Source of the DNA: Patescibacteria group bacterium
GTDB lineage: Bacteria > Patescibacteriota > Patescibacteriia > Patescibacteriales > JBAZCA01
Assembly: GCA_041661405.1 (NCBI GenBank)
Contig: JBAZUL010000001.1
Span: 28,403 to 92,402 of the forward strand
Length of the DNA stretch: 64,000 bases
Direction of reading: 5' to 3'
Below the pieces are notes generated by a model. It saw only the letters and a program-made list of their open reading frames with translations, made no database searches and had not been told where the DNA came from. This document shows, one piece after another, positions 1 to 64,000 of the stretch. Positions within the stretch are counted from its first letter, which is position 1. Every line of letters begins with the position of its first letter. The position numbers were made by a program, and so were the translations under genes.

Positions 1-358
1 CGTGCTGAGGATCCCGGCCGGTGGCAAAAGCGTTTGGCGCCGTATCGTCAATAATATAGATTTTCGGCACAGGCAATCCGGCGGTGATGCAAAGATTTTC
101 CACAATATGGTAAAGCTCGCGGTTGGAATCGTGATCCACCGGCTTGGCCGAACTCATGGCTAAAACGATTTTGTCGGAAAACCAGTAGCTAATAAACGAA
201 GAAATTACACTAAAACCTACGGCAATATATAAAATTGCCGAGTCATTCATGGCCTGCGAAATTACATAGCCAATAATCATGATAAACACGAAAAACCCGG
301 TTATTAAAAGCCAGGTTTTTCTTTTATTTGAATCAGAATGAGTGTAGAGAGTAGACAT
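1..358 (-). CDS. htpX: Zinc metalloprotease HtpX (M48 family), N-terminal part; gene runs off the left edge
   Basis: Own translation of the minus strand from ATG at 358: MSTLYTHSDSNKRKTWLLITGFFVFIMIIGYV...PKIYIIDDTAPNAFATGRDPQH. It has two N-terminal TM helices and the NAFATGR motif typical of HtpX, and sits next to lemA. Absent from the ORF track because it is truncated. Confidence 0.8.
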   Translation of the reverse strand, partial: MSTLYTHSDSNKRKTWLLITGFFVFIMIIGYVISQAMNDSAILYIAVGFSVISSFISYWFSDKIVLAMSSAKPVDHDSNRELYHIVENLCITAGLPVPKIYIIDDTAPNAFATGRDPQH

Positions 359-428
359 AACACGTAACATGAAACACGCAACACATAATAATAATCTTAT
401 TCTATGTTATGTGTTATGAGTTATGTTA
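357..428. repeat. Heptad-built hairpin (between the lemA stop and the htpX start)
   Basis: Left arm aacacgt aacatga aacacgc aacacat. Right arm tatgtta tgtgtta tgagtta. The arms are imperfectly complementary and each has a 7-nt period. Confidence 0.7.
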
Positions 429-430
429 AA

Positions 431-982
431 CTAAAATTTCACCTTAACCGCTTCTTTTTCGGCTTCGTCAGCGGCGAAAAATTCTCGGGGTTTAAAACCG
501 AGCATGTTGCCGATAAAGTTAGTCGGAAAAACCTGCAGTTTGGTATTGAAATCGCGGACATTGCCGTTATAGAATCTCCGGGCGGCCATGATTTTGTCTT
601 CTGTGTCAGTCAGCTCCCTTTGCAGTTCAAGAAAATTCTGGTTGGCTTTTAAATCCGGATAGGCTTCCGCCAAGGCGAAGATTGATTTTAAAGTTTGCGA
701 TAAAGCGTTTTCGGCTTTGGCTTTCTCTTCGGCTCCTCCGGCGGACATGGCCGCGTTCCGGGCTTTAATTACCGAGTCCAGAGTTTCGCGCTCGTGCTTG
801 GCGTAGCCTTTCACGGTTTCCACGAGGTTGGGTATAAGGTCATACCTTCTCTTTAGCTGGACGTCAATGTCCGACCAGGCTTCGTCAACTCGGACTTTTA
901 AACGGATTAGGCCGTTGTAAAGCCCAATGATCGCCACAACCGCGACCGCCAAAACTCCCAAGACGATAAATGTAATTTCCAT
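431..982 (-). CDS. lemA: LemA family membrane protein
   Basis: 183 aa with an N-terminal TM helix, then a LemA-like region (LIRLKVRVDEAWSDIDVQLKRRYDLIPNLVETVKGYAKHE ... RRFYNGNVRDFN). Confidence 0.9.
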   Translation of the reverse strand: MEITFIVLGVLAVAVVAIIGLYNGLIRLKVRVDEAWSDIDVQLKRRYDLIPNLVETVKGYAKHERETLDSVIKARNAAMSAGGAEEKAKAENALSQTLKSIFALAEAYPDLKANQNFLELQRELTDTEDKIMAARRFYNGNVRDFNTKLQVFPTNFIGNMLGFKPREFFAADEAEKEAVKVKF

Positions 983-1008
983 AGGTTGTTTAGTTCTTTG
1001 GGAACTGG

Positions 1009-1860
1009 TTATGAGTTAATATTATTTTCAAAATATTCTTCTTTTAACGAACCGTTTACATGGTCAATTGAATTCCAGGGTAAAATTATCACCACCGGCT
1101 TGGCTTTTTTACAGGCTTTTTCCATTATGCGATAATCACTTGATACTTCTCTTGCTCTTAAAGCGGCATCTGCTTTATGGGGTTCATCCACTTTAGCGAC
1201 TTCACTTTTCAGCCAACTCTCTAACTTTTTTTCGTTATCCAGAAAGGCGGGTTCACATAAAAAACCGACACACTTACCTTGAACCGCCAATTGTTTTCCT
1301 CCCGTTCTCCCCCAAAAATCAACTCTATTAAATGCATCTTTTGACGGAGCGGCCAGACTTGGCGATAAGCCTTTAGCTTCCATATACTTATACACTCCAA
1401 CCTGCCCGATTATTCCTTTTTTATGACCTGGCCATTTCGGAGATGAACTATTTGATTCAAGCCGATCAGCAATCCTGCCGCATAAACTAAAAAGATCAGA
1501 TAAATAATCTCTATTGCCGCCATGAGTTAATACAAATTTCGTTCCAATGTTCATAAATCTGGCAAAAGACAAGTTCAGTGTTCTACTTTCCGCCTCTCTG
1601 GCATCACCACTCAACTGAACCCCGTGCAAAGAATCATATCTATACTGATCTATTAAATCGCGTATCATCAATACTATAAATTCAGTTTCTTTATCGTGAT
1701 TGGAAAATTCTGCCAGAAATTTTTGCCGAATTTCCTTAAATTTTTCCAAACTTAGAGATTCAACGGCCGGCAAAGCCGAGAGCGCTTCTTCAATTTTTCT
1801 AAATCTTTCGTTATAATCATCCGCCATTGCAACTCGTTCTTGAATGGGAGCTTCTTTCAT
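1009..1860 (-). CDS. Hypothetical protein, no recognisable domain
   Basis: 283-aa uninterrupted ORF. Its start abuts the stop of the upstream gene at 1860. Visibly more AT-rich than flanking housekeeping genes. Confidence 0.5.
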   Translation of the reverse strand: MKEAPIQERVAMADDYNERFRKIEEALSALPAVESLSLEKFKEIRQKFLAEFSNHDKETEFIVLMIRDLIDQYRYDSLHGVQLSGDAREAESRTLNLSFARFMNIGTKFVLTHGGNRDYLSDLFSLCGRIADRLESNSSSPKWPGHKKGIIGQVGVYKYMEAKGLSPSLAAPSKDAFNRVDFWGRTGGKQLAVQGKCVGFLCEPAFLDNEKKLESWLKSEVAKVDEPHKADAALRAREVSSDYRIMEKACKKAKPVVIILPWNSIDHVNGSLKEEYFENNINS

Positions 1861-3122
1861 TATTTTATCCTTACATTTAATAAAACATTCTTTCCCCTCG
1901 CTTTAGTCGCGTAATAGCCGGTTAACAGCCCTACAGTTTTAAAAACATCGGATTCTTTTTTTATGCTGTCCATTTTTAACTCGGCCAAATTGATTTTTTC
2001 CGGAATTAACGTCTCAATCAAATCATTCTTAATTCGTAATTCGTAATTCGTAATTCTAACGAGCGTCGTCGGTCCGGTTAGCTCATCTAATTTTACCACA
2101 ATATCCCCATTTTTAGCTAGCTTTTCCAGTTTTTCGCTTTCGTCCCGATCCCGACCGACAATAACCATGACCCAATGAAAATTTATATCGGCTTCTATTC
2201 TGACATCTTTCAGATTTTTTCCAATAAGCGATTTTAATGAATTTTTTAAAGACAAGGTAATCTTTGGCGTATTTTGGCGTATTTTCGCGTCCCCGGCCAT
2301 TTCTAATTTCAGCCAAAATACCCGGCCATATTTTAAGAGTTCAACGTCTTCAGTTTTGCAGTCAGGACAATGGGTAATAATGTCCAAAACTTTTTTTCCG
2401 CCTTCCGGATCGGTTAATAAGCAACCTCCGGCGGGCGAAGGGTAATTTTTAATGCCAAATTTTTTGGCTAATTTCATCTGTGCTTCCCTTGACCGCCCTT
2501 TAATATCCAATAACCTTTCCCTCGTAACAAATCCATTTTTTTCCGCGTAAGTTTCCGGAAGAAGTTTTGCTGACAAAGGCCTTAAAACTTCCACTCCGGC
2601 CATTTTCGCGACCTTTTCCAAAGCTTCTTTATTCTGGGAAAACGGCCGCTGGCCGAGCACTTCTCCGGTCGCGATAAAATCGGAAAGTCTTTTATCACTT
2701 AAGTTGTCCGGAAACTTAATTCTCTCCCCCTTGGCAAGGGGGAGTCCGATCGCCGAAGGCGAGCGGGAGGGGGTGTGTTTTCCGGATGGGGGTGAGGTTA
2801 GTTCCGCGGACGCTTTTTTTAGATATTTCCCGGCCTCGCGGATCATCAGACTGTGGCAATCTATGCAAGGATTCATATTTTTTCCATAACCGCAGGACGG
2901 ACATTTTACGATTGACAAAATCTTTTCCGAAATATTTTCTTCAATTAAATCAATGCCGATTATTTTCGCGCTTTCCCGCGCCCGGCCGCAATCAAAAAAA
3001 TTACTGGAAAAACAAATCCCAATAACTTTTATCCCCTGATCCATGAGCACCCGGGCGGCGAGCATTGAATCCAGTCCGCCGGAAAAGAGAACCAGAGCCC
3101 TTACTGCTTTGCTTTTTCCCAT
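1860..3122 (-). CDS. PP-loop ATP pyrophosphatase, ThiI/MnmA-like tRNA thiolation enzyme lacking a THUMP domain
   Basis: N-terminal SGGLDS PP-loop. NPCIDCHSLMIREAG and ATGEVLGQRPFSQ resemble ThiI/MnmA adenylation-domain motifs. GGCLLTDP lies near the C-terminal third. The gene carries two in-frame repeat insertions (see repeats at 2030 and 2722). Confidence 0.65.
   Translation of the reverse strand: MGKSKAVRALVLFSGGLDSMLAARVLMDQGIKVIGICFSSNFFDCGRARESAKIIGIDLIEENISEKILSIVKCPSCGYGKNMNPCIDCHSLMIREAGKYLKKASAELTSPPSGKHTPSRSPSAIGLPLAKGERIKFPDNLSDKRLSDFIATGEVLGQRPFSQNKEALEKVAKMAGVEVLRPLSAKLLPETYAEKNGFVTRERLLDIKGRSREAQMKLAKKFGIKNYPSPAGGCLLTDPEGGKKVLDIITHCPDCKTEDVELLKYGRVFWLKLEMAGDAKIRQNTPKITLSLKNSLKSLIGKNLKDVRIEADINFHWVMVIVGRDRDESEKLEKLAKNGDIVVKLDELTGPTTLVRITNYELRIKNDLIETLIPEKINLAELKMDSIKKESDVFKTVGLLTGYYATKARGKNVLLNVRIK
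2030..2057. repeat. In-frame heptanucleotide tandem array (TAATTCG x3 + TAATTCT) inside the PP-loop ATPase gene
   Basis: The plus strand reads taattcg taattcg taattcg taattct. It encodes RITNYELRIKN on the minus strand. Confidence 0.85.
2722..2800 (+). repeat. GC palindrome + GGGGTGAGG element (type 3), in-frame inside the PP-loop ATPase gene
   Basis: CTCCCCCTTggcAAGGGGGAG, then TCGCCgaaGGCGA, then GGATGGGGGTGAGGTT. Translated on the minus strand as ELTSPPSGKHTPSRSPSAIGLPLAKGE. Confidence 0.7.
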
Positions 3123-3208
3123 ATTTTATAGAAAATTATCAGCTGAAATATTCGCATACTGACTATTGAAGACGCTTAAGCTTAACGAATGTTTCATTAA
3201 ATCACTTA

Positions 3209-4732
3209 TCACCCCTTATTTATTAGCCCAGCCAACCTCTCCCTGAGCCCCGGCCAAGTGCTGTAATATTCAAAACCGCTGCGGCTTCTAATTTTTTCGT
3301 AAACCATCATTTGCAATTCATCATCCTTGAAAACCAAACGTTCAACCGGATTATGCAGTTTACCTCCGGCAAACAGGCTGTAACGATCAATGTAGGAATC
3401 CAGTATTTCCCTTATATTTATACCCTGATTATACTTTGATAATTTCCATATAGCTTCTAAATATTTATTTTCCCATTGCTGTCCGGGAACCTTATTAATT
3501 TGACTGATTAAATTTTCCGGGATTGATCCGTAATAATCATTCTGCATTATTAGCGTAAGGGAGCGGCTCAGGAAATGGCAACGTTGGAAACTATAATCCT
3601 CGCGTTCCTCTAGTAAATCAGCCAATTTTGTCTTTAATTTTTTCGGCAGGGACAAAAAAGCCGGGCTTTTCCTAAGCTGTTCATAATTTTCCGCTTTATA
3701 AATGAGTCTTGATTCGTCATATTCATCAAAAAATTCGTCCAGCTGACTGGGCTTTAAACTTAATTTTTCATCAACTCTTTCCCTTGCAACTACTCTCTCA
3801 ACCAGTTCTTTGCTTATAAACTCCCCATAAAAATCCATAATTTTCATTAAACTTTTTTCAGTTACTATCCCTGCCTTTGCCAGCTCAAAAGCTATCGGTT
3901 CAGCTCTTGGGAGAGTGTAATCAAAATCATCCGCCCGCCCCTCCTCTTCGTTAAAATTTGCCCAAGTAACATCCGAAAAGGAGACCTGGACTTTTTTCGG
4001 ATCGTCAATATTGAAAAAAATATTCCAAGCGTGAGGATTGTCATTAGCCCTAAGGGGTGAGGTGGCGCTATAGTCAAAACCCATTTCATACAAACAATAT
4101 GAATTCTTTAGTGTCCCGGCGGGAGACTGGCAGGCTTTTAACGCGCTAAAAACTGTTTTTACGGTTGAAGCGAAAGTCCTGCAAACTCCGTTGCCAATCC
4201 AGTTTGGGTTATCCAAATTTTTCAGCCCCTGTTCCAATATCTCTATGGCCGTGCATTGATCCGAATAGGTGAGAAACTCCCTTTGATCCCCGACCATTTC
4301 TTTGGAAGCCTCATACGATTCAAACTCGTTATATTTAGTTAACTTTCTAACTATGGCTAACGATAACCCAAACAACTGTTTCGGCTCTAAAACGTCTAAT
4401 CTTGCTACGTTAAAATTCCGGGCGATATTTGCTCCTTCCCTCTTTAAAAAATCTTCCACAAACTTGTATATCTTTGCCTCCCACCCTTCTTCTTCAACCG
4501 TATTCTCAAAAACATAATTTTCTCTCGCGTTATGATCTCTCTCCTGCGCGATATACCTTTGATTCAAGATAGCCGCGATTGAATCCGGAATCGGTAATGT
4601 TTTTTCTGAACCTTGAGGATTAAAGCTGTCCCATTCTGAAAAAACAACTCTTGTGCTGTCTTTCAATTCTAAATCCAGTAACGGCTCCTTTTCTTTTTCC
4701 GATTGTCGCTCGCTTAAATTTTCAACCCCCAT
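3209..4732 (-). CDS. Transglutaminase-like cysteine peptidase domain protein
   Basis: 507 aa. GNGVCRTFA (Cys), NPHAWNIFF (His) and VSFSDVTW (Asp) match the Cys-His-Asp order and spacing of the transglutaminase-like core. No signal peptide seen. AT-rich. Confidence 0.55.
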   Translation of the reverse strand: MGVENLSERQSEKEKEPLLDLELKDSTRVVFSEWDSFNPQGSEKTLPIPDSIAAILNQRYIAQERDHNARENYVFENTVEEEGWEAKIYKFVEDFLKREGANIARNFNVARLDVLEPKQLFGLSLAIVRKLTKYNEFESYEASKEMVGDQREFLTYSDQCTAIEILEQGLKNLDNPNWIGNGVCRTFASTVKTVFSALKACQSPAGTLKNSYCLYEMGFDYSATSPLRANDNPHAWNIFFNIDDPKKVQVSFSDVTWANFNEEEGRADDFDYTLPRAEPIAFELAKAGIVTEKSLMKIMDFYGEFISKELVERVVARERVDEKLSLKPSQLDEFFDEYDESRLIYKAENYEQLRKSPAFLSLPKKLKTKLADLLEEREDYSFQRCHFLSRSLTLIMQNDYYGSIPENLISQINKVPGQQWENKYLEAIWKLSKYNQGINIREILDSYIDRYSLFAGGKLHNPVERLVFKDDELQMMVYEKIRSRSGFEYYSTWPGLRERLAGLINKG

Positions 4733-4771
4733 AAGCCATTGCCCTTTATAAAAAATAGAAAAACAACTAAC

Positions 4772-7700
4772 CTATCTCCTAGCTACCCCCAGCCAAACCT
4801 CCGCCCCCTCCACCTTAACATTTTTCTCCGCCAGCGCGCCTTCAATTTTTCCTTCGGCCAGACTGTCGGCTAGAGTATCTTTCAATATTCCGTCCTTATA
4901 ATTTTCAATCGCTTTTTTCACTTCTTCGCCGGATGTTTCATAATAAATTTCAATCCGGTCTTTAATTGTCAGTCCGGCATCTTTCCGAAGGCCGTTAACT
5001 AGCCGGACGATCTCGCGCTTAACACCCTCGGCTTTCAGCTCAGGGGTTATTTCCGTGTCTAATTCAACTTCCATATTGCCTTTATCATCTTTAAATACAA
5101 CTTCTTTCACATTCACTTCGTCTTTAACTAGCTCCAAAAATTCATGATCAATTGATAATTTATAATTAATAATTAATAATTGATTTAATGGTTGTCTTAC
5201 TTTTATCCCGGCCTCGTCTCTTTTTGCCAGCGCCAACTCTACGATATTTCTTACATCTTCCATCTTGGCGATTATTTGACTATCAACTCTCCCCGCCTCC
5301 GGCCAGCCTTCCAGATGCACGGATTTTTCTTCATCCTTAAAATCATTGCCGGTTACTTTCTGCCAAATTTGCTCGGCAATGAACGGCGTAAACGGCGCCA
5401 TAACTTTTGATAACTGCAATAACGCGAATCGCGTCGTATTGAGAGCCGCTTCTTTGTCTTTTTCATCATCAGCTTTAAACCGGTCTCTTGATCTTCTTAT
5501 ATACCAGGTTGATAGGTCATCAACAAAATCGGCAATCGGCCGGGTCGCTTGCGGCAAGTTATAATTTTCCATAGCCTTGGTAACTTCTTTTATAAGCTCA
5601 TTCAGCCTCGCCAATATCCATTGATCAAGAATATTTTTTTCCCTCTCCTTACTAATGAGAGGGTCGGGGTGAGGTTTGGAGGCAGAAGAGGCAAACATTT
5701 CGTAAAACTTATAGACATTCCAGACCAACATGTTTATTTTTCTAAGCGAATCCGCGACTCCTTTTTCAAAAAAATTAAGGTTTTCGGCGAGCATTACCGG
5801 CGAAGTTAAGAGATAATAGCGCAAAGCGTCAGCCCCGTATTTTTCAAAAATCAAAGTCGGATCCGGATAATTCTGGAGCCGTTTGGACATTTTTTTCCCG
5901 TCCTCGGCAAGCACGATTCCGTTGACAATAACATTTTTAAAAGCCGGTTTTTCTTTTATCGCCGTAGCAATGATGTGGAGGTAATAAAACCAGGCGCGGG
6001 TCTGATCAACGCCTTCGGCAATGAACTGGGCCGGAAAATTCTTTTCAAATTTTTTTTTATTCTCAAAAGGATAATGCTCCTGCGCGTAAGGCATGGACCC
6101 GGAATCAAACCAGGTATCTAAAACATCCGGAATCCTTTTCATTGTTCCTTTGCATTTTTCGCAGGAGAAAGTTATCTCATCAACAATATGCTTATGAATA
6201 TCAGTAATTTTCTGCCCGCTTAACTCTTCCAGTTCTTTAACCGAACCGATAACCTTTAGCTCTTCGCATTTTTCGCATTTCCAAATCGGAATAACCGAGG
6301 CCCAAAATCTTTGGCGGGATATAGACCAGTCGCGGGCGCCGGAAAGCCAATTGCCAAACCGGCCTTCCTTAATATGACCGGGCGACCAATTAATCTCTTC
6401 CGCCAGTTTCAAAGCCTTATCTTTGATGGCCAAAACTTTTACGAACCAGGAAGTGGTAGCGTAATTAATGAGCGGCGTTTCACAGCGCCAGCAATGCGGG
6501 TAGCTATGCTCAAATTTTTCTTTACTGAATAATAAATTTTTCTTCGCGAGGTATTTTATAATCTCCACGTCTGTCGCTAGAACATCATCTTTTGGCTTAA
6601 CATTCATGCCGGAAAAATCACCGGCTTCATCCTTAATACTGCCATCCATCCGAACGTGCTGGATAAAGGGCAGATTAAATTTTTTTCCAAGGTTGCGGTC
6701 GTCTTCGCCAAAAGCCGGAGCGATGTGGACGACTCCGGTTCCGTCTTCAGTCGTAACAAAATCGCCCGGATAAATTTTCCAGCCGTTCTCCCGATTTTCC
6801 AATTTTTCATTTTCAGCGTAATAGGGAAAAAGCGGTTTGTATTTTTTACCGACCAGTTCTTTTCCTTTAATATTATCCTCTATACTCCAGAAACGAGCAT
6901 CGGGTTTATTTGTTTGATTTTTAAATCGGTAACCATGCTCCGTTTTTTCCAATGAATCTTTTGAGGTTATAAAAAGACTGTTTTTCTCCTTGGCATAAAA
7001 ATCATCATTTCCTTCACTTTCAGTAAATTCGGCTTCAGGCTGAACTCTAATTTTTACATACTCAATATCCTCCCCTACCGCCAAAGCCGCGTTGCCGATT
7101 AAAGTCCAAGGTGTCGTTGTCCAGGCTAAGACATAAGTTCCTGGTTCGTCTTCCAATTCAAATTTTACTGTCGCCGTCAAATCTTTAATCATCTTATAGC
7201 CCTCGGCCACTTCCTGCTGGGAAAGCGTGGTCTCGCATCTCGGACAAATATGCATAGAGCGGTAATCTTCGTAAACCAATCCCCTGTCCCACAGTTCCTT
7301 AAAAACCGACCAAACCGACTCCATGAACGGAAGATCCATGGTTTTATAAGAATTCTCCATGTCCGCCCAGCGCCCTAAGCGCGGTATTACTTTTTTCCAC
7401 TCATCAACATAAGCCAAAACCTTGGAACGGCATTTTTCGTTAAACGCGGCCACGCCCATTTCCTCAATATCCTTCTTGCTCTTAGAGCCCATTTCCTTTT
7501 CAACGATGTTTTCAATCGGCAGGCCATGGCAATCCCAGCCCCATTTCCGCTCCACCCTAAAACCCCGCATTGTCCAAAAACGAGGAACAGCGTCTTTCAT
7601 AACCGAAGCGACAATATGGCCGTAATGCGGAGTACCGGTCGCGAACGGCGGGCCATCGTAAAAAACATAATCGCCTTTGGGTTTTTCACCAGCCGGTTTT

Positions 7701-7837
7701 TCTACCGATTTTTCAAAAGTTTTCGCCCGATTCCAAAATTCCAAGACTTCCTCTTCCATTTTCGGAAATGGACTTATTCCGCGAAGCCCTGCCGAGGCGG
7801 GATTGACTGAGGCTTTTTTATCTTTTTCATTAGTCAT
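4772..7837 (-). CDS. ileS: Isoleucine--tRNA ligase
   Basis: 1021 aa with HIGH-type motif PHYGHIVA and KMSKS-type KMSKR. Class I editing-type synthetase architecture with CxxC pairs. Confidence 0.97.
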   Translation of the reverse strand: MTNEKDKKASVNPASAGLRGISPFPKMEEEVLEFWNRAKTFEKSVEKPAGEKPKGDYVFYDGPPFATGTPHYGHIVASVMKDAVPRFWTMRGFRVERKWGWDCHGLPIENIVEKEMGSKSKKDIEEMGVAAFNEKCRSKVLAYVDEWKKVIPRLGRWADMENSYKTMDLPFMESVWSVFKELWDRGLVYEDYRSMHICPRCETTLSQQEVAEGYKMIKDLTATVKFELEDEPGTYVLAWTTTPWTLIGNAALAVGEDIEYVKIRVQPEAEFTESEGNDDFYAKEKNSLFITSKDSLEKTEHGYRFKNQTNKPDARFWSIEDNIKGKELVGKKYKPLFPYYAENEKLENRENGWKIYPGDFVTTEDGTGVVHIAPAFGEDDRNLGKKFNLPFIQHVRMDGSIKDEAGDFSGMNVKPKDDVLATDVEIIKYLAKKNLLFSKEKFEHSYPHCWRCETPLINYATTSWFVKVLAIKDKALKLAEEINWSPGHIKEGRFGNWLSGARDWSISRQRFWASVIPIWKCEKCEELKVIGSVKELEELSGQKITDIHKHIVDEITFSCEKCKGTMKRIPDVLDTWFDSGSMPYAQEHYPFENKKKFEKNFPAQFIAEGVDQTRAWFYYLHIIATAIKEKPAFKNVIVNGIVLAEDGKKMSKRLQNYPDPTLIFEKYGADALRYYLLTSPVMLAENLNFFEKGVADSLRKINMLVWNVYKFYEMFASSASKPHPDPLISKEREKNILDQWILARLNELIKEVTKAMENYNLPQATRPIADFVDDLSTWYIRRSRDRFKADDEKDKEAALNTTRFALLQLSKVMAPFTPFIAEQIWQKVTGNDFKDEEKSVHLEGWPEAGRVDSQIIAKMEDVRNIVELALAKRDEAGIKVRQPLNQLLIINYKLSIDHEFLELVKDEVNVKEVVFKDDKGNMEVELDTEITPELKAEGVKREIVRLVNGLRKDAGLTIKDRIEIYYETSGEEVKKAIENYKDGILKDTLADSLAEGKIEGALAEKNVKVEGAEVWLGVARR
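5151..5185. repeat. In-frame heptad array (ATTGATA ATTTATA ATTAATA ATTAATA ATTGATT) inside ileS
   Basis: Five 7-nt units on the plus strand. They encode ..NQLLIINYKLSID.. in IleRS. Confidence 0.7.
5641..5676 (+). repeat. GC palindrome + GGGGTGAGG element (type 3), in-frame inside ileS
   Basis: CCCTCTCcttactaatGAGAGGG followed by TCGGGGTGAGGTTT. Encodes KPHPDPLISKEREK in IleRS. Confidence 0.65.
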
Positions 7838-7868
7838 AATGGCGAAAATTTACTGAATTATATGGTTT

Positions 7869-7897
7869 ATTCTATTCTAAAATTAGCTGAATGTCAA
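7869..7897 (-). promoter_or_regulatory. Predicted sigma70-type promoter of ileS
   Basis: The minus strand reads TTGACA - 17 nt - TAGAAT, about 30 nt upstream of the ATG at 7837. Confidence 0.6.
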
Positions 7898-7963
7898 AAC
7901 GCCGAGCGTGTGAGCAAGGCATCTCGAACCCCGCATTTTGCGGGGAAGGGATCTCGCGCATAC
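7892..7963 (+). repeat. Promoter-associated structured repeat, type 1, copy R1
   Basis: TGTCAAAACGCCGAGCGTGTGAGCAAGGCATCTCGAA-CCCCGCattttGCGGGG-AAGGGATCTCGCGCATACG. The left terminus is the -35 of the ileS promoter. Confidence 0.7.
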
Positions 7964-8040
7964 GAACAGACGTCCTAAGCCGCATACACTTATATTATAC
8001 AGGTATTGTTATAACTTGTTGAACCCGCTGAACAAAAATC

Positions 8041-8070
8041 TTGACATAACTCCCTATTTATGCTTAAATT
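8041..8070 (+). promoter_or_regulatory. Predicted promoter reading toward the lipoprotein gene
   Basis: TTGACA - 18 nt - TAAATT. The transcript would run through the type 2 hairpin element. Confidence 0.4.
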
Positions 8071-8199
8071 AAGGGTCATTTCCAAAACCTTTATTGATTG
8101 GCTGACAATCAGGAATGATCGTTATTATTCCATAAAAGCAGTGGAAATGCGCTCTTTAAAAAACGCAAAACTCGCGCAAGCCAGAAGAATTATACTATT

Positions 8200-8312
8200 G
8201 TCATCCTGAACGGAGCGGAGCCCGCCCGAACGACGTTCAGTCGGGCGGGGATCTCGCATTCAAAACAACTAACCCGAGATTCTTCACTCCACTATGTTTC
8301 GTTCAGAATGAC
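8200..8312. repeat. Terminal-inverted-repeat hairpin element, type 2, copy 1
   Basis: GTCATCCTGAACG...CGTTCAGAATGAC termini. Internal hairpins CCCGCCCGA..TCGGGCGGG and ATCTCG..CGAGAT. Lies between a predicted promoter (8041) and the lipoprotein gene. Confidence 0.7.
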
Positions 8313-8420
8313 GGCTGTTTTATGTCTTTTGACTTGTGTGAGTTTTGTTTTATTTCTTTTTATGTTTACATCTTAAGGGCCGGCGGTGTTATCCACCCGC
8401 TTGGCTCAAGGAGAAGGTTC

Positions 8421-8759
8421 GTGAAAAGTTTCACAAGGTTTTTTTTGGCTATGATTCTCTGCGCGGGTTTGGCCTGCGCGGGGTGTGCAACTAGCCCAAC
8501 AGGCCACGTATTCGTGGCCGTAAACCTGACCGGGCAGGAAGCAACTGTATATCACCCGGAAATTAACCAACGCTTACCCCTCCCTCCGAAAAACGGGTAT
8601 CAGTTCCTGCATTTTAGGAACGTGCCCGAGCGCCTCATCTTTTTCAATAAAGAGGGGCGGATCGTCTGGCAGCCGGTGCCAGACAGAGAAAAAATGTATA
8701 ATAAAAAAGTCTTCCTCGGCAGGGAGGTAGACTTAAAATTCAATTTTACCGGCCAATAA
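8421..8759 (+). CDS. Putative lipoprotein
   Basis: The track ORF is 8322..8759. The likely start is an in-frame GTG at 8421, preceded by AAGGAGAAGG. The N-terminus VKSFTRFFLAMILCAGLACAGC has a lipobox-like LACAGC. No homolog recognised. Confidence 0.55.
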   Translation: MKSFTRFFLAMILCAGLACAGCATSPTGHVFVAVNLTGQEATVYHPEINQRLPLPPKNGYQFLHFRNVPERLIFFNKEGRIVWQPVPDREKMYNKKVFLGREVDLKFNFTGQ

Positions 8760-8816
8760 ACCAAAAGGGAACGCCTACCACGTTCCCTTGATTTCATTTA
8801 GATAATTTTTCAAGGT

Positions 8817-9230
8817 CTACTCTTGATACCCACCGCCGCCTGTTCCGCCCCACGGTAAAGCGTTAAAGACAAAATAAGTTATAGAATAAGAGGCAATTAT
8901 GATAATGAGGCCGATGACGGCGTGGCGGATCTGGTCCAGCGATTCTTTGGTTTTCTGCTCGTCGCCGCGGGCGTTCAAATATTTCCAGCCGGCTAAAATA
9001 ATAAGGATGATAAAAATAATTCCAAGCAAAGCCATAAATCCAAGAACAAGTGAAGCGATTACGGCGCCAATGCTGGCCGTGCTACCGGTCTCATAACCGC
9101 CTTCTTTGGCCACATCGCTGGCAAAAGTTTTGACATCGTTGGCGAATGAACTGTTAAGAAATTGCGCCGAGCAGAAAAGCGGAAACAGGGAAAGTATCAG
9201 ATACCAAATTTTAACCGCGATTTTTTTCAT
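8817..9230 (-). CDS. TrbC/VirB2-like (T4SS-pilin-type) small membrane protein, paralog 1 of 6
   Basis: Signal peptide, variable region, then two TM helices flanking the conserved loop AGWKYLNARGDEQKTKESLDQIRHAVIGLIIII. Gly-rich C-terminus. Confidence 0.75.
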   Translation of the reverse strand: MKKIAVKIWYLILSLFPLFCSAQFLNSSFANDVKTFASDVAKEGGYETGSTASIGAVIASLVLGFMALLGIIFIILIILAGWKYLNARGDEQKTKESLDQIRHAVIGLIIIIASYSITYFVFNALPWGGTGGGGYQE

Positions 9231-9231
9231 G

Positions 9232-9660
9232 TTATTTTATTATATACGTCGCCACGAAAGCCCAAAGGGCGAACGCGCTGATAATAATAATCAGCCCGAT
9301 TATCGCCTGGCGGATGGTGGCCAGGGACTTTTTTACTTTTTCCTCTTCGCCGTGGGCGGACATGTATGTATAACCGGCGTAAATTATGAAAATCAAAAAC
9401 ATAACTCCGAGGACTGACAAAAACCCGCCGATAGCCGAGCCAAAAATTTTTCTTAAAGTGGTGGCGTCCGTATTTTCGGCATAACCGGCGCCCTCCGCCA
9501 CCAGCTTCATTTTTTCCGTTAAAGCATTTTTTGTCCCAGTATTTCCGGTTTGCGCCAAGGTTAAATTTGGCAAAACAGCCAGACTAAAAAATACCAAACT
9601 CATAAAGAATATCCGCATCGCGTAAATTTTTCCTTTATCAAAAATTAAATTCATAATCAC
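9232..9660 (-). CDS. TrbC/VirB2-like small membrane protein, paralog 2 of 6
   Basis: Same architecture, with loop AGYTYMSAHGEEEKVKKSLATIRQAIIGLIIII. The start could instead be the Met at 9618 (MRIFFMSLVFF signal peptide). Confidence 0.75.
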   Translation of the reverse strand: MIMNLIFDKGKIYAMRIFFMSLVFFSLAVLPNLTLAQTGNTGTKNALTEKMKLVAEGAGYAENTDATTLRKIFGSAIGGFLSVLGVMFLIFIIYAGYTYMSAHGEEEKVKKSLATIRQAIIGLIIIISAFALWAFVATYIIK

Positions 9661-10058
9661 TTTAATAAAAACGATAAAGCGCCGGTCGCAAAAATGGAAA
9701 GCGCGTAAGCCGCCACTACGATTAACAGTCCGATGGTCGCATTCCTTAATATGCTCTGAGCCTTTTTAACTCTTTCTTCATTGCCCATGGACTGCATCCA
9801 CTCAAACCCGCCGTAGATAATAAGGCATAAAAATATAATACCCAGCGCGTAAAGCATAAGCTGGACTATCTGGCCGATGTATTTATATATCGCGTCCGGT
9901 TCAGAATCCTCTTTGTAACCGGCGCCTTGATTAAAAGTTTTTAAATTCTTGTCAAAAGCGTCATTTAGGGCTTGCGCCTGAAGCGGCCGGATATTGACGG
10001 CGGCGAGTGCCGTTGATCCTATAACCAATATAAAAAAAAGATGTAGGAGATATTTCAT
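9657..10058 (-). CDS. TrbC/VirB2-like small membrane protein, paralog 3 of 6
   Basis: Signal peptide MKYLLHLFFILVIGSTALA and loop GGFEWMQSMGNEERVKKAQSILRNATIGLLIVV. Its stop overlaps the paralog 2 start. Confidence 0.75.
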   Translation of the reverse strand: MKYLLHLFFILVIGSTALAAVNIRPLQAQALNDAFDKNLKTFNQGAGYKEDSEPDAIYKYIGQIVQLMLYALGIIFLCLIIYGGFEWMQSMGNEERVKKAQSILRNATIGLLIVVAAYALSIFATGALSFLLK

Positions 10059-10062
10059 AGGC

Positions 10063-10551
10063 TTATTTCGCGGCCAGGATGCTTCCGATATAAGCAGTGA
10101 TCGCGTAGGCGCCGAGAATAATAATCAGGCCGATCATGGCGTCGTTAAACATCTGCTGAGCTTTTTTAACTTCTTCGGCATTGCCCCGGGCCATCATCCA
10201 CATGAATCCGGCGTAAATCATGAGCCCGAGAAATATTATACCCAGGAAAGATAAGCCAATCCCGACGAAATATCCCGCCCGCTGGTATAAGTCAACTGTT
10301 CCCGGCTCAGCGCCGTAACCTTCTTTAAAAGTTTCTAACAACCCGGCCGTTGTCTTTCCAGTGAGTCCGGTGGTAGGTGGAGCAGTAGTCTCGGCCAAAA
10401 CCGCCGAAACCTGAAAAATGAAAAAAAATAAAAAAACCGCGAGAGGGATTAATGCCTGGCGAAAATTAAAGAATGATTTCATAAACAATATTCGCTCTGA
10501 ATATTTATAGTCCGTTACTGCCTTAAACACCACTGATAAAGTCATGTCCAA
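10063..10551 (-). CDS. TrbC/VirB2-like small membrane protein, paralog 4 of 6
   Basis: Loop AGFMWMMARGNAEEVKKAQQMFNDAMIGLIIIL. The likely true start is the Met at 10482 (MKSFFNFRQALIPLAVFLFFF signal peptide). Confidence 0.75.
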   Translation of the reverse strand: MDMTLSVVFKAVTDYKYSERILFMKSFFNFRQALIPLAVFLFFFIFQVSAVLAETTAPPTTGLTGKTTAGLLETFKEGYGAEPGTVDLYQRAGYFVGIGLSFLGIIFLGLMIYAGFMWMMARGNAEEVKKAQQMFNDAMIGLIIILGAYAITAYIGSILAAK

Positions 10552-10611
10552 AGCAATGGGCCCGTCCGCCTCTGGTTGGAAATCATTATAGACAGGCCCG
10601 AAAATTTTATA

Positions 10612-11007
10612 TTATACTGCGGGTGTTCCGCCGGTTGCCTCAAAAACCGTTTTTATCAGGAACTGGGTGATGCCGAAAGCGGCGAGTATTATTACCAAAC
10701 CGACAGCGCCGGCCTGAATAAGTTTTCTCGCTTCCGTGATTTTATCGTCATTTCCCTGCGCGGTCATCCATTTAAAACCGCCGATGAGGATGATAATCAC
10801 GGCAATCAGGCCGAGGAACCCTAAGATAACCCTGATTACGTTTACGATGATGCTTTTCGGGTCTTCATTGCCCAAGCCGATATTACTGGCGTCGTTTAAT
10901 CCGAGGTCATTAGTCGTAAGCGCCTGAGCGTTAACGGTTACGGCAATGGACAAAAGCGGAACAATAACCAGCATAGCCATCATCAGTTGAATAAGTTTTT
11001 TCTTCAT
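10612..11007 (-). CDS. TrbC/VirB2-like small membrane protein, paralog 5 of 6
   Basis: Signal peptide and loop GGFKWMTAQGNDDKITEARKLIQAGAVGLVIIL. Most similar to paralog 6. Confidence 0.75.
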   Translation of the reverse strand: MKKKLIQLMMAMLVIVPLLSIAVTVNAQALTTNDLGLNDASNIGLGNEDPKSIIVNVIRVILGFLGLIAVIIILIGGFKWMTAQGNDDKITEARKLIQAGAVGLVIILAAFGITQFLIKTVFEATGGTPAV

Positions 11008-11071
11008 AATTCACCCCCTCTCCTTTCTAAAGAGAAAAATTACAGTCTCTTTTATTAATAGTAAAAACAAA

Positions 11072-11461
11072 CTAATCGTTGACAACGTTGTTTTGGATAG
11101 TGGTAATGAGGAAATTGGTGATGGCAAAAGCCGCTAAAACAATTAAAAGTCCGATCGCTCCGTTGACTATATACTTCCTGCCCTGAGTCACCTTATCATC
11201 ATTCCCGCCGGCCGTCATCCAGATAAATCCGCCGATCAGGATGATAATCACGGCGACGATAGCCAGGAAGCTTAAAGCTACCTGGATAATGTTAACCACG
11301 ACATTTTTCGGATTGGCGTTCTGTAAGCCGATATTGTTGGCAAAGTTAAGGCCAAAACTGCCAAGATTATCCTGCGCTAAAACTGCCGTAGACGGCAGAA
11401 GAACAGCCGCTAAAAGAAGCGCCGCCGCCGTTAATTTAATTTTCTTTGTCCAGTTGTCCAT
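11072..11461 (-). CDS. TrbC/VirB2-like small membrane protein, paralog 6 of 6
   Basis: Signal peptide and loop GGFIWMTAGGNDDKVTQGRKYIVNGAIGLLIVL. First gene of the minus-strand array. Confidence 0.75.
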   Translation of the reverse strand: MDNWTKKIKLTAAALLLAAVLLPSTAVLAQDNLGSFGLNFANNIGLQNANPKNVVVNIIQVALSFLAIVAVIIILIGGFIWMTAGGNDDKVTQGRKYIVNGAIGLLIVLAAFAITNFLITTIQNNVVND

Positions 11462-11570
11462 AATTTTTCTTCTTTTAAATTTAAAAGAATATAGTAAATA
11501 GTTAAATAAATTATCTATCTTTTATAATTTTAGCATTTCCGGAATCTTGTTGCAATGGCGGCAGAGTATC

Positions 11571-11651
11571 ATGTATTATGTATACAGCATTATGTATATC
11601 TTCTATCGCAACGGCAAACACGCGTAATGCATAATACTTTATACAAAATAC
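11571..11651. repeat. Heptad-built hairpin in the leader of the 11679 gene
   Basis: atgtatt atgtata cagcatt atgtata ... acgcgta atgcata atacttt atacaaa atacaaa. The arms are imperfectly complementary. Confidence 0.65.
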
Positions 11652-11678
11652 AAAAAACCCAAATTCAAAAATACATCC

Positions 11679-13373
11679 ATGACTAGCTTTTCCAAACCGT
11701 TCAAAAAAATCTTTAGCGTCTTTTCCTTTAAACGCCTGTTCTGGGCGCTTTTTTACGTTTTTCTCTTTTGCCTCTTATTAAATAATTCTTTCAGCTATCT
11801 TGACCCTGATCTCGGCTGGCACTTAAAAGCCGGGGAAGACATTCTAAGGGAAAAATCCGTGCCTCATCTCAACTATTATAATTATACCCTAGAAGGCAAA
11901 ACTTGGGTAGACCATGAATGGCTCTTAAACCTGGTCGCATTTTTGATTTATTCACTATCCGGCAATATGGGCTTAAATATTCTTTTCGCCCTGCTGGCGC
12001 TCGCCGCGCTGGCCGCTTTGCATGTTTTCGCGAAAAAAAGCCTTATCGGCCCGGAGGACAGTCCGGGCAATGTTTTTTTAACGGTCTTTTTCCTGATCTT
12101 CGGGGTTATCGCCGCTTCGCCGCACCTCGGAGTCCGGATGCAGGAAATCGCCCTTTTATGTGTTTCTCTCTTATATGCCATTCTGTACCGGTACGATAAA
12201 AAAAGGGATTTAAAAATTTTATTCGCGCTTCCCCTGCTTTTTTATTTCTGGGCGTCGGCGCACGCGAGTTTCCTGATCGGGCTTTTTCTCCTTTTCTTCC
12301 GGATCGTTATCATGTTCCTGAAAAATATCCTGATAAAATACTTTCCCGGCTCAAGGGTGAGCGCTTTTTTCGGACTGGAAGCGTTATCGGACAAAAAGCG
12401 AATATCGCCCTTAATCGCCTTAAGTGGCTTAAGCGTCGGCGCCACGCTCCTAACGCCTTACGGCCTTGAACTTTACGGTTTTTTAAGCGATTATGGCAAT
12501 ACTTTTTACATGACCCATATAGCGGAGTGGCTGCCAGCCTGGTATCTGCCGATCGCTTACTGGCAGATGGCTTTTATGGCTTTTGCCTTGGCCGGCTTCT
12601 TGCTTTATTTCCTAAATAAAAATAAAAAGGAAAAACCGGGTTTGTGGGAGGTTTCTATCTTTTTCCTTTTCATGGCCTTGGCTTTTAAATCCAAAAGGCA
12701 TTTTCCACTGTTTTTTTTCAGTTCATTGCCTTTAATATTAAAAAGCTACGCCAGCGTACTTCGGCCGGATTTTGGCCAGGAAACGCGTTTCGGCGGCGAA
12801 TTCAGGGAAATTAAAACCAGCGCGCGTTCCAGTTTTTTTAGCAACGCGCCGAAATTCCCCCGGGCAATGCTTTTAATTACCATAGCTTTTGTTTCTTTGA
12901 GCCTGCTCTTAAAAACCAACTTTGCCGGCGATTCCTTTCAATATTTCTGCCGCGATTACCCTTGCGGGGCAACCGCCTTCCTGAAAGCCAATCCCCAATA
13001 CGAAAACCTAAACCTCTTTAACGAATACGCCTGGGGCGGCTACCTTATCTGGACTTATCCGGAAAAAAAGCTTTTTATTGACGGCCGCCTGCCGCAGTTG
13101 CCTTTTAAAAACCACACATTCTTAGAGGAGTATTTTGAACTGCTGGATAAAGATAAGCTCGCCGCGAAACTTAACGAATATGATATCCGGCTGGTTCTAA
13201 TCCGGGCTGAAGAAAGGAAGATAAAATTCAATTTTATTGAAAAGAAGTTTTTCGGGCTGGATGAAGAAAAGGAAAACAAGGACAAGAATGAACTGGCAGA
13301 ATTTTTAAAAAGTTCGGGAGACTGGGAAAATGTTTACCAAGACCAAACGGCGGCGGTTTACTTAAAAAAATAA
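11679..13373 (+). CDS. Polytopic membrane protein, putative GT-C-type glycosyltransferase
   Basis: 564 aa. Many predicted TM helices followed by a soluble C-terminal domain, with an acidic first-loop motif YLDPDLGWHLKAGED. The call rests on architecture and on the adjacent polyprenyl-phosphate sugar synthases. Confidence 0.5.
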   Translation: MTSFSKPFKKIFSVFSFKRLFWALFYVFLFCLLLNNSFSYLDPDLGWHLKAGEDILREKSVPHLNYYNYTLEGKTWVDHEWLLNLVAFLIYSLSGNMGLNILFALLALAALAALHVFAKKSLIGPEDSPGNVFLTVFFLIFGVIAASPHLGVRMQEIALLCVSLLYAILYRYDKKRDLKILFALPLLFYFWASAHASFLIGLFLLFFRIVIMFLKNILIKYFPGSRVSAFFGLEALSDKKRISPLIALSGLSVGATLLTPYGLELYGFLSDYGNTFYMTHIAEWLPAWYLPIAYWQMAFMAFALAGFLLYFLNKNKKEKPGLWEVSIFFLFMALAFKSKRHFPLFFFSSLPLILKSYASVLRPDFGQETRFGGEFREIKTSARSSFFSNAPKFPRAMLLITIAFVSLSLLLKTNFAGDSFQYFCRDYPCGATAFLKANPQYENLNLFNEYAWGGYLIWTYPEKKLFIDGRLPQLPFKNHTFLEEYFELLDKDKLAAKLNEYDIRLVLIRAEERKIKFNFIEKKFFGLDEEKENKDKNELAEFLKSSGDWENVYQDQTAAVYLKK

Positions 13374-13374
13374 A

Positions 13375-14097
13375 ATGAAAAACCTGTTTTTAATTCCCAC
13401 CTATAACGAGAAAAAAAATATCGGCCGATTGATTAAAGTAATCTTTTCCCTGCCCGGAGAAAACGAAATCCTTGTGATTGATGATAGCTCGCCGGATGGG
13501 ACCGGCGGGCTGGTTTCAGAGATGGCAAAATCCGATTGCCGGATTTCACTTCTTTCCCGGAGAAAAAAGGAAGGGCTTGGGAAAGCTTATCTTGACGGCT
13601 TCGGCAAAGCGCTCTGCCGGCCGGAAATCGGAAAAATTATCATGATGGACGCCGACTTTTCCCATGATCCGGCCTGCGTCCCGGCAATGATTGAGGATAG
13701 TCGCGGAGGCGGAGCGGTTATCGGCTCTCGCTATATTCCGGGCGGCGGAATATCGAACTGGAAAGGATGGCGAAAGCATTTAAGCCAATGGGCGAATATT
13801 TATTGCGGCCTTATCTGCCGCCTGCCGATCCGGGATTATACGGCCGGCTTTTATGTCATCAACACCGAAATTTTGAAAAAGCTGGATTTTTCCAAAATTT
13901 CCTCCTCTGGATACGCTTTTCAGATTGAACTGAAATACCGCCTCTGGCGCGCCGGAGCCGAACTGAAAGAATTTCCCATAATTTTCAAGGAGCGGGCAAA
14001 CGGCGAATCAAAAATGTCCGGCCATATAATTCGCGAAGGCTTGATGGCGCCATGGAAAATTTGGCTCGGGGAAAAAAATAGACGCGGAAAATTTTAA
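13375..14097 (+). CDS. Polyprenol/dolichol-phosphate mannosyltransferase-like GT2 enzyme
   Basis: 240 aa. LIPTYNEKKNIGRLI ... VIDDSSPDGT ... MDADFSHDP ... YAFQIE matches Dpm1/Ppm1-type GT2 motifs. Confidence 0.85.
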   Translation: MKNLFLIPTYNEKKNIGRLIKVIFSLPGENEILVIDDSSPDGTGGLVSEMAKSDCRISLLSRRKKEGLGKAYLDGFGKALCRPEIGKIIMMDADFSHDPACVPAMIEDSRGGGAVIGSRYIPGGGISNWKGWRKHLSQWANIYCGLICRLPIRDYTAGFYVINTEILKKLDFSKISSSGYAFQIELKYRLWRAGAELKEFPIIFKERANGESKMSGHIIREGLMAPWKIWLGEKNRRGKF

Positions 14098-14149
14098 ATT
14101 TTACCGGAAGCCGGTTATCACGCGTCAAAAAAAATTTAAAACTTAATCT

Positions 14150-14905
14150 ATGAAAAACCGGGAAGAAAACAAAAAAATTTCAGTTGAATTCTGCATTCCT
14201 GTTTTTAATGAAGAAAAAATATTGGAAAAGAATGTCAAAAGGCTTTTTGATTATTGCGTCCGAAAAAATTTTTCCTTTGACTGGAAAATCATAATCTTAA
14301 ACAACGGCTCTACCGACGGATCTTACGCGATAGGGGAAAAAATGAAGCGCGCCGAAATTAATATCTTAAACATCAGCGAAAAAGGCAGGGGGCGGGCAAT
14401 AAAAAACTATTGGGAAAAAAGCCGGGCCGACATTGTCGCTTACATGGACATTGATCTCGCGGTTTCCCTGGATAACATCACGGACCTGATTAAGCCTTTA
14501 ATCGTAGAGGGGTTTGATCTTACTATAGGCTCCCGCCTCCTTCCCGAATCAAAAATTGAACGGGCCTTTATTCGCGAGCTAAGCTCCCAAACCTACAACC
14601 TGCTTTCCCGCCTTATCTGCGGTCATAAATTCTCGGATCTGCAATGCGGATTTAAGGCAATGAAAACCGACGTTTTCCGGCGACTTTCACCCCTTATCCG
14701 CGATTCCAAATGGTTTTTTGACACCGAACTGGTTGTTTTTGCCAGCCATTACGGCTGTAAAATAAAAGAGGTTCCGGTTGAATGGTCGGAAAACCGTTAT
14801 GATAAGAGAAAAAGCAAAGTGAATCTTTTTAGGGACACGGCAGTATTCTTAATCAACCTCATAAAATTAAGAATAAAGCTAACCGGGCTGGATAAAAACA
14901 AATGA
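14150..14905 (+). CDS. GT2 family glycosyltransferase (polyprenyl-phosphate hexosyltransferase-like)
   Basis: 251 aa. IPVFNEEKIL, NNGSTDGS and MDIDLA (DxD) motifs, with a C-terminal amphipathic/TM tail. Confidence 0.8.
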   Translation: MKNREENKKISVEFCIPVFNEEKILEKNVKRLFDYCVRKNFSFDWKIIILNNGSTDGSYAIGEKMKRAEINILNISEKGRGRAIKNYWEKSRADIVAYMDIDLAVSLDNITDLIKPLIVEGFDLTIGSRLLPESKIERAFIRELSSQTYNLLSRLICGHKFSDLQCGFKAMKTDVFRRLSPLIRDSKWFFDTELVVFASHYGCKIKEVPVEWSENRYDKRKSKVNLFRDTAVFLINLIKLRIKLTGLDKNK

Positions 14906-16305
14906 AATTCTTAAAACCGTTTTCTTCATGCCGGATAAAAATTGAATCGCTGTGGTGGCTGGTTCTGTTCGCCATTCTTCTTTTATTCCACTTAAACCAT
15001 CCCATAGACAGCGATGAGGGCGTAATTCTGGAGGGAGCCTGGAAGCTCTGGAATAAAAAAAGGCTCTACACTGACTTTTTTGAATTCGTTCCTCCGGGCG
15101 GTTTTTACTTTGTCTATTGGATCTGGAAAATTTTCGGGGTCGGATATTTCGCCCCGAAAATAGCTTCCATAATAATAATCTTCTTAAGCGGCGCAGGAAT
15201 ATTTAAAATTTCCGGACTGCTGAAGAAAACCGCCTTTAATTATCTGCCTCCCCTGATTTTCGTTTTCCTCTCCATGTATTGGCCGCTTATAAACCATAAT
15301 ACCTACAATATCTTTTTTATAATCTGGTCGGTTTATTTTTTCATCCGAGCCTTAATTTCGGGGTCAAAAAACCATTACGCGCTGGCCGGACTGGCGGCCG
15401 GAATTTCCGTTTTATTTCTCCAGCAGAAAGGGGCGATTTTAATCATTTCTTCTTTCGCCCTGCTGGTTTTATTCTCCCTGCTTTACAGGAAGCTTGATTA
15501 TCTGAAAATGTCTTTATATTACGGCTTGTCGTTCTTGCCGCCCCTGCTTATTTTATTAAAATGGCCTTTGGATTTGATTTATAAAAATCTGGCGATTTTT
15601 CCTTTAGCAAACGGCGCGGAAATAAATAAACTGCCTTTGAACTTTTTTTTTCTGGCTTTATTCATGATTGCGGCAATCTTCACGGCCTATATATCGCTGG
15701 AAAAATTTTCCCTGCCGATAAAATACCTGGCCGGAATCCAGGCGGCTCTCTTCGCCACGACGCTGGTGCGTCCGGATCTAAACCATATAAACCTTGTAAT
15801 TTTTCCGGCTCTCTGTCTTATTCCATCGGTTTTTAGCAATCCGATTTTATTTAATAGTACTAAATCCATTATTGGAGCCGCATCCTTATCCGCGGCGAGC
15901 ATTCTTCTTTGTGTCTCCGTTTTTCCTTTGGCTAATTTTCTGATTTTTACGCCTTCTTTTTTATTTTCCAATGAATCGGCCGTGATTAATTATATTAGAA
16001 AAAATTGCCAGGATCCCGGCAATTATCTTTATGCCGGGCCATTCCTGCCCGGCTTATATTTTGAAACTGGAATGATGAATCCCACTCCTTATTCTTTTTT
16101 AATAACCAATCATCAGACCGAAAGCCAGTTTGCCGAAGCGAGAAATATATTGGCCAAAGTCCGGCCCCGATGCGCTATCCTTAATTATTCCATGGTAGAA
16201 GGATTCCGCTACAACCAAAATAATCCAGTGGATAGTTTTATCAGGAACAATTATCATCAAGTTTTCCGGGAACGCAATGCCTTGGTTTACAAAATTAATG
16301 AATAA
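14902..16305 (+). CDS. Polytopic membrane protein, putative GT-C-type (ArnT/PMT-like) glycosyltransferase
   Basis: 467 aa, roughly a dozen hydrophobic segments. First-loop acidic motif HPIDSDEGVILEGAWKL. Start overlaps the stop of the GT2 gene. Confidence 0.5.
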   Translation: MKFLKPFSSCRIKIESLWWLVLFAILLLFHLNHPIDSDEGVILEGAWKLWNKKRLYTDFFEFVPPGGFYFVYWIWKIFGVGYFAPKIASIIIIFLSGAGIFKISGLLKKTAFNYLPPLIFVFLSMYWPLINHNTYNIFFIIWSVYFFIRALISGSKNHYALAGLAAGISVLFLQQKGAILIISSFALLVLFSLLYRKLDYLKMSLYYGLSFLPPLLILLKWPLDLIYKNLAIFPLANGAEINKLPLNFFFLALFMIAAIFTAYISLEKFSLPIKYLAGIQAALFATTLVRPDLNHINLVIFPALCLIPSVFSNPILFNSTKSIIGAASLSAASILLCVSVFPLANFLIFTPSFLFSNESAVINYIRKNCQDPGNYLYAGPFLPGLYFETGMMNPTPYSFLITNHQTESQFAEARNILAKVRPRCAILNYSMVEGFRYNQNNPVDSFIRNNYHQVFRERNALVYKINE

Positions 16306-16330
16306 TCATGAAGAATTTTATCCGCTATTC

Positions 16331-16359
16331 TTGAAATTCGCCCTTACTAATGATATATT
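16331..16359 (+). promoter_or_regulatory. Predicted promoter of trpS
   Basis: TTGAAA - 17 nt - TATATT. Confidence 0.55.
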
Positions 16360-16423
16360 GCAATCAGCCCGGCAACGAATTCTAACTGATAATATTCTCC
16401 GGCTTATCTAAAACATCAATCTT

Positions 16424-17428
16424 ATGGCGCAAAAACCATTATCCAAGCCAATCATCTTTTCCGGCATCCAGCCTTCGGGCAATCTGCATCTCGGCAATTA
16501 TCTCGGGGCGATTGTCCAATGGGTGGAACTGCAGGATCAATACGACTGCATTTTCTGCGTCGTGGATTATCACGCCATAACCGTTAAGCAGGATCCGAAA
16601 ATCCTGAACGAAAAAATCGTTGAAATCGCGAAAATTTATTTAGCCTCTGGCATTGACCCGAAAAAATCCATTATTTTTCAGCAGTCGGCCCGGCCGGAGC
16701 ATACGGAATTGGCGTGGGTGTTGAATTGCGTGGCTCGTATCTCGGATCTGGATAAAATGACCCAGTTTAAAGATAAGGCCGGAAAAAATCAGGAATCCGT
16801 AAGCGTGGGATTATACGACTATCCGGTTCTAATGGCCGCTGATATTTTACTTTATGACACAGACTTAGTGCCGGTCGGCGAAGACCAGTCCCAGCACGTT
16901 GAACTGGCGCGGACTCTTGGGCGGCGGTTTAATAAGCAATTCGGCGAAACATTCAAAATCCCGGAAGTAAAAATTAAGGAAGAATCGGCCAGGATTATGG
17001 GCTTGGACGACCCGCTGAAAAAGATGAGTAAAAGCGCGGCCAGTGAAATGAATTATATCGCCCTGACTGACGCGCCGGAAAAAGCCGCGAAAAAAATCAT
17101 GCGAGCCGTAACCGATTCAGGTTCGGAAATAAAATACGATAAAGAGAATAAGCCGGCTATCGCCAACTTAATGACCATTTATTCACTTCTCTCAAACACA
17201 TCTTTTAAAGACATTGAAAAAAAATACTCAGGCAAAGGCTATGGGGACTTTAAAAAAGACCTGGCGGAAATCGTAAAAAAATTCCTCGCCGGATTTCAGG
17301 AAAAATACAATTCCATTTCGGATGAGGAAGTAAAAAATATTCTCAGGGCGGGCGCGGAAAAACTGGCGCCGATCGCGGCAAGGAACATGGAAAAAGTGAA
17401 AAAAAATATCGGCGTGCTGTTAAAATAA
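16424..17428 (+). CDS. trpS: Tryptophan--tRNA ligase
   Basis: 334 aa with HIGH-type GNLHLGNYLG and KMSKS. Confidence 0.95.
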   Translation: MAQKPLSKPIIFSGIQPSGNLHLGNYLGAIVQWVELQDQYDCIFCVVDYHAITVKQDPKILNEKIVEIAKIYLASGIDPKKSIIFQQSARPEHTELAWVLNCVARISDLDKMTQFKDKAGKNQESVSVGLYDYPVLMAADILLYDTDLVPVGEDQSQHVELARTLGRRFNKQFGETFKIPEVKIKEESARIMGLDDPLKKMSKSAASEMNYIALTDAPEKAAKKIMRAVTDSGSEIKYDKENKPAIANLMTIYSLLSNTSFKDIEKKYSGKGYGDFKKDLAEIVKKFLAGFQEKYNSISDEEVKNILRAGAEKLAPIAARNMEKVKKNIGVLLK

Positions 17429-17451
17429 TCTTCAAAAATAACCGCTTAAAA

Positions 17452-17490
17452 AATCACCCCGCGCTTATCAGGATGCGGGGTGATTTTTTT
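17452..17490. terminator. Bidirectional rho-independent terminator between trpS and valS
   Basis: ATCACCCCGC-gcttatcaggat-GCGGGGTGAT, flanked by an A run and a T run. Confidence 0.8.
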
Positions 17491-17517
17491 ATCTCATTTT
17501 TCTTAATACCAGGTAAT

Positions 17518-20178
17518 TTATCTTTTATTTTTCAGCTTTTCCAGTTCAGCCTGCCAGCCTGCCAGCTTTTCTTTTTCCTTTTTAACAATTTCCTCCGGCG
17601 CTTTTTCCGTAAATTCCTTATTCCGCAGCCGCGCGCTTAAACCGCTTATCAGTTTTTCCAACTTTTCCACTTCTTTTTTTATCCGCTCTTTTTCCTTTTC
17701 TTCGTCAATCGCGCCGACTAAATAAATTTCAATACTGCCGACCGCGGCATGGATCGCTTTTTCAATTTTTTCTCCGCCCGCTTTTACTTCCAGCTCGCTG
17801 ATTCCGGTCCGAAGCCCTTTTATCAGCGCTTCCTGGGATTTAATCAATTCCAGCATATCCCCTGCGTAAATGATTGCTTTAACTTTTTTTGCCGGTTCTA
17901 CTTTATTTTCCGCCCGCGCGTTTCTTATGGACTTAATAATTTCAATTACCGCGTCAAACCCGTCCGCTTCATATTCTGCCGCGTCTTCCTCCGGCCAAGC
18001 GGTTATCATGAGCGGCTTTTCGGCGCCTGAATTTTTCCAGGCCGCCTCGGTAACGAACGGAATAAACGGATGCCAGAGTTTTAAGAGACCCTTAAGAACA
18101 TAGCTGAGCACATTATTTTTTTCGGAAGTTTTTTCAAACTTGCTTATTTCAAGATACCAGTCGGCGAACTCGCTCCGGGTAAAATCCCTTAACTTTTCGC
18201 CGGCTTGGGAAAACCGGAAATTATCAAGATCCTCGTTAATCTCTTTTACCAAAGCCTGAAATTCTGACAAGATCCATTTGTCAGCCAGAGTAAGATCCGC
18301 GGCCTTAAATTCCGAATCCGCAGCGCCGTCTTTCCGGCTGGCAAATACGAATAATGAAATGTTCCAAAGTTTGGTGATAAAATTCCTCGCGCCGATTATT
18401 TTCTCCTCATAAAATTTTGAATCATTCCCCGGGGAAACGCCTAAAAGCAGGCTTAACCGGAGGGAGTCGGTGCCAAAATCCCTTATAACATCCAAAGGAT
18501 CAATATTATTGCCGGATGATTTTGAAAACTTCCGGCCCTTTTCGTCGCGCAACATGCCATGAATATAAACGTCGCGGAAAGGAATTTCGTCCAGGGCATA
18601 AGTCGTCATTAAAATCATCCGCGCCATCCAGAAAAATAAAATCTCATAGCCCATCTGCATCCAGGCGGTCGGATGGAAGGTCTTCAGGTCATCTTTCATC
18701 TGCGTAGCGCCAGCATTGTCAACGTCGCGAGGCTTGCCCCGCGAAGCTTCAGCGGAGTGGGGCCAGCCGAGAGTGGAAAATGTCCAGAGCGCCGAAGAAT
18801 ACCAGGTATCCAGCGTGTCTTCATCCTGCGTCCAATCTCCGCCTTTTGGCGCTTCAACTCCGCAATAAACTTCGTCGCCTTTGTACCACACGGGTATGCG
18901 ATGCCCCCACCAAATCTGTCTTGAAATACACCAGTCGCGCAAGTTATCAATCCAGTTAAAGTAAATTTTCTCAAAACGCTCAGGCGTGATTGTGATTTTT
19001 TGATTTGGATCGCCCTTATGGCCGATCTTAACCGCTTCCTTCATCAAATCTTTCAGGCTCTTTCCCTTGTCCGGTATTTCTTTATTGACATTAACAAACC
19101 ACTGTTCTTTAATCTGCGGCTCAATCAGTCCGTTACTTCTATCTCCTTTGGCCACCCGATGGATATAATTTTCTTCCGCTTTAACCAGCAGGCTTTTTTC
19201 TTTTAATTTTTCTATTATCTTCGGCCTGGCCTCAAAAATATTCATTCCGGCGAATTCGCCCGCGACCGGCATTAATTTGCCATCGTAATCAATAATTTGC
19301 TCTCCCTTCAAATTGTGCCTTTCCGCGATTTCAAAATCAACCATGTCGTGCCATGGCGTTATTGTCATGACTCCGGTTCCGAACTCCGGATCAATAACGC
19401 TATCCTTAATTATTGTTGCTTTTACCTTTCCATTAATCCATTCGCATTCAAATTTATCGCCATGCTTATATTGCGCGTACCGCTTATCATCCGGATGCAT
19501 GACAACATATTTATCGCCGAATTTAGTTTCCGGGCGGGCTGTAGCAATAATAAACGGCCCGTATTTAAGATAATAAAATGAAGCTTTTTCTTCTTGCCAG
19601 ACTATCTCGTCATCCGAGATCGTAGTTTGCAGGGTTGCGTCCCAATTGACAATCCTTTTCCCCCGGTAAATCAAACCGTCGTCGTGCATTTTTTTAAAAA
19701 CCGTATTAACGGCCAGGTTGCGTTTGTCGTCAAAAGTGTAAGTAAGCCGCGACCAGTCGCAGGAGGTTCCCATTTTTCGGATCTGGGAAAGGATGGTGGC
19801 TTTAGATTCTTCGGCGTATTTTTTTACTTCCTTTAACAGCCCCTCGCGCCCGAGCTCTTTTCTCGGATTTTTCACTCCCTTTTCCATTAACAGTTTTTCC
19901 ACCTTGGCCTGCGTGGCTACGGCCGCGTGATCGGTTCCGGGCAAAAGCAAAACTTTTTTCCCGCGCATCCGCTGATAGCGGGCCATGACATCCATTAATG
20001 AATTTTCCAGGGCATGGCCTAAATGCAAAACTCCGGTAACATTCGGCGGCGGCATCATTATAGAGTAAGGCTCACCTTCAATATTATCCGGATTAAAAAA
20101 ACCCGACTGTTCCCATTTTTCGTAAATTTTATCTTCATGCTCGGCCGGGTTGTAATTTTTCGGCGATTCTTTTTTCAT
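17518..20178 (-). CDS. valS: Valine--tRNA ligase
   Basis: 886 aa. PPPNVTGVLHLGHAL, KFSKSSGN and a C-terminal coiled coil. Confidence 0.97.
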   Translation of the reverse strand: MKKESPKNYNPAEHEDKIYEKWEQSGFFNPDNIEGEPYSIMMPPPNVTGVLHLGHALENSLMDVMARYQRMRGKKVLLLPGTDHAAVATQAKVEKLLMEKGVKNPRKELGREGLLKEVKKYAEESKATILSQIRKMGTSCDWSRLTYTFDDKRNLAVNTVFKKMHDDGLIYRGKRIVNWDATLQTTISDDEIVWQEEKASFYYLKYGPFIIATARPETKFGDKYVVMHPDDKRYAQYKHGDKFECEWINGKVKATIIKDSVIDPEFGTGVMTITPWHDMVDFEIAERHNLKGEQIIDYDGKLMPVAGEFAGMNIFEARPKIIEKLKEKSLLVKAEENYIHRVAKGDRSNGLIEPQIKEQWFVNVNKEIPDKGKSLKDLMKEAVKIGHKGDPNQKITITPERFEKIYFNWIDNLRDWCISRQIWWGHRIPVWYKGDEVYCGVEAPKGGDWTQDEDTLDTWYSSALWTFSTLGWPHSAEASRGKPRDVDNAGATQMKDDLKTFHPTAWMQMGYEILFFWMARMILMTTYALDEIPFRDVYIHGMLRDEKGRKFSKSSGNNIDPLDVIRDFGTDSLRLSLLLGVSPGNDSKFYEEKIIGARNFITKLWNISLFVFASRKDGAADSEFKAADLTLADKWILSEFQALVKEINEDLDNFRFSQAGEKLRDFTRSEFADWYLEISKFEKTSEKNNVLSYVLKGLLKLWHPFIPFVTEAAWKNSGAEKPLMITAWPEEDAAEYEADGFDAVIEIIKSIRNARAENKVEPAKKVKAIIYAGDMLELIKSQEALIKGLRTGISELEVKAGGEKIEKAIHAAVGSIEIYLVGAIDEEKEKERIKKEVEKLEKLISGLSARLRNKEFTEKAPEEIVKKEKEKLAGWQAELEKLKNKR

Positions 20179-20339
20179 ATTAGGGATCTAATGCTAACTA
20201 ATTATTTCGCTTAGATTTGCAAGGTTAGTCCGTTTGATTATATAATAGAGTTAAACGGACTAGTATTCCCATTCTATTTAATTCTAGCCAAATAGTCAAT
20301 TTATTTCCTAAATTCTAACTTAAAATAAAGCCAATAATT

Positions 20340-20690
20340 ATGCAGGTAAAAAGATTCCACAACATCTTTGACATGGAAAATTGCGGCAAAAAAATAGGTG
20401 ACCGCGCAATTGTCCGGGAGTTCATTGAAAAACTCGCGGAAGAAATAGACATGAACATCCTTGAAGGTCCGATCATTGCCGAAGGGTTGCCGCATTCTCC
20501 GGGTTTTAGCGTCCTTGCTATCATTGATTTTTCCCATATTTCCATCCATACCTTTACCCGGCAAAAAGAAGCCTTGATTGATGTTTTTTCCTGCAAGGAA
20601 TACGACAAGGAAAAAGTCCATGGCTTATGCAAAAAATATTTTGGCACTAAAAATACAAAAATCCGCGCCCGAGAAGTTTGGTGGGGGTAG
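20340..20690 (+). CDS. S-adenosylmethionine decarboxylase-related protein (SpeH/SpeD small type)
   Basis: 116 aa. AIIDFSHISIHTFTRQKEALIDVFSCKE aligns with the ESHxxxHTWPE...DxFTCG core of pyruvoyl AdoMetDC, but the cleavage dipeptide reads FS rather than ES. Confidence 0.6.
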   Translation: MQVKRFHNIFDMENCGKKIGDRAIVREFIEKLAEEIDMNILEGPIIAEGLPHSPGFSVLAIIDFSHISIHTFTRQKEALIDVFSCKEYDKEKVHGLCKKYFGTKNTKIRAREVWWG

Positions 20691-20775
20691 CCCGTAAAGA
20701 CCGGCGGCCGAAATTTTATAGGATAAAACAACTCACAAAAATCAGCGCTCAGCCTATTTTGTCTGAGGCGCGAAA

Positions 20776-20806
20776 AAACGGCTTTACCGGCCGTTTTTTT
20801 TCGTTT
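20776..20806. terminator. Terminator-like hairpin between the AdoMetDC-like gene and pyrH
   Basis: AAAACGGC-tttaccg-GCCGTTTT with a long T run. Confidence 0.55.
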
Positions 20807-20819
20807 TTTCACTCTTAAA

Positions 20820-21527
20820 CTACCTGATAATCGTCCCGATGCATTTCTTCCCGGCGAGGCAGTCTTTTAAATTAGCGAGGTTTTTGCCGTTCATGATTAT
20901 TATTTCCATACCGAGCTTATGGGCTTCGCGGGACGCGATCGGATCAAAGGGGGCATTGAGGCCCGGATCCCATTTGTCGCCGACTATTTTCCGGAAATCA
21001 CTCCAGGAAATATTTTCAATCTTTTTCGCGCCCCTGAATTTTTTTGGATCTTTGTCGTAAACGTGGGAAATATTGGAAAGGTTGATGATGGTTTTCGCCC
21101 CGAGCCTTCTCGCGAGAACCACCGCGTCGTGGTCGGTTGAAAATCCCGGACGCCAGCCGGCGGCGACCATGAGTCCTTCGCCTTTTTTAAAATGCTTGCT
21201 TAAATCTTCTTTGGTATTGGGATTTTTATTGATCCGCGGATGGGCGTAATCCCGGAAAATCGTTTTTATGAGATGGGCGTTTAAGCGGGTGGTGTGGATG
21301 CCGAGCCAGTCCCGGTCGTCGTTCGTTAATTTCGTCACCTTGCTCGCCGCCTGCTGATAATCCCGGCAGGTTTTTCCTCCGCCGGTGACGATTATGAAGC
21401 GGTCACCGTCTTTTACCCGCTCAATTATCAATTGCCGGAATTTTTTTAAAAATTTCCAGTCAATGCCGCCCGCGGGGACGATTAGCGATCCGCCCAAAGA
21501 AATCACGTAAGTTTTTTGTTCTATCAT
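20820..21527 (-). CDS. pyrH: UMP kinase, archaeal-type (amino acid kinase fold)
   Basis: 235 aa. YVISLGGSLIVP ... IIVTGGGKTCRDY ... STDHDAVVLARRLGA ... VYDKDPKK resembles archaeal PyrH. Confidence 0.7.
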   Translation of the reverse strand: MIEQKTYVISLGGSLIVPAGGIDWKFLKKFRQLIIERVKDGDRFIIVTGGGKTCRDYQQAASKVTKLTNDDRDWLGIHTTRLNAHLIKTIFRDYAHPRINKNPNTKEDLSKHFKKGEGLMVAAGWRPGFSTDHDAVVLARRLGAKTIINLSNISHVYDKDPKKFRGAKKIENISWSDFRKIVGDKWDPGLNAPFDPIASREAHKLGMEIIIMNGKNLANLKDCLAGKKCIGTIIR

Positions 21528-21612
21528 AATAAATTGTTAACCGGCTTAATAACTCAACTGGCTCTTAAGCCAGTATAACAAAACTATAATTATATGCAAA
21601 ATTGCGTAATAA

Positions 21613-22329
21613 TCAGCCGACTATCAGGTAATGATTGAATTTATCTTTATAATTTTTTTTAACTTCCAGTCCGGCTTTACGGGCTATTTTTTTTAATTCG
21701 CGCCTGGTAAAGGCGTGGTAATAGCGGAGGCTCATAAGATTCCGGCCTTTCCAGGAAAAGAGTATGTCTCCAAAATCGTATTCATACCGGCCGATCAATT
21801 TTAGTAAAATACTTTTTATTAGCTCTAGGTAAAATCTTTTTTGCCTCCAGATGTTCCAGTTGGTGATAAATATCTTTCCTCCTGGCTTAAGGTAATTTTT
21901 GGCTTGGCGCAAAAATTCGATTCGGAGCTTCAAGCCCGGGATATGGTGCAATACCGCCACCAAGAAAATATAATCAAACTTCCGGCCCGCGATTTCTTTA
22001 ATTTTATTGAGTACCAATATGTCGCCGACGATAAATTTAACATCCCGTTTTTCCTGGTTATAGTTTTCCCGCGCGTGATTGATGATTCCCGCTGAATTAT
22101 CAATACCAACATAACTTATTTTTTTTTCATCCATTGCATTCAAAAGCCGGCCGTTGCCGCAGCCTAAATCCAGCACCGCCGATCCGTCTTTTACAGTTTG
22201 GGTGAATTTAACCATTTCACCCCAAAGCGGCTGCCAGTTTTTCATCCGGGTTTGGTGGAACTCTTCGACAATTTCTTCGTAATTGCGTTTTACTATAGCG
22301 AGTAATTTTTCCTGAGAATTTTTCTTCAT
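21613..22329 (-). CDS. Trm9-like class I SAM-dependent methyltransferase
   Basis: 238 aa. NYEEIVEEFHQTRMKNWQPLW, LDLGCGNGR, FDYIFLVAVLHHIP, LKPGGKIFITNWN and RYYHAFTRRELKKIARKAG parallel yeast Trm9 motifs recalled from memory. Confidence 0.65.
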   Translation of the reverse strand: MKKNSQEKLLAIVKRNYEEIVEEFHQTRMKNWQPLWGEMVKFTQTVKDGSAVLDLGCGNGRLLNAMDEKKISYVGIDNSAGIINHARENYNQEKRDVKFIVGDILVLNKIKEIAGRKFDYIFLVAVLHHIPGLKLRIEFLRQAKNYLKPGGKIFITNWNIWRQKRFYLELIKSILLKLIGRYEYDFGDILFSWKGRNLMSLRYYHAFTRRELKKIARKAGLEVKKNYKDKFNHYLIVG

Positions 22330-22365
22330 TGAAGTATTAATATATTATTTTTTCCACGTTCCACG

Positions 22366-24474
22366 TTACTCATTACGCGCTTTCTTATGTTTGGCAACGC
22401 AAAACCTGATTTCGCCATAACTAATATCATCACCGACCAACTCTTTTATCGGCTTAAGTTTCTCGCCGCCAACGAGCTTTAAGGCCGCTAAAATTTTCTT
22501 TTCCGACTTTTCCGGAAGCCATTCGCTCACATCTTGAATCAACCCCCTTTCGTAGAGATAGCAAATATGATTTTCAATTGTCTCGGGCTTTAGCTCCCTT
22601 TCTTCGGCAATCTCTTCCAGGCTTTTTCCTTCTTTATACAATTCATAAGTAACGAGCTGGGTAAGTTTGGTTTCCAATTTTACGGACAGCTCGCTTCTTT
22701 CTTTACGGCCATATCCGGCTCCGGCGGTTTCCAATTCTCTTTTTGGCGCAATATTTTTTCTCGCGTAACCGGAACCGACCAGGCAATTATCACATTTGCC
22801 GCAGGCTCCGGGTTCTTCTTCGCCAAAGTAATCAAGAATATATTTTTGCCGGCAGTCAAAATGGTAAACATAATTTTCCATGGCTTCCAATTTTTCATAA
22901 GCCCGCTTGAGTTTTTCTTTGATCGCGCTAAAATCCAGCTTTACATCTTCCTTATTAACCCTTTTCAGGATGCGAATCTCCGTGCCTTTAAAAGGCGGAC
23001 GATATTCTAAGAAGCCGTCTTCGGCCGATTTGCGCAGGGCCCGGTTAAGGCTGTCTTTTTTTAGGCCTAAGGCCCCGGCCGCTTCTTCGGCGTTAAAATC
23101 CAGACCCTCGTTTATTTTTCGGCCATAATAGTCAAAAAGTTTTTCCATGGTTTCAATCCGTCTCGCTGACCGCGCCGATACGAGATTGGCCATCTTCCGC
23201 GTATCATCAAGAAACTTTAAATAGGCATTGCCGCTTTTTTCCCGCGCCCGGGTGAGATAACCTTCCCGTTCCAATATTTTCAAGGCTGTGCCGATAGCCA
23301 TATCCGGGGCGTCTAAGCCGGCGAGCATTTCCTTTAAGGACGAATAAGTAACGAGTATTGGATCAGTGTCCATGGAACATAATATTTCGTATAAATCCAG
23401 AGTCATCTCCGGCGAAGGATTGTCGCCTTTAATAAAAAACTCCCTTAAATAGCGGTCGCGGGGCGAGTAAAGAAGGAGACATAAAGCCGGTTTGCCGTCA
23501 CGTCCGGCCCGGCCGGCTTCCTGATAATAGGCTTCAATCGTGCCGGGCATGTCATGGTGGATGACAAAACGGATGTCTTTTTTATCAATCCCCAGGCCGA
23601 AAGCGTTGGTCGCGACTATTACTCTCGCCTTGCCGGACATGAAGTCGTCCTGCACCCATTTCCGCTCTTCAGCTTCCATGCCGGCGTGATAGCCGGCCGC
23701 CTCTATGCCCTGATTTAAAAGTTCGGTTAAAATTTCGTCAGCTTTAGCCCGGGTGCCGGCGTAAACTATGCCCCCGCCTTCGTTCATGGAATTAATGGTA
23801 TTGGCGATAATCTGAATTTTCACGGCCGAATTCGCCTGAATGGCGCCGAACTGGAGGCCGGGGCGGCTAAAGCCGGTAATGACCGAAACCGGATTTTCCA
23901 TTTTCAGCTGCTTTTTTATGTCTTCGCGGACTTCAGGCGTGGCCGTAGCTGTTAAGGCGATTACCGGCGGTCGGCCGACAGCGGAAATGGCTGACCAGAG
24001 TTTCATGTAGCTTGGCCGGAAATCATGCCCCCATTCGCTGATGCAATGGGCTTCATCAATGGCAAAAAGGCTCACTTTCAGTTCTTTTAAAGCGGCCATA
24101 AATTCGGCGTTGTAAAACCGCTCCGGCGCGATATAGAGAAGTTTTACGATTCCGGTTCGCGCATCATTTAAGTTTCTTAAAATTTCTTCCGGTGTCAGGG
24201 AGCTGTTAATAAAGGCCGCCGGAATATTTCTTCTTTGTAATCCGTCCACCTGATCTTTCATCAAAGCAATTAACGGAGAAATAACGATGGTTAAGCCGTC
24301 CATGATAAGAGCCGGCAGTTGGTAGCACAAGGATTTTCCACCGCCGGTCGGCATGATCACGAGCGCGTCTTTTCCTTCCAGGGCGGCGCTAATCGCCCGT
24401 TCCTGCCCGGGCCGAAAATGGTCGTAATTAAAATATGTTTTTAACGCTTCGCTGATTTTATTATTTTCCGGCAT
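22366..24474 (-). CDS. recQ: ATP-dependent DNA helicase RecQ
   Basis: 702 aa with helicase motifs PTGGGKSLCYQLPA, DEAHCISEWGHDFRP and QEAGRAGRDG. It has the Zn-binding CGKCDNC and C-terminal winged-helix/HTH-like extensions. Confidence 0.93.
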   Translation of the reverse strand: MPENNKISEALKTYFNYDHFRPGQERAISAALEGKDALVIMPTGGGKSLCYQLPALIMDGLTIVISPLIALMKDQVDGLQRRNIPAAFINSSLTPEEILRNLNDARTGIVKLLYIAPERFYNAEFMAALKELKVSLFAIDEAHCISEWGHDFRPSYMKLWSAISAVGRPPVIALTATATPEVREDIKKQLKMENPVSVITGFSRPGLQFGAIQANSAVKIQIIANTINSMNEGGGIVYAGTRAKADEILTELLNQGIEAAGYHAGMEAEERKWVQDDFMSGKARVIVATNAFGLGIDKKDIRFVIHHDMPGTIEAYYQEAGRAGRDGKPALCLLLYSPRDRYLREFFIKGDNPSPEMTLDLYEILCSMDTDPILVTYSSLKEMLAGLDAPDMAIGTALKILEREGYLTRAREKSGNAYLKFLDDTRKMANLVSARSARRIETMEKLFDYYGRKINEGLDFNAEEAAGALGLKKDSLNRALRKSAEDGFLEYRPPFKGTEIRILKRVNKEDVKLDFSAIKEKLKRAYEKLEAMENYVYHFDCRQKYILDYFGEEEPGACGKCDNCLVGSGYARKNIAPKRELETAGAGYGRKERSELSVKLETKLTQLVTYELYKEGKSLEEIAEERELKPETIENHICYLYERGLIQDVSEWLPEKSEKKILAALKLVGGEKLKPIKELVGDDISYGEIRFCVAKHKKARNE

Positions 24475-24584
24475 GGAGATTCTGTAATTCGCGATTTTTT
24501 TAAAGCTATTCTTACATTACCAGCAATAAATTTTTCCGTCAAAAAAACCGCCCATAAGCGGACAGCTGAATAAAAAAATGGAAT

Positions 24585-25415
24585 TTATGTATTTTTTGGA
24601 GACCTGTTTTTTAAATATTTTTTTAAATCGTCTATCATGGATCCCTCTGCATACTCATGACTAAAAAGATTTGCCCGCTCACTAAGGCTTTTAATATCCA
24701 GATATCCTTTCCATTTTTCTCTATAATTCCTGTCGCCATTCAAATATGGATTTAATAATCCATCGGCGGTTATTAGACATAATGAATATACTAGCTTAAC
24801 CCTGTTCCAATCAAACAAGTTCGAATCTGTTAAGTTCTTTTCTAGCGGGATATTATCAAAATCTCCGACAATCACATAAAGAGTTTTTTTATCTTCATTA
24901 TAACCATAAAAGTAGCTATCTGGATTTGGAATACTGATTCGGGATTCGGAAGATCTTTTCAGTATTTCAAAGCAATTCTCATAGAAATCGTCAATGTTGG
25001 ATATTTCGATTATTGGATTGTTTTTTAATTTTACTGAGTCTACACTATTATTCGCGGTACCGAAAAAAAGTTCACCCTTCTTAAGGCCGCCCAAAGACAT
25101 AAAAATTTCATAGGGATTCTTTTTATTTATCCGATAAGTAGAAAACGTCGGCACCATAGCCGCTTTCAACATCAGAAATTTCTCTAAGGATTCCCTGGCG
25201 TATTTTGATCCCGCTTCTCCTTTCCTGGAAAAATCTTTTATCGCCAGCCATAATTCCCGACCTGCCAAATCTATCAGCGCTTCATAGATATCGCCATAAT
25301 CACCTAAACCGATAAGATTTTTTTCAAGCACTTTTATTTCGCTCGGCCTTCCTGAATCTTCAAAATCCTTCGCCAATATCGCTCTTTCATGCAATAATCT
25401 TTCGCTTTCTTGCAT
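24585..25415 (-). CDS. Hypothetical protein with weak protein-kinase-like motifs
   Basis: 276 aa, AT-rich. LIGLGDYGDIYEA...LAIKDF resembles the GxGxxG...AxK ATP-binding pattern, and VIVGDFDN resembles a DFG-like motif. No clear HRD catalytic loop. Confidence 0.4.
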   Translation of the reverse strand: MQESERLLHERAILAKDFEDSGRPSEIKVLEKNLIGLGDYGDIYEALIDLAGRELWLAIKDFSRKGEAGSKYARESLEKFLMLKAAMVPTFSTYRINKKNPYEIFMSLGGLKKGELFFGTANNSVDSVKLKNNPIIEISNIDDFYENCFEILKRSSESRISIPNPDSYFYGYNEDKKTLYVIVGDFDNIPLEKNLTDSNLFDWNRVKLVYSLCLITADGLLNPYLNGDRNYREKWKGYLDIKSLSERANLFSHEYAEGSMIDDLKKYLKNRSPKNT

Positions 25416-25420
25416 ACGAT

Positions 25421-26284
25421 TTACACAACTTTCTGGCTCATATTTTGTCTCCTCTTGTAAAGCTCCAGCGTATTTCTCAAAGTTATCGCCACAGTCATCG
25501 GCCCGACGCCACCGGGAACGGGCGTTATATAGCCGTCCAAATCTTTTACGTTTTCAAAATCCACGTCCCCGTAAGTTGAGCCCTGATCTCTCGTAATCCC
25601 GACGTCAATAACGATCGCGCCGTTTTTTACCATGTTTTTCTTTATGAATTTCGGCCGGCCGATAACCGGGATTAAAATATCAGCCTTCGCGGTTTTCGCC
25701 GCCAGCTCCGGATCATCCGGGTGCGCCTTTTCCGCTTCTGCTCCGCGCAAAGAAAAAACCTTGGCCAGATTGCCGCCGAAAATTTCCGATTTTGACACTA
25801 TAACAACTTTTCTGCCGCGGACATCGCAATCAAGGCTCTTTAGCATTTCAAAAATAACGCCGTAAACCGGCGGCAGGATAATTTTTGCATCAGCCCCGGC
25901 AATTATCCCGGCGATATTGTCCGGATGAAAGCAGTCAACGTCCTTTTTCGGATCAATCCGGCCGACCACTTCGTCGGTATCGTAACCCATGCCTTTTGGC
26001 AAAGGCAGTTGGACTAAAATCGCGTCAATTGTTTCGTCCTTGTTTAAAAAATCAATAGTCTTTAAAAGCTCGGTCTGGCCGGTATTAGCCGGACATTTAT
26101 ATAAATGAGTATCCACCCCGACCTTTTTTCCGGCTTCAAGTTTTTTCCGGACATAAAGATCCGAGTCCGGATTATCGCCGACTAAAACTACCGCCAGATT
26201 CGGGTGATGACCGAGGCGCAGAACCTCGGCCACGGTATAGTCATTAACCTTTTCCGCCAATTTTTTTCCGTCAATTAGTTTCAT
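25421..26284 (-). CDS. folD: Bifunctional methylenetetrahydrofolate dehydrogenase/cyclohydrolase
   Basis: 287 aa. YVRKKLEAGKKVG, LVQLPLP and TPVPGGVGPMT motifs. Confidence 0.95.
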   Translation of the reverse strand: MKLIDGKKLAEKVNDYTVAEVLRLGHHPNLAVVLVGDNPDSDLYVRKKLEAGKKVGVDTHLYKCPANTGQTELLKTIDFLNKDETIDAILVQLPLPKGMGYDTDEVVGRIDPKKDVDCFHPDNIAGIIAGADAKIILPPVYGVIFEMLKSLDCDVRGRKVVIVSKSEIFGGNLAKVFSLRGAEAEKAHPDDPELAAKTAKADILIPVIGRPKFIKKNMVKNGAIVIDVGITRDQGSTYGDVDFENVKDLDGYITPVPGGVGPMTVAITLRNTLELYKRRQNMSQKVV

Positions 26285-26326
26285 TTACTCTTAATTTAGC
26301 CATTTATGTATAAATTAAACGTTAAG

Positions 26327-26377
26327 CTCCCCCCGCCCGCGACGGTCAGGGGCGGGAGAGGGGTTGGGGGTGAGGGT
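26327..26377 (+). repeat. GC palindrome + GGGGTGAGG element (type 3), intergenic copy between folD and glyA
   Basis: CCCCGCCCgcgacggtcaGGGGCGGG, then AGAGGGGTTGGGGGTGAGGGTC. Confidence 0.65.
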
Positions 26378-26378
26378 C

Positions 26379-27623
26379 TTAGATTGAAGGAATCGGGAAC
26401 GCAAGGCACATGTCGCGCACTTCTTTTTTTATCTGCTCAAGCACTTCGGACTCATCACGGTGCTCAATCGCGGCGTTAATCCAGGTAACAATTTTTTTGA
26501 TTTCTTCTTCTTTCATACCCCGGGTAGTTATGGCCGGAGTGCCGAAACGGACGCCGGACGGATTGGCCGGCGGATTGGGATCGTTAGGAATGGTTGAGCG
26601 GCTGGACGAAATCCCTACTTTATCCAGGATTATTTCCGTATCCTTACCTCTCAGATCTTTTGAAGTCATATCAACGACCATGAGATGGTTGTCGGTTCCG
26701 TCGGATACAATGCGATAACCCAGTTTTTTCAATTCCTCGGCCATGAGCTTGGCGTTCTTTATCACTTGCGCCGCGTATTCCTTAAACTCCGGCTGGAGCG
26801 CTTCGCCGTAAGCGACGGCTTTGGCGGCTTGGATGTGGTCGTGCGGCCCGCCCTGCATGCCCGGGAATACCGCCCGATCCACCTGCTTGGCGAATTGCTC
26901 TTTGCACATGATCATGGCGCCGCGCGGCCCGCGAAGTGTCTTATGGGTAGTAGTCGTAACAACGTCAAACAAAGGCACCGGATTGTTCATTAACCCGGCG
27001 GCAATCAGTCCGGCTGTATGGGCGATATCGGCGAAAGTAAACGCCCCGACTTCATCGGCGATTTCTTTGAATTTTTGCCAGTCAATTTCCCGGCTATAGG
27101 CGCTGTAGCCGGCGACAATCATTTTCGGTTTTTCTCTTAAAGCCACTTCCCGGACTTTTTCCATGTCTAATTTCCCGACTTCCGGGTCAAGCTCATATTG
27201 GACAAAATTGTAAAGCATGCCGGAAAAATTTACCGGGTGGCCGTGTGAAAGGTGGCCGCCGTGATCCAGGCGCAAACCGAGCACTTTATCACCCGGTTTT
27301 AAAAAAGCGAAGTAAACCGCCGCGTTGGCCGGAGAACCGGAAAGAGGCTGGACGTTAACATGCTCGGCATTAAATAATTTTTTCGCCCGATCAATAGCGA
27401 TGTCGTCCACTTCGTCAATGTTCTGATTACCGCCGTAATAGCGGTGTCCGCCATAGCCTTCGGAATATTTATTGGTCAGAACCGTGGCCATGGCTTCCAT
27501 AACCGCTTTTGACGCGTAATTTTCCGAAGCAATAAGCTCCATTTCTTCCGACTGCCGCTTCATTTCCTTTTTTACCGCGTTCATGATCGCGGGGTCGCTT
27601 TGGGCTAAATTTGGGTAGTCCAT
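26379..27623 (-). CDS. glyA: Serine hydroxymethyltransferase
   Basis: 414 aa. ELIASENY and VTTTTHKTLRGPRG (PLP lysine motif). Confidence 0.97.
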   Translation of the reverse strand: MDYPNLAQSDPAIMNAVKKEMKRQSEEMELIASENYASKAVMEAMATVLTNKYSEGYGGHRYYGGNQNIDEVDDIAIDRAKKLFNAEHVNVQPLSGSPANAAVYFAFLKPGDKVLGLRLDHGGHLSHGHPVNFSGMLYNFVQYELDPEVGKLDMEKVREVALREKPKMIVAGYSAYSREIDWQKFKEIADEVGAFTFADIAHTAGLIAAGLMNNPVPLFDVVTTTTHKTLRGPRGAMIMCKEQFAKQVDRAVFPGMQGGPHDHIQAAKAVAYGEALQPEFKEYAAQVIKNAKLMAEELKKLGYRIVSDGTDNHLMVVDMTSKDLRGKDTEIILDKVGISSSRSTIPNDPNPPANPSGVRFGTPAITTRGMKEEEIKKIVTWINAAIEHRDESEVLEQIKKEVRDMCLAFPIPSI

Positions 27624-27630
27624 ATAACAA

Positions 27631-27700
27631 ATAACAGACGACAGATAACAGAAAGCAGAAAATATCGCCGATTATCTGCTGTCTATTAGCTGTTATCTAA
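27631..27700. repeat. Heptad-built hairpin in the glyA 5' leader
   Basis: ataacag acgacag ataacag aaagcag (loop aaaatatcgccgat) tatctgc tgtctat tagctgt tatctaa. The arms are ~80 percent complementary by eye. Confidence 0.75.
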
Positions 27701-27718
27701 GATTAATTTTCTACTTTA

Positions 27719-27747
27719 ATCCTAAGCCAATCACGGCCATTTGTCAA
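27719..27747 (-). promoter_or_regulatory. Predicted promoter of glyA
   Basis: The minus strand reads TTGACA - 17 nt - TAGGAT. Confidence 0.55.
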
Positions 27748-27806
27748 AATGATTTGCGTGCGAGCAAATCATCCCGTAGCCGAAGGCGTGCGGGAACTCT
27801 CGCACA
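27742..27806 (+). repeat. Promoter-associated structured repeat, type 1, copy R2
   Basis: TGTCAAAATGATTTGCGTGCGAGCAAATCATCCCGTAGCCgaaGGCGTGCGGGAACTCTCGCACA. The left terminus is the -35 of the glyA promoter. Confidence 0.7.
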
Positions 27807-27872
27807 ATAAGACTATTCCGCCATCAGAACTCACGGCAATTCCAGTGAGTAAGGAACAAAAATTTTTGTTCC

Positions 27873-28460
27873 TTACAATTTCCTGTAAGTCATCTTCTTC
27901 AGCCCTTTCCACCAATCGGTAAATTTGGTTTTTTTCATCTCCCTAATAAGCATTTTAGCTGATTTGGTCTCCAGAGCTTTTTCCACGTTTTTAATCCAGT
28001 CCTCAGTGAATTTAAAACCTACATCCGCGTATTCTTTGGCCTGGAACGCGGTTTCCAGCCAGTCGGCGTCTTTGGCGATTATGCCTTCTTCCGTATTCCG
28101 GTTTTCAAATTCATTAAAATACTCTTTCCATCTTTTCTCAATTTCGCCGCCAAGATTTTTTAACTGATCACTAAAAGCATGGGCTTCGGCCGTCTTAACG
28201 GAAAAATAGCGGGCCGAAACTTTATTCTGGTCTCCGACCCGGGCTTCGCCGTTGTCATGTATTAAAATCATGGCCGCCACTTTTTCCGGATTAGCGTTGC
28301 CTTCCATGACCGCGAGAATATAGCCGATCTGGGCGGCGCGCATTACATGCTCGGCGACTGTATCAGGATTTTTAACGCCAGCCAGCTGGAAGCCCGAATG
28401 CCTCTGGCGCTTTAACTGGCTCATTTCAAAAATGTGGTTAACAATATTTTTGACATTCAT
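27873..28460 (-). CDS. HD domain phosphohydrolase (YfbR-like 5'-nucleotidase family)
   Basis: 195 aa. VAEHVMRAA ... LIHDNGEARVGD gives the H...HD...D metal-binding pattern. Confidence 0.7.
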   Translation of the reverse strand: MNVKNIVNHIFEMSQLKRQRHSGFQLAGVKNPDTVAEHVMRAAQIGYILAVMEGNANPEKVAAMILIHDNGEARVGDQNKVSARYFSVKTAEAHAFSDQLKNLGGEIEKRWKEYFNEFENRNTEEGIIAKDADWLETAFQAKEYADVGFKFTEDWIKNVEKALETKSAKMLIREMKKTKFTDWWKGLKKMTYRKL

Positions 28461-28494
28461 AAATTGATTTTAATTTTATTGCAATTTCATTATA

Positions 28495-29874
28495 TCACAT
28501 TTTTCCCAAAAACCTCTTCTTCCTTAAAAGCCGGTGATAGCCAATGGCAAAGCGGTGCGCTTCGTCGCGGACCCGCTTGATTAAATGCAGAGCCGGCGAC
28601 GCGAGCGGCAGTTCCAGGGGCATTTTTTCTCCGGCGAAAAACAGCTTGTCCGGCGCGATAGCTGATCTTAAACCTTCACCCTTTGAAATGGCAATCACCG
28701 GAATATCCAGCTTATGTTTTTTTAATATTCTTACCGCCACGTTCAACTGTGCCTTGCCGCCGTCAATAATAACGAGATCCGGCAATGGCCAGCGTTCCTT
28801 CGCGGCGTTGTCGCTTAAATCAGCGGCTGACCTTCTGAATCTCCTTACCAAAATTTCTTCCAGCATTTTTATGTCCCCGCCTTTGGCTTTTAATCCGCTA
28901 AACCGCGTTTCATCGGCTTTAATCTTAAACTTCCGGTATTCGTTCCGATCCGGTTCGCCGCCGGAAAATACCACCATTGACCCGACCGCCTCTTTGCCGA
29001 AAATATTAGAAATATCATAACCCTCAATCCGTTCCGGACGCTTAGGCAGGCTAAGAATTTTAGCCAGCTCCACGACATCATTGGCGTATTTTTCCCCAAT
29101 ACTTAAAACTCCGGACATATCAAGCACGCGCTCAATATTTTCCAGCCGGAATTTTAAGAGATTTAATTTGTTTTCCAGGCCGATCCTTACCGCGCCCTCG
29201 TCAGTCGCCAATGAAGCTTTATCCATGGATTTAATTTCTCTTTCCAGATTCCTGATTTCTAATTTCAAATTCCTGACAATGTCTTTTTTCTTTCCCTCCA
29301 AAAACTTTATTGCCTGTTTGATATAATCAAGATAATCTTTGCGGGATATTTTTTCTTCGCACATCCCGGCGCATTTGCCGACGTGATAATAGAGGCAGGC
29401 GCGTTTAGGCAAATTAAAGCAGGACCGGTAAGGCCAGATCCGGCGGATAATTTTCAGGGTCTCGCGCACCGCCAGTCCCGATGTGAACGGCCCGAAATAC
29501 CGGCCGGACTTATCAAGCGTCCGGGTGGAATAAATCCGCGGCCATTCCTCTTCAACGGAAACCTTGATATAGAGAAACCTTTTGTCGTCGCGCGACAGGA
29601 TATTGTATTTGGGCTGGTATTTTTTTATCAGGTTGGCTTCAAGTAAAAACGCCTCTACTTCGCTATCAACTATAATCCATTTTACGGTGGCGATTTCCAA
29701 AACCATCCGCTCTTTGGCCGGGCCGAGCGCCGAACCTTTTTGCCAATAGGAAAGCACGCGGGATTTCAGGTTAACTGCTTTGCCCACGTAAATTATTTTT
29801 CCGCCCGCGTCAAAAAATTCATAACAACCGGGAGTTTCGGGGATATTCAGGTTTTTTGCCTGTTTAAGGGTCAT
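28495..29874 (-). CDS. uvrC: Excinuclease ABC subunit C, short form lacking the C-terminal (HhH)2 domain
   Basis: 459 aa. N-terminal GIY-YIG (GCYEFFDAGGKIIYVGKAVNLKSRV). The protein ends at DEAHRFAIGYHRLLRKKR, where full-length UvrC continues into the HhH domain. Confidence 0.9.
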   Translation of the reverse strand: MTLKQAKNLNIPETPGCYEFFDAGGKIIYVGKAVNLKSRVLSYWQKGSALGPAKERMVLEIATVKWIIVDSEVEAFLLEANLIKKYQPKYNILSRDDKRFLYIKVSVEEEWPRIYSTRTLDKSGRYFGPFTSGLAVRETLKIIRRIWPYRSCFNLPKRACLYYHVGKCAGMCEEKISRKDYLDYIKQAIKFLEGKKKDIVRNLKLEIRNLEREIKSMDKASLATDEGAVRIGLENKLNLLKFRLENIERVLDMSGVLSIGEKYANDVVELAKILSLPKRPERIEGYDISNIFGKEAVGSMVVFSGGEPDRNEYRKFKIKADETRFSGLKAKGGDIKMLEEILVRRFRRSAADLSDNAAKERWPLPDLVIIDGGKAQLNVAVRILKKHKLDIPVIAISKGEGLRSAIAPDKLFFAGEKMPLELPLASPALHLIKRVRDEAHRFAIGYHRLLRKKRFLGKM

Positions 29875-29954
29875 AAATAACCAAATTAATAAATTTAATG
29901 ATTAAAAATTTATTAAAAATTGTAAATTGAAAATTATTCTACCATTTTTCCAAT

Positions 29955-29992
29955 AAAAAACAACCCCTGGTTGCCGGGATTGTTCTTTATTT
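29955..29992 (-). terminator. Terminator downstream of the ferredoxin gene
   Basis: The minus strand has hairpin AACAATCCCGG-caac-CAGGGGTTGTT followed by TTTTT. Confidence 0.6.
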
Positions 29993-30010
29993 TCCGCGTC
30001 ATCTTCGCGT

Positions 30011-30196
30011 TTAATCCTCTTCCACGCTAATCGCCTGAACCGGGCAGGAAGCGGCCGCGTTTTTCGCGCATTCATTTATTTCTCCGTCAGCCGGTTCGGC
30101 TTTTCCGGTTTCGTCGTTCATGTTGAAATGATCCGGGCAAAGCGCCGCGCAAGCCCCGCAGCCGATGCAAGTGTCTTCGTTGATTTTTACTGGCAT
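30011..30196 (-). CDS. 4Fe-4S ferredoxin
   Basis: 61 aa. CIGCGACAALCP plus a second cysteine pair near the C-terminus. Confidence 0.85.
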   Translation of the reverse strand: MPVKINEDTCIGCGACAALCPDHFNMNDETGKAEPADGEINECAKNAAASCPVQAISVEED

Positions 30197-30234
30197 GTTT
30201 TTAAAGGAATAATAAATTTTTAATCTCTATAAAC

Positions 30235-30263
30235 ATTCTCTTATAAAAAACAGGTTAAGTCAA
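30235..30263 (-). promoter_or_regulatory. Predicted promoter of the ferredoxin gene
   Basis: The minus strand reads TTGACT - 17 nt - GAGAAT. Confidence 0.5.
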
Positions 30264-30321
30264 ACTGATTCGCGCGCAAGTAAATCATCCTGAGCCAAAA
30301 AACAAAGGATCTGCTTTGACA
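30259..30321 (+). repeat. Degenerate type 1 repeat with both termini (GTCAAA ... TTTGACA)
   Basis: GTCAAACTGATTCGCGCGCAAGTAAATCATCCTGAGCC...GGATCTGCTTTGACA. The termini coincide with the -35 boxes of the divergent ferredoxin and proS promoters. Confidence 0.55.
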
Positions 30322-30344
30322 ATTCGCGTTTTTTCCAATAACAT
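30316..30344 (+). promoter_or_regulatory. Predicted promoter of proS-proC-proA
   Basis: TTGACA - 17 nt - TAACAT, with TAGGAT immediately after as an alternative -10. Confidence 0.5.
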
Positions 30345-30364
30345 TAGGATAATAAGCAAAACCT

Positions 30365-31603
30365 ATGAAACAATCAGAATTATTTACAAAAACCTTGCGC
30401 GAAGCGCCGGCTGACGAACAAAGCTACAATGCCCGGGCGCTTATCCAGGGAGGATTTATCAACAAAGAAATGGCCGGCGTTTATGACTTCCTGCCGCTCG
30501 GGCTTCGGGTGCTGAATAAAATCATCGCCATTATAAGGGAAGAGATTAATGGCATCGGCGGTCAGGAAACTTTTCTCGCGTCGCTCCAGAATCCGGAACT
30601 TTGGAAAAAAACCAACCGCTGGGACGACGCGGTTTATGATGTCTGGTTTAAAACCAAATTGAAAAACGACACCGAACTCGGGCTGGCGACGACGCACGAA
30701 GAGCCGCTAACCAACCTTTTAAGAAGACATATTTCCTCATACAAAGACCTGCCGAAATCAATTTACCATTTTCAGACAAAATTCCGGAACGAAACCCGGG
30801 CCAAATCCGGACTCATGCGGCTTCGGGAGTTTATCATGAAAGACGCCTATTCTTTCCACGCCGACGAAGAGGATTTGAATGATTATTACGAAAAAATGAA
30901 AGCGGCCTATACGAATATTTTTAAACGGGCGGGTCTCGGGCATCTCACTTACCTTACTTTCGCTTCGGGCGGGACGTTTTCCAAATATTCCCACGAGTTT
31001 CAGGCCCTTACTTCGGCCGGCGAAGATATTATTTACATCTGCGAAAAATGCCGCGTCGCCCTTAACCGGGAAATTATTGAAGACGTCCAGCATAAATGCA
31101 CCGAATGCGGCAATGATAAGCTAAAAGAAGAAAAGGCCGTGGAAGTGGGAAATATTTTTAAACTGAAAACTAAATACTCGCGTCCTTTAGGCCTCGTTTT
31201 CATGGACGAAGAAGGAGTTTCAAAAGACGTGGTCATGGGCTGTTATGGCATCGGCCCCCAAAGGCTCATGGGGACGGTTGTTGAAACATTGCATGACGAA
31301 AAAGGCATAATCTGGCCCGAGGCGATCGCCCCTTTCCGGGCGCACTTGCTGAGTCTTAATAAAAACGACGAAGCGAAAAAAATCTACGACGATTTAAGCG
31401 CCGCCGGCGTTGAAGTTCTTTTTGACGATCGCGAGCTTACCGCCGGAGAAAAATTCGCCGACGCCGATTTAATCGGCATCCCTTACCGGATCGTGGTGAG
31501 CGAAAAATCCATTAAGGCCGGAGGGGTAGAGGTAAAAAAAAGAAACGAAAAAGAAGCTAAAATAGTTGAAACAAAAGACATTGTCGCAGTGCTAAAACAA
31601 TGA
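30365..31603 (+). CDS. proS: Proline--tRNA ligase, minimal form without an INS editing domain
   Basis: 412 aa. Class II motifs (FRNETRAKSGLMRLREFIMKDAYSF; GCYGIGPQRL). CEKC-x17-CTEC zinc-ribbon-like insertion and a C-terminal anticodon-binding domain. Confidence 0.9.
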   Translation: MKQSELFTKTLREAPADEQSYNARALIQGGFINKEMAGVYDFLPLGLRVLNKIIAIIREEINGIGGQETFLASLQNPELWKKTNRWDDAVYDVWFKTKLKNDTELGLATTHEEPLTNLLRRHISSYKDLPKSIYHFQTKFRNETRAKSGLMRLREFIMKDAYSFHADEEDLNDYYEKMKAAYTNIFKRAGLGHLTYLTFASGGTFSKYSHEFQALTSAGEDIIYICEKCRVALNREIIEDVQHKCTECGNDKLKEEKAVEVGNIFKLKTKYSRPLGLVFMDEEGVSKDVVMGCYGIGPQRLMGTVVETLHDEKGIIWPEAIAPFRAHLLSLNKNDEAKKIYDDLSAAGVEVLFDDRELTAGEKFADADLIGIPYRIVVSEKSIKAGGVEVKKRNEKEAKIVETKDIVAVLKQ

Positions 31604-32394
31604 ACATAACCAAAAGACTATCCATCGGCATCTTCGGCTTTGGCCACATGGGTCAGGCTATTTTTAAATTGCTAAAAGCCGATGAAAAATTCGGCAGTTG
31701 CCGGTTTTTTATCTGTTCTCTTGGCGTAAACAAAGTCAAAGGCGCGGAATGCGTTCTTAGCCTAAAAACTCTCGGCGAAAAATCCGATATAATCTTTTTC
31801 TGCGTTAAGCCGCAGGAATTTAAAAACTTGGCCGTAGAAAAAATCGGCTCGCCAAAAACCATTATCATTTCCATCATGGCTGGCGTTAAATTAAGCGCTG
31901 TTCGCCGGATGTCCAATACGAAAAAAATCATCCGCGCCATGCCCAACCTTGCCCTGGCGATCGGAGAAAGCATGACCGGCTGGCACGCTGACAAAAAACA
32001 ATTTTCCCGGACAGAACTGCTGACGATAAAAAATATTTTTAAAACTTTCGGCCAGGACATTTTCTTAAAAGACGAAAAACAGATTAACGCCGTTACCGCC
32101 GTTTCCGGTTCGGGTCCGGCTTATGTTTTTCTTTTCATAAACGCCCTGGCAAGCGCGGCCATAAAGCTCGGTTTTAGCCGAAGCGAGGCTCTCTTACTCG
32201 TCAGGCAAACTTTCGCCGGGTCGCTCAAATATTCAGAAGGCGAAAATGATTTAGCCGGACTGATAAAAAAAGTAACCTCAAAAAAAGGCACGACCGAAGC
32301 GGCCTTAAAAAGTTTAAACTCCGGCCGATTTTACAAACAATGGGAACAAGCCGTAAAAAAAGCTTATGAAAGAGCTGAGGAATTATCAAAATAG
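31600..32394 (+). CDS. proC: Pyrroline-5-carboxylate reductase
   Basis: 264 aa. N-terminal GFGHMG Rossmann motif, RAMPN and GSGPAYVF motifs. Start overlaps the proS stop. Confidence 0.85.
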   Translation: MNITKRLSIGIFGFGHMGQAIFKLLKADEKFGSCRFFICSLGVNKVKGAECVLSLKTLGEKSDIIFFCVKPQEFKNLAVEKIGSPKTIIISIMAGVKLSAVRRMSNTKKIIRAMPNLALAIGESMTGWHADKKQFSRTELLTIKNIFKTFGQDIFLKDEKQINAVTAVSGSGPAYVFLFINALASAAIKLGFSRSEALLLVRQTFAGSLKYSEGENDLAGLIKKVTSKKGTTEAALKSLNSGRFYKQWEQAVKKAYERAEELSK

Positions 32395-33718
32395 ACAACA
32401 AACGACCCGCTTCGCCGGAGCGAGAGCGAGGCGAGCAGAAAACCTGCCTCGTCGGCAGGCAGGCAGACAACAGAAAAAAATCTTATCGGTTAAACATGCT
32501 TCAGCCGGACTTATTCATCTTTCTTTAAAACAAAAAAGTGAAGCGCTCAGCTCTTTGGCAATCGCTTTAGTAAAAAATTCCGCTCAAATTCTTAAAGCCA
32601 ATAAAGCCGATATCAAGGCCGCGAAAAAATACGGTAAAAGCGATAGTTTTATTGAACGCCTGGCTTTAGACAAAGAAAAAATAAAAAACATGGCTGATTC
32701 GCTCAGAGCAATGGCAAAACTTCCCGATTATATCGGCGAGGTCATGGAAGAAAAAAGCCGGCCGTCAGGAATCAGGATTAAAAAAGTCCGGGCGCCCCTG
32801 GGGCTCGTCGCCATAATTTACGAATCCCGACCGAACGTTACGGTTGACGCTTTTTCTTTGGCTTTTAAAAGCGGAAATGGAATAATCCTAAAAGGCGGCA
32901 AAGAAATAAAAAATACTAACTTAGAGCTCGTAAAAATCATCAAAGCCGCGCTTAAAAAACACGGTGTCAATCCCGAAATAATCCTTGATTTGACCGGCCT
33001 CGGAAACCCGGAAACCCTAGAACTGATGGCTGACAAAAATATTGACTGCTTAATTCCCCGCGGCGGCAAAGGCCTTATAGAGTTCGTCCGCGAGAACGCC
33101 AAAATTCCGGTTATCATTACCGGCGCTTCGGTCGTCCATGCTTATGTTGACGAAGACGCGGATTTAGAACTCGCCCGGCGGGTAATTATTAACGCTAAGA
33201 CCCGGAGAGTTTCAATCTGCAACGCTTTGGATGTTTTACTTTTACACAAAAAAATCAGCCAGCCCGTACTGGGATTACTGGCCAAAGATTTATCGGCCAA
33301 AGGCGTAGAAATTAGAGCGAACCAGACTGCTTACCGAATTTTAAAAAAACTTAACTACCCAAAATTAAAACCAGCCGGAACGGCTGATTTTGATACGGAA
33401 TTTTTGGATTACATTCTGGCGGTAAAAATCGTGAATGATTTGGATAAAGCGATAAAGCACATTCAAACGCATACTTTAGGCCACAGCGAGGCCATAATCA
33501 CCAGGTCAAAATCCAAAGCCGAAAAATTTTTTAAAGCCATAGACGCGGCCTGCCTTTACCATAACACTTCAACCCAATTTTCCGACGGCGGCGAATTTGG
33601 ATTAGGCTCGGAAATCGGCATCTCCACCCAAAAACTCCATGCCCGCGGCCCCTTTGCCCATGAAGCGCTCACGACCTACAAATACATTATTGAGAGTAAG
33701 GGAATAACCAGAAGGTAA
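32366..33718 (+). CDS. proA: Gamma-glutamyl phosphate reductase
   Basis: 450 aa as listed in the track. YESRPNVT, CNALDVLL and HSEAIIT motifs. The first ~35 aa are Arg-rich, encoded by palindromic repeat sequence, and have no in-frame ATG after them, so the start is uncertain. Confidence 0.88.
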   Translation: MKELRNYQNRQQTTRFAGARARRAENLPRRQAGRQQKKILSVKHASAGLIHLSLKQKSEALSSLAIALVKNSAQILKANKADIKAAKKYGKSDSFIERLALDKEKIKNMADSLRAMAKLPDYIGEVMEEKSRPSGIRIKKVRAPLGLVAIIYESRPNVTVDAFSLAFKSGNGIILKGGKEIKNTNLELVKIIKAALKKHGVNPEIILDLTGLGNPETLELMADKNIDCLIPRGGKGLIEFVRENAKIPVIITGASVVHAYVDEDADLELARRVIINAKTRRVSICNALDVLLLHKKISQPVLGLLAKDLSAKGVEIRANQTAYRILKKLNYPKLKPAGTADFDTEFLDYILAVKIVNDLDKAIKHIQTHTLGHSEAIITRSKSKAEKFFKAIDAACLYHNTSTQFSDGGEFGLGSEIGISTQKLHARGPFAHEALTTYKYIIESKGITRR

Positions 33719-33729
33719 ATTTTAAAGAA

Positions 33730-34857
33730 TTATTTTTCAAACACCAAGTAATCATAATGCACGGCGATCTTTTTTCCGCCTTCGGTTCTTTCCCCTTCAT
33801 TATGCGAGTCCTTGTATTTTCTTATCTCTTCTAGCAATTCTTCGCGCCCGTAGCGGCACTGGCCTTTGGCTAGAATTGTCCCGTCAACATCGCAAACCGC
33901 GACCACGTCGCCTTTTTTAAAATCGCCTTCCGCGCCCTCAATGCCGGAAAGTAAAACCGAGGCTAACTGCCTCTTTTTTAATATTTCAGAAAGATAACAG
34001 CTGGTAATTATCCTGCCTTTGGGATGGGCGGCTAAAGAGAGCCAGCCTTTCAAGGGCTTTATTTTCTTTTTTATTGCCTTAAAATGAGTGCCAATTTTTT
34101 CGTTACGGAGAATCATCTTTGACAATATCGTCGGCTCAAAACCGCTCGCGATGTCCATCCCGATCCCGAGGGAAGTAATTTGCGCGGCGGTTATTAATTT
34201 GCTTTTCATCCCTCCCCGGCCGACCGCGCTTTTTCCCGCTCCCATACTCTTTATCATTTTTTCAATATCCTCCAGCTCGCCTAAAAGCCGGGCGTCTTTT
34301 TCTTTCGGATCCTTGTCGTAAACTCCGGCCACGTTGGTTAAGATGATCAGCCTGTCGACCACTAGCATAGCGGCGATCATGGCCGAGAGCTGGTCATTAT
34401 CGGAAAAATCCAGTTCTTCCGGCGACAATACGTCGTTTTCATTAAAAATCGGGATGACACCGAGGCTTACGAGATTTTCCGTTACCGTCCGCAGACTCAG
34501 GTATTTTTGCCGGTCGGAAAAATCCGACCGGGTTACTAAAATCTGCGCGCAATTTAACCCGTGCTTTTTAAACTCAGCCTTATAAACAGCCATCAGTTCC
34601 GGCTGTCCGACCGCGGCGAGCATCTGCTCCCGGATCAATCTTTTTGACTGGCCGCCTTCTTTAACCCGAAATTCGCCGGTGAGTTCTTTTGCCGTCCGGC
34701 CGCTCGCGACCGCGCCGGAGGAAACCATAATAATCCGTTTCCCGGCTTTAATAACCCCGGCGGCATCACCAACCAGGCTGGCGATTACCTCGCGATTTAA
34801 ATCGCCATCGCCATTAGCAATCAGCTGAGAGCCGATTTTTACTACGATCTTTTCCAT
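33730..34857 (-). CDS. proB: Glutamate 5-kinase with C-terminal PUA domain
   Basis: 375 aa. VVKIGSQLI, MVSSGAV and NENDV motifs, with a PUA-like C-terminus. Confidence 0.92.
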   Translation of the reverse strand: MEKIVVKIGSQLIANGDGDLNREVIASLVGDAAGVIKAGKRIIMVSSGAVASGRTAKELTGEFRVKEGGQSKRLIREQMLAAVGQPELMAVYKAEFKKHGLNCAQILVTRSDFSDRQKYLSLRTVTENLVSLGVIPIFNENDVLSPEELDFSDNDQLSAMIAAMLVVDRLIILTNVAGVYDKDPKEKDARLLGELEDIEKMIKSMGAGKSAVGRGGMKSKLITAAQITSLGIGMDIASGFEPTILSKMILRNEKIGTHFKAIKKKIKPLKGWLSLAAHPKGRIITSCYLSEILKKRQLASVLLSGIEGAEGDFKKGDVVAVCDVDGTILAKGQCRYGREELLEEIRKYKDSHNEGERTEGGKKIAVHYDYLVFEK

Positions 34858-34917
34858 ACATTTAAGGCGCCCGTTTTAAGACGCCAGAAGCTATTTTTGT
34901 GGGTTTAAGAGGGCTCG

Positions 34918-34976
34918 CCCCGCACGCCTATCCCGCCCCGGCGGGACGGGATGCCTCGCTCACACGCTCGGTAAAC
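34918..34976 (-). repeat. Promoter-associated structured repeat, type 1, copy in reverse orientation (no promoter seen)
   Basis: The minus strand reads TTTACCGAGCGTGTGAGCGAGGCATCCCG-hairpin-..GCGTGCGGGG, matching the left arm of copies at 7892, 37838 and 40132. Confidence 0.6.
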
Positions 34977-34990
34977 CATGCGGACAATTG

Positions 34991-35059
34991 TGGGCGGCAT
35001 AGGATTCGAACCTATTACCTCGTCGATGTCAATCCCGAGGACTCGGGACTCTAACCAAC
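34991..35059 (-). pseudogene. tRNA-Val-like fragment X, 3' portion (T arm and acceptor 3' strand)
   Basis: The minus strand reads GTTGGTTAGAGTCCCGAGTCCTCGGGATTGACATCGACGAGGTAATAGGTTCGAATCCTATGCCGCCCA. The acceptor 3' strand is complementary to GGGCGGC at 36405-36411. No canonical anticodon stem can be drawn. Confidence 0.55.
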
Positions 35060-35129
35060 GTTTACGCATCATCTGAAGTTTTCATCCCGCTTAGTAAGAT
35101 GAATTTAATTATTCGTCCTCGATAACAAA

Positions 35130-35978
35130 TTAATCGTATTTAATATATAGTCCAACGCCAACTTCTTTTAAATTTGTTACTTTTGATAAAGCGATTTTTG
35201 AATCTAAATCAACGCAATGACAAGCATGTAATTTAGACGTTTTCAGTTCTTGGAAATAATTGAGAGTGCCTGAGAGTTGTTTTTCTGAGGGTTGCATTAA
35301 ATGAAAACCACCAATAACGTCTAAAACTTTTTCTTCACCACAAACCTTTTTGGCGTATTCAACAATATTACAGATACCTGAATGAGAGCAACCAGTTATG
35401 ATAATAAGACCCTCTTTACCTTTGTAAGCTAGTGCAGTGTCATCAAGCAAATAGTCAGGTTCCATCTTCCCATCAATATGAATTTCTCCAACAGGTGATT
35501 TGTTTTCAAAGTCATTGCTTCTTTCTATTTCACCAAGAAAAACAAGTTTATCTGTAAGCCAAAAAGGTTCTTTGTGTGATTCAATTTGAAAATGCTTATC
35601 TAATTTTGATTGCGGAATAGTACAACCTATCTCTTTTAGACCATCAGCTGACCTTGTTTCAAAAATCGCTGGGTGAGCAATTAGTTTAGGATCTTTGTGG
35701 GGGATAGACTCAATCTTTGCCTCAGTATATAGCTTTAAAAGCGGATCAAGCCCCCAAGTGTGATCCATATGTGCATGGGAGAGAACGATAAAATCGCTTT
35801 GTAGCAAATTTAAATTAAGTTTTTGCGCATTAATAATAAAGGCGTTGGAATAACCAACATCGAATAATATTTGCCTAGATTCATCTTCTATTAAATAAGA
35901 TACTCCCGGTTCACCAAGAAAGTATCTATCTATTAAAGTATTGTTGTCGATTAATACTGTTAGCTTCATAAATTTCAC
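35130..35978 (-). CDS. MBL-fold metallo-hydrolase (COG1237-like)
   Basis: 282 aa with HAHMDHTWG (HxHxDH) and later His/Asp/Cys ligand positions. AT-rich. Confidence 0.8.
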   Translation of the reverse strand: MKFMKLTVLIDNNTLIDRYFLGEPGVSYLIEDESRQILFDVGYSNAFIINAQKLNLNLLQSDFIVLSHAHMDHTWGLDPLLKLYTEAKIESIPHKDPKLIAHPAIFETRSADGLKEIGCTIPQSKLDKHFQIESHKEPFWLTDKLVFLGEIERSNDFENKSPVGEIHIDGKMEPDYLLDDTALAYKGKEGLIIITGCSHSGICNIVEYAKKVCGEEKVLDVIGGFHLMQPSEKQLSGTLNYFQELKTSKLHACHCVDLDSKIALSKVTNLKEVGVGLYIKYD

Positions 35979-36011
35979 TTAGAAAAATGGATATAATTTC
36001 GTATAACTGAA

Positions 36012-36260
36012 CTATATTCTGCAAAGATTTTTATAAAATAGTTTGCTTTTTTGCGCTTTCAAAAATTTTTCTCTTCTCATAGCATTTCCTCTATCTTTAA
36101 ATTTTTCTTCATAAACCTTAATCCATTCGCCATCATATTTTGCCGTATATGTTGATAAACCCGAATTGTGCTCAATCAGCCTCTTTTTAACATCATATGT
36201 TTGACCAATATAAAATTTGTCATGCTTTTTATTATGTATTAAATAGACATAATAATTCAT
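36012..36260 (-). CDS. Small GIY-YIG nuclease family protein
   Basis: 82 aa. YYVYLI...KFYIGQT...RLIEHN...GEW...R(E)KFLK matches the GIY-YIG core. The ATG (36260-36258) lies one nucleotide after the tRNA-Val discriminator base. Confidence 0.85.
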   Translation of the reverse strand: MNYYVYLIHNKKHDKFYIGQTYDVKKRLIEHNSGLSTYTAKYDGEWIKVYEEKFKDRGNAMRREKFLKAQKSKLFYKNLCRI

Positions 36261-36261
36261 G

Positions 36262-36335
36262 TGGGTTTAAGAGGGCTCGAACCTCTGACCTCCACGATGT
36301 CAACGTGGCGCTCTAACCAACTGAGCTATAAACCC
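36262..36335 (-). tRNA. tRNA-Val (anticodon GAC)
   Basis: Manual cloverleaf: GGGTTTA TA GCTC AGTTGGTTA GAGC G CCACG TTGACAT CGTGG AGGTC AGAGG TTCGAGC CCTCT TAAACCC A. 74 nt, no encoded CCA. Confidence 0.9.
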
Positions 36336-36355
36336 AAAAAAATATTTAATTTATT

Positions 36356-36411
36356 CCTCCACGATGTCAATCCCGAGGACTCGGGACTCTAACCAACTGA
36401 GCTAGCCGCCC
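36356..36411 (-). pseudogene. tRNA-Val-like fragment X, 5' portion with a palindrome in place of the anticodon-stem 5' strand
   Basis: GGGCGGC TA GCTC AGTTGGTTA GAG then the palindrome TCCCGAGTCCTCGGGA, then TTGACATCGTGGAGG. It shares a 36-nt repeat (36362-36397) with 35024-35059. Confidence 0.55.
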
Positions 36412-36432
36412 AATACGATTATAAACTCAATG

Positions 36433-36506
36433 TGCGCCCAGATGGACTTGAACCATCGACCCCGGCTTTATAAGAGCCGTGCTCTAACCAGCTGAGCTAT
36501 GGGCGC
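36433..36506 (-). tRNA. tRNA-Ile (anticodon UAU)
   Basis: Manual cloverleaf: GCGCCCA TA GCTC AGCTGGTTA GAGC A CGGCT CTTATAA AGCCG GGGTC GATGG TTCAAGT CCATC TGGGCGC A. 74 nt. Confidence 0.85.
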
Positions 36507-36520
36507 AATGTTTTATCTTT

Positions 36521-36583
36521 CTTTTTTCAGAGGCGTGCTCCCTGCCTGCCGGCAGGCAGGTAACCAGCTGAGCTATGGGCGCC
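36521..36583 (-). pseudogene. Partial duplicate of the tRNA-Ile 5' half interrupted by a 20-nt perfect palindrome
   Basis: GCGCCCATAGCTCAGCTGGTTA + CCTGCCTGCCGGCAGGCAGG + GAGCACGCCTCTGAAAAAAG. It has no T arm and no acceptor 3' strand. Confidence 0.6.
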
Positions 36584-36635
36584 ATATATCAAATCCACCT
36601 CCACAAACGAACTTATATTCAGGTTAACACTAATA

Positions 36636-37781
36636 TTATACCTTTTCAAGAATAACTTTCAATTTCTCTTCCAGCATCCCGATTATCCGCTTTTCGCCGT
36701 CAGCAAAGGGCTCGTTCAAATCAAACTTGACGAGAGTTTTTCCTCCGGCCGGATTGTATTCCGCCGCGAGTTCCATGGAATTAAGGTTCCTGGCGGCGTG
36801 CAAAAAGACCCGGGTTTTTCCTTCTTCATTCTCAAAAATCAGGGCAATGACTTTTGCGGCCGGAACGTTCGTTATCATCTCTTCTATCACTTCTTCAAGG
36901 TCGGCTTCAACCGATCCGGTTTTTAAAAAATCGCTTTGCCCGAGAACTGACCAGATAAGCCGGTCGTTTAACGAACTTTCCAGGCGGGCGAGCACCCGGC
37001 CCCAAAGTTTTAACACGTTAAAAGAACGGGAGCGGAAAAGCTGGTTAATAATTTCGTCCTTCCGGGCGCCGGAAGCTATCAGGTCCGAAGCCGTTTCCAG
37101 CACCCGCGGAGTGATGGTTCTGGATCTAAAATTCCTTGTGCCCGAAATTATGCCTGCCAAAAGGCAAGTGGCGATATCCTCGTCCATGAGACCCTCGCCG
37201 AGCGTTTTAAAAAACGGAAAAAGAATTTCCGCGAGCGAAACCGCCGTGAGCTCTATTAAGTTAACCTGGCCGAAACTCTCGTTGTCCGGGCCGTTATCAA
37301 TATTTATGAGCGGGGTCTTATAAAAAAAGTCCGGGTTGTTCTCAAAAATCCGTCCAAGCGATTCAAGATCCGGAGCGCCGACCGCGACAACGAGGTCATA
37401 CTTATATCCGCAGGCGCAGGAAGTAACTTCCCGGCCGGTAAAAACTCCTTCTTTGGGGGTGATGATAAAATCCAGCCGTCCGTCTTCAATTACGTATTTA
37501 ACCTGATCAACTTTGGTTTGGGAAATATCAAGCGATACGATTAAATTCTGCAAACCCTCAACCGCTTCTTTAATTTCCATAAAACCGGGCAAAAAACTCA
37601 GGTCTTTTCTGCCGACGGCACCCTCTATAATCAGGTCCGCGCTTTTGCCCATCTTTTTTAAATACAAAAAAAGAGCCAGGGCGTTAGCCGGAGCGTCTTT
37701 ATTATCATCCCGCGGGGCGACAATGAGAATATTTTCGGATTTTTTAATCTGTTCTTCGGCTTGCTTTCTTTCTGATAACAT
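36636..37781 (-). CDS. DHH/DHHA1 family (NrnA-like) protein with degenerate catalytic motifs
   Basis: 381 aa with an NrnA-like layout. The position expected for DHH reads DNG (LINIDNGPDNESFG), and motif I reads APRDDNKDAPANALAL. Confidence 0.6.
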   Translation of the reverse strand: MLSERKQAEEQIKKSENILIVAPRDDNKDAPANALALFLYLKKMGKSADLIIEGAVGRKDLSFLPGFMEIKEAVEGLQNLIVSLDISQTKVDQVKYVIEDGRLDFIITPKEGVFTGREVTSCACGYKYDLVVAVGAPDLESLGRIFENNPDFFYKTPLINIDNGPDNESFGQVNLIELTAVSLAEILFPFFKTLGEGLMDEDIATCLLAGIISGTRNFRSRTITPRVLETASDLIASGARKDEIINQLFRSRSFNVLKLWGRVLARLESSLNDRLIWSVLGQSDFLKTGSVEADLEEVIEEMITNVPAAKVIALIFENEEGKTRVFLHAARNLNSMELAAEYNPAGGKTLVKFDLNEPFADGEKRIIGMLEEKLKVILEKV

Positions 37782-37814
37782 AGTTTAACAATGGGGAGTT
37801 TCACGCGACACTTT

Positions 37815-37843
37815 AATATATACAAAAACCGACTGACTGTCAA
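37815..37843 (-). promoter_or_regulatory. Predicted promoter of the DHH-like gene
   Basis: The minus strand reads TTGACA - 17 nt - TATATT. Confidence 0.6.
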
Positions 37844-37900
37844 ACGCCGAGCGTGTGAGCAAGGCGTCCCGCAGCCAAAGGCATGCGGGATCTCTGCGCA
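37838..37900 (+). repeat. Promoter-associated structured repeat, type 1, copy R4
   Basis: TGTCAAACGCCGAGCGTGTGAGCAAGGCGTCCCGCAGCCaaaGGCATGCGGGATCTCTGCGCA. The left terminus is the -35 of the promoter for the 36636..37781 gene. Confidence 0.7.
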
Positions 37901-37919
37901 AATATTGAACTTACGACTT

Positions 37920-39761
37920 CTAGGTCTCCAGTAATTTCTTTGACAGCTCTTTTATAATCGTTTTCGGGGTTATTCCGTGGGCAATATTATACTCTTCCTG
38001 CCTTTTCCGGCGGCGGTTGGTTTCCGAGATGGCAAAACTCATGGCCGGGGTGGTCTTCTCGGCGTACATGATGACTTTGCCGTCAACGTTTCTCGCCGCC
38101 CGGCCGATAGTCTGCAGAAGTGAAGTTTCATTCCTTAAAAATCCGGACATGTCCGCGTCCAATATGGCGACGAGCGAAACTTCGGGAAGATCAAGCCCTT
38201 CGCGAAGCAGGTTGATCCCAACGATGACGTCCACTTTTCCGCTTCTTAAATCATTTAAAATATCCACCCGGTCCAGGGTGTCAATTTCTGAGTGCAAATA
38301 TTTAACCTTTATAAGGTTTTCGGTAAGGTACTCGGCAAGCTCTTCAGCCATCCTTTTAGTCAGGGTGGTAACGAGCGCCCGCTGTTTTTTCTCCACCCTC
38401 AACTTAATTTCCCGAATCAAATCTTCCAGCTGGTTTTTCCCCGGCCGGACTTCAATTGCCGGATCCATGAGCCCGGTCGGCCGGATGATCTGCTCGGCTA
38501 TTTGCTTTGAATTGCTGATTTCAAAAACCGACGGCGTGGCGCTCACGTAAATCACCTTATTTATCTTTTCCCTAAATTCGTCAAAATTAAGCGGCCGGTT
38601 ATCTTTAGCGCTCGGCAGGCGGAAGCCGAAACTGACAAGGGTTTCTTTTCTTGACTGGTCGCCCGCGTACATGCCCCGGATCTGCGGCAGGGTAACATGC
38701 GACTCGTCAATGAACAAAAGATAATCTTTTGGAAAAAAATCAATAAGCGTTGAAGGCGGCGATCCCGGCTCCCGGCCGGATAAATGGCGCGAATAATTTT
38801 CAATGCCGTTGCAGTAGCCGACCTGTTCAATCATTTCCAGATCATAATTAGTTTTCCGCTCAAGGCGATAGGCTTCCACGTCCTTTTTTTCTTTTTTTAA
38901 AATCTCAAGCCTTAGAGAGAGTTCCTGCCGGATGCCGGTAATAGCGCCTTTTATTTTTGCTTCCGGCGCCATGTAATGTTTGGCCGGAAGAATCATAACT
39001 TTTTCCAGTTCCACGCCGTCCTTTTCGTAAAGCCCTTCCATCCAGGGTTTTTTCGGGTCTTCCGGGTGAACCGCGAACTGGGTGATCTTTTCAATCGTAT
39101 CGCCGGCCATGGCGATCCGGACGATAAACTCGCCGTTGACGAGAAAAATGTCAATCGTATCGCCTCTTACCCGGAATTTTCCCCGGTAAAATTCTTTTTC
39201 ATTCCGCTCAAACTGAATTTTTACCAGTTCGGCTAAAATCATATTGCGCTTCATTTTCTGCCCGCGGAAAAAAAACCGCCCCAAAGCGAGATAGTCTTCT
39301 TTTTCGCCGATGCCGTAGATGCAGGAAACGCTGGCAATAACTATCACGTCGTCCCGGAATAATAATGACTGAGTGGAAGCGTGCCGCAGGCGGTCAATTT
39401 CCTCGTTAATGGTCGCTTCTTTTTCAATGTAGGTGTCAGTATGCGGAATATAGGCTTCAGGCTGGTAATAATCGTAATAGGAAACAAAATAATGCACGGC
39501 GTTTTCCGGAAAAAAATGCCGGAACTCCCCGTAAAGTTGGGCGGCCAAAGTTTTGTTATGGGAGATTATGAGGGTCGGTTTTTGCGTTTTTTCTATGATC
39601 CCGGCCATGGTAAAAGTTTTGCCCGAGCCGGTCACCCCGAGCAAAGTCTGGTCTTTGTAGCCCTTGCGAAGACCCGCCGTTAGCGTTTCAATCGCTTTAG
39701 GCTGATCCCCGGCCGGTTTGTATTCTGAATGGATTTTAAATTTCATAACTTCATTAAACAT
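37920..39761 (-). CDS. uvrB: Excinuclease ABC subunit B, short form lacking the C-terminal UVR domain
   Basis: 613 aa. [12 protein letters not shown] Walker [10 protein letters not shown] and QTIGRAARN. The protein ends shortly after HGITPKTI, where full-length UvrB has ~50 more residues. Confidence 0.93.
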
Positions 39762-39771
39762 TGATCAATAA

Positions 39772-40062
39772 TCAATTTGCTAACTTCAGCATGGTTTCAT
39801 AATTATCTTCCTCCGCTTTTTTTACCCGATGCTCATACCCGCACTTCTCGCATTTATAGACTATTCTCGTCTCCCCATGTTTCAATTCCAGCCCCATAGG
39901 TTTCATAAGCCCCCGGCAATCGGCCACCCGGTCGCCCGGGTTTACGTCAACATGCCGCGACCAAAGGCAAACCGGGCAATGGTCTGTATAGCCGTCGCCC
40001 TTCACCTTTGCCCCGCAGTTTCCGCACGCAAAGTCTTCAATAGTTCTTTGAAACTTTCGCAT
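39772..40062 (-). CDS. RNHCP domain-containing small zinc-ribbon protein
   Basis: 96 aa. FACGNCG ... HCPVCLWSRHVD ... CRGLMKP ... YKCEKCG. Contains the HCP motif and four Cys pairs. Confidence 0.65.
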   Translation of the reverse strand: MRKFQRTIEDFACGNCGAKVKGDGYTDHCPVCLWSRHVDVNPGDRVADCRGLMKPMGLELKHGETRIVYKCEKCGYEHRVKKAEEDNYETMLKLAN

Positions 40063-40108
40063 ACCTTAATTAACCTGGCATTAATTCATAAACTACTTGA
40101 AAGGATTG

Positions 40109-40137
40109 ATTATATCATGCTAATCTAAGCATGTAAA
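40109..40137 (-). promoter_or_regulatory. Predicted promoter of the RNHCP-uvrB unit
   Basis: The minus strand reads TTTACA - 17 nt - TATAAT. Confidence 0.6.
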
Positions 40138-40185
40138 TGCCGAGCGTGCGAGCGAGGCATCCCGCCGGCGAAGCTGGCGGGATCT
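40132..40185 (+). repeat. Promoter-associated structured repeat, type 1, copy R5
   Basis: TGTAAATGCCGAGCGTGCGAGCGAGGCATCCCGCCggcgaagctGGCGGGATCT. The left terminus is the -35 (TTTACA) of the RNHCP gene promoter. The right end lies 6 nt before tRNA-Val(CAC). Confidence 0.7.
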
Positions 40186-40191
40186 AACATA

Positions 40192-40265
40192 GGACAATTA
40201 GCTCAGTTGGTTAGAGCGCACGCTTCACACGCGTGAGGTCGGAGGTTCGAGCCCTCCATTGTCCA
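40192..40265 (+). tRNA. tRNA-Val (anticodon CAC)
   Basis: GGACAAT TA GCTC AGTTGGTTA GAGC G CACGC TTCACAC GCGTG AGGTC GGAGG TTCGAGC CCTCC ATTGTCC A. 74 nt. Confidence 0.9.
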
Positions 40266-40269
40266 CTTT

Positions 40270-40306
40270 TCAAAAAGACATTCTATAAAGAATGCCTTTT
40301 TTTATT
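40270..40306. terminator. Bidirectional terminator between tRNA-Val(CAC) and clpP
   Basis: GACATTCT-ataa-AGAATGCC followed by TTTTTTT. An A run lies on the other side. Confidence 0.65.
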
Positions 40307-40325
40307 TCTATTGTCTGTTGCCTAA

Positions 40326-40904
40326 TCACTTCGTAATAATCTTATCAATAATCCCGTATTTTTTCGCTTCTTCGGCGCTCATAAAATTATCGCGGTCAGT
40401 ATCATGCTCAATCGTGGCGAGCTTCTGCCCGGTATGGCCGGCTAAGATATTATTCAGCCGGTCTTTTAATTTCAGTATCCGCTCGGCGCCGATTTTTATG
40501 TCCGTCGCCTGCCCCTCAATCCCGCCCATGATCTGATGGATCATGATTTCCGAATTAGGGAGAGCGAATCTCTTTCCTTTGGCTCCGGCGGCCAGTAAAA
40601 ACGCGCCCATGCTCGCGGCGAGTCCGACGCAAATCGTTGAAACGTCGGGCTTGATATATTGCATGGTGTCGTAAATCGCTAACCCTGATGAAACCGAACC
40701 GCCCGGGGAATTAATATAAAACTTAATTTCCTTGTCTTTGTCGGCGGCGGCTAAAAAGAGGAGTTGGGCGATGACGATATTGGCCGTATGGTCGCCGATC
40801 GGCTCGCCCAAAAATATGATCCGGTCTTTTAAAAGCCGGGAATAGATGTCGTAAGCCCGTTCGCCGTGGGTGGATTTTTCAATGACTGTTGGTATTAATG
40901 GCAT
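40326..40904 (-). CDS. clpP: ATP-dependent Clp protease proteolytic subunit
   Basis: 192 aa. [19 protein letters not shown] (catalytic Ser) and MIHQ (His). Confidence 0.96.
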
Positions 40905-40940
40905 AAGATTGAAAGTTAAAATTATTTTTATCCTGATTCT

Positions 40941-40969
40941 ACTTTAATTGAATAACCCCATCTTGTCAA
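40941..40969 (-). promoter_or_regulatory. Predicted promoter of clpP
   Basis: The minus strand reads TTGACA - 17 nt - TAAAGT. Confidence 0.5.
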
Positions 40970-41392
40970 AATTTCCTTAATTTTTTATGAACATGCCCGA
41001 TCCGCGATACTAAACAATTTTGTTAACTATTCTGAATTACGCGATCCCCGGATTTTAATATTTCTTGTTCCATGTTCTATGTTGCGTGTTTATGTATATT
41101 TACCACCCCATTTTTCCCTTTCCCTCGCAATATCTTGACAACCCCCTCTCTCTTGTGCGAGAATTTATTTTAGATGAGCCGGGGTTCAATGTTGACCTTA
41201 CCCTCCAAGAGACGCAATGTCTCTTTTCTTGTGGGAAGCTCGTAGCATCCACCTCGACTCAGGCTTATACCTGTCCTTTACATTTAACGTGACTTTTACT
41301 TCTAGGGGAAGTGACCTCCCCGCAGACACATAGCCACAGGAAAGGCTATGATCAGGTCGCAAAAACCCAACAACTCAATGGAGGTTTTTTTC

Positions 41393-41995
41393 GTGAAAAG
41401 GATCCTCGTCGCACTCGCAATCGGTGCCCTGCTCCTGTTCCCACTGGTGGGAACGGTCGTAGCGGAGCCCATCGGCGCACCCCAACCGGCGGCAGTAGTC
41501 GCCGTTGCAACACCCAATGTTTGTTCCACCCTGACGAACATCTCGGATGTCGGCTATTACCCGGGTCCCGCATCGCTGAGTGGCGCCCATTTTCTGAAAC
41601 TCTCAAACAATGATGCAAGACCCGTGGTCCTGACCGCCCCGTTGATTTCCTTGGCTGGCCAGACCTACATCGATCAAGCAGCTCAGTCCCAGAAGCTGGA
41701 AGCCAGCGCATGCGTGACCGGAGTGGTCGATTTCGCGCAGGCTTTCCCCGTGGCAAGGAACAACCTGGTGATCTCATGTGAAGGAGCGGCCATCTTCCCG
41801 GCCGAGCTTGCCCTGACGACGTTGACCTGGAATTCCTGCATCGGACAGATCACCGAAAACCCCTTTACTCTCACTTTCCTGTTGGCCGATCCCGCTGACG
41901 GTCTCTCTCTGGCCACCGTGCTCAAGTTGCCGATTCAGACCTCCTCCACTCTGACGGGCGAATGCTTTGGCTATGGGACTCTGGCCGCCATCTAG
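41393..41995 (+). CDS. Secreted hypothetical protein (GC-rich island)
   Basis: The track ORF is 41348..41995. The likely start is GTG at 41393, 8 nt after GGAGG (41380-41384). Signal peptide VKRILVALAIGALLLFPLVGTVVA, five Cys, no recognisable domain. GC clearly higher than surroundings. Confidence 0.6.
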   Translation: MKRILVALAIGALLLFPLVGTVVAEPIGAPQPAAVVAVATPNVCSTLTNISDVGYYPGPASLSGAHFLKLSNNDARPVVLTAPLISLAGQTYIDQAAQSQKLEASACVTGVVDFAQAFPVARNNLVISCEGAAIFPAELALTTLTWNSCIGQITENPFTLTFLLADPADGLSLATVLKLPIQTSSTLTGECFGYGTLAAI

Positions 41996-42005
41996 GCGAG
42001 AAGTG

Positions 42006-42090
42006 GGTGAAAGTTCACGTTTAAGTAGTTCTTTTTTAATTCGCCCGACACTAAAGGGCCACTCGCAAATACCAGCGAGAAACGTGAATT
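42006..42090. repeat. 17-bp inverted repeat GGTGAAAGTTCACGTTT / AAACGTGAATTTTCACC
   Basis: One mismatch. The arms enclose ~50 nt immediately after the secreted-protein gene. Confidence 0.6.
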
Positions 42091-42095
42091 TTCAC

Positions 42096-42136
42096 CCCGA
42101 CAAGAAAACCAATTTCTTCTCGGGGTTTTCTTTTGT
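42096..42136 (+). terminator. Terminator after the secreted-protein gene
   Basis: CCCCGACAAGAAA-acca-ATTTCTTCTCGGGG followed by TTTTCTTTTG. Confidence 0.7.
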
Positions 42137-42244
42137 CTGAACCACTGATTCTCACTGATTTACCTGATTACATGGATAGCATTTAGTTTGTTTATTTTAA
42201 ATCAGTGAAATCATCATAATCACGTGAAAATCAGTGGTTCAGAC
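42135..42244. repeat. Nested inverted repeat (GTCTGAACCACTGATT ... AATCAGTGGTTCAGAC)
   Basis: Perfect 16-bp outer arms. Inner arms are CTCACTGATTT / AAATCAGTGAAA. The element is about 110 nt. Confidence 0.7.
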
Positions 42245-42281
42245 AATCTCAGCGAAATCAACAGCTCAGACAATAAATAAA

Positions 42282-42310
42282 TTGACTTTTGCCTTTGTAA
42301 AGGTTAATAT
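42282..42310 (+). promoter_or_regulatory. Predicted promoter of the HEPN-MNT operon (leaderless transcript likely)
   Basis: TTGACT - 17 nt - TAATAT. The -10 ends 6 nt before the ATG at 42317, and no Shine-Dalgarno sequence is possible. Confidence 0.6.
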
Positions 42311-42316
42311 TTAAAC

Positions 42317-42718
42317 ATGAAGAATAAAGGAGAACAAATAAAATATTGGAAAGCCTCGGCTGAAAAAGACTGGAAAGCAGCCAATTTTCTTTACGCGAGA
42401 AAATATTATTGCCACTCCCTGTTTCTTTGCCATTTGGCTTTGGAAAAATCGCTCAAAGGGCTGGTGATACTGAAGACCGGGGAACCGGCTCCTTACATCC
42501 ACCGGCTTGACCAGCTTGCCTCGCTATCAGGGATTGAATTAACCGGGAACCAACTTAAAAACTTTAAAATTATTTCCGCTTTTAACATTTCCGGGCGATA
42601 CGATGATTATAAATTTTCTTTTTATAAGCAATGTACGCCCGCCTATTCAAAAGAATATTTGAATATCACTAAGGAACTATTTATATGGCTCAAAAAAAAT
42701 TACCCAAAAGAATATTGA
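42317..42718 (+). CDS. HEPN domain protein (toxin-like partner of a minimal nucleotidyltransferase)
   Basis: 133 aa. YYCHSLFLCHLALEKSLKGLV ... YIHRLDQLA ... NISGRYDDY matches the helical HEPN pattern found with MNT partners. Confidence 0.75.
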   Translation: MKNKGEQIKYWKASAEKDWKAANFLYARKYYCHSLFLCHLALEKSLKGLVILKTGEPAPYIHRLDQLASLSGIELTGNQLKNFKIISAFNISGRYDDYKFSFYKQCTPAYSKEYLNITKELFIWLKKNYPKEY

Positions 42719-43014
42719 ACGAAATAAAGGAATACGTAAAGATTTTAAAATCGGAAAAATTGCCGATTGATAAAGTCATCCTTTACGGTTCGTTCGCCAA
42801 AGGCAAACAGCACGAATGGAGCGATGTTGATCTCTGCGTTGTTTCTCCTGAATTCGCCAACGCTTTCAAAGCTATGGAATATCTGCTCTCAAAAACGCCG
42901 ACGGTCTCCCGCCACCCGATTGAGCCGATCGGCTTTCGTTCCGCCGATTTAAAAGACAATTCCAGCTCCCTTATCAGGGAAATAAACCTCTATGGCATAG
43001 AAGTCGCCGTTTAA
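42685..43014 (+). CDS. Minimal nucleotidyltransferase (MNT) domain protein
   Basis: 109 aa. ILYGSFAKGKQHEWSDVDLCVV gives the GS-x-G ... DxD pol-beta-type NTase motif. Overlaps the HEPN gene by 34 nt. Confidence 0.8.
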   Translation: MAQKKLPKRILNEIKEYVKILKSEKLPIDKVILYGSFAKGKQHEWSDVDLCVVSPEFANAFKAMEYLLSKTPTVSRHPIEPIGFRSADLKDNSSSLIREINLYGIEVAV

Positions 43015-43017
43015 AAT

Positions 43018-43278
43018 ATGCGGAATAATCACTGCGAAATTTGCGCTCCGACCAAAAAAGCGAAGCCGGCCGGAGAATTGCCCGAAAGCTGGATAAAAGC
43101 CGCTGGAATTTTGAAAGGCAAAAAAATTGATGCCCTTAAATTCCAGAAAAAAATAAGGAAAGAATGGGAAACGAGAATGAAGAAGCTGGAAGTTATGCGT
43201 AAATCAATAATTAGCTCTAAAAACAGTAAAAAATCTTTTTTTAAGGGATCGGATCTAATAAAAGACGCTTTAAAATAA
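43018..43278 (+). CDS. Small Lys-rich hypothetical protein, third gene of the HEPN-MNT operon
   Basis: 86 aa. Starts 4 nt after the MNT stop. No domain recognised. Confidence 0.45.
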   Translation: MRNNHCEICAPTKKAKPAGELPESWIKAAGILKGKKIDALKFQKKIRKEWETRMKKLEVMRKSIISSKNSKKSFFKGSDLIKDALK

Positions 43279-43309
43279 AATTTCTATTGCTCTTTTAGCG
43301 CTTCGCTTC

Positions 43310-44899
43310 TTAAGCGAACTTCTTCTCCATATACGTCCCTCTGAGCCTGTATCCAAACTTCCGGTAATAACCCCGCGCCCCGACTCCGGAAATAATCATC
43401 ATTTTTTTAAAACCATTCTGCCGGGCGATTTTCTCCGCTTCGGCGAGTAGCATCTTCCCGAGACCCGAATGTTGAACCCGGCCGGCCGCTCCGACCGGCG
43501 CCAGCTCGCCGTAAACGTGCAATTCGCGGATAATGGCGGCCACGCCCGATAGCCTCAGCCGGCAAAACCCGTAAATAATTTTCCCAGCCTGTGCCGAGCT
43601 TGCCGAGACAGAATCCACGCTTATAAAATACTCATCTCCTCCCGATGCCTTATAATTTAAAATTCTTAATTCATAATTCTTAATTTTTAATTCTTTTGGC
43701 TCCCGGCATCTTATGCAATCGCACTTCACGCCAAGGTCTTTCATTACCTGGCGCAAATTAGTTATCTTATTGCCGGCCATGATGGACTCGCCCGGAATGT
43801 CGCGGATTAATCTTATTATCCGAACATAAGGCGGAACAGCTTTTTTACAGTCAATTATCAATTGCTTTAAAACTTTATCGCTGTACGTCTTATATTTTCC
43901 GGCTTTCCACCATCTAAAAAGCAAACTGCCGCGCGTGACCACGGTCGGATAAAATTTAATCTGATCCGGCTGGAATCGTTCGTCTGAAAAGAGCTTTTTA
44001 AACATAGCTAAATCCTTTTTGGCCGTTGCCCCGGGCAGTCCGGGCATGAGATGGTAAGTTACTTTAAAACCGAAATCTTTTAATAGCTTTGTCGCCTTAA
44101 CAGTTTCCGCGACCCCGTGTCCGCGTTTATTTATTTTCAGGATTTTATCGTCAATCGCCTGAACGCCTAATTCCACGCGGGTGCAACCGAGTTCCCGCAT
44201 CTCGCGCAATTCTTTTTCATCAATATAATCAGGCCGGGTTTCAAGGGTTAACCCGATAATCTTATATTTAGCCTTTTCGTTTTTCTTTTGCTCGCCTTGC
44301 AACTGACGACTAAGAACGGAAATTTTTAACTTAGCATTGTATTTCTGTTTTTTGTTGTCTGTTTTCTGTTGTCTAAAATTGTTCGCCGCCCGAAAACACT
44401 CCTTAATATACCAATATTTATACGCCGTTGGTAGAACGCTCCATGTTCCGCCAATCACGATAATTTCTATCTTTTCCGGCTCATGCCCGTTGGCTTCAAG
44501 GGCGCTAAGCCTCAGCTGGACTTGCAAATACGGATTATAATTACAGCGGATAGCCCGCATCACCGCCGGTTCGTTGGATAAATAACTCTGCGGCACGTCC
44601 TTTTCCGTCGGGCAGTAAACGCATTTTCCCGGGCACGCGTAAGGCATGGTAAGAACCGCGACCGGCGCGATACCGGACATGGTTCTTATTTCCCGCTTGC
44701 GGAGTATCCGCCTTAAAATGGCGCTACTAGAACCTGACCCTTTTAACTCTCTTAAAATATCCGAATTTTTAAAAATCGGCAAACCGTATTTTTTTGCGAT
44801 TTTTCTCTTAGCCGCCATCAGCTCCGAGGCTGTTGTTATCGGCGATTTTATCAATTCATTCACAGCTTCCTGAAAATCGTTTTTTATTGAATTTTTCAT
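43310..44899 (-). CDS. elp3: Elp3-type radical SAM / GNAT tRNA uridine(34) acetyltransferase
   Basis: 529 aa. Radical SAM cluster motif CPGKCVYCP and a C-terminal GNAT region (LHVYG...HSGLGKMLLAEAEKIARQNGFKKMMIISGVGARGYYRKFGY). Carries an in-frame heptad-repeat insertion. Confidence 0.85.
   Translation of the reverse strand: MKNSIKNDFQEAVNELIKSPITTASELMAAKRKIAKKYGLPIFKNSDILRELKGSGSSSAILRRILRKREIRTMSGIAPVAVLTMPYACPGKCVYCPTEKDVPQSYLSNEPAVMRAIRCNYNPYLQVQLRLSALEANGHEPEKIEIIVIGGTWSVLPTAYKYWYIKECFRAANNFRQQKTDNKKQKYNAKLKISVLSRQLQGEQKKNEKAKYKIIGLTLETRPDYIDEKELREMRELGCTRVELGVQAIDDKILKINKRGHGVAETVKATKLLKDFGFKVTYHLMPGLPGATAKKDLAMFKKLFSDERFQPDQIKFYPTVVTRGSLLFRWWKAGKYKTYSDKVLKQLIIDCKKAVPPYVRIIRLIRDIPGESIMAGNKITNLRQVMKDLGVKCDCIRCREPKELKIKNYELRILNYKASGGDEYFISVDSVSASSAQAGKIIYGFCRLRLSGVAAIIRELHVYGELAPVGAAGRVQHSGLGKMLLAEAEKIARQNGFKKMMIISGVGARGYYRKFGYRLRGTYMEKKFA
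43661..43695. repeat. In-frame heptad array (AATTCTT AATTCAT AATTCTT AATTTTT AATTCTT) inside elp3
   Basis: Five 7-nt units. They encode KELKIKNYELRILNYK on the minus strand. Confidence 0.8.
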
Positions 44900-44985
44900 T
44901 GATTTTTATAATATCCTCTGGTAATATATTAACATCACTCTTGAGCTAAGGATTCTTTAAAGTTTAATTATTAAACCATAAATTT

Positions 44986-46110
44986 ATGCGCAAAGCAATC
45001 TTAATCTTCATGATTTCGCTCGCTTTCGCCATCCCGGCAGGAGTCTCGGCTTACGAGATCCGGAAAGGCGATACTGTCATCGTCCCTAAAGACGAAATAA
45101 TTGACGGCAATCTATACGTAGCCGGAGCCAATATCAATATTGACGGCCATGTCAAAGGCGACGTTTTCTGCGCCGGGCAGTCAATAAACTTAAGCGGAAC
45201 AGTTGACGGCTCGGTTTTCTGCGCCGGGCAGAATATCAATCTTAACGGCAAAGTCGCCGGGAGTGCCCGGATGGCCGCTTCCACCATCAACATTAACGGC
45301 GAAATCGGGCAAAACGCTAACGCCTTTGCCGCCTCAATAAGCGTATCGGAAAAATCAAAAATCGGCTGGGATATGTTTATGGGCGCGGCGGGCGCCAACC
45401 TATCGGGCGAAATCGGCGGCGACCTCCATGGCGGCGGGGCGAACATTTCCTTAAACTCTAAAGTCGGAAAAAACGTCAACCTGGCTTTAGGCGAAAAAAA
45501 AGATACGAGCTTTACGATCGGCGACAAAGCGCAAATCGGCGGCGACCTTACTTACCGGTCGGGCGAAGACGCGGAAATATCCGGCCAGGCTAAAATCGCC
45601 GGCGAGACCATCCGCAAAGAATTTACGGCCGGGATTAAAAAATCCGGTCCGGCCGCGCGCGCCGGAATGATTGTTTTTTCAATTTTTTCTTCCCTCATAA
45701 TCGGCTTGGTTCTCGTTAGCGTTTTCCGGAAAAATATCATCGTTGTCACCGATATCATGCTTGATAAAATCGCGGCCTCAATCGGCGTCGGTTTCCTCGC
45801 TCTGGTTCTCGCGCCGTTCGTTTTCGTCATCCTCGCGATTACGATAATCGGCCTCCCGCTTTCGCTTATCCTCCTGGCGCTCTGGATTATCACCCTTTAT
45901 GTTTCCAAAATTATCACCGGCATATTCCTCGGCCGGGTGCTTATAGAAAAATACTGGGCCGTTAAAAAAGAGTCGCTTATCTGGCCCATGATAATCGGCG
46001 TTACCGTAACGAGCCTTATCTGCTTTATCCCGTTTATCGGCTGGCTATTAGGGCTTATCGCCGTACTTTGGGCGCTCGGAGGAATGATTCTGACCTTGAA
46101 AAAATCTTAA
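44986..46110 (+). CDS. Membrane protein with bactofilin-like beta-helical repeats and C-terminal TM bundle
   Basis: 374 aa. Signal peptide, repeated G-x-V-x-G-D/S-hydrophobic units (GHVKGDVFCAGQSINLSGTVDGSVFCAGQNINLNGKVAGSA...), then ~4 TM helices. Confidence 0.6.
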   Translation: MRKAILIFMISLAFAIPAGVSAYEIRKGDTVIVPKDEIIDGNLYVAGANINIDGHVKGDVFCAGQSINLSGTVDGSVFCAGQNINLNGKVAGSARMAASTININGEIGQNANAFAASISVSEKSKIGWDMFMGAAGANLSGEIGGDLHGGGANISLNSKVGKNVNLALGEKKDTSFTIGDKAQIGGDLTYRSGEDAEISGQAKIAGETIRKEFTAGIKKSGPAARAGMIVFSIFSSLIIGLVLVSVFRKNIIVVTDIMLDKIAASIGVGFLALVLAPFVFVILAITIIGLPLSLILLALWIITLYVSKIITGIFLGRVLIEKYWAVKKESLIWPMIIGVTVTSLICFIPFIGWLLGLIAVLWALGGMILTLKKS

Positions 46111-46129
46111 GCTCATCCCTTTAAGCTTA

Positions 46130-46167
46130 AAAACCGCTCCGCCCTCAATCGGGCGGGGCGGTTTTTA
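46130..46167 (+). terminator. Terminator after the beta-helical membrane protein gene
   Basis: AACCGCTCCGCCC-tcaat-CGGGCGGGGCGGTT followed by TTTTAT. Confidence 0.75.
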
Positions 46168-46279
46168 TTATCGCCCCTTTTGGCAGGGTGAAAAATGACA
46201 AAAATAAAAAATGATAGTATAATATCAAAAGGCCTCATCAATAATTTCTTAACAACTTCGGGGCGGTTCGTTTAAATTT

Positions 46280-47596
46280 ATGGTTAAACTAACTCTAAAA
46301 AACAAGATTATCTTCACCGTCGCTTTTTCCATCCTGATTTTCGGCGCGGTTATCGTAACCGCTGTTTCCCGGTACGCGAAAAACAACATCCTCGCCCATA
46401 AACGGGAATATTTCAATACCGCTCTGGTCGCGCAAACCCGCGAAACTTCGCGAATGATTTTAAATTCCCTTAACCTCGTTAAAACTATCGCCGCCCAGGA
46501 AAAAACCGTCAGTTATCTCGGCGGGGGAAAAATACCGCAGGATTCTTCGGTTCTGGAAATGCTTAAACAATATAATATCAACGGCGACTATACCGCGATT
46601 TATCTAATGGACGATTCCGGCCGGGTAATCGCGACAACCGACGACCGTTATCTCGGGCTGGATCTTAATTTCCGCGGCTACTTTAAGAATGCCATGGCCG
46701 GCGACGGGACGATTGACCTTTTTACCGGCCTGATAAATAAAACTATCGGCTACTATTTTTCCTTTCCCGTAAAAGACTCGGACGGCAGGGTAATCGGAGT
46801 GGCGGCCGCTAAATTAAAGGCCGGCACGATTAACGAAACTATAAGTCTTGAAGCGGAGAAAGAAGGGGCGAATATAATGCTAACCGACCGGGATGGCGTG
46901 GTTGTTTTTTCCAACGACTCTTCCAGACTCTACAAAAGCCTCGGACGGCTTGATCCTGGAAAGCTTGAGGAAATCAGCGCCGACCAGCGCTATGACGGCG
47001 TGGTGGAAAGCGTCCTTCCGTTAAATTACGATTTAATCCAGCAAAAAATCAGCGGCATTAGCCAATCGGAAATTTTTGAATTTACCAGTTCCAATGACAA
47101 CCGGCCAAAAATCGCCGGACTGGCTAAAATTGACGGCTTTCCCTTCTACCTTTTCGTTGAAGAAGACCTGTCAAATTTCAGCCGTTCGGCCGCCTATCTC
47201 TCCTTTTTTCTTTCCGGCCTGATTGTTCTCGCGACCGCTCTCCTTGTTGCTATCATATATTTAATCCTTCACGGCTTTTTAAAACCGATCGCCCGGCTGA
47301 AGAAATTCAGTCATGAAATAAGCCAGGGCGATTTTGACGAAAGCCTTGAATTGAAAACCGGAGACGAACTTGAGGATCTGGCTCGTTCGCTAAATGAAAT
47401 GAAAGCGAAGCTAAAAAATTTCTACGGCAATCTCCAAAAAGAGATAAAAGAAGAAGCGGGTATGATCAGGAGAAAGACCCGCGAAGCCCAGCTAAAAGGC
47501 GACGAGCTGGCTGAAACGAGAAAAAACCTCCACAATATTCTAAAAAAGAAAAAAATCCCCTTGGCCGGAAAAGAAAACCCGAAGCTTGAAAAATAG
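46280..47596 (+). CDS. Membrane sensor-like protein: periplasmic Cache-like domain + HAMP, no recognisable output domain
   Basis: 438 aa. TM1, a ~270-aa extracytoplasmic region, TM2, a HAMP-like segment (KPIARLKKFSHEISQGDFDESLELKTGDELEDLARSLNEM), then only a ~70-aa charged coiled coil. Confidence 0.55.
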   Translation: MVKLTLKNKIIFTVAFSILIFGAVIVTAVSRYAKNNILAHKREYFNTALVAQTRETSRMILNSLNLVKTIAAQEKTVSYLGGGKIPQDSSVLEMLKQYNINGDYTAIYLMDDSGRVIATTDDRYLGLDLNFRGYFKNAMAGDGTIDLFTGLINKTIGYYFSFPVKDSDGRVIGVAAAKLKAGTINETISLEAEKEGANIMLTDRDGVVVFSNDSSRLYKSLGRLDPGKLEEISADQRYDGVVESVLPLNYDLIQQKISGISQSEIFEFTSSNDNRPKIAGLAKIDGFPFYLFVEEDLSNFSRSAAYLSFFLSGLIVLATALLVAIIYLILHGFLKPIARLKKFSHEISQGDFDESLELKTGDELEDLARSLNEMKAKLKNFYGNLQKEIKEEAGMIRRKTREAQLKGDELAETRKNLHNILKKKKIPLAGKENPKLEK

Positions 47597-47707
47597 GTTC
47601 AGAGCGTATATAATGCTTTCATTAATAAAATCACCGTCTTGTTTTTCTCTCTTTGACGCCTAATCTATTTCGCGAACGCAATTAGCAAAATTAATCAGCA
47701 ATAAGCT

Positions 47708-49138
47708 ATGAAAGTAAATCCTTATATTTTCCGCGGCTACGACTTGCGGGGCTTGGTCAATATTGATTTAACCCCCGAAATCGTAGAACATATCGGCCGG
47801 GCTCACGGCACTTATTTAAAAAAAAATAATATTAAAGAGGCGCTCGTTGGTTATGATTGCCGAGCCACCAGCAAAGAATACGCCCGGGCGCTTATAAAAG
47901 GCATGAGCTGGGCGGGGGTGAACACAGTGAACATCGGCATGACCATGGTCGGCACTTTTTATTGGGCGCAATATTTTTTAAATTTAAAGGGCGGCGCTTT
48001 TGTTACCGCCTCCCATAACCCGGCCGAATACAACGGAATAAAATTCGCCATTGATCTTTCCGAAACCCTTGTCAGCGACGGTATGCAAGAACTTTTGAGG
48101 ATGGTTCAGGATGAAGATTACGAAAAAGGCGAGACCGAAGGAACAGTTGAGGAGAAAGATATTTTAAGGGATTATATTGATGACTTAAAAAAAAGAATAA
48201 CTATTACTAAAAAATTCCGGGTAGTTATTGACCCGAGCTGTTCAACCGCCGGGGCGATAATGCCGAAAGTCTTAAGAGAGTTCGGTTTGGATGTGATTGA
48301 AAAAAACTGCGCCATTGATCCGACTTTCCCTCTCGGCACGCCTGATCCGACGGAAATCGCCGTGGCAGAAAGATTAAAGAAGGAAGTGCTGGAAGAAAAA
48401 GCCGATATCGGTTTTACTTATGATGCCGACGGGGATCGGATCGGAATAGTGGATGAAAAAGGCGGAATTATCTGGAACGATGTTTTATTGGCTCTTTTAG
48501 TTATTGACGTTTTAGATAAACATCCAGGCGATAAAATAATGTATAACCTCCTTTGTTCCAAAGCAGTAGAGGAAACTATAATAAAACACGGCGGCCAACC
48601 GTTTATCTGGCGCGTCGGCCATTCTTTTTTAAAGAAAAAAAATCAGGAAGTAAAGGCGGCTTTTATCGGCGAACTTTCGGGACACTTCTTTTTCTCGGCC
48701 GATTTTTATAATCATGACGACGGTTGTTATACGACCATAAGGCTCCTGGATTATTTATCAAGAAGCGGGCAAACATTATCCGGGGCAGTGTCCAATCTTC
48801 CGGAATATATCTCTAGCCCAGAAATAAAATTATCCTGCGCTGACAGCGAAAAAGTGGCTCTAATGGAAAAAATCTCCCCGATTTTAAGGAAAGATTTTCC
48901 CGGCGCGAAAGTTATTGACGATGAGCGGGCGGGTGACGGAATCAGGCTGGATTTGGATGATGGCATGTTTGTCATCCGTTATTCCCAAAACGGGCCTTAC
49001 ATTACCGTAAAGTTTGAGGCGAAAAGCCGGGATAAGTATGACAGCCTGAAAAATTACATTAATAATTTGCTTCACGGATTTCCGGAAATCGGCTGGAATA
49101 ATGAAAACGCCGTCAATATTGAAGCCTTAATCCAATAA
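47708..49138 (+). CDS. Phosphomannomutase/phosphoglucomutase family enzyme
   Basis: 476 aa. Active-site TASHNPAEYNGIK, metal loop YDADGDR and GELSGH sugar-binding loop. Confidence 0.9.
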   Translation: MKVNPYIFRGYDLRGLVNIDLTPEIVEHIGRAHGTYLKKNNIKEALVGYDCRATSKEYARALIKGMSWAGVNTVNIGMTMVGTFYWAQYFLNLKGGAFVTASHNPAEYNGIKFAIDLSETLVSDGMQELLRMVQDEDYEKGETEGTVEEKDILRDYIDDLKKRITITKKFRVVIDPSCSTAGAIMPKVLREFGLDVIEKNCAIDPTFPLGTPDPTEIAVAERLKKEVLEEKADIGFTYDADGDRIGIVDEKGGIIWNDVLLALLVIDVLDKHPGDKIMYNLLCSKAVEETIIKHGGQPFIWRVGHSFLKKKNQEVKAAFIGELSGHFFFSADFYNHDDGCYTTIRLLDYLSRSGQTLSGAVSNLPEYISSPEIKLSCADSEKVALMEKISPILRKDFPGAKVIDDERAGDGIRLDLDDGMFVIRYSQNGPYITVKFEAKSRDKYDSLKNYINNLLHGFPEIGWNNENAVNIEALIQ

Positions 49139-49139
49139 G

Positions 49140-49919
49140 ATGAACTTTCTTCACGCCCTTATCTTCGGCCTCGTTGAAGGCATTACCGAATTCCTTCCGG
49201 TTTCTTCGACCGGCCATCTCATGCTCACGGCCAAGATTCTCGGCCTCGGACAAACCGAATTTTTAAAAACTTTTGAAATTTCCATCCAGCTCGGAGCCAT
49301 CCTCTCAGTCGTAGCTTTATACTGGAGAAAGCTCCTTGTTAATTTTGAAGTAATGAAACGGATTGCCGCGGCTTTTATCCCAACCGGCGTTATCGGCCTG
49401 GTTTTTTATAAAATCGTTAAAACCTATTTGCTTGAAAGCGCCCCCATTGTCATTTGGTCGCTTCTTATCGGCGGAATATTCATGATTGCTTTTGAAAAAT
49501 GGCGCGCCGGACAGCCGGAAATCCCTGAACAAAGACTTGAAGACCTGCCTTATAAAAAATGCGTGGCTGTCGGAATTTTCCAGGCCCTCGCTATGGTCCC
49601 GGGCGTTTCCCGCTCCGCGGCGACGATTTTAGGCGGCCTTTACCTCGGTTTAAGCCGCAAAGCAATCGTTGAATTTTCTTTCCTTTTAGCCGTACCGACC
49701 ATGCTCGCCGCCACCGGCCTGGATCTCTTTAAAAACTACGGCGCGTTTAACGGCGGAGAAGCCGCTTTCCTCGCCATCGGTTTTATCACTTCCTTCGCCA
49801 CCGCCATCTTTGCCATAAAATTCATGATTAGCTACATAAAAAAACACACTTTCATGGCTTTCGGAATTTATCGCGTCGCGATCGCGATTTTATTTTTACT
49901 GACCGCGTTCCTGGGATGA
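49140..49919 (+). CDS. uppP: Undecaprenyl-diphosphate phosphatase
   Basis: 259 aa. GLVEGITEFLPVSSTGHL and PGVSRSAATI motifs, polytopic. Confidence 0.93.
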   Translation: MNFLHALIFGLVEGITEFLPVSSTGHLMLTAKILGLGQTEFLKTFEISIQLGAILSVVALYWRKLLVNFEVMKRIAAAFIPTGVIGLVFYKIVKTYLLESAPIVIWSLLIGGIFMIAFEKWRAGQPEIPEQRLEDLPYKKCVAVGIFQALAMVPGVSRSAATILGGLYLGLSRKAIVEFSFLLAVPTMLAATGLDLFKNYGAFNGGEAAFLAIGFITSFATAIFAIKFMISYIKKHTFMAFGIYRVAIAILFLLTAFLG

Positions 49920-49982
49920 CGCGCCAAAAACAAAATTTAATTTACGGGTCTTGGATTTTTTCCGGACCCGCACGCGCCAAAT

Positions 49983-50303
49983 ATGGAAAAATTAAACTGC
50001 TGGGAATTACTGCGTTGCGGCCGCGAGCCGGGTGGGTTAAAAGTTCATGAGCTCGGTTACTGCCCGGTCCCTCAAAACGGCGCCGGAAACGGAATTAACA
50101 ACGGAAAATACCGGGGAAGAATCTGCTGGTCCGTTGCCGGAACTTTCTGCCTCGGCGAGGTTCAGGGAACTTTCGCGAAAAAGAGAAAAACCTGCGCCAT
50201 GTGTCCGCATTATCTCATGGTTAAGGACGAGGAAGGAGTAAATTTCTCAAAACTATTGCCCGGACAGACTTTCCCGGAAGAGGCCTCGGCTAAAGCCAAT
50301 TGA
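49983..50303 (+). CDS. Small cysteine-rich protein with two CW motifs
   Basis: 106 aa. NCWELLRCGREPGG ... YCP ... RICWSVAGTFC ... KTCAMCP, seven Cys. Resembles proteins I recall being annotated as two-CW domain proteins. Function unknown. Confidence 0.55.
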   Translation: MEKLNCWELLRCGREPGGLKVHELGYCPVPQNGAGNGINNGKYRGRICWSVAGTFCLGEVQGTFAKKRKTCAMCPHYLMVKDEEGVNFSKLLPGQTFPEEASAKAN

Positions 50304-50438
50304 CTAGTCACCGTTAAATCTCACTCAACAAAAAACCGGCCCAACTGAAGCGGCCTGTTTTTTTGTAACGCTGAATATGATAAAAGGAATACTGACGGAA
50401 ATCTAAAACAGAAACCCAATTGTAAATTGTCAATTTAT

Positions 50439-50515
50439 TGGTGGCTGGGGAGAGGCTCGAACTCTCGACCTTGGCGTTATGAGTGCCACGCTCTAACCAG
50501 CTGAGCTACCCAGCC
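50439..50515 (-). tRNA. tRNA with CAU anticodon (elongator Met or lysidine-type Ile2), CCA encoded
   Basis: GGCTGGG TA GCTC AGCTGGTTA GAGC G TGGCA CTCATAA CGCCA AGGTC GAGAG TTCGAGC CTCTC CCCAGCC ACCA. G1-C72 is paired and the anticodon stem lacks three G-C pairs, so it is not an initiator. Confidence 0.85.
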
Positions 50516-50536
50516 ATACAATTGCCATTTTCTATG

Positions 50537-50608
50537 TGCGCCCGGCAGGAATTGAACCCACACCACTTGGTCCGAAGCCAAGTACTCTATCCGTTGAGCT
50601 ACGGGCGC
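50537..50608 (-). tRNA. tRNA-Arg (anticodon UCG)
   Basis: GCGCCCG TA GCTC AACGGATA GAGT A CTTGG CTTCGGA CCAAG TGGT GTGGG TTCAATT CCTGC CGGGCGC A. 72 nt, with two G-U pairs in the T stem. Confidence 0.8.
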
Positions 50609-50639
50609 GTTTCTCCGGAACGTAATTTATTCATTTTTA

Positions 50640-50665
50640 AATAGTCCCGAGTGCTCGGGACTATT
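50640..50665. repeat. GC palindrome AATAGTCCCGAG..CTCGGGACTATT
   Basis: 12-bp perfect arms just upstream of the tRNA-Arg/CAU pair. Same core (GTCCCGAG..CTCGGGAC) as the palindrome inside tRNA-like fragment X. Confidence 0.7.
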
Positions 50666-50743
50666 CTGATATTAAAACAAAATATCCGGTTTAGTCAAAT
50701 AAAAATATGAAATCTTTAAACGCGCGCCGTAATTTCGCAAGGC

Positions 50744-51028
50744 CTAAATTTTTCCTTTGAGGGCGTCTTTTAAAGTCTTGCCGGTTTTAAATTTGGCGAC
50801 TGTCACCTCGGGAATCTGGATCCTTTCGCTCGGCTTTTGCGGATTGACGCCGCCTCGCGAATGGCGCTTTCTCGGAATAAAAGTCCCGAAACCGGCGATT
50901 CGGACTTCGTTGCCGGATTTGAGTTCGCTGATGATTACTTTAACCAATGCCTCAAGCATTGCCTCGGCGTCTTTTCTCGTTGACGGCGCTTCGGCCGCGA
51001 TCCGCTCAATTAATTGGGCTTTATTCAT
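50744..51028 (-). CDS. hup: DNA-binding protein HU
   Basis: 94 aa. MNKAQLIERIA ... GFGTF ... R.GRNPQT-like arm (RHSRGGVNPQKP) ... KFKTGKTLKDAL. Confidence 0.93.
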   Translation of the reverse strand: MNKAQLIERIAAEAPSTRKDAEAMLEALVKVIISELKSGNEVRIAGFGTFIPRKRHSRGGVNPQKPSERIQIPEVTVAKFKTGKTLKDALKGKI

Positions 51029-51032
51029 AAGT

Positions 51033-51108
51033 TTATGAAGAATTATGAATCAAGAATTATGAATTACGGGTTGTGATTCCCTTGATTCATTATTCATAAT
51101 TCATTATT
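51033..51108. repeat. Heptad-built hairpin between the ymdB stop and the HU start
   Basis: aattatg aatcaag aattatg aattacg (loop) tgattca ttattca taattca ttattca. Confidence 0.7.
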
Positions 51109-51910
51109 CAATTTGAATAATCTCGTTTATCCTTTTTATACTTTTTGCTTTGCCGGTCTTTTCGTCTATCCCGACAACCGCTCCGCTTAAAATGGCTTTT
51201 CCTTTTTCCGGAATCACATGGCTTCTTTTTATCTGGTCAAGATAGGTTTTTAAGATATCTTCCTTTTCCACTCCGAGCGACCCCCCGCTAAAACCGGTCA
51301 TGCCGACGTCGGTCAGGTAGGCGGTCCCGGCCGAGGTGATTTCTTCGTCCGCGGTTTGGATATGGGTATGGGTGCCGAGAAGGGCGCTGGCTTTTCCGTC
51401 AACGTAATATTTCATCGCCACCTTTTCCGAAGTGGTCTCGGCATGCATATCAATAATAATAGCAGATAACTTTTTTGTCCGCAAGCTAGCATTAGCAAAA
51501 ATCCCGTCAATTTCCCGGAAAGGGCAGTCAAAATCTTTTTTCATGAAAACCCGGCCGATCAGGCTGATAAGAAGCACCCTGAATTTACCTTTTTCAATAA
51601 TCGCGCAGCCCCGGCCCGGCGCCAAAGGCGGCCAGTTAGCCGGACGGAGAATCGGAAGACTGCCGGCGTAGACTTCTTCAATACCCTTTAACCGGTCAAA
51701 AGCATGGTCGCCTCCGGTAAAATAATCAACGCCGGCGGCATTAAGCTCTTCCAGGGTTTTTTTTGAAACGCCTTTGCCGTGGGCGACATTATCGGCGTTG
51801 GCGATTACAATATCGGCTTTATATCGCTTTTTTATTTTCGGCAACAAAATCTTTACAGCTTCGCGGCCGATTTTCCCGCTTATGTCGCCGATAAAAAGTA
51901 TGTTTAACAT
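51104..51910 (-). CDS. ymdB: YmdB-like metallophosphoesterase (2',3'-cyclic-nucleotide phosphodiesterase family)
   Basis: 268 aa. LFIGDISGKIGREAV, NADNVAHGKG, GGDH and HAETTSEK motifs. Located downstream of rny as in Firmicutes. Confidence 0.85.
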   Translation of the reverse strand: MLNILFIGDISGKIGREAVKILLPKIKKRYKADIVIANADNVAHGKGVSKKTLEELNAAGVDYFTGGDHAFDRLKGIEEVYAGSLPILRPANWPPLAPGRGCAIIEKGKFRVLLISLIGRVFMKKDFDCPFREIDGIFANASLRTKKLSAIIIDMHAETTSEKVAMKYYVDGKASALLGTHTHIQTADEEITSAGTAYLTDVGMTGFSGGSLGVEKEDILKTYLDQIKRSHVIPEKGKAILSGAVVGIDEKTGKAKSIKRINEIIQIE

Positions 51911-52038
51911 AATAAAAGTTATAAAGTTAAAAGTCCATAAAGTAATAGTAAAACCTAATAACTATTACTTTAATTTTCCGCCAGATTAAACGGATTCAAT
52001 CGTTCGGGTGATTAGCTTTCAACTTTATACTATTTTGT

Positions 52039-53553
52039 CTATCTCGCGTATTCAATCACCCGCATTTCCCGGATGACGTTTACTTTAATTTCTCCCGGGT
52101 ATTTCAGCTCTTCTTCAATTTTTCTAGCGACATTTCGGGCCAGATTGTAAGCTTCAACGTCATTAACGGTTTCTGGGGTAACAAAGATGCGGACTTCACG
52201 GCCGGCCTGGATAGCGTAAACTTTTTCCACGCCGGGAAATGAAGAAGCGATCCGTTCCAGTTCCTCAAGCCTCTGTAAATACCGCTCGTAAGTATCGCTC
52301 CGGGCGCCCGGGCGGCTCGCTGAAATCGCGTCTGCTACCTTTACGATTACGGCGATCAGTCCTTTTGGCCGGTCGTCGTGGTGGGTTTCAATCGGATCAA
52401 TTAATTCCTGGGGCAGGTTGAATTTTCTCGCGATGTCGCGGCCGATTTCCGGATGAGTGCCTTTAACTTCATGATCCACGGCCTTGCCGATATCATGCAA
52501 AAGTCCGCTCTTTTTAGCGAGCGTCACGTCCGCTCCCAATTCTTCGGCAAGTAAAGCGGCTAAGTGCGCCACTTCAACCGAATGGTGCAGGGCGTTTTGC
52601 CCGTAGCTGGTCCGATATTTTAGCCGCCCGAGGATCTGAGTCAGTTTCGGATCCAGTCCGGCTACGCCGACATCAAACATAGCCGCTTCACCGGCCTTTT
52701 TAATGTCAATGGACAGCTCTCTTTTTGATTCTTCAATCGCGTCTTCAATCTTGGTCGGATGGATCCGGCCGTCCAGGATAAGTTTATCCAAAGTTTTTTT
52801 GGCAATGTGCCTCCTGATCGGGGAAAACCCGGAAATAGTTATGGCGTTCGGCGTGTCATCAACGATGATTTCGGTGCCGGTGAGCTTCTCAATGGTTTTT
52901 ATATTCCTGCCTTCGCGGCCGATAATCCGGCCTTTCATTTCGTCGCTCGGCAGATCAACGACCGTAGTCGTTACCTCCGGAGTATAGGTGGAAACGAGCC
53001 TCTGCATGCTCTCGGCCATCAGATTCCTTGCCCGCTCTTCCCAAACTTCAGTGGACTCGCATTCCAGCTTATGGATGCGGACCATCAAGTCTTCCCGGGT
53101 TTGTTCTTCAACTTTTTTAAAAAGTTCTTCCTTGGCCGCGTCTTTGTCCATGCCGGCGATTTCCTCAAGTTTTTTTACCTGCTCGGCCTTGATTTCGCCG
53201 ACTTTAGCTTTGATTTCCTCTACCCGGCTCACTTTGTCATAAAGAGACTGTTGTTTTTCCTGTAATTCCAAAAGTTTTTGGGAAAAAACATTTTCCCGTT
53301 TTTCCAGCCGCACCTGCACGCCCTTGATTTCCTGGCGGCGGCGTTCTTCGTCCCTTTTGGCGTCTTCAATGATTTTTAAAGCTTTGTCCTGGGCTTTTAA
53401 AAGCACTTCAGTGTGCTTTGATTTGGCTTCATTTAAAATTTTCTCGGCCTTATCTTCTGCTCCTTTAACCCGCCTGGCGGTCTGCCTTTTATTCGCGAAA
53501 AAACCCGCGAAAAAGCCGGCCACTGCCAGTATCGCCGCTATCAAATATTCCAT
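52039..53553 (-). CDS. rny: Ribonuclease Y
   Basis: 504 aa. N-terminal TM helix, coiled coil, KH domain (GRIIGREGRNI) and HD domain (LLHDIGKA). Confidence 0.95.
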   Translation of the reverse strand: MEYLIAAILAVAGFFAGFFANKRQTARRVKGAEDKAEKILNEAKSKHTEVLLKAQDKALKIIEDAKRDEERRRQEIKGVQVRLEKRENVFSQKLLELQEKQQSLYDKVSRVEEIKAKVGEIKAEQVKKLEEIAGMDKDAAKEELFKKVEEQTREDLMVRIHKLECESTEVWEERARNLMAESMQRLVSTYTPEVTTTVVDLPSDEMKGRIIGREGRNIKTIEKLTGTEIIVDDTPNAITISGFSPIRRHIAKKTLDKLILDGRIHPTKIEDAIEESKRELSIDIKKAGEAAMFDVGVAGLDPKLTQILGRLKYRTSYGQNALHHSVEVAHLAALLAEELGADVTLAKKSGLLHDIGKAVDHEVKGTHPEIGRDIARKFNLPQELIDPIETHHDDRPKGLIAVIVKVADAISASRPGARSDTYERYLQRLEELERIASSFPGVEKVYAIQAGREVRIFVTPETVNDVEAYNLARNVARKIEEELKYPGEIKVNVIREMRVIEYAR

Positions 53554-53573
53554 AGGATCTTAATTCTGTTTTA

Positions 53574-53751
53574 AGAAGCTGTTTAAATAACTATTTCGTC
53601 GCGAGGCTTTTCCGCTTTGAGCGAGACGAGAAAGACGAGCAAAATAATACGAATCGTAGCCTGAGCTACGGTGAGTATTATTTTGCGAAGTCTGACGAAG
53701 TCGCAGCCGAAGCAGAAAAGCCGCAGCAGAAAAAGTTTTTAAACAGCTTCT
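53574..53751. repeat. Rod-like imperfect inverted repeat of about 180 nt directly upstream of the rny start
   Basis: Paired blocks are 53574-53587/53738-53751, 53605-53612/53715-53722 (GGCTTTTC/GAAAAGCC), 53639-53650/53675-53686 (12 bp), and an apical CGTAGC-ctga-GCTACG. A large, partly paired internal loop sits in between. Confidence 0.7.
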
Positions 53752-54061
53752 AAGAGGTTTTATTTTCCTTGAAACGCGGTTCGCGGAAAAATCCGGTTTA
53801 TAGGGAGAAAGTTTTGAGAATTATTCCGGCCAAATTAAAATCGGGCTAATTTTCATTGCCTTTTTTAAAGAGTGGCGGGCTAAAAACAGTTTGGGGGTTC
53901 AATTCCGCCCCGTTTTTAACCGTAAAATCGTTTTTTTTGCCAGCCGAATTACTAAAAACTACGCTGATATTCTCAAAAAAATTCATAGCATTTCCGAAAA
54001 ATTCCTCTAATAACAGACATTTTATTAATTACTGTATTTAAGCTACCATATCGCCCCGGTT

Positions 54062-54117
54062 TTGACAAGTAATTTGCATGTGAGCAAATTATCCCGCAGC
54101 CGCAGGCGTGCGGGATC
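54062..54117 (+). repeat. Promoter-associated structured repeat, type 1, copy R6
   Basis: TTGACAAGTAATTTGCATGTGAGCAAATTATCCCGCAGCCgcaGGCGTGCGGGATCC. Confidence 0.6.
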
Positions 54118-54123
54118 CATTCT

Positions 54124-54194
54124 GGTGAGCAAATTATCCCGAATCCCGCATTTGCGGGGGAAAAATCTCTCGCTCGCGCGCTCGGCGTTTGACT
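54124..54194 (+). repeat. Type 1 repeat copy R7 carrying the opposite terminus
   Basis: GGTGAGCAAATTATCCCGAATCCCGCAtttGCGGGGGAAAAATCTCTCGCTCGCGCGCTCGGCGTTTGACT. The right terminus is the -35 of the infB promoter. Confidence 0.65.
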
Positions 54195-54217
54195 TACCCC
54201 TGAATTTCCCGTAAACT
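54189..54217 (+). promoter_or_regulatory. Predicted promoter of infB
   Basis: TTGACT - 17 nt - TAAACT. Confidence 0.55.
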
Positions 54218-54230
54218 TAAAGAAAATTTC

Positions 54231-54306
54231 CTAGCGAACAGCGTATAGCTTTTAGCGTTTAGCATTTTGACTAGCTTTATTCTGAATGCTGAACGCTAAA
54301 CCCTAA
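54231..54306. repeat. Heptad-built hairpin in the infB 5' leader
   Basis: tagcgaa cagcgta tagcttt tagcgtt tagcatt (loop) tctgaat gctgaac gctaaac. Confidence 0.75.
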
Positions 54307-54318
54307 CTTTTTAAAATC

Positions 54319-56283
54319 ATGAACATATCCGAATTAGCCAGACGCCTCCGGATTAATCCGGTTGAACTCAGGGAAAAATTGCCGCAACTCGGTTTTGATA
54401 TTGGCCAAAAAGCCATAAAAATTGACGATCGAGCGGCAGCTAAAATTATCCAATCCTGGCCGTCGCTTTTAAGGCGGCTCCGGGAGAACGCGAGCGTGTC
54501 GGGCGAACAGCAGAATCAGGCGCAAAAAGAGGAAAAGAAAAAGCTTAAATTACCCGGCCATATTACGGTTCGCGATTTTGCCGAACTGGCCGGACTTCCC
54601 GTCAGCCGGGTGCTTGCCCAGCTCATGAAAAGCGGAATTTTCATCTCTCTAAACGAGGAAATAGATTTTGACACCGCCGCCATAATCGGCGCCGATCTCG
54701 GGCTAGAAATAGAAAAAGGCGCTGAAGAAAAAAGTGAAACCATAAATGAAAAAGTTTCGGTTGAAGATGTCGTAAAGCTGGAATCGGCCGAGAACTTAAA
54801 ACCCCGGCCGCCGGTAATCGTCGTCATGGGCCATGTTGATCACGGAAAAACCAAACTTTTGGACGCTATCCGCCGAACCAACGTCGTGGACAAAGAAGCC
54901 GGAGGCATTACCCAGCATATCGGCGCTTATCAGGTTGAACGCCGCGATCGCCTGATTACTTTTATTGATACTCCCGGGCATGAAGCTTTTACCGCCATGC
55001 GGAGCCGGGGCGCTAAAGTCGCCGATATCGCTATTCTGGTGGTAGCGGCCGACGATGGCGTTATGCCGCAAACGACCGAAGCTTTTCAAATCATCAAAGC
55101 CGCCGGAACGCCTTTTGTCGTGGCGATTAACAAAATTGACAAACCTGACGCCGACATCAATAAAACCAAGCAGGAGCTTTCAACTAAATTAAATATCACT
55201 CCCGAGGACTGGGGAGGAAAAACCGTAACCGTTCCGGTCTCAGCCAAAGACGGAACCGGAATTGAAGAACTCCTGGATATTATCCTTTTAACCGCCGACC
55301 TGGACGCGGAAAAAATAAAATCCAATCCCGACGCTCCGGCTCTGGGCACGATCATTGAATCCCACATTGACAAAGGCGAAGGTCCGGTGGCGACGATCCT
55401 GATCCAAAACGGAACTTTGAAAATCGGCGGCTCTTTAACACGGGACGGCATCATGTTCGGCAAAGTCCGAGCCTTAAAAAATTATCTCGGCGAAACGGTG
55501 AGCGCGGCCGCGCCTTCCACGCCAGTAAAAATCATCGGCTTGAAAATCGCTCCCGAAGTCGGGGATGTTTTAACCGTAGGCGAAGGCCGGCGGGTGGACA
55601 TGCGAAATTTAAGGACGCCAAAACGCGCCCGGATAGAAAAAGAAAAAACGGGTGAAGGGGCCGAAGCTCAAAAAACAATCAACATAATCATCAAGAGCGA
55701 CGTATTGGGGTCGGCCGAAGCCATTGACGAGTCGCTGGAAAAAATCTCAAATCCCGAAGTAAAAATAGTTACTATTACCAAAGGACTCGGCAACATATCC
55801 GAATCCGACATAACGCGGGCATCGGCGACTAACGCCCAAATTATCGGCTTTAACGTAAAAATTTCGTCCGGGCTGGAAGAGCTGGCGCGGACGAAAAAAG
55901 TCAAAATCACGATCTACAGCATTATTTACAACCTGATTAACGACGTAAAACAGCAGATGGAAGATCTCTTTGAACCAATAATCAAGCGGACTGACCTCGG
56001 AAAATTAAAAGTCCTCGCTTCCTTTAAAATTGAAAAAACTTATCAGGTAATCGGCGGAAAAGTCCTTGCCGGAAAAATTGAAAAGAACTCGCTGATTGAG
56101 GTGATTCGCGGCGATGAAATAAAAATCCGGGGAAAACTCGCGAGTTTGCAGATCCAGAAGCAGGAAGTGCCGGATTGCTCCGAAGGCCAAGAATGCGGAA
56201 TTAAATTTGAAGGCGAGCCAATAATTGAAGCCGGGGATATCCTCCAATTTTACAAAGAAGAAAAAATCAAGAAGAAATTTTAA
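54319..56283 (+). CDS. infB: Translation initiation factor IF-2
   Basis: 654 aa. [20 protein letters not shown] and NKID GTPase motifs, plus IF-2 C-terminal domains. Confidence 0.97.
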
Positions 56284-56315
56284 CCGCGGGTAAAACCTCC
56301 ATAGCGTAAAACACA

Positions 56316-56346
56316 CCGCCCCGCATTTTGCGAGGCGTTTTTTTTC
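56316..56346. terminator. Bidirectional terminator between infB and the MFS gene
   Basis: CGCCCCGCA-tttt-GCGAGGCG followed by TTTTTTTT. Confidence 0.7.
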
Positions 56347-56357
56347 TGATTTCCGTT

Positions 56358-57536
56358 TCAGTCTCTCGCCTTCCTTAACGCCAGACTAAACAAAACCAGG
56401 GAGCTTACTCCGACTATGGTTCCGAATAAAAAAGTCGCCCCAGGATTGATCCGAGCCCAAAGTCCTCCGGCGATTAATCCGGCCGGCAGAGCCGCCAGCC
56501 CGGTAAAAGCGTGAAATGTCCCGAGCGCTGTTCCTTTCAATTCCGCCGGTGAAAGGTCGGAAACAAAAGCCCTTTGCGCGCCGTCAACCAGCGCGAAGAA
56601 TATTCCGAAGAGAATAAATGAAATTATCGTATAGGCCATTCCGGAAAAAAGATACAGCCCGAATGACAGCACGCTAAACATCGCGTAGCCTGTTAAAATA
56701 ATTGGTTTTCTTCCGAACTTGTCCGAGAGCGATCCGGCTTTCATTGAAAAAAGCGTATAAACCAGGTAAAACATGGCGTAAAGCATGATTACTTTTTCAT
56801 TGTCCAGTCCGCCGTCTTTCGCCCGGAGCATTAAAAACGCGTAATTGTAATTTCCCAAAGTAAAAATCGTGGAGATTAAAATGAATAATTTTAATTCTTT
56901 GGTAAGCCCGCCAAACCCGATTTTCAGAGAAATTTTTTTCTTTGCGGATTCATGCCGTTCCGGCTCGCGGACAAAGGAAATTATTGCCACGGAAATTATT
57001 CCCGGGATAATGGCCAGCTTGAATAAATCTATAAAACCGAAAAGCGGCAGGAGAAGAAACGCGAGCGCCGCTCCGCCGACCGACCCGAGCCCGTCCATGG
57101 CCCGGTGAAAACCGTAGGCCTTGCCTAGGTTCGCTTGGTCGTTTGATTCGGCGATAATCGCGTCCCGCGGCGCGTCCCGCAAACCCTTTCCCACCCGGTC
57201 GGCGATTCTTATGCCCAGTACGGCAAACCAGGATCCGGCGTAAGCCAAAACCGGTTTCATCGCCGCCGACAGGCTGTAGCCGAAAAAGACGAAGGGTTTG
57301 CGTCTTTTTATTTTATCCGACCAATAGCCGGAAACCACCTTTAAGAGCGAAGCGGTCGCTTCGGCCGCGCCCTCAATCAACCCAACCGCGATCGCCCCGC
57401 CGCCGAGCACCGATGTAATGTACAAAGGTAGGAGCGGAAAAACCATCTGCCCGCTTAAGTCAGTCAAAAGGCTCACCACTCCGAGGATTATTACGTTCCG
57501 CGAAATTCCGGAAAATATTTTCTTAAAAGTATTCAT
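56358..57536 (-). CDS. MFS transporter
   Basis: 392 aa, ~12 TM segments. DKIKRRKP and DKFGRKP loop motifs (the MFS D-R/K-x-G-R-R/K type). Confidence 0.85.
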   Translation of the reverse strand: MNTFKKIFSGISRNVIILGVVSLLTDLSGQMVFPLLPLYITSVLGGGAIAVGLIEGAAEATASLLKVVSGYWSDKIKRRKPFVFFGYSLSAAMKPVLAYAGSWFAVLGIRIADRVGKGLRDAPRDAIIAESNDQANLGKAYGFHRAMDGLGSVGGAALAFLLLPLFGFIDLFKLAIIPGIISVAIISFVREPERHESAKKKISLKIGFGGLTKELKLFILISTIFTLGNYNYAFLMLRAKDGGLDNEKVIMLYAMFYLVYTLFSMKAGSLSDKFGRKPIILTGYAMFSVLSFGLYLFSGMAYTIISFILFGIFFALVDGAQRAFVSDLSPAELKGTALGTFHAFTGLAALPAGLIAGGLWARINPGATFLFGTIVGVSSLVLFSLALRKARD

Positions 57537-57604
57537 ACCGGCTGATTTTTACGTCTCATCATTAAACTTCCATTAAAATAACCGAAACCAGTGCCTAAAG
57601 CAAA

Positions 57605-57635
57605 TGAAAAAACCGCCGGAAAGGCGGTTTTTTTG
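57605..57635. terminator. Bidirectional terminator downstream of the tRNA-Leu/tRNA-Val unit
   Basis: AACCGCC-ggaaa-GGCGGTT, flanked by A and T runs. Confidence 0.8.
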
Positions 57636-57709
57636 TGGACAATGTAGGACTCGAACCTACAACCCCCTCGGTGTAAACGAGGTGCTCTAGCCAATTGAGC
57701 TAATTGTCC
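57636..57709 (-). tRNA. tRNA-Val (anticodon UAC)
   Basis: GGACAAT TA GCTC AATTGGCTA GAGC A CCTCG TTTACAC CGAGG GGGTT GTAGG TTCGAGT CCTAC ATTGTCC A. 74 nt. Confidence 0.9.
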
Positions 57710-57757
57710 CTTCCTGTGGGCTAGACCCTGCAAATGCGGGGAACCTCCACCTTCCTG
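57710..57757 (-). pseudogene. Partial duplicate of the tRNA-Leu 3' end with a GC hairpin replacing T loop/stem sequence
   Basis: The minus strand reads GTGGAGGTTC-CCCGCATTTGCAGGG-TCTAGCCCACAGGAAGG. The real tRNA-Leu end reads GTGGAGGTTCGAGTCCTCTCTCGCCCACAGGAAGG. Confidence 0.55.
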
Positions 57758-57841
57758 TGGGCGAGAGAGGACTCGAACCTCCACGGCGGTTAAGCCACAA
57801 GCCCCTCAAGCTTGCGTGTCTACCGGTTTCACCACTCGCCC
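57758..57841 (-). tRNA. tRNA-Leu (anticodon GAG), long variable arm
   Basis: GGGCGAG TG GTG AAACCGGTAGA CAC G CAAGC TTGAGGG GCTTG TGGCTTAACCGCCGT GGAGG TTCGAGT CCTCT CTCGCCC A. 84 nt. Confidence 0.85.
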
Positions 57842-57923
57842 CTGTTAGTCCTAACACGCGCACTAGCGCGACTTAATGTCCGCGTTTTTTAAGAGTCCCG
57901 AATGCTGGCGCGCGAAGGCCGGT

Positions 57924-58289
57924 TTATTTAGCGACCTTTTTCTCTTTGAGCTTTTTCTTGTAACCGCGATTTAAAAAATATAATTTTGCCCGGTTGACGT
58001 TTGCCTGTCTTTTTACTTCAACTTTGGTAATAGTCGGGAGATTAACCGGAAAAATTTTTTCCACCTGCACGCCATCGGAAACTTTCCGGATAGTTACGGT
58101 ACCGCCGGCTTCCTTTTTGCGGCGGCAGGCGATTACCAGTCCTTCAAAATACTGGACCCTTTCTTTTTCCTCGCCTTTGATCGAGAGTTCTTTGATCTTT
58201 TGGTGCACGCGAACGGTCATGCCCGGCGCTAAATCTTTTAAGCCAACGTTTTTCTTGGCGGCCGCTGAAGCGGTTTTTACTGTTGTCAT
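57924..58289 (-). CDS. rplS: 50S ribosomal protein L19
   Basis: 121 aa. PGMTVRVHQKIKE...ERVQYFEGLVIA...GTVTIRK...GVQVEKIFPVNLP. Confidence 0.95.
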   Translation of the reverse strand: MTTVKTASAAAKKNVGLKDLAPGMTVRVHQKIKELSIKGEEKERVQYFEGLVIACRRKKEAGGTVTIRKVSDGVQVEKIFPVNLPTITKVEVKRQANVNRAKLYFLNRGYKKKLKEKKVAK

Positions 58290-58399
58290 AATGGGTTTAT
58301 CAACTAAACAATTAAATTTATCGGTTAATCAAAAATAATCCCGTCCCGCCCGCGCGAACTGGCGCGCAGCCGCGAAACCGGATATTTAAAACTAGCTTG

Positions 58400-58427
58400 A
58401 TTATACTGCTTTTTGGGAATTAGTCAA
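58400..58427 (-). promoter_or_regulatory. Predicted promoter of rplS
   Basis: The minus strand reads TTGACT - 16 nt - TATAAT. The ~100-nt leader contains a GC-rich hairpin. Confidence 0.55.
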
Positions 58428-58648
58428 CCGGTGGATCGTTTTTTTGCCCAAAAATTGCTTAATTACCCGCTAAAATTATTCTGCGGGCTAAAGAGCCGTT
58501 TACCGGGGGCGGGCGGGCTTGATTTTAGCCGGCTATCATGTTATCATTGGAATGATTAATCAAAGAATAATTATTAATTCTTTCCTTTTCTTGGTTTTCA
58601 GGGTTGTTTATAAAAAAGCGCCCATTTCTGGGAAAACGGAAAATCACT

Positions 58649-59038
58649 ATGCTAGACCGAGACACTAAACAGAAAGTTATTAATAAATTTAAGGTCCATG
58701 CCACCGATACAGGGTCTTCCCAGGTCCAAATTGCCATTTTGACCGAAGAAATTAAAAGGCTCACTGACCATCTAAAATCCCACAAACATGACCATTCCTC
58801 GCGCCGGGGACTTTTAAAAAAAGTTAGTGAAAGGCGGAAACTCTTAAAATTCTTGCAAAAAGAAAGCCAAGAAGCGTTTAATGAGCTGGCTAAAAAACTG
58901 AAATTGAAAATCGCCAAAAAAATGATTGAAGACGAAGAAGAGGAAAGAAGGCGGCTGGAAGAAGAAATGACGCCGAAAGTTGAGGCCGAAGAAGAAACCG
59001 TTGAGGAAGCCGGCGAAGAAAGTAAAAAAGAAGAGTAA
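58649..59038 (+). CDS. rpsO: 30S ribosomal protein S15 with an acidic C-terminal extension
   Basis: The track ORF starts at 58604. The S15 homology begins at the Met at 58649 (MLDRDTKQKVINKFKVHATDTGSSQVQIAILTEEIKRLTDHLKSHKHDHSSRRGLLKKVSERRKLL). About 45 extra Glu/Lys-rich residues follow the S15 core. Confidence 0.9.
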   Translation: MLDRDTKQKVINKFKVHATDTGSSQVQIAILTEEIKRLTDHLKSHKHDHSSRRGLLKKVSERRKLLKFLQKESQEAFNELAKKLKLKIAKKMIEDEEEERRRLEEEMTPKVEAEEETVEEAGEESKKEE

Positions 59039-59131
59039 ACTCAATACAAAGATAATCATTCGCGGCATTCGCATGCATTCGCGCATTGGCATTATTTTTA
59101 CACTAACAATAAATTATCTCTAACCGCATTC

Positions 59132-59650
59132 ATGAAAAAGCATAAAGAACAACGGGTGGGAATTTTGATTGACGTGGCCAATATGTACCACTCAGCCAAA
59201 AACCTTTATAAAAAACGGGTTAACTTTGAAGAAATCCTGAAAGAAGGGGTGGCCGGAAGAAAATTAATCCGGGCCGTCGCTTACGTGATCCGGGCCGAAA
59301 CCGAGGAGGAAACCCATTTTTTTGAAGCGCTTTCCCAGCAGGGTTTTGAAGTGAAGATGAAAGATCTGCAGATTTTCGCCGGCGGAATAAAAAAAGCCGA
59401 CTGGGACGTCGGCATAGCGATTGACGCGGTAAAGCTCGGCAATAAACTGGATGTCATAGTGCTGGTGTCTGGCGACGGCGACTACGTGCCGCTCGTTAAT
59501 TATCTGCAGAACACGATGGGTTGCGTCGTTGAAGTGATGGCTTTCCGCCAGACCGCTTCATCAAAGCTCATAGAAGAGGCTGACGATTTTATCAACTTAA
59601 GCGAAGACAAAAAGTTTTTACTGTCCCAGGGCAACCGATTTTTCAATTAA
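59132..59650 (+). CDS. NYN (LabA-like) domain protein, putative ribonuclease
   Basis: 172 aa. VGILIDVANMYHSAKN ... DWDVGIAIDA ... LVSGDGDYVPLV matches the acidic residues of the NYN/PIN-like fold. Confidence 0.75.
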   Translation: MKKHKEQRVGILIDVANMYHSAKNLYKKRVNFEEILKEGVAGRKLIRAVAYVIRAETEEETHFFEALSQQGFEVKMKDLQIFAGGIKKADWDVGIAIDAVKLGNKLDVIVLVSGDGDYVPLVNYLQNTMGCVVEVMAFRQTASSKLIEEADDFINLSEDKKFLLSQGNRFFN

Positions 59651-59777
59651 CCCGGGAATTGACTTATTCGCGCTCTTTAAATATTTATCAGCAACTTAAT
59701 TTAACGTTTGGCTGTCAGATACATAGTCTGTGAGATTTACCTCATGGCCTCTAATCTGTCGGCCAGGCATAACCAAA

Positions 59778-59897
59778 GTCATCCTGAATAAAGCGAAGCG
59801 GAATGAAGGATCTCGCGAATAAAGCCGATGCGCGACATTCAAGCCTTATTTATATAGCTCAAAATCCTTCGCTTCACTCCGTTGCGCTCAGGATGAC
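59778..59897. repeat. Terminal-inverted-repeat hairpin element, type 2, copy 2, ending 8 nt before the pnp start codon
   Basis: GTCATCCTGA...TCAGGATGAC termini. It shares GTCATCCTGAA, GGATCTCGC and CTTCACTCC blocks with the copy at 8200-8312. Confidence 0.7.
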
Positions 59898-59905
59898 GCA
59901 AAAAT

Positions 59906-62176
59906 ATGAACACGGAAAAAGTGTTTACCACGGAATGGCTTGGCCGCCCTCTTACAATTAAAACCGGCCGGTTGGCAAAACAGGCGCTAGCCGCGGTTAC
60001 CGTCCAATACGGCGAAACCGTAGTTTTGGCGACGGTCGTTGAAGCTAAAAACCAACGGGCTGGAATTGATTATTTCCCCTTGATGGTTGATTTTGAAGAA
60101 CGGCTTTACGCCGCTGGCGTGATTAAAGGTTCGCGCTGGGTAAAAAGGGAAGGCCGCCCGACTGATGACGCGATCTTGGCCGGCCGGATGATTGACCGCT
60201 CAATCCGGCCGTTGTTTGACGAGGCCTCAAAAAAAGACGTTCAAGTGATATTAACCACCCTGTCGGCTGACCGGGAAAATGACCATGATATCGTGGCTTT
60301 GAACGCCGCTTCGGCTGTTTTATCTATCTCAGGCCTCGGCTGGAACGGCCCGATCGGCGGAGTCCGGATTGGCCGCGTTGAAGGACAATTTATTTTTAAT
60401 CCGACTTATGAGCAAAGGGAAAAAAGCGATCTGGATTTAATCGTTGCCGGGACAAAGGAACGGATTATTATGATTGAAGCCGGAGCTTCGGAAGTTAAGG
60501 AAGAAGATATGTATGAAGCTATTTTGGCCGGACAAAAGGAATTGCAAAACGCGATAAAACTCATTGAAGAATTAAAAGAAAAAGCCGGCAAAAAACCGGC
60601 CTCGGTTGAGCCGAAGAAAAAAAATCTTGACGAAGAGGAAATGAAGCTGGAAGTGGAAAAAGAAACCGCTTTTGAGCTGGCGAAAAAATGGCTGGCGGAA
60701 AATACGGTCGCCATCCTCTTTGATAAAGAGCATTATACCAAGGGCGAAAGAAAGCTCGCCGTTGCCGCTATTAAAGAAAAGCTGGAAGAATATTTGGCCG
60801 AAGAAAAAATAAGCAAGGACTTAAGAGCCAAAGCCGTTAAGGAACTGGTAGAGCCGGCGATAGAAGCCGAAGTAACCCGCGGCATCCTTGAAAAGAAACA
60901 GCGGGTTGACGGAAGAAAATTGGATGAAATAAGAGAATTGGAAGCCTCTACCAGTATTCTGCCGAGAAACCACGGCTCAGGACTCTTCAGCCGCGGCGAA
61001 ACCCAGGTCTTGTCCGTTATTACTTTAGGCGCCCCGGGACTGGAGCAGTCTTTGGAAGGCATTGAAGGAGTGGGCACAAAAAGATTCATGCATCACTATA
61101 CTTTTCCTCCTTATTCAGTCGGCGAGGTTAAACCGATATTTTCGGCTGGGCGGAGGGAAATCGGCCACGGCGCCCTCGCGGAAAAAGCTTTGTCCACGAT
61201 GATTCCGCCTAAAGAGGAATTCCCCTATACCATCCGCGTTGTTTCCGAAACTTTGAGTTCTAACGGCTCTTCTTCCATGGCTTCAACCTGCGGCTCATCG
61301 CTCGCTTTGATGGATGCCGGCGTGCCGATTAAAAAAGCCGTGGCCGGAATCGCCATGGGTCTTGCTTCCAACCCCGACATGAGTAAGTGGGAAGTCTTAA
61401 CTGACTTGCAGGATTTGGAAGACGGCAAAGGCGGCATGGATTTTAAAATCGCCGGCACCCGCGACGGGATTACCGCTATCCAGCTGGATACGAAAACTAT
61501 CGGTCTGGACGCCGCGATCATAAAAAAAACTTTGGAGCAGGGGAAAAAAGCCCGGCTGGAAATACTGGATATAATGGAAAAAGACATTAAAGAACCGCGG
61601 GCCGAATTATCTAAATACGCCCCGCGCATTACCACCTTAAAAATTGATCCGGAAAAAATCCGCGAAGTTATCGGCTCCGGCGGAAAAATCATCAACGCCA
61701 TTATCGCCGCTACCGGAGTTTCCATTGATATTGACGACGACGGACTGGTCATGATCTGCGGCACTGACGCGGAAAAAGCTAAAGAAGCTTACGAATGGGT
61801 GAATAATATCGTCCGCGAAGTCCAGCCCGGAGAAATTTTTACCGGCAAAGTCGTCCGCATGCTGGATTTCGGCGCTTTTGTTGAAATACTGCCTAACCGG
61901 GACGGCATGGTGCATGTCTCGGAAATGGCTCCTTACCGGGTCGGAAAACCTTCTGACTTCCTCTCTCTCGGCGATATGGTGAGCGTTCAAATAAAAGAAA
62001 TTGACGATCAGGGTCGCGTTAACCTTACGATGAAAATCCCTGAAAACGAAGCGCTCTGGGTCGGAGAAAAAGGCAAGCAGGAAGGCAACGGCTTTGGTGG
62101 AGGCGACAACGGCCACCGTCCGCGAAGAGCGTTTGGCGGCGGTGATCGCGGCAGCCGGCCTCCGAGAAGATTCTAA
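59906..62176 (+). CDS. pnp: Polyribonucleotide nucleotidyltransferase (PNPase) with Arg/Gly-rich C-terminal tail
   Basis: 756 aa. Two RNase PH domains, KH (GSGGKIINAI) and S1 (GEIFTGKVVRMLDFGAFVEI). Tail: GNGFGGGDNGHRPRRAFGGGDRGSRPPRRF. Confidence 0.97.
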   Translation: MNTEKVFTTEWLGRPLTIKTGRLAKQALAAVTVQYGETVVLATVVEAKNQRAGIDYFPLMVDFEERLYAAGVIKGSRWVKREGRPTDDAILAGRMIDRSIRPLFDEASKKDVQVILTTLSADRENDHDIVALNAASAVLSISGLGWNGPIGGVRIGRVEGQFIFNPTYEQREKSDLDLIVAGTKERIIMIEAGASEVKEEDMYEAILAGQKELQNAIKLIEELKEKAGKKPASVEPKKKNLDEEEMKLEVEKETAFELAKKWLAENTVAILFDKEHYTKGERKLAVAAIKEKLEEYLAEEKISKDLRAKAVKELVEPAIEAEVTRGILEKKQRVDGRKLDEIRELEASTSILPRNHGSGLFSRGETQVLSVITLGAPGLEQSLEGIEGVGTKRFMHHYTFPPYSVGEVKPIFSAGRREIGHGALAEKALSTMIPPKEEFPYTIRVVSETLSSNGSSSMASTCGSSLALMDAGVPIKKAVAGIAMGLASNPDMSKWEVLTDLQDLEDGKGGMDFKIAGTRDGITAIQLDTKTIGLDAAIIKKTLEQGKKARLEILDIMEKDIKEPRAELSKYAPRITTLKIDPEKIREVIGSGGKIINAIIAATGVSIDIDDDGLVMICGTDAEKAKEAYEWVNNIVREVQPGEIFTGKVVRMLDFGAFVEILPNRDGMVHVSEMAPYRVGKPSDFLSLGDMVSVQIKEIDDQGRVNLTMKIPENEALWVGEKGKQEGNGFGGGDNGHRPRRAFGGGDRGSRPPRRF

Positions 62177-62199
62177 TCTAATAACATTTTCTCCATACA

Positions 62200-62234
62200 G
62201 AAAACCCGCTTCTAACAAGAGGCGGGTTTTTCTT
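62200..62234 (+). terminator. Terminator after pnp
   Basis: AAACCCGC-ttctaacaagag-GCGGGTTT followed by TTTCTT. Confidence 0.7.
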
Positions 62235-62268
62235 GACCGCGTTCGCCACTAAGCTATAATGGATTTAT

Positions 62269-63186
62269 ATGCAATCAGAAATAAGAAAACAATATTTTTT
62301 AAACAAATACGTCATAATTACGCCCGGCCGGGCGCGGCGGCCGCATGAAATCATGGAGCAAAGCCAGGCAATTTCGGATTTTAAGTGCGAATTCTGCCCG
62401 GACACCATAGATAAAAAACAGCTTATAAAAACCTATGGCAAGGGAAAAACCTGGAAAATAGCGGCCTTAAGAAATAAATATCCGGCCGTAGCCTTGGACA
62501 ACAAAAAAGCTTACGGCATCCAGGAAGTGATTATTGACACTCCGGAGCATGATATAAAATTTTCCGAACTTAGCGTTCCGGACATCGCCTATTATTTTGA
62601 CGTTATGGCCGACCGGCTGAAAGAAATAACCAAAGACAAAAAAATTGAATACGTCTTGCAGTTTAAAAACCACGGTTCAAAAGCCGGCGCGACTATCCGG
62701 CACGAGCATTCCCAGATTTTCGCCACTAACATCCTGCCGCCGGATATTTCCGGCGAATTACAGCAGGCCGAGAATTATAAAATTGAACATAACGCCTGCC
62801 CTTACTGCGGAATTTTAAAAAATGAATTAAAAAGCCCGCGAAAAATTTGCGAAGACAAATTTATTGGCGCGTTCGCCCCTTACGCTTCAGAGTATCATTA
62901 CGAAGCCTGGATTTTTCCGAAAAGGCACCTGGATAATATTTCCGTCCTCACCCGGGAAGAAAAAAAATCCCTGGCCGCCTGCCTGAAAAAAATCCTGGCT
63001 AAAATAGACTCGCTCGGCCTGGCCTATAATTTTTTCATGCATCAGGTCGTAAAAGACAGCGGCCAGCACTTTTATATCAAAGTCCAGCCGCGCGACAAAA
63101 ACGTCTGGGCCGGCATTGAACTGGGGTCAGGACTCGTCATCAACTCAATCGCTCCGGAAAAAGCCGCTAAATTTTACCGGAGCTGA
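62269..63186 (+). CDS. galT: Galactose-1-phosphate uridylyltransferase-like HIT-family nucleotidyltransferase
   Basis: 305 aa. N-terminal CEFCP zinc motif and the HxHxQ active site in GATIRHEHSQIFA. A second half-domain has a CPYC motif. Confidence 0.75.
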   Translation: MQSEIRKQYFLNKYVIITPGRARRPHEIMEQSQAISDFKCEFCPDTIDKKQLIKTYGKGKTWKIAALRNKYPAVALDNKKAYGIQEVIIDTPEHDIKFSELSVPDIAYYFDVMADRLKEITKDKKIEYVLQFKNHGSKAGATIRHEHSQIFATNILPPDISGELQQAENYKIEHNACPYCGILKNELKSPRKICEDKFIGAFAPYASEYHYEAWIFPKRHLDNISVLTREEKKSLAACLKKILAKIDSLGLAYNFFMHQVVKDSGQHFYIKVQPRDKNVWAGIELGSGLVINSIAPEKAAKFYRS

Positions 63187-63231
63187 TTTTTTGCCGATTA
63201 TCGCCATTAACCGCAGCCGGTACGGCTGAAA

Positions 63232-63260
63232 TTGAAAAATCCGCTTAATGCTGTTATACT
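63232..63260 (+). promoter_or_regulatory. Predicted promoter of the PBP1A gene
   Basis: TTGAAA - 17 nt - TATACT. Confidence 0.55.
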
Positions 63261-63337
63261 TTACCTAAAGCGTGAATTATTTTCTAATACATTGCTGAAT
63301 ATTTGATTTTCGGGCATTTAGCCCTTAATTTTAGGTT

Positions 63338-64000
63338 ATGACATTTCGCAATTTAGCCAATAAGACTCGAACCAGCCAAAATTGGCGGGACGGAAAAAAG
63401 TATTACGTCAACGCCCGTTCCGGAGATTCCCGGCGGAAAAAAAGCGTCTCAATCTGGGCTCTGCTTCTTTCCCGGCGAATGCTCAGAGCCTATTTATACC
63501 TGATTATCGGCGGCGGAATCTTCATTTTTATCGGGATAGCTGTTTTATCCCGCGACCTTCCCGACCCGAACCGGCTCATTAACCGGGAAATCGCTCAAAG
63601 CACGAAAATTTACGACCGAACCGGCGAAACCGTGCTCTACGAAGTTTTCGGGGACGAAAAAAGGACTTCAATAAAACTGAACGAAATTCCGGATTACGTC
63701 AAAAACGCCACAATAGCGATTGAAGATAAGGATTATTATAAGCACGGCGGCATTAGTTTATGGGGAATTTTCCGCGGCGTGGTTTTAAGGGTGCTTTCCG
63801 GAAAATCACCGCAAGGCGGATCAACCCTTACCCAGCAATTTATCAAAAACGCCATCCTGACGCCGGAACGCTCAGCCGTCCGCAAACTGAAAGAATGGAT
63901 ATTAGCGTACCGGATTGAAAAAATATTTACCAAAGACGAAATCCTGCAGATGTATTTTAACGAAATTCCTTACGGCTCAACCGCTTATGGCGTTGAATCA
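63338..64000 (+). CDS. Class A penicillin-binding protein (PBP1A-type), N-terminal transglycosylase part; runs off the right edge
   Basis: Own translation from ATG at 63338: basic N-terminus, a TM helix (LYLIIGGGIFIFIGIAVL), and GT51 motifs EDKDYYKHGG, GGSTLTQQ and RKLKEW. Not in the ORF track because it is truncated. Confidence 0.85.
   Translation, partial: MTFRNLANKTRTSQNWRDGKKYYVNARSGDSRRKKSVSIWALLLSRRMLRAYLYLIIGGGIFIFIGIAVLSRDLPDPNRLINREIAQSTKIYDRTGETVLYEVFGDEKRTSIKLNEIPDYVKNATIAIEDKDYYKHGGISLWGIFRGVVLRVLSGKSPQGGSTLTQQFIKNAILTPERSAVRKLKEWILAYRIEKIFTKDEILQMYFNEIPYGSTAYGVES

Follow-up and report, generated by a model that had tools for sequence, protein, structure and literature searches.

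Why do three unrelated housekeeping enzymes of one Patescibacteria genome carry, in frame, short arrays of 7-nt units, and are these arrays insertions, protein features, or something held at the level of DNA? We addressed this question in a 64,000-nt stretch of a Patescibacteria MAG (GenBank assembly GCA_041661405.1, contig JBAZUL010000001.1, positions 28,403 to 92,402), which is referred to below as the window. A first-pass annotation had placed three heptad arrays within coding sequence, and direct reading and translation found all three there and in frame. These main arrays are ~35 to 42 nt long, and their head-to-tail 7-nt tandem copies were recovered by TRF, by our own scan and by direct reading of the sequence. 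The source is a MAG, and the arrays are shorter than typical sequencing reads. The arrays in coding sequence, including two further ones, and the genes that hold them are as follows.

1860..3122, minus strand: gene of the ThiI-like PP-loop ATPase.
2023..2057, minus strand: heptad array in this gene, with five units (AGAATTA, CGAATTA three times, AGAATGA) encoding residues 356-366, RITNYELRIKN.
4772..7837, minus strand: ileS gene.
5148..5182, minus strand: heptad array in ileS, with five units (CAATTAT, TAATTAT twice, AAATTAT, CAATTGA), an AATTA core and the peptide QLLIINYKLSI.
28495..29874, minus strand: UvrC-like gene (Pfam GIY-YIG 16-91, UvrC_RNaseH 272-444).
29234..29276, minus strand: imperfect heptad array in the linker of the UvrC-like gene (GAAATTA, GAAATCA, GGAATCT), with the peptide NLKLEIRNLE.
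43310..44899, minus strand: Elp3 gene.
43652..43693, minus strand: heptad array in the Elp3 gene, with six units (GAATTAA, AAATTAA, GAATTAT, GAATTAA, GAATTTT, AAATTAT) encoding residues 403-416, ELKIKNYELRILNY.
44344..44374, minus strand: second Elp3 heptad array, with ACAGAMA-type units, the peptide RQQKTDNKKQK and a TRF period of 7/14, in a length-variable segment of the radical-SAM domain.

Elp3 was identified by its match to TIGR01211 (546 bits) and IleS by matches to tRNA-synt_1, Anticodon_1, and DUF5915, while the third protein is of the ThiI-type PP-loop class, with a weak, sub-threshold C-terminal match to NFACT-R_2. The segment that holds the second Elp3 array is missing in the Methanocaldococcus Elp3 and ranges from 55 to 86 amino acids in orthologs, where heptad-coded peptides are abundant. 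Distinct units coexist within the window, namely GAATTAN, TAATTAT, TAACACG, ATAACAG, TAGCNTT, and ACAGAMA. The proposal that all sites share one heptad type applies to the PP-loop and Elp3 arrays and to an intergenic hairpin at 51033-51110, all of the NAATTAN family, but extends to ileS only through the AATTA core, since that array has another unit and no NYELRI. An analogy to uptake signal sequences was dropped, because many different units coexist per genome.

Intergenic sequence in the window holds four hairpins with heptad arms.

356..426, minus strand: weaker hairpin with arms of TAACACG type, between the LemA stop codon and the next gene (an M48 peptidase by synteny); fold z -2.3.
27624..27700, minus strand: hairpin with arms of ATAACAG/GACAGAT type, ending 2-3 nt upstream of the SHMT start codon; fold z -5.3.
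51033..51110, minus strand: hairpin whose arms are inverted GAATTAN-family arrays (GAATTAT, GAATCAA, and GAATTAC units), between the ymdB stop codon and the HU start codon; RNA fold -26.4 kcal/mol, z -5.7.
54240..54306, plus strand: hairpin with arms of TAGCTTT, TAGCGTT, and TAGCATT units and their complement, 12 nt upstream of the IF-2 start codon; fold z -5.0.

Three of the four end 2-13 nt upstream of start codons, with no obvious SD. In the orthologous ymdB-HU spacer of L088, a hairpin of TAACGCN units is found instead. An Rfam search at the gathering threshold returned seven tRNAs and no other known RNA family. Two ideas were given up: a HutP-like (UAGNNNN)3 reading of the hairpin at 54240, because the other arrays lack UAG, and the idea that four-helix-bundle (S23p/IVS) genes lie between inverted arrays, since the L069 spacers inspected contained no convincing ORF and L063 had ordinary genes.

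Arrays of period 7 exceed chance in the window, which contains 10-11 of them, whereas dinucleotide shuffles yield 0.0-0.5. Periods 4-6, 8, 9, and 11-13 gave 0-2 arrays and period 10 a single array, while period 14, a multiple of 7, gave seven. The same enrichment was seen in the related loci L001, L002, L004, and L005 and was patchy elsewhere. Within the window, the arrays prefer intergenic sequence, where eight hairpin arms fall in the ~11% that is noncoding versus five arrays in the ~89% that is coding. Heptamer simple-sequence repeats are stated to be over-represented across many bacteria, and a polymerase-footprint slippage hypothesis for heptamers has been published, in which the period would mirror the footprint of the replicative polymerase, as summarized in PMC4692102 (citing Mrazek 2007). 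Generic slippage does not account for the specificity for period 7.

The shared peptide follows from the arithmetic of the repeat. Since 7 and 3 are coprime, (GAATTAN)n is read in all three phases and yields the cyclic peptide E-L-(R/G)-I-(K/T/R/M)-N-Y; for instance, (GAATTAC)3 encodes ELRITNY and its complement VIRNS*F. The complement of every GAATTAN unit contains a stop codon (TAA), so that one strand only is stop-free, and pure GAATTAA, GAATTAT, or GAATTAG arrays would also hold stop codons. In each frame, the seventh-position base of the in-gene arrays is the stop-avoiding choice, which bears out the earlier suggestion that the arrays are under selection. The orientation of the arrays is likewise divided, the intergenic ones being inverted pairs, whereas those in genes are single and in the stop-free orientation only. 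NYELRI-type peptides recur in unrelated metagenomic proteins, including DNA ligase, LeuRS, PheRS-beta, glycosyltransferases, and O-antigen ligase, among others. NYELRI thus arises automatically from the DNA repeat and is no common protein motif, as the first-pass annotation had held for the hexapeptide common to two of the enzymes. A shared hexapeptide was rejected as evidence by itself, given that different window proteins have 31 hexamers in common versus ~11 in composition shuffles, and the signal is the underlying heptad DNA, not the peptide match.

The arrays had further been taken for lineage-specific insertions in surface loops, parallel to the palindromic elements of Rickettsia, and in that form the reading was not supported for the window. 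At Elp3, LRILNYKASGG aligns with LRRLDYPASGG of the Dehalococcoides protein (5l7j) and also with the Methanocaldococcus protein, and the window Elp3 is 5-8 residues shorter than solved homologs at the array. The IleS segment aligns to VKQPLQSLSLVVTEEDVEWK of PDB 8c8w with a single one-residue gap, located after the array. Distant homologs thus have homologous residues at two of the three sites, the very observation that the first-pass annotation had named as speaking against its reading. The insertion claim retains some ground at the PP-loop site, where the array starts a ~30-aa segment missing from two non-Patescibacteria orthologs, although this segment is clade-wide, old, and of equal length in all Patescibacteria orthologs examined. 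In PP-loop orthologs of 43-72% identity, an array of five units and equal length occupies the same columns. The window arrays are not recent insertions, and orthologs have segments of equal length there. In the AF2 model of the PP-loop protein, the array forms the end of strand 353-357 and a loop (358-366), followed by strand 367-372, with pLDDT of about 78-87; in that of Elp3, a loop at 400-408 precedes strand 409-418, and the second half of the array is core beta-strand with pLDDT of about 91. In these models, the nine-residue hairpin loop of the PP-loop protein may be a surface loop, while core strand makes up half of the Elp3 array. The IleS site is probably a strand with a loop, and the polar/hydrophobic alternation of AATT-type peptides should suit such strand and loop positions. 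The in-gene arrays of the window are non-palindromic and AU-rich and show no folding beyond that of shuffled sequences (z -0.03 and -1.7); behavior like that of the Rickettsia elements was seen in other lineages only.

Across Patescibacteria, these sites proved to be hot spots where arrays with a wide variety of units reside. Of 102 orthologs at the PP-loop site, 41 were heptad-codable at >=8 of 11 residues, compared with 1 of 510 control windows, and at the Elp3 site the counts were 44 of 79 orthologs (>=9 of 14 residues) and 7 of 395 control windows. Heptad-coded segments thus occur in 40-56% of orthologs versus 0.2-2% of control windows, with 44-60% of orthologs having no clear array at these two sites. 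The units at orthologous sites vary by lineage (GAATTAC, AAAGTTW, AATTTTC, AAATTCC, CAATTAT, and GAAGTTA), while the Elp3 segment is nearly constant in length (17-19 aa), differing by 2 aa or by a ~10-aa GC-rich insert and never by 7 aa. In the close relative L001, the same ileS codons read GAATTAA AAATTAA GAATTAT GAATTAC GAATTGA (ELKIKNYELRI), an array whose first 27 nt coincide with those of the window Elp3 array. Units are common to several loci of one genome, yet different between orthologous loci, and this site-to-site sharing could reflect either exchange or convergence. The unit count at all three sites is equal in the window and a relative of ~72% protein identity. A change in unit number does occur, in that L212 ileS is split by a frameshift inside a GACGACA array. 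The contigs with metagenomic GAATTAN arrays span 23-67% GC and have no context in common, and no information content was found in the 25 nt on either side of 109 such arrays. Under a strict core criterion, 4 and 5 units were equally common among them, and an earlier modal value of 5 was dropped accordingly.

Is the 7-nt period itself maintained, or only the peptide? Each peptide was recoded randomly with synonymous codons according to the codon usage of the window, and the observed 7-nt periodicity was compared with that of the recoded sequences. It was reached in 0.01-0.06% of trials (PP-loop, P=2e-4; Elp3, P=6e-4; IleS, P=1e-4), so that the choice of codons preserves the 7-nt period more strictly than the peptide demands. 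Leu is always encoded by TTA (24% genome-wide) in the two GAATTAN arrays, Ile is ATT (43%) throughout all three arrays, Arg codons are confined to AGA and CGA (17% and 5%), and three of six Lys codons are AAG (22%). Moreover, among four PP-loop orthologs (43-72% protein identity), nucleotide identity is 77-91% in the array versus 42-69% in the flanks, and third codon positions are identical at 75-92% versus 28-50%. The PP-loop array also changes in concert, with CGAATTA three times in the window versus CAAATTA three times in L001.

Taken together, we consider it probable that the arrays are heptamer simple-sequence repeats of STRR-like type, widespread in this genome and in its relatives, homogenized at the DNA level, and fixed in length by protein selection. 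The 7-nt register would then be held by a DNA-level process and not by the protein. With regard to the generating mechanism, we infer that the likeliest processes would be transient slipped-strand misalignment or templated repair within an array, and conversion between arrays that share the AATTA core; changes would pass from unit to unit without a change in length, while protein selection would fix unit number, frame, and stop-free variants. Several points count against this reading, the unexplained preference for period 7 among them. Simple slippage predicts a varying unit number, yet counts are equal in relatives of ~72% identity; and a selected nucleic-acid element, too, would show nucleotide conservation of the array above its flanks, in particular an AATTA core that does not vary and leaves only two positions free.

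It is less probable that the arrays are selected RNA or DNA cis-elements, that is, a heptad-register binding or pausing signal in housekeeping genes and 5'-UTR hairpins, with the peptide as a passenger; such a signal might recruit a single-strand binder of S1/CSP type, pause translation ahead of beta-hairpin folding, or mark a processing site. Such a role is consistent with the overall and third-position conservation far above the flanks, the codon choice constrained beyond the peptide, the fixed unit number and conserved position across orthologs, the unstructured AU-rich nature of the in-gene arrays, the placement of three hairpins just before start codons, and the retention of a hairpin upstream of HU in a relative. 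However, units at one orthologous site are wholly different between lineages, which fits no sequence-specific reader, the hairpin units differ too (GAATTAT versus TAACGCN), many orthologs lack a clear array at these sites, GAATTAN arrays share no common context over contigs of very different GC, and no candidate binder was found.

A further reading, which we regard as unlikely, is that the heptad register itself is selected or actively written. In one form, a dedicated enzyme or repair pathway that acts at period 7 whatever the sequence would repeatedly convert fixed sites in housekeeping genes and in 5' leaders to arrays of 7-nt units; in the other, a cis-regulatory code of binding, pausing, or processing would be conserved across Patescibacteria and common to cyanobacterial STRRs. 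Either would account for the conserved positions, the conserved third codon positions, and the hairpins abutting start codons.

The view that small mobile elements similar to RPEs or MITEs entered the genes in frame, the arrays being their footprints or parts, seems doubtful. The idea draws on other lineages, in which GC-rich, largely palindromic cores of 26-33 nt (mostly 30 nt) lie in frame at the same sites, where they separate the second from the third unit of arrays with about five units:

PP-loop gene: cores in L005, L006, and L007.
Elp3 gene: core in L091.
ileS gene: cores in L002 and L212.

By eye, the L006 core matches the reverse complement of the L005 core at 26 of 30 positions, indicating one core type in both orientations. 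The ~30-aa PP-loop segment missing from two non-Patescibacteria orthologs and the dispersal of one unit type over several loci of a genome point the same way. Against it, the window Elp3 and IleS sites show no gain in length over distant homologs, the window arrays have neither palindrome nor core, the 109 metagenomic arrays have no conserved termini or flanks, the same 5-unit PP-loop array persists in orthologs down to 43% identity, and tolerance at the beta-turn explains equally well why the core always lies between units 2 and 3. A larger mobile element with conserved ends was rejected on account of the uninformative 25-nt flanks of those arrays. An all-loci scan for a family of double GC mini-hairpins flanked by heptads gave only the two known cases, from which no family could be defined.

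Phase variation, in which tRNA-modification enzymes would be switched off and on by frameshifts as single 7-nt units come and go, in the manner of neuO of E. coli K1, is very improbable: Elp3 and the ThiI-like enzyme are tRNA modifiers of dispensable type, the L212 ileS frameshift occurred naturally within an array, and in-frame heptanucleotide repeats controlling expression have a precedent in neuO (PMC13001214), but the arrays have only 4-6 units, their number is the same in relatives of ~72% identity, they lie deep in ORFs and not at the 5' end, essential ileS also carries one, and no length alleles were seen among the orthologs sampled. Hardly credible is a DNA periodicity that arises as a by-product of protein selection for a symmetric amphipathic beta-hairpin plus AT-biased codons, since, despite strand-and-loop elements in both models (PP-loop and Elp3) and ortholog peptides of constant length with the polar/hydrophobic pattern kept, such protein-level convergence is rejected by the synonymous recoding at all three arrays (P 1e-4 to 6e-4), the genome has 45% GC with TTA, ATT, AGA, CGA, and AAG not dominant codons, the peptides are exactly as encoded by a cyclic 7-nt unit, and the same unit also builds noncoding hairpins.

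Heptamer repeats of bacteria have been known since 1990, and their excess over other lengths was noted in 2007. The STRR arrays of cyanobacteria, reportedly described by Mazel et al. in 1990, resemble those of the window in having head-to-tail 7-nt units, an excess of period 7, several unit families per genome, a mostly intergenic location, inverted pairs sometimes able to form stem-loops, and a patchy phylogenetic distribution. The unit GAATTAC occurs in Nostocales, where an ELRITNY query matches short ORFs of Nostoc, Cylindrospermopsis, and Anabaena. Unlike STRRs, the arrays studied here belong to a Patescibacteria host, are short (4-6 units), lie in several cases in frame at conserved internal positions of housekeeping enzymes, and keep their positions across deeply diverged orthologs while units turn over. 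The palindromic elements of Rickettsia, reportedly described by Ogata et al. in 2000, are said to be palindromic insertions of ~100-150 bp missing from orthologs. They compare with the arrays in that repeated DNA is tolerated in frame in conserved genes, adding or replacing peptide segments, and with the GC-rich palindromic cores of relatives, which are read through in frame, one of them in either orientation; the window arrays, in contrast, are ~35 nt long and non-palindromic and replace homologous residues at Elp3 and IleS. In neuO, the heptanucleotide VNTR is made of many units, sits at the start of the gene (5' end), and varies at high frequency. In both cases a 7-nt repeat lies in coding sequence, frame is kept only at certain unit numbers, and the peptide has a 7-aa period, but the window arrays have 4-6 units, are stable between relatives, and are internal to their genes. 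The neuO gene is phage-borne and phase-variable in E. coli K1 (PMC13001214).

TAACTGA direct repeats are known in Beggiatoaceae, Cyanobacteria, and Bacteroidetes; in ORFs they occur in the stop-free orientation only, and the resulting LSVISYQ appears in unrelated proteins with predicted beta structure (MacGregor 2015, PMC4679880). The window arrays are similar in their stop-free orientation in ORFs, in a repeat-encoded peptide common to unrelated proteins, and in heptamers located a few nucleotides upstream of start codons (three of four hairpins, 2-13 nt). They differ in that no window unit equals TAACTGA, that the upstream elements are inverted arrays forming hairpins and not direct repeats, and that most TAACTGA repeats within ORFs are found at the ends of proteins or in hypothetical proteins, whereas the window arrays are internal and orthologously conserved in Elp3, IleS, and the ThiI-like enzyme. 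In Coxiella burnetii, tandem GACAGAT heptamers lie at the base of the 23S rRNA intervening sequence; they are found at its 5' end and at its RNase III processing site, directly precede a start codon, and vary in copy number between strains (PMC4990558). The unit of the hairpin at 27624-27700 resembles them by sequence alone (ACGACAG ATAACAG), but the Coxiella heptamers, unlike the window arrays, lie within an rRNA intervening sequence.

Literature searches on NYELRI and on heptanucleotide repeats in CPR found nothing, and a search joining Patescibacteria with tandem or heptanucleotide repeats gave no Patescibacteria case among the matches listed. What is new is a little-described variant, in Patescibacteria, of a known class of bacterial repeats, with conserved in-gene positions and unit turnover. 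The same codon positions of Elp3, IleS, and the ThiI-like ATPase carry arrays in hundreds of Patescibacteria lineages, with differing units and constant length, so that a phylogeny, with the neighboring codons serving as internal control, offers a way to quantify how arrays are gained and lost, how their units turn over, and how selection acts. If the nucleotide conservation reflects function rather than homogenization, the arrays would represent an undescribed regulatory layer in organisms with very few known regulators. Peptides encoded by the repeats, NYELRI among them, give rise to false local similarity among proteins that are not related and can mislead alignment, domain calling, and the inference of insertions. 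In addition, arrays can split genes, as in L212 ileS.

Direct sequence reading and ORF placement bore out the first-pass annotation in that head-to-tail arrays of 7-nt units (heptad arrays) lie inside the PP-loop, elp3, and ileS ORFs of the window. One more array was located in a length-variable segment of Elp3 and another in a UvrC-like protein, within its linker.

Genes and in-gene heptad arrays of the window (array positions on the plus strand; units read on the coding strand)
1860..3122, minus strand: PP-loop gene, 420-aa product with a ThiI-type PP-loop N terminus
2023-2057: PP-loop array, AGAATTA CGAATTA CGAATTA CGAATTA AGAATGA, peptide RITNYELRIKN
4772..7837, minus strand: IleS gene, type 2
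5148-5182: IleS array, CAATTAT TAATTAT TAATTAT AAATTAT CAATTGA, peptide QLLIINYKLSI
29234-29276: array in the UvrC-like protein linker, peptide NLKLEIRNLE
43310..44899, minus strand: Elp3 gene (TIGR01211, 546 bits)
43652-43693: Elp3 array, GAATTAA AAATTAA GAATTAT GAATTAA GAATTTT AAATTAT, peptide ELKIKNYELRILNY
44344-44374: second Elp3 array, peptide RQQKTDNKKQK

The top homolog of the PP-loop protein was identical to it and came from a MAG labeled "Patescibacteria group bacterium"; the NFACT-R_2 match in the C-terminal part of the PP-loop protein was weak and below threshold.

Our own scans found 10 to 11 period-7 arrays in the window, versus 0.0 to 0.5 in dinucleotide-preserving shuffles, and TRF agreed with the scans. 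Periods 4 to 6, 8, 9, and 11 to 13 gave 0 to 2 arrays, period 10 gave one, and period 14, a multiple of 7, gave seven. Different window proteins had 31 hexamers in common, compared with ∼11 in composition shuffles; a shared hexapeptide taken alone is weak evidence. Outside the Patescibacteria clade, period-7 arrays were patchy among the loci examined: most Syntrophales and Desulfobacterales loci were without them, and they were abundant in one Tritonobacter and one Oceanirhabdus locus, with genes or noncoding spacers lying between inverted arrays. At these two loci (L063:7183-9988 in Tritonobacter; L069:10977-11217 and 17423-17855 in Oceanirhabdus, Clostridia), mutually complementary array pairs were noted, some enclosing whole genes, with nested pairs around a 360-aa ORF, and others enclosing 190- to 370-nt spacers with no convincing ORF, directly 3' of the PP-loop gene and rho.

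The identical peptide NYELRI in unrelated enzymes, ascribed from the outset to the DNA repeat, is indeed its by-product, as indicated by the translation of the unit and by unrelated metagenomic proteins. (GAATTAC)3 translates as ELRITNY and its complement as VIRNS*F; the complementary strand of all four GAATTAN units contains a stop, as does the sense strand of pure GAATTAA, GAATTAT, and GAATTAG arrays. Since 7 shares no factor with 3, all three phases are passed through in 21 nt; with all phases read and stops on the complement, a GAATTAN-family array fits into an ORF in just one of its two orientations. Such an array yields E-L-(R/G)-I-x-N-Y, the seventh base being picked per frame so that TAA, TAG, and TGA are avoided. 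A metagenome scan for (GAATTAN)3GAATTA matched at least 120 contigs ranging from 23 to 67% GC and, among the matches listed, 16 of 126 arrays fell in ORFs ≥150 aa long. Those named among the matches listed were NAD-dependent DNA ligase, LeuRS, the PheRS beta chain, family-2 glycosyltransferase, O-antigen ligase, a DUF2298 membrane protein, a T9SS-sorted protein, and GMC oxidoreductase, every one with NYELRI or a close variant. A six-fold ELRITNY query matched mostly short ORFs, and the named matches were often from heterocystous cyanobacteria, so that the unit is part of the cyanobacterial heptamer-repeat repertoire; this class (STRR) was reportedly described by Mazel in 1990.

The proposal that the arrays are lineage-specific insertions in surface loops held only in part. 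In Elp3, phmmer placed LRILNYKASGG of the window opposite LRRLDYPASGG of Dehalococcoides Elp3, and residues of the Methanocaldococcus structure aligned likewise; the preceding loop is 5 to 8 residues shorter in the window protein than in solved homologs. VRQPLNQLLIINYKLSIDHE of IleS aligned with VKQPLQSLSLVVTEEDVEWK of 8c8w, with a single one-residue gap directly after the segment. Both segments thus have counterparts in distant homologs, the result that the first-pass annotation had named as refuting its proposal. In the PP-loop protein the supposed insertion amounts to an old, clade-wide extension: the Oceanirhabdus and Tritonobacter orthologs lack ∼30 residues starting exactly at the array, and the segment is equally long in all Patescibacteria orthologs aligned. 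In the AF2 model of the PP-loop protein (mean pLDDT 83), the array covers the end of strand 353-357 and loop 358-366, followed by strand 367-372; in that of Elp3 (30 sequences, mean pLDDT 78), the array falls in loop 400-408 and strand 409-418 (YELRILNYKA, pLDDT ∼91).

The columns of the window arrays are sites of heptad-coded peptides in many orthologs, with differing units. Among Elp3 orthologs 62 to 76% identical to the window protein, 44 of 79 were heptad-codable at ≥9/14 residues, compared with 7 of 395 control windows of the same proteins; at the PP-loop site, the counts were 41 of 102 (≥8/11 residues) and 1 of 510. Examples are KITNYELRIIKY, KFKVKSLKLKVIKY, KFSIFNFQFSI, SKFKIQNSKFKI, and QLSIINYQLSI. 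The units, confirmed in the DNA, include GAATTAC (four copies in locus L090 of another genome), AAAGTTW (five in L089), and the GAATTAA type (L088) for Elp3; AAATTCC, AGAAGTA, and GAATTAT for PP-loop; and GAATTAA-type, GAAATTK, GAAATTA, and GAAGTTA for IleS. Segment length was near-constant among orthologs at these hot spots. Two more Elp3 loops are rich in heptad-coded peptides in orthologs, one of them holding window array 44344-44374.

Periodicity appears to be maintained at the DNA level. Random recoding of each array peptide with window codon usage produced a 7-nt match as high as the real one in 0.02% (PP-loop), 0.06% (Elp3), and 0.01% (IleS) of trials. Leu is TTA throughout both GAATTAN arrays, Ile is ATT throughout all three, Arg is AGA or CGA only, and 3 of the 6 Lys codons are AAG; in this genome of 45% GC, all of these codons are in the minority. 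Across four PP-loop orthologs, nucleotide identity was 77 to 91% in the array versus 42 to 69% in the flanks, and 75 to 92% versus 28 to 50% at third codon positions. Moreover, CGAATTA ×3 of the window corresponds to CAAATTA ×3 in the closest syntenic relative, an identical G-to-A difference in three consecutive units. The ileS array of L001, the close syntenic relative, and the window Elp3 array agree in all of their first 27 nt, and the window ileS array has other units, so that non-orthologous arrays can resemble each other more than orthologous ones; the same unit variants also recur at several loci within one genome. Codon choice, third-position identity, concerted change, and unit sharing point to homogenization, which would proceed by unit-to-unit copying or inter-array conversion, with array length held by selection. 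That the arrays are instead a selected nucleic-acid element seems unlikely, but this reading is retained because it would produce the same codon, conservation, and unit-sharing patterns.

Rickettsia palindromic elements (RPEs), reportedly described by Ogata in 2000, had been offered as a parallel; the analogy suits GC-rich cores in other lineages but not the window arrays. In six ortholog cases, arrays of ∼5 units carry a GC-rich core of 26 to 33 nt (mostly 30 nt) that separates unit 2 from unit 3 and is read through in frame: at the PP-loop site in L005:3937-3965, L006:3906-3934, and L007, in Elp3 of L091, and in IleS of L002 and L212. The majority are palindromic (e.g., TCAGCCAGAGGCTGA TCCGCCTCTGGCGGA), and, compared by eye, the L006 core matches the reverse complement of its L005 counterpart at 26/30 positions. 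The cores may represent a tiny mobile palindrome, and their constant 2/3 split may simply mark the sole tolerated place, the turn. A second variable Elp3 loop, after FCRLRL (P0130, P0144, P0176, L089, and L090; minimal in the window), is occupied either by heptad-coded peptides, such as SHNSYLITHISQLATHN in L088, or by a GC-rich element, read as TPLNPPFARG or TPFIPPLKGGRG, with palindromic DNA (ACCCCC..GGGGGG).

Four intergenic hairpins of the window have inverted, imperfect heptad arrays as arms, with a different unit in each.

Intergenic heptad hairpins of the window
356-426: upstream of M48 peptidase (by synteny), fold z -2.3
27624-27700: upstream of SHMT, fold z -5.3
51033-51110: upstream of HU, fold z -5.7
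54240-54306: upstream of IF-2, fold z -5.0

The SHMT, HU, and IF-2 hairpins end 2 to 13 nt short of the start codon, and no SD is evident; the HU upstream spacer of a relative also has a hairpin of heptads, in this case TAACGCN units. No folding was found for the in-gene arrays of the window, and an Rfam search at the gathering threshold returned tRNAs only. The 766 nt between divergent RNase Y and IF-2 (53554-54318), without an ORF of ≥70 aa and with no Rfam match at that threshold, also contain an 86%-complementary inverted repeat (53639-53686).

The window arrays are members of the heptamer simple-sequence repeat (SSR) kind. According to PMC4692102, heptamer SSRs were found in 2007 to be overrepresented in many bacterial genomes, an excess attributed, in a suggestion cited there, to the DNA segment within the polymerase active site. 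TAACTGA repeats lie just upstream of start codons, occur in ORFs in the stop-free orientation only, and encode LSVISYQ, of predicted beta structure, in unrelated proteins (PMC4679880), and variable GACAGAT heptamers occur at the Coxiella IVS (PMC4990558). Our literature search found no description of such arrays in Patescibacteria, of in-frame arrays inside housekeeping enzymes at internal positions conserved among orthologs, of unit turnover at constant array length, or of array nucleotide conservation above flank level. As a whole, the first-pass interpretation is partly supported.

Several minor observations were also made. In ileS of another Patescibacteria genome, ∼16 in-frame GGATGTC units (L005:443-555, 113 nt) would add ∼37 residues of an RMSDVGC-type repeat. 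The ileS of L212, a relative whose PP-loop protein is 69% identical, was called as two genes (843 and 164 aa); the frame shift lies inside a GACGACA ×3-4 array (3788-3815), at the border preceding the C-terminal domain, and fits with one heptad having been gained or lost. A second GACGACA array lies at 2788-2824 of L212, in the same gene. In a FemAB-family gene of L001, mutually complementary arrays ∼70 nt apart (17934-17968, CAAATTA/AAATTCC type; 18035-18058, GGAATTT), both stop-free, may form an in-frame hairpin. Elsewhere in the window, a HEPN-like ORF overlaps a small nucleotidyltransferase-like ORF (42317-43014; judged from sequences only), and six small paralogous ORFs form a run at 8817-11461, their L001 counterparts carrying Pfam T4SS_pilin.

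Follow-up and report, generated by a model that had tools for sequence, protein, structure and literature searches.

What kind of DNA is it that places short GC-rich palindromes inside genes for conserved enzymes, and how did it come to be there? The question is raised by a 64-kb stretch of DNA (hereafter, the window) from the metagenome-assembled genome (MAG) of a member of the Patescibacteria (Candidate Phyla Radiation, CPR), the genome of which is described as tiny. A sequence-only reading of the window had reported three copies of a palindrome followed by a 9-nt motif, GGGGTGAGG, two of them in frame within genes for a PP-loop (ThiI-like) ATPase and isoleucyl-tRNA synthetase (IleRS) and one intergenic, and had proposed a mobile palindromic element. 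All three copies exist where they had been placed (Table 1), and folD and glyA are confirmed as the neighbours flanking the third one. The ORFs around the two genic copies are intact, stay open across them and encode exactly the peptides that had been quoted. The 9-mer has four matches in the window, all on the + strand, versus 0.22 expected, and none of 100 shuffled sequences contains four. A C-rich/G-rich hairpin lies upstream of the motif in each of the three copies (9 bp in hairpin A of the PP-loop gene, 7 bp at 5641-5663 in ileS and 7 bp in the intergenic copy). Some details of the description had to be amended: the third palindrome is the 7-bp CCCGCCC/GGGCGGG, the quoted 8-mers not being complementary, and in the PP-loop gene the palindrome does not directly precede the motif, from which it is separated by 43 nt (2745-2787) that hold a second hairpin (2745-2768) and a G-block (2765-2773). 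The intergenic copy stops 2 bases (26377-26378) before the glyA stop codon (26379-26381). The fourth match of the 9-mer was rejected as an element: in loci L004 and L001, the orthologs of the 507-aa ORF are equally long, L004 has GCCACTTCGCCTTTCAGG at this position, the encoded peptides are homologous (ATSPFRTDD versus ATSPLRAND), and fold analysis found no hairpin there.

Table 1. Repeat-derived features of the window and their parts (positions are those of the window)
Feature	Position	Strand	Context or remark
Composite insert in PP-loop (ThiI-like) ATPase gene	2713-2800	+	Gene 1860-3122, - strand
Hairpin A, CTCCCCCTT GGC AAGGGGGAG (C-block and G-block)	2724-2744	+	
Hairpin B, TCCGATCGCC GAAG GCGAGCGGGA	2745-2768	+	Module of another repeat that lies between genes elsewhere in the window
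G-blocks GGGAGGGGG (2765-2773) and GGGGGTGAGG (2788-2797)	2765-2797	+	14 nt apart
Exact GGGGTGAGG, not an element	4054-4062	+	Coding sequence of 507-aa ORF
Short triplex-motif (TM) copy in ileS	5641-5674	+	ileS 4772-7837, - strand
ileS copy, C-block CCCTCTC	5641-5647	+	
ileS copy, first loop	5648-5656	+	
ileS copy, G-block 1 GAGAGGG	5657-5663	+	Followed by loop TCG
ileS copy, G-block 2 GGGTGAGG	ends 5674	+	
Intergenic TM copy	26327-26376	+	Between glyA and folD, upstream of folD
Intergenic copy, degenerate C-block	26327-26334	+	
Intergenic copy, nested 7-bp hairpin	26332-26356	+	
Intergenic copy, G-block 1 GGGAGAGGGG	26354-26363	+	Followed by loop TT
Intergenic copy, G-block 2 GGGGGTGAGGG	26366-26376	+	
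Two hairpins of other repeat families	32403-32463	+	First ~35 codons of proA ORF (32366-33718)

The elements are probably copies, some of them decayed, of the BoxC/PIT/TMECO intrastrand-triplex repeat, which entered genes as in-frame units and were kept at permissive loops. This G/C-rich motif is known from Escherichia coli and from numerous further bacteria (Holder et al., 2015; PMC4666352, citing earlier work on BoxC/PIT by Bachellier and by Hoyne and Maher), so that the element itself is not of a new kind. The layout common to the family is C-block / loop / GGGAGAGGG / 3-nt loop / GGGTGAGGG, with the consensus GGGAGAGGG-N3-GGGTGAGGG, and the same order of C-block, G-block and mirror G-block recurs in the window. 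The three blocks follow each other on one strand, completely at 5641-5674 and 26327-26376 and with extra modules at 2724-2797, and what looked like a GGGGTGAGG 'tail' is the motif's third block rather than a separate tag. Blocks 1 and 2, which are complementary in the family, form Watson-Crick pairs at 7/7 positions in ileS, at 9/9 in hairpin A of the PP-loop gene and only at 6/10 in the intergenic copy, in which pairing is taken over by the nested 7-bp hairpin. Block 3 is the mirror image of block 2, giving purine-motif (class II) triads, counted as G.G, A.A or T.A, at 7/7 positions in ileS and 10/10 in the intergenic copy; E. coli copies score alike by the same scoring. Furthermore, window positions 5657-5674 are identical over 18/18 bases to E. 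coli K-12 TMECO no. 12 (Holder et al., 2015; PMC4666352, Table 1; K-12 locus read by coordinates). The second loops resemble the E. coli types (TCG, TTG, CCG). As a case in point, an intergenic inverted pair at L001 4296-4440 combines second loops of the TT and CC types, just as E. coli pairs combine types A and B. In both settings the repeats are dispersed and multi-copy, lie in length-variable regions and have no associated transposase. A G-quadruplex reading of the blocks was set aside, given that published NMR data favour the triplex for this motif.

The window elements are nevertheless classed as variant members of the family rather than as canonical TMECO. The strict published pattern, CCCTCNCCC N3-6 GGGNGAGGG N3 GGGNGAGGG, does not describe the window copies, which deviate in the first loop (9-17 nt versus 3-6 nt), in the 7-nt stems of the ileS copy and in the degenerate C-block of the intergenic copy; the half-pattern GGGNGAGGG-N3-GGGNGAGGG matches at 26354-26376. 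Taken together, the present copies differ from those of E. coli in the phylum of the host, in a first loop of 9-18 nt that often contains a nested hairpin, in a C-block that is degenerate in several copies, and in their location: two of the three window copies and many of those in relatives are genic and in frame, whereas all 23 copies of E. coli K-12 are intergenic (PMC4666352). The published TMECO count covers proteobacterial genomes (PMC4666352). More than 120 stretches of DNA, drawn from many phyla, contain the core pattern. A BLAST search with the intergenic copy gave no match in E. coli genomes, the query being too short and low in complexity. Closer to the window, two L001 sequences, 4386-4440 and the insert of the L001 PP-loop gene, share ~80% identity with the intergenic copy over 50 nt. 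An Rfam scan of the whole window returned tRNAs only, leaving the elements without a known RNA family.

The element is a dispersed DNA repeat, in which the DNA rather than the peptide is conserved: its reading frame differs between the PP-loop gene (ACC TCA CCC) and ileS (CCT CAC CCC), and it also occurs between genes. In the PP-loop gene, alignments place the element within a composite, lineage-specific in-frame insert. This hot spot measures 66 aa in the window versus 49 aa, encoded by AT-rich sequence, in the syntenic relatives L002, L003 and L004, and 56 aa in L001. L004, the closest relative by flanking genes (LemA 98%, the 507-aa hypothetical protein 83%), lacks the element at both the PP-loop and the ileS site. 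The insert encodes roughly residues 108-137, within ~LTSPPSGKHTPSRSPSAIGLPLAKGERIKF according to the protein alignment. Its predicted hairpins are stable (-17 to -19 kcal/mol; fold of 2715-2805, z = -3.6), and its second module belongs to another repeat: the pattern GCCGAAGGCGNGCGGGA matches at 2752, 27779, 37874 and 54099, all on the + strand, versus 0.09 expected. The G-blocks that follow (2765-2797) are the third-strand block of the TM displaced from its partner. AlphaFold assigns pLDDT <50 and no secondary structure to residues 109-143, so that the insert is predicted to form a disordered loop.

Insertion had been claimed for both genes, and the ortholog alignment proposed as a check separates them: the PP-loop segment is an insert, whereas in IleRS the segment is a variable linker without a clean insertion. 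The site is the linker joining the catalytic and anticodon-binding domains, in which the ileS sense strand across the copy reads K-P-H-P-D-P-L-I-S-K-E-R-E. The linker comprises 30 aa in the window and 25 and 27 aa in L002 and L003, a difference of only 3 to 5 aa, and comparable linker length is seen in a eukaryotic-type IleRS in the PDB; in L001 the linker comprises 42 aa and holds a full element at the same spot as the short copy of the window. The IleRS copy is a shortened remnant in a hypervariable linker. Sharing of the element between the window and L001 is explained neither by simple vertical descent nor by a single insertion, because the two IleRS proteins are only 54% identical. The ileS alleles look mosaic near the element. 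The 3' arm of the window hairpin overlaps S-K-E-R codons that are common to L001, and part of this hairpin could be coincidental or a product of gene conversion.

Independent copies occupy the same hot spots in distant Patescibacteria. For instance, P0017, in which the PP-loop protein is 49% identical and the locus has a GC content of 0.37, contains at least two tandem units at the same position, and the IleRS of P0185 contains two units and a hairpin, in frame; genic copies are likewise found in L001. In an alignment-based list of insertions covering 120 PP-loop homologs, hairpin-type peptides (e.g., PPLLIRRGG) occupy the hot spot in roughly 20-25. Beyond this phylum, one copy lies in frame in a Leptospiraceae enzyme gene (confirmed with Pfam). 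Matches in other phyla fall in long stop-free frames in 59% of cases versus 88% of random positions, a comparison that is uninformative in 65%-GC genomes. A metagenome scan with a pattern for the long-loop subfamily recovered two loci only, of which the one examined, L126, is of the L001 type.

Under the preferred reading, the blocks would fold, as single-stranded DNA, into a hairpin-based purine-motif triple helix. Such triplex units, along with other small GC hairpin modules, would have entered protein-coding genes of the Patescibacteria lineage, with repair- or replication-associated copying, illegitimate recombination and a trans-acting enzyme as candidate routes of spread. Copies would survive only if the net change in length was a multiple of three, the frame was free of stops, and the site was a permissive loop or inter-domain linker; this selection may account for the hot spots. 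The survivors would be translated into Pro/Ser/Gly-rich disordered peptides, presumably neutral, and the genic copies would later decay via deletion and point mutation. The tolerance of the repeat within coding sequence, as originally proposed, is largely borne out, whereas its mobility is not: no transposase or other mobilising enzyme, no terminal repeats and no clear-cut target-site duplication were found for the elements, and the three copies in 64 kb, none identical to another, give no sign of recent activity. A candidate direct repeat flanks the PP-loop insert (2703-2712 / 2777-2786, 9/10 matches), a single example whose 74-nt spacing is not divisible by 3.

A bolder version, in which BoxC/TMECO repeats are an active pan-bacterial agent of insertion and recombination that remodels the same loops and linkers of essential Patescibacteria enzymes, together with hairpin and 7-mer modules and possibly via patch-wise exchange of alleles, appears doubtful to us. 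If it holds, these repeats would be a major, as yet undescribed cause of length differences among proteins of the Candidate Phyla Radiation and would offer a tractable handle on the spread of a long-puzzling repeat: BoxC/PIT/TMECO sequences have been known since the 1990s, and neither a function nor a spreading mechanism has ever been found.

We consider it unlikely that the elements instead act as functional signals in cis, which would pause replication, transcription or ribosomes where domains meet, or would vary the loops as hot spots of recombination. The same loops and linkers are hit in separate lineages, the IleRS site is precisely a domain boundary, the hairpins of the PP-loop insert are stable, the ileS alleles are mosaic-looking, and the family is associated with local genomic instability in E. 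coli, all as such a role would have it. However, the closest relatives do without elements at both sites, and sequence, length and exact position vary by lineage; in E. coli, no promoter, terminator or polymerase effect was found in vivo, nor was stable triplex formation detected in vivo. A selective filter for permissive loops would account for the recurrence without invoking function.

That there is no element at all, only ordinary fast-evolving Pro/Gly/Ser-rich linkers in which codon composition happens to produce the palindromes and the 9-mer, is very improbable. It would agree with the hypervariable length and sequence of both sites across homologs, with the fourth 9-mer (4054) as a chance match, and with the ileS hairpin, whose + strand fold is unremarkable (z = -1.25). 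Nonetheless, this explanation is largely refuted by the DNA identities across loci, namely, those to the E. coli repeat and between the intergenic window copy and the genic and intergenic copies of L001. It also fits poorly with the change of reading frame, with the excess of both the 9-mer and the hairpin module (four matches each) over expectation, and with the GC-rich composition of the inserts within loci of GC 0.37-0.44.

As GC-rich, structured insertions into an AT-rich genome, the elements bear a superficial resemblance to mitochondrial GC clusters and byps. Removal or skipping of the elements, by RNA excision, translational bypassing (as in mitochondrial 'byp' or T4 gene 60) or protein splicing, is nonetheless hardly credible: every genic copy examined is in frame and free of stops, as selection on the translated sequence predicts and as bypassing does not require, the whole window has no match to an intron or ribozyme family, and inteins are far longer than these inserts. 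Least credible of all are chimeric joins induced by repeats during assembly or binning; short GC-rich repeats are able to mislead assemblers, and the window derives from a MAG, but the identical PP-loop protein is present in NCBI, JGI and ENA on two contigs, the ORFs are intact with conserved sequence on either side, and independent assemblies of relatives carry elements in the same loops.

The closest functional analogues are the Rickettsia palindromic elements (RPEs), selfish palindromic repeats that Ogata et al. reportedly found in 2000 in frame within protein-coding genes. RPEs are ~100-150 bp long and AT-rich and, to our knowledge, restricted to Rickettsia. In both cases, a palindromic repeat of a small-genome bacterium lies between genes and in frame in conserved genes and is tolerated at surface-exposed, permissive positions; as with RPEs, the elements studied here are present in frame at permissive positions of conserved genes and absent from orthologs. 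The resemblance is functional only, size and host setting the two apart: the present units are 35-50 nt long (35-80 nt by direct reading), G/C-rich, laid out as three triplex blocks and spread over many phyla. REPs and REPINs, the GTAG- or CGTC-tagged palindromes mobilised by RAYT transposases (PMC3733652), are likewise short (20-40 bp), GC-rich and dispersed, often as inverted pairs. However, they are extragenic by definition and have no counterpart of the third mirror block; the flanks of the three window copies lack GTAG or CGTC tags at the hairpin ends, and no RAYT was seen among the few genes scanned. Prokaryotic MITEs that add peptides to proteins, such as the QMITEs of Coxiella burnetii (PMC5896051), and the coding palindromes and GC clusters of mitochondrial genes (PMC6649704) are also non-autonomous repeats or palindromes that are read through in ORFs and contribute short peptides, but MITEs bear IS-derived terminal inverted repeats and target-site duplications, ends that were not seen here.

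Overall, the family is already known, whereas its coding context and long nested loops are new. BoxC/PIT/TMECO thereby extends to the Candidate Phyla Radiation, where a repeat that is strictly intergenic in K-12 occurs in frame in IleRS, a ThiI-like ATPase and other enzymes, and Patescibacteria gain an analogue of the 'coding palindromes' of Rickettsia. Presence/absence polymorphism in close relatives can be used for working out the gain and loss of the repeat. For annotation, there is a warning that Pro/Gly/Ser-rich 'inserts' and N-terminal extensions of CPR proteins may often be translated repeat DNA and not lineage-specific functional domains.

The N-terminus of the proA ORF had been attributed to the same kind of palindromic repeat; the hairpins are real (fold z = -2.8) but are members of other repeat families. 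Solved ProA structures show homology from ~aa 40 onwards, and no in-frame ATG, GTG or TTG lies between the hairpins and the conserved domain. The gene upstream of proA is proC, not proB, and a further hairpin, CCTGCC..GGCAGG, is located at 36541-36560.

The stretch is low in GC (0.41-0.49) and has the majority of its genes on the - strand. Its PP-loop ORF (1860-3122, - strand) encodes a protein with 100% identity to one from a 'Patescibacteria group bacterium' MAG, annotated on a 191-kb contig, which places the host in the Candidate Phyla Radiation. The 9-mer GGGGTGAGG has four exact matches in the window, where 0.22 would be expected, and all four are on the + strand; with one mismatch permitted there is no excess in the window, so that the signal is carried by the exact copies. 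Upon direct reading, the sequences at the three sites, in the PP-loop ATPase gene, in ileS and between folD and glyA, are as the sequence-only reading gave them, and the observation of three copies is real and non-random. The fourth 9-mer, at 4054, was rejected as a chance match: it lacks a hairpin, and the orthologs in two syntenic relatives, L004 and L001, are equal in length at these codons (ATSPLRAND versus ATSPFRTDD).

Main features in the window (window coordinates)
Feature	Position	Remark
PP-loop ATPase ORF	1860-3122	
PP-loop copy, C-rich/G-rich hairpin (hairpin A of the composite insert)	2724-2744	9 bp
Composite insert, hairpin B	2745-2768	
Composite insert, two G-blocks	2765-2773 and 2788-2797	
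ileS copy, C-rich/G-rich hairpin	5641-5663	7 bp
Intergenic copy, C-rich/G-rich hairpin	26332-26356	7 bp
proA ORF	32366-33718	overlaps the end of proC

Full-text literature search with the 9-mer led to the TMECO motif, known earlier as BoxC and PIT element, which has the pattern 5'-CCCTCNCCC N3-6 GGGNGAGGG N3 GGGNGAGGG-3' and, when single-stranded, adopts in vitro an intrastrand triple helix of the purine-motif type (Holder et al., 2015; PMC4666352). Positions 5657-5674 of the ileS copy, CCCTCTCCTTACTAATGAGAGGGTCGGGGTGAGGTT, are identical at 18 of 18 bases to TMECO copy no. 12 of E. coli K-12, CCCTCTCCCTTCCAGGGAGAGGGTCGGGGTGAGGGT (read from NC_000913). Given this match, GGGGTGAGG is not a tail that follows a palindrome, as had been proposed, but the third, mirror-image block of the TMECO motif. 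Triad compatibility (G.G, A.A, T.A) in the window copies is 7/7 and 10/10, as in the E. coli copies. However, the first loop is 9-18 nt here, often with a nested hairpin inside, rather than N3-6, stems are as short as 7 nt, and the C-block of the intergenic window copy is degenerate. An intergenic inverted pair in L001 (4296-4440), with a TT-type second loop in one member and a CC-type in the other, resembles the E. coli pairs, which join types A and B of Holder et al. (2015). A scan for CCTCACCCCNNCCCCTCTCCC, sampling one genome per species, found it in more than 120 DNA stretches among the matches listed, including Xanthomonas, Chloroflexota, Planctomycetota, Cyanobacteria, Leptospiraceae, Elusimicrobia and other groups; together with the published motif, this makes the family known and very widespread. 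The element is thus a long-known repeat family, and what appears to be new is its coding context in Patescibacteria, the recurrence at hot spots and the long nested loops.

That the PP-loop segment is an insertion is borne out by both ortholog alignment and syntenic DNA comparison. Of 24 aligned homologs, roughly half lack the segment from 'AGKYL' to 'DFIATGEVLGQRP' or have only a very short one. At the syntenic site, the relatives L002, L003 and L004 have 49 aa encoded by AT-rich DNA, and the window (66 aa) and L001 (56 aa) both carry a GC-rich element; L004, the PP-loop gene of which is without the element, is the relative with the most similar flanking genes (LemA, 98%; a 507-aa protein, 83%). 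Three further, intergenic sites in the window share the 17-nt core of hairpin B (0.09 expected), indicating that the insert is made of the dispersed repeat modules of the genome itself. AlphaFold2 gives a good model of the protein overall (mean pLDDT 77.5), in which the insert (residues 109-143) has pLDDT below 50 and no secondary structure. Most of the composite insert is bracketed by a direct repeat, GTTGTCCGGA (2703-2712) and GTTTTCCGGA (2777-2786), matching at 9/10 positions with a spacing of 74 nt, and L004 has one TTCCGGAAC at the homologous place; either a target-site duplication or a junction formed at microhomology might account for the repeat.

For IleRS, the proposed insertion holds only in part: the element has no counterpart in L002-L004, but the linker, which joins the catalytic and anticodon-binding domains, is hypervariable across 112 Patescibacteria homologs, and the window enzyme, which is of the eukaryote-like type, has the same linker length as its best PDB match. 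Measured from FYEMF to NILDxW, the linker spans 25 aa in L002 (IleRS 80% identical to that of the window) and 27 aa in L003 (78%), both without the element, as is the linker of L004; it spans 30 aa in the window, with a shortened copy, and 42 aa in L001 (54%), with a full copy plus nested hairpin at exactly the same spot. In the window, the copy has the look of a shortened remnant whose 3' arm extends into the S-K-E-R codons common to the window and L001. Sharing of the site is unexpected at an overall identity of 54% and may reflect either separate insertions into a single hot spot or exchange in patches. The ileS allele itself (window 4772-7837; L001 5275-8352; L004 5307-8341) is out of step with its neighbours, being 78-80% identical in protein sequence to L002/L003 and 51-54% to L001/L004, although LemA (98%) puts L004 closest. 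L001 IleRS has HYAT in place of the window HYGH (HIGH motif), and L004 ileS is broken into two ORFs.

Codons across the motif are ACC TCA CCC in the PP-loop gene of the window, CCT CAC CCC in ileS and CAC CCC ACC CCC AAC CCC in the PP-loop gene of L001. Over 50 nt, ~80% identity links three copies, namely those between genes in the window and in L001 and the one in the L001 PP-loop gene. The conserved unit is thus the DNA rather than the peptide. In every genic copy of the window and L001, the sense strand is the C-rich one, an orientation that is stop-free in all frames, whereas the opposite one has a TGA stop in one of its frames; the number of copies in these two loci is too small for the bias to be significant, and the homologs P0159 and P0197 have the element in the opposite orientation.

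Insertions of at least 6 aa were tallied in 120 PP-loop and 112 IleRS homologs, in which hairpin-derived peptides, such as PPLLIRRGG, PSPSQGEG, TPNPSP..GEG and PSPLEGEGRGEVG, concentrate at few positions. The DNA for P0017, a PP-loop protein 49% identical to that of the window, carries two or more tandem units beginning CCTCACCCC at the same hot spot (GC 0.37 at this locus), and that for the IleRS P0185 has two units, one in the same linker and one past 'DRFK', as well as a hairpin in the N-terminal region, all in frame. In a Leptospiraceae MAG (L074, 2082-4556), one unit lies in frame in a gene of the xanthine-dehydrogenase family, the Pfam domains of which are complete; hence, coding copies, which are absent from the E. 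coli-centred description (Holder et al., 2015), are not confined to Patescibacteria. In an Anaerolineales MAG (L075, 6244-6396), five tandem triplex-motif units with 33-nt spacing adjoin an aconitase-like ORF.

Published TMECO work ties the motif to local rearrangement and reports neither promoter or terminator activity nor association with mobile elements. The earlier idea of a repeat tolerated inside coding sequence was largely right; its mobile nature was not borne out. Starting from the family identity, lineage-specific presence, permissive-loop recurrence, kept reading frames and predicted disordered loop established here, we suggest that units would be gained by a copying or recombination process, many falling inside genes in such a gene-dense genome; selection would then purge all but stop-free, frame-preserving copies in loops, and the survivors, giving disordered peptides rich in Pro, Ser and Gly upon translation, would erode with time. 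Alternatively, the element is possibly a functional pause or recombination signal, a reading disfavoured by the closest relatives being without elements. Excision or translational bypassing is unlikely, given that every copy is in frame and stop-free and that no Rfam match explains the element. An assembly artefact is an improbable source of the genic copies, because the PP-loop protein is on record from three sources and relatives display the same in-gene elements, and pure compositional coincidence is largely refuted by the DNA identities across loci.

Other repeats accompany this family. Two hairpins make up the ~35 codons at the start of the proA ORF (32366-32470), so that the reading of these codons as palindromic repeat sequence stands at the ORF level, but the hairpins belong to other repeat families; the CCTGCC..GGCAGG hairpin also occurs between tRNA genes (36541-36560). 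Similarity to solved ProA structures starts near residue 40, and no in-frame ATG, GTG or TTG follows the hairpins; the extension may really be translated, or a non-canonical start may be in use. A double-hairpin family, starting with TGTCAAA and ending in GGGATCTC(T)CGC, lies on the + strand throughout (7893-7960, 27743-27800, 30259-30300, 37838-37895, 40131-40185 and 54063-54170); one copy stops ~10 nt upstream of a tRNA gene (40192-40265), and the second hairpin is present in the PP-loop insert (2745-2768). AT-rich tandem 7-mers, (AATTACG)n and (AATTCCA)n, are found at 2025-2057, 43648-43694 and 51035-51110 and in L001 (5275-8352). They are present in the window PP-loop gene, with numerous distant homologs of its protein having them at the matching position, and form two inserts in L001 IleRS. 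The in-frame reading is NYELRIKN and NSKFQIPNSK, and the 7-mers make up a further class of repeat DNA, presumably translated, inside conserved genes.

Upstream of ileS, the intergenic region contains an inverted pair, GTCATCCTGAACGGAGCGGAG... / ...CTCCACTATGTTTCGTTCAGAATGAC (8200-8312), with a nested GC hairpin (8221-8249). The SVILNEAERSEES..RSFAA-like peptides inserted in Patescibacteria IleRS P0127, P0203, P0206, P0225 and P0239 look like translations of this element. Also upstream of ileS is a run of small paralogous ORFs (window 8817-10300, marked by repeat family D5; L001 1974-4883), counterparts of which in relatives are called T4SS_pilin (PF18895); in L001, the inverted pair of triplex motifs is located between two such ORFs.

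Follow-up and report, generated by a model that had tools for sequence, protein, structure and literature searches.

The stretch of DNA analysed here, a 64,000-nt window on contig JBAZUL010000001.1 of a Patescibacteria group bacterium, carries a dispersed repeat built of two hairpins, HP1 and HP2, whose copies lie beside ileS, glyA, a ferredoxin gene, proS, an RNHCP gene and infB (Table 1). These gene names were already correct in a preliminary description of the window; its 'DHH-like' label for a further neighbor corresponds to a match that stays below threshold (E = 0.0037; 18 bits, the cutoff being 28.1). A covariance model of the HP1-HP2 repeat (R1), derived from ten copies, five of the window and five of relatives, was run over the 64 kb with filters off and recovered exactly eight copies, everything else being at noise level. 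They are the same eight elements that had been listed before, so that each of these is a copy of one repeat. One of them, at 54124-54194, does belong to the repeat but is not the plain copy it had been taken for, being a chimera of a + oriented partial copy (GTGAGCAAATTATCCCG, hairpin, ATCTCTCGC) and a - oriented HP1. A ninth, partial copy at 8200-8262, with an HP2-like hairpin and the common GATCTCGCA tail, is absent from the earlier list. All window copies (8-9 in 64 kb) are intergenic, and partial, tandem and nested forms are seen (c8, c1, c4, L001, L015). Window and relatives together provide ~18 independent loci, the source genome being sampled through its 64 kb.

Table 1. Copies of the HP1-HP2 repeat in the window and the features that adjoin them
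Feature	Position	Strand	Description
c1	7900..7960	+	HP1 7901-7920 GCCGAGC-GTGTGA-GCAAGGC; HP2 7921-7952; R1 54.4 bits (hit at 7892), sequence, fold
c1 HP2	7921-7952	+	Outer stem ATCTC/GGGAT around hairpin CCCCGCA-TTT-TGCGGGG
c1 tail	7953-7960	+	CTCGCGCA
ileS resident promoter	7869..7897	-	TTGACA (7897-7892), 17 nt, TAGAAT; ileS ATG at 7837; the 'terminus' of the preliminary description
c9, partial	8200..8262	+	HP2-like hairpin CCCGCCCGA...TCGGGCGGG, then GATCTCGCA tail; HP1 degenerate
c2	27750..27806	+	AT-type HP1 TGATTTGC-GTGCGA-GCAAATCA; tail CTCTCGCACA; R1 74.5 bits (hit at 27742)
c2 HP2	within 27750..27806	+	GAA loop, one U·G pair
c2 neighbor, HD-domain gene	27873-28460	-	c2 lies 66 nt beyond its stop
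glyA promoter	27719..27747	-	TTGACA-17-TAGGAT; abuts c2
c3, degenerate	30259..30321	+	HP1 GATTCGC-GCGCAA-GTAAATC; HP2 decayed; R1 16.2 bits (hit at 30258), E = 6e-5; -35 boxes on both sides
c3 flank, ferredoxin promoter	30263-30235	-	TTGACT-17-GAGAAT
c3 flank, proS promoter	30316-30344	+	TTGACA-17-TAACAT
c4	34918..34973	-	HP1 and HP2 with nested extra hairpin; no adjacent promoter; R1 36 bits (hit 34930-34973, -)
tRNA-Val(GAC) 3'-end copy	34898..34917	-	Exact 20 nt, CGAGCCCTCTTAAACCCACA; directly after c4; gene at 36261-36335
c5, best window copy	37845..37900	+	Tail CTCTGCGCA; 19 nt past uvrB stop (37920); R1 76.6 bits (hit at 37838)
Promoter of 381-aa gene (36636-37781, -)	37815..37843	-	TTGACA-17-TATATT; 1 nt from c5 HP1 base
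c6	40138..40185	+	HP2 with compensatory CCCGCC/GGCGGG and G·U pair; R1 68.9 bits (hit at 40132)
RNHCP promoter (gene 39772-40062, -)	40109..40137	-	TTTACA-17-TATAAT; 0 nt from c6 HP1 base
c7	54070..54117	+	AT-type HP1 TAATTTGC-ATGTGA-GCAAATTA; HP2 GCA loop; R1 69.9 bits (hit at 54063)
c8, chimera	54124..54194	.	+ partial copy (HP1 3' arm, CCCGCATTTGCGGG hairpin, tail) joined to - HP1 (54187-54168); R1 16.5 bits (hit 54131-54194, -)
infB promoter	TTGACT at 54189-54194		17 nt, TAAACT; abutted by c8 - HP1

The repeat proper spans ~48-63 nt and comprises the two abutting hairpins, of 20 nt and ~24-32 nt, followed by a short tail. In HP1 a covarying stem of 7-9 bp carries a loop conserved as R-Y-G-Y-G-A, and a tandem G·A/A·G mismatch is usually present; the HP2 stem is GC-rich, of ~10 bp, and has a single bulged base, its loop being a tri- or tetraloop of the G..A type; the tail, GATCTC(T)CGCRCA, is confined to copies of the window genome. 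Leaving aside the ownership of the terminus, the layout previously given is correct, as is the view that the hairpin is kept as structure more than as sequence. Across 16 distinct copies, taken from both window and relatives, the covariation is real in both hairpins: 82.7% of the paired cells are complementary against at most 51% with the partners slid, double-sided changes occur at 7 pairs, and none of 500 shuffles reached the observed covariation score. For instance, the HP1 arms GCCGAGC/GC(A/G)AGGC are replaced by GATTTGC/GCAAATC and by TAATTTGC/GCAAATTA, and the compensatory pair reported at 40161-40181 is indeed an A-U to C-G change. A double-stranded operator for a transcription factor, including a CRP-like TGTGA half-site, was rejected because the stem arms change sequence yet stay complementary and because the direct repeat CGAGCG-N2-CGAGCG is missing from the AT-type copies. 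Searches of Rfam 15 at the gathering threshold and at E <= 5 gave no match at the repeat copies, only tRNAs and noise, in agreement with the earlier remark that the element was not recognized as a described family.

Folding is asymmetric between the strands: the forward strand is the better-folding one in 13 of 15 copies (summed -366 versus -311 kcal/mol), and its HP2 loops, read by eye, are of the G..A type in 11 of ~16 copies (GAA, GCA, GAAA, GUGA, GUCA, GUAAA). GNA triloops and tandem G·A pairs characterize stable DNA hairpins no less than they do RNA. Complementarity between tail and HP1 loop (GYGYGAG/CUCRCRC) gives an alternative helix, which is the MFE fold in c1 and c2, only three copies being informative about this pairing. 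A tRNA-like minihelix, with the HP1 loop and tail as acceptor stem, was discarded, as three related copies alone support it and it is absent in relatives. The tails of c2 and c8 also have CTCTCGC in common with tRNA-Leu, a match too short to trace the tail to tRNA 3' ends.

A promoter-like site begins 0-3 nt from the HP1 end in 6/8 window copies, always with a 17-nt spacer, as had been proposed from the letters alone; the rate of the same adjacency at random positions and strands is 0.0063, and these sites rank among the best-scoring within 26-45 kb. The exceptions are c4, with none adjacent, and c7, where the outward hexamer TTGTCA is a poor -35 and a convincing promoter is absent. At each of the 11 loci next to a promoter HP1 points toward the -35 across a linker of 0 to 3 nt, and the repeat is reversed relative to local transcription at 9/9 protein-gene loci (seven co-directional gene pairs, a copy in pilD and the copy L004b). 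In the seven co-directional pairs the repeat starts at most 66 nt from the upstream stop codon; the gap is 4-66 nt at six of them, and at L002 the 3' flank of the model overlaps the stop by 8 nt. At a distance of 4-66 nt beyond the upstream stop it should therefore be transcribed, by its reverse strand. A replication origin near 58 kb as the cause of the orientation was set aside, a DnaA-box cluster being absent and the skew tracking the gene strand.

Other copies neighbor tRNAs. Both c4 and L001 come directly after tRNA sequences, c4 being 13 nt after a tRNA 3' fragment and L001 preceding the terminator of a tRNA-Arg unit. The c6 copy, conserved in L004, a related strain, stops 6 nt short of tRNA-Val(CAC) (40192-40266, +), and a forward promoter TTGAAA-18-TAATCT that overlaps it is plausible there. 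The halves of a supposed split tRNA 'X' (36412/35063), when joined, gave no credible tRNA with ARAGORN.

Comparison of orthologous intergenic regions, which the preliminary description had put forward as a check, uncovered presence/absence differences at ileS, rplC and rpsL. The ileS promoter of the relative L020 (TTTTGACA-17-TAGTAT) agrees with that of the window at 29 of 33 nt and is free of the repeat; a conventional terminator hairpin stands at the place of the latter, and its T-tract continues into TTGACA. The rplC site is empty in L075 and L078 and filled in L077 and L015, with conserved blocks on both sides, and the rpsL site is empty in L075 and L080 and filled in L077. In all three empty/filled comparisons homology ends no more than ~2 nt upstream of the -35. 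The L004b copy is found in a strain ~95% identical to the window and is missing from the latter at 42134-42279; homology stops right beside its HP2 end, and its HP1 side lacks TGTCAAA and has a flank that is not alignable to the window. The repeat is patchy among Patescibacteria and polymorphic between ~95% identical strains. No copy was found in 62.7 kb around ileS in the relatives L020, L073 and L074, a sample that includes the closest relative (ileS 80% identical), and the copy with the highest R1 score of all lies in frame inside pilD, where it adds ~20 residues to a variable loop. An identical 25-mer from the HP1 core recurs across several different, apparently distant, Patescibacteria MAGs and metagenomes, and this identity could mean purifying selection on function and not recent transfer. 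In viral contigs 52 pattern matches were all short, local and due to chance, with the full element in none, and the metagenome matches L009-L011, L014, L016, L017 and L019 were likewise chance matches within GC-rich coding DNA.

These comparisons bear on the TGTCAAA/TTTGAC motif, which had been taken for the terminus of the repeat itself. The motif is the -35 of the resident promoter and is present at the three element-free orthologous promoters; copies away from promoters lack it (c4, L001, L004b and L007, situated beside tRNA ends, in a strain-variable spacer or in frame within a pilD gene); and the hexamers beside the repeat in relatives are TTGAAT, TTGCGT and TTTACT. On comparative sequence grounds, then, the TTGACA-like hexamer belongs to the resident promoter and is neither brought nor required by the repeat. 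Since the same promoters exist in relatives without it, the repeat would be a passenger of the REP or MITE kind and not a promoter-carrying module: the empty ileS, rplC and rpsL sites already possess -35, spacer and -10, which speaks against the promoter-delivering module suggested earlier. The second earlier suggestion, a conserved upstream regulatory or insulator structure, holds in that the repeat is attached to promoters, but not in that it would be conserved at orthologous sites.

We consider it probable (about 0.6) that the repeat represents an undescribed family of short, non-autonomous, REP-like palindromic repeats in some Patescibacteria. REPs are found mostly in uni-directional or convergent intergenic regions near the 3' ends of upstream genes, often as dimers or clusters and sometimes within genes in frame (PMC3733652). 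The HP1-HP2 repeat resembles the REP/BIME/REPIN elements (PMC3733652, PMC3337134) in being a short, GC-rich, imperfect palindrome with many dispersed copies and compensatory changes, in its mostly intergenic location, which in co-directional pairs is near the upstream ORF's 3' end, in its occasional in-frame intragenic copies, its dimers, clusters and partial copies, its patchy phylogeny and its lack of terminal inverted repeats and target-site duplications. One end of the REP palindrome is marked by an unpaired tag, GTAG or CGTC (PMC3733652); such a tag is absent here, HP1 being preceded by variable bases and HP2 by GGC(A/G), and CGTC occurs only as GGCGTCCCG in some copies, within stem or junction. 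The repeat further differs from REPs in that its unit consists of two different abutting hairpins and not one, in abutting a -35 in fixed orientation, in its CPR/Patescibacteria host with very short spacers, and in that no RAYT gene was seen with it in the 64-kb window, where the ~60 ORFs gave no Pfam match to a transposase, integrase, RAYT or Y1_Tnp.

Several other small elements offer partial parallels. The Rickettsia palindromic elements are likewise palindromes of a reduced genome in both intergenic and in-frame coding positions, but they are longer (~100-150 bp) and frequently intragenic, whereas the present repeat has one intragenic copy and is mostly promoter-adjacent. The IS200/IS605-derived PATEs and HUH elements also lack terminal inverted repeats and target duplications and have two different subterminal hairpins, and the strand-asymmetric hairpin quality seen here suggests recognition of single-stranded DNA, as in HUH elements; however, the repeat is shorter than typical PATEs, TnpA/TnpB are not nearby, and no target tetranucleotide, or 4-5 nt motif, with a constant spacing to the left hairpin emerges from the 5' flanks (among others TCAAACG, GTAAATG, TCAATAGCG, GCAAAATG, GAAAATTG, AGAAGCG, GGTTTA and GATTCCG). 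The Correia/NEMIS repeats of Neisseria, the kind of element behind the outward-promoter idea, are similarly small, dispersed, gene-adjacent and able to affect transcription, but Correia elements are bounded by terminal inverted repeats of 26 bp, duplicate a TA target and bring promoter boxes of their own, all of them features missing from the present repeat, whose -35 is that of the host. Its ends (5' YGCCGAGCG, 3' GCGGGRWC) do not form an inverted pair; what looks like a terminal repeat in c3 and c8 is either the -35 of another promoter or a further partial copy in inverted orientation. No target-site duplication flanks the repeat at rplC (L077 and L015 versus L075 and L078) or at the L004b site.

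As REP-like elements, the units would be gained and lost over short evolutionary time scales and would accumulate in the small number of non-essential bases that separate the end of a transcription unit from the -35 of the following one, with HP1 always facing the promoter. As with REPs, transcription of their reverse strand would then give the upstream mRNA a double hairpin at its 3' end. They may spread through a trans-acting enzyme that recognizes the forward single-strand hairpins, similar to RAYT or HUH enzymes, or alternatively by microhomology-mediated template switching at the hairpins; among the compared loci no insertion was documented whose flanks are clean and whose target is defined. 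Any benefit to the host might lie in stabilizing 3' ends or in a weak terminator or insulator effect before the next promoter. The junction within ~2 nt of the -35 in three comparisons and the strictly fixed orientation speak against the REP-like reading. Both exceed what passive tolerance predicts, and the repeat may hence be linked to promoters by function or by targeting.

The functional form of such a link, in which the repeat is a promoter-upstream module that acts as a terminator or insulator, or as a binding platform at ~-38 to -90 tuning strong housekeeping promoters, appears unlikely to us. It would account for the close and oriented apposition of HP1 to the -35 at 11/11 promoter-adjacent loci, for the identity of the HP1 core between genomes and for the many translation-related genes downstream (ileS, proS, infB, the rplC operon, rpsL). 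At seven loci the upstream transcript must end or read through at the repeat, and the reverse-strand RNA presents HP2', HP1' and then the T-rich start of the -35. The terminator fused to the L020 ileS promoter offers a likeness, as a hairpin in the same position, immediately before the -35 and in the 3' region of the preceding gene. Against this, the repeat has mismatches on the transcribed strand and only 2-4 U after HP1' (tails include UUUGACAG, UUUACAUG and CUUGAAUU), whereas a Rho-independent terminator is defined by a GC-rich stem-loop directly followed by at least 5 U in 8 nt on that strand; a terminator scan between 26 and 45 kb of the window called no repeat site, and ordinary strong terminators exist elsewhere in the genome. 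The forward strand, not the one transcribed from upstream, carries the stable G..A loops, the tandem G·A and the majority of wobble pairs, the same promoters of close relatives manage without the repeat, and the copies in coding sequence and beside tRNAs serve no promoter and occur where nothing needs terminating.

Also unlikely, in our view, is targeted insertion, in which the hairpins form a mobile cassette that seeks out the upstream edge of sigma-70 -35 hexamers, always in one orientation, and afterwards perhaps serves as a portable insulator. Its basis is that the junction stays within ~2 nt of the hexamer in all three empty/filled comparisons, even where a spacer of 7-23 nt was available, and that HP1 points to the promoter at 11/11 loci. 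Such homing might involve an enzyme that targets promoter DNA, or copy-choice through TTGAC microhomology, and the cassette may insulate tightly packed transcription units in the streamlined CPR genome.

That the repeat is a forward-strand small RNA, or a tRNA leader or trailer, transcribed divergently or jointly with a tRNA into a structured RNA, seems improbable. The asymmetry of folding and loops toward the forward strand, the position of c6 with its plausible forward promoter upstream of tRNA-Val(CAC), the placement of c4 and L001 after tRNA sequences, the latter before the tRNA-Arg terminator, and the loop-tail helix as MFE fold in c1 and c2 would all fit. However, a consistent forward promoter was not found upstream of c1, c2 and c5, the forward strand is antisense to local transcription at 9/9 protein-gene loci, the repeat copies have no Rfam match, the tail that takes part in the three informative loop-tail pairings is confined to the window genome, and the loop types are at least equally typical of DNA hairpins. 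Outward -35 boxes on the ends of IS elements and MITEs are a known phenomenon, for example in Correia elements, and the TTGACA, TTGACT or TTTACA with 17-nt spacer and -10 beside 6/8 window copies and the duplication of TTTGACT along with the inverted partial HP1 of c8 would fit a MITE that makes a promoter wherever it lands, but this reading is largely refuted by the intact repeat-free promoters at ileS, rplC and rpsL, by the varied hexamers and 0-3 nt linkers of relatives, which behave like independent promoters, by the four non-promoter copies without the hexamer, by the homology break immediately beside the HP2 end of L004b, whose unalignable HP1 side has no TGTCAAA, and by the absence of both terminal inverted repeats and target duplication.

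A literature search found no description of small palindromic repeats in Patescibacteria. The genomes of these organisms are streamlined, at roughly 1 Mb, and have almost no spare intergenic DNA for repeats; the HP1-HP2 family shows where a passenger can still find refuge, in the handful of bases that separate a stop codon from the next -35. The family provides a ready-made marker for strain-level turnover, and it warns annotators not to mistake a common TTGACA for part of a repeat or for a transposon that carries a promoter. Should targeting or a function turn out to underlie the precise, oriented placement at the -35 edge, a mobile hairpin element and promoter architecture would be linked in an unusual way.

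A scan of the window, run with filters off and a covariance model (R1, from alignment A2) based on five copies from the window and five from relatives, returned exactly the eight repeat copies that the preliminary description had listed, the rest being at noise level; five of them had already been grouped by a repeat search of the window. A ninth, partial copy at 8200-8262 comprises a tail common to other copies and a hairpin like the second of the element's two abutting hairpins (HP1 and HP2). Every window copy is intergenic, and ileS, glyA, the ferredoxin gene (61 aa), proS, the RNHCP-domain gene and infB are confirmed as neighbors, along with uvrB, an HD-domain gene, proB and the RNase Y gene. 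The window (44% GC) is a segment of a Patescibacteria (CPR) genome; its nearest ileS homologue is 80% identical, followed by Parcubacteria/Falkowbacteria-type sequences. Matches to the repeat core in the genome collection are confined to Patescibacteria MAGs, no full-length copy was found in viral contigs and Rfam gave no match to the element. The element adds to the small dispersed palindromic repeats, of which we found none described from Patescibacteria in the literature.

Read from the promoter side, the element consists of HP1, HP2 and a short tail, GATCTC(T)CGCRCA, present in the window genome's copies. HP1 has a stem of 7-9 bp and a conserved R-Y-G-Y-G-A hexaloop, with a tandem mismatch G·A/A·G (or G·A/A·A) in its GC-type form, GCC-GA-GC ... 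GC-GA-GGC; HP2 follows directly as (A/G)TCCCGCAGCC-loop-GGC(A)TGCGGGA(T), with a one-base bulge. There are two versions of HP1, both fully compensated: GCCGAGC/GC(A/G)AGGC and (G/T)(A)ATTTGC/GCAAAT(T)(C/A). Among 16 distinct copies pairing holds in 82.7% of cells, against at most 51% with partners slid, seven pairs show two-sided changes, and none of 500 shuffles reached the observed score, bearing out the covariation originally proposed. Of 15 copies, 13 fold better on the forward strand (sums of -366 vs -311 kcal/mol). As read from the sequences, 11 of about 16 copies have G...A-type HP2 loops on this strand (GAA, GCA, GAAA, GUGA, GUCA, GUAAA). A GUGA tetraloop is present in the HP1 of one decayed copy, and wobble pairs lie chiefly, not exclusively, on the forward strand. 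GNRA loops, GNA triloops and sheared tandem G·A pairs stabilize hairpins of RNA and single-stranded DNA alike, so that the folding data indicate the strand and not the chemistry.

Several copies are composite: that at 54124-54194 (c8) is a chimera of a partial copy in plus orientation joined to an HP1 in minus orientation, c1 (7900..7960) and c4 (34918..34973, reverse strand) have a second small hairpin nested within HP2, the relatives' locus L001 holds a tandem pair, and locus L015 one additional partial copy. The hairpin nested in c1 and c8 also stands alone (CCCCGCATTTGC(A/G)GGG), suggesting that an HP2-type hairpin can exist as an independent unit. In the window genome's copies only, the tail (CUCGCGC, CUCGCAC or CUC(U)GCGC at 7953-7960, 27796-27805 and 37892-37900) is complementary to the HP1 loop (GUGUGAG or GUGCGAG), giving an alternative helix around HP2 that is the minimum-free-energy fold in c1 and c2 (27750..27806). 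Just 3' of the glyA stop lies a GC-rich hairpin, CCCCCCGCCCGCGACGGTCAGGGGCGGGAGAGGGG (26330-26365), unrelated in sequence to the element.

The proposed association with promoters also held: six of the eight window HP1 ends adjoin, at 0-3 nt, a TTGACA-like hexamer followed by a 17-nt spacer and TAnnnT, such a site occurring by chance at a rate of 0.0063 per random position and strand. These sites rank among the best promoter-like matches in the 26-45 kb part of the window. Several copies in relatives are likewise promoter-adjacent, with different hexamers (Table), and at all 11 promoter-adjacent loci in window and relatives it is HP1, never HP2, that faces the -35.

Orthologous promoters with and without the element separate the two. 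In the closest relative, which lacks the element throughout 16.6 kb, the ileS promoter is TTTTGACA-ATTAGCTAATTTTACAA-TAGTAT, matching the window's at 29 of 33 nt, and upstream of it lie an ordinary terminator hairpin and T-tract. Ahead of rplC, four related genomes share a block (..AATTATCGCAACTCCC), a promoter (TTGAAA or TTGCAA, ..GGGAAAGTGC, TATAAT) and a long conserved leader; the element sits between block and -35 in L077/L013 and L015/L080, its place being taken by 25 unrelated bases in L075 and just 7 in L078. L075 is closer to L015 than L077 is (88% vs 81% L3 identity) yet lacks the rplC element, so that presence does not track relatedness. At rpsL the element abuts the promoter in L077; the same promoter and leader recur in L075 and L080 with no element, and in L080 only 23 nt lie between the preceding stop codon and the -35. 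Each of the three comparisons shows homology between sites with and without the element beginning no more than about 2 nt from the hexamer, which copies away from promoters wholly lack. Thus, of the preliminary interpretation, a structured repeat attached to promoters stands. A promoter-delivering module is rejected since the empty ileS, rplC and rpsL sites already carry a promoter, and the hexamer falls as the element's terminus on these sites and the hexamer-free copies; sequence comparison best supports reading the apparent terminus as the host's -35 box. In L075 (~9295-9410), L077 (~9725-9840), L078 and L080 the rpsJ-rplC gap is 260-460 nt with a promoter, and the ~110-nt conserved rplC leader, without a match in Rfam, ends with a hairpin and T-run (GCTGGTTTTTTGTGTTAAGACCGGCTTTTTT) of attenuator-like look, recalling the S10-operon leader.

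Locations of promoters and copies in relatives and of tRNA-linked and solo features (L numbers, loci of relatives; other coordinates, window)
Feature	Location	Strand	Remark
Promoter TTGCGT-17-TATAAT	L008		
Promoter TTGAAT or TTGAAA, 16 nt, TATAAT	L003, L013		before rplC operon
Promoter TTTACT-17-TAAGGT	L005		
Promoter TTGACA-17-TAGCAT	L002		
Promoter TTGACT-17-TAAATT	L077b		before rpsL
Non-promoter copy	c4		3' of tRNA fragment
Non-promoter copy	L001		3' of tRNA-Arg
Non-promoter copy	L004b		in spacer
Non-promoter copy	L007/L018/L081		within pilD
tRNA 5' fragment, GGGCGGC...	36412-36357	-	matches 3' fragment; flanks island
tRNA-Val(GAC)	36261-36335	-	then GIY-YIG protein
GIY-YIG protein, 82 aa	36012-36260	-	after tRNA-Val(GAC)
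Metallo-beta-lactamase-fold protein, 282 aa	35130-35978	-	
tRNA 3' fragment	35063-34989	-	then c4
Exact 20-nt copy of tRNA-Val(GAC) 3' end	34917-34898	-	with c4, after tRNA 3' fragment
42-nt direct repeat, 95% identical	35018-35059 and 36356-36397		brackets island
Solo hairpin	~57720-57750		between tRNA-Leu and tRNA-Val(TAC)
Solo hairpin	L075 9020-9045		directly 3' of rpsJ stop

The element also turns over between close genomes. A strain sharing about 95% identity with the window over clpP, tRNA-Val and c6 (40138..40185) has an additional copy, L004b, where the window has an unlike small inverted repeat (CTGAACCACTGATT ... AATCAGTGGTTCAG) of about 130 nt filling the spacer at 42139-42270, which seems to be a hot spot of small insertions. 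Homology to the window stops directly at the HP2 end of L004b; this break and the HP1-side flanks of non-promoter copies suggest that the minimal unit measures about 48 nt. The top-scoring copy overall (81 bits) lies in frame within the prepilin peptidase gene of L018/L081, coding for some 20 residues in a loop of variable length among homologues. The 62.7 kb sampled around ileS in three relatives, the closest among them, are free of copies, and an identical 25-nt HP1 core recurs in several different Patescibacteria MAGs and metagenomes. Terminal inverted repeats are missing from the element, as are target duplications beside it, and no transposase, integrase or RAYT domains were found among about 60 window ORFs.

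Beside tRNA genes, an island-like arrangement occupies 34898-36412 on the reverse strand (Table); a split tRNA formed from its 5' and 3' fragments was rejected, the joined halves giving no credible tRNA. At 36530-36585 (reverse strand), just upstream of tRNA-Ile (36432-36506), whose anticodon UAU is unusual, the 5' part of a truncated tRNA (GGCGCCCATAGCTCAGCTGGTTA) precedes a perfect hairpin, CCTGCCTGCCGGCAGGCAGG. In L001 (5654-5880) tRNA-Arg(GCG) is followed by the tandem copies, a 14-nt copy of the tRNA's 3' end (CTCACGAGAGCACA) and a terminator, with a large serine recombinase gene about 0.8 kb upstream; the sequence 3' of HP2 starts with CGAG, as at c4.

At seven loci (c2, c5, L002, L005, L008, L013/L015, L077b) the element lies between co-directional genes, always oriented with its reverse strand in the upstream mRNA; the upstream stop codon precedes it by 4-66 nt at six, and in L002 the 3' flank of the model runs into the stop, with an overlap of 8 nt. 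Relative to transcription, L004b and the pilD copy are oriented in this way too; a forward orientation with respect to the tRNA is confined to the three copies linked to tRNAs (c4, c6, L001). This placement agrees with that reported for REPs, which lie chiefly between unidirectional or convergent ORFs near the upstream 3' end, are at times intragenic and in frame, and commonly form dimers or clusters (PMC3733652). The element lacks the REP tags GTAG and CGTC. After the reverse-strand hairpin come only 2-4 U, and a terminator scan did not call the hairpin. A putative secondary role as 3'-end stabilizer, weak terminator or insulator is plausible.

The best-supported reading is that the element is an undescribed non-autonomous REP-like palindromic repeat, which would colonize the tiny dispensable gap ahead of resident promoters. 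It might spread through a trans-acting enzyme recognizing the forward-strand hairpins as single-stranded DNA, or by template switching at hairpins via short homologies, which would explain the partial, tandem and chimeric copies, the CGAG junctions beside tRNA 3' ends (c4, L001) and the junction at TTGA(C/A). Such passive colonization does not fully explain the precision of placement (0-3 nt from the -35, also at sites with 7-23 nt free) and the strict orientation, and for this reason the element may instead be directed to the upstream edge of -35 boxes or kept there by selection.
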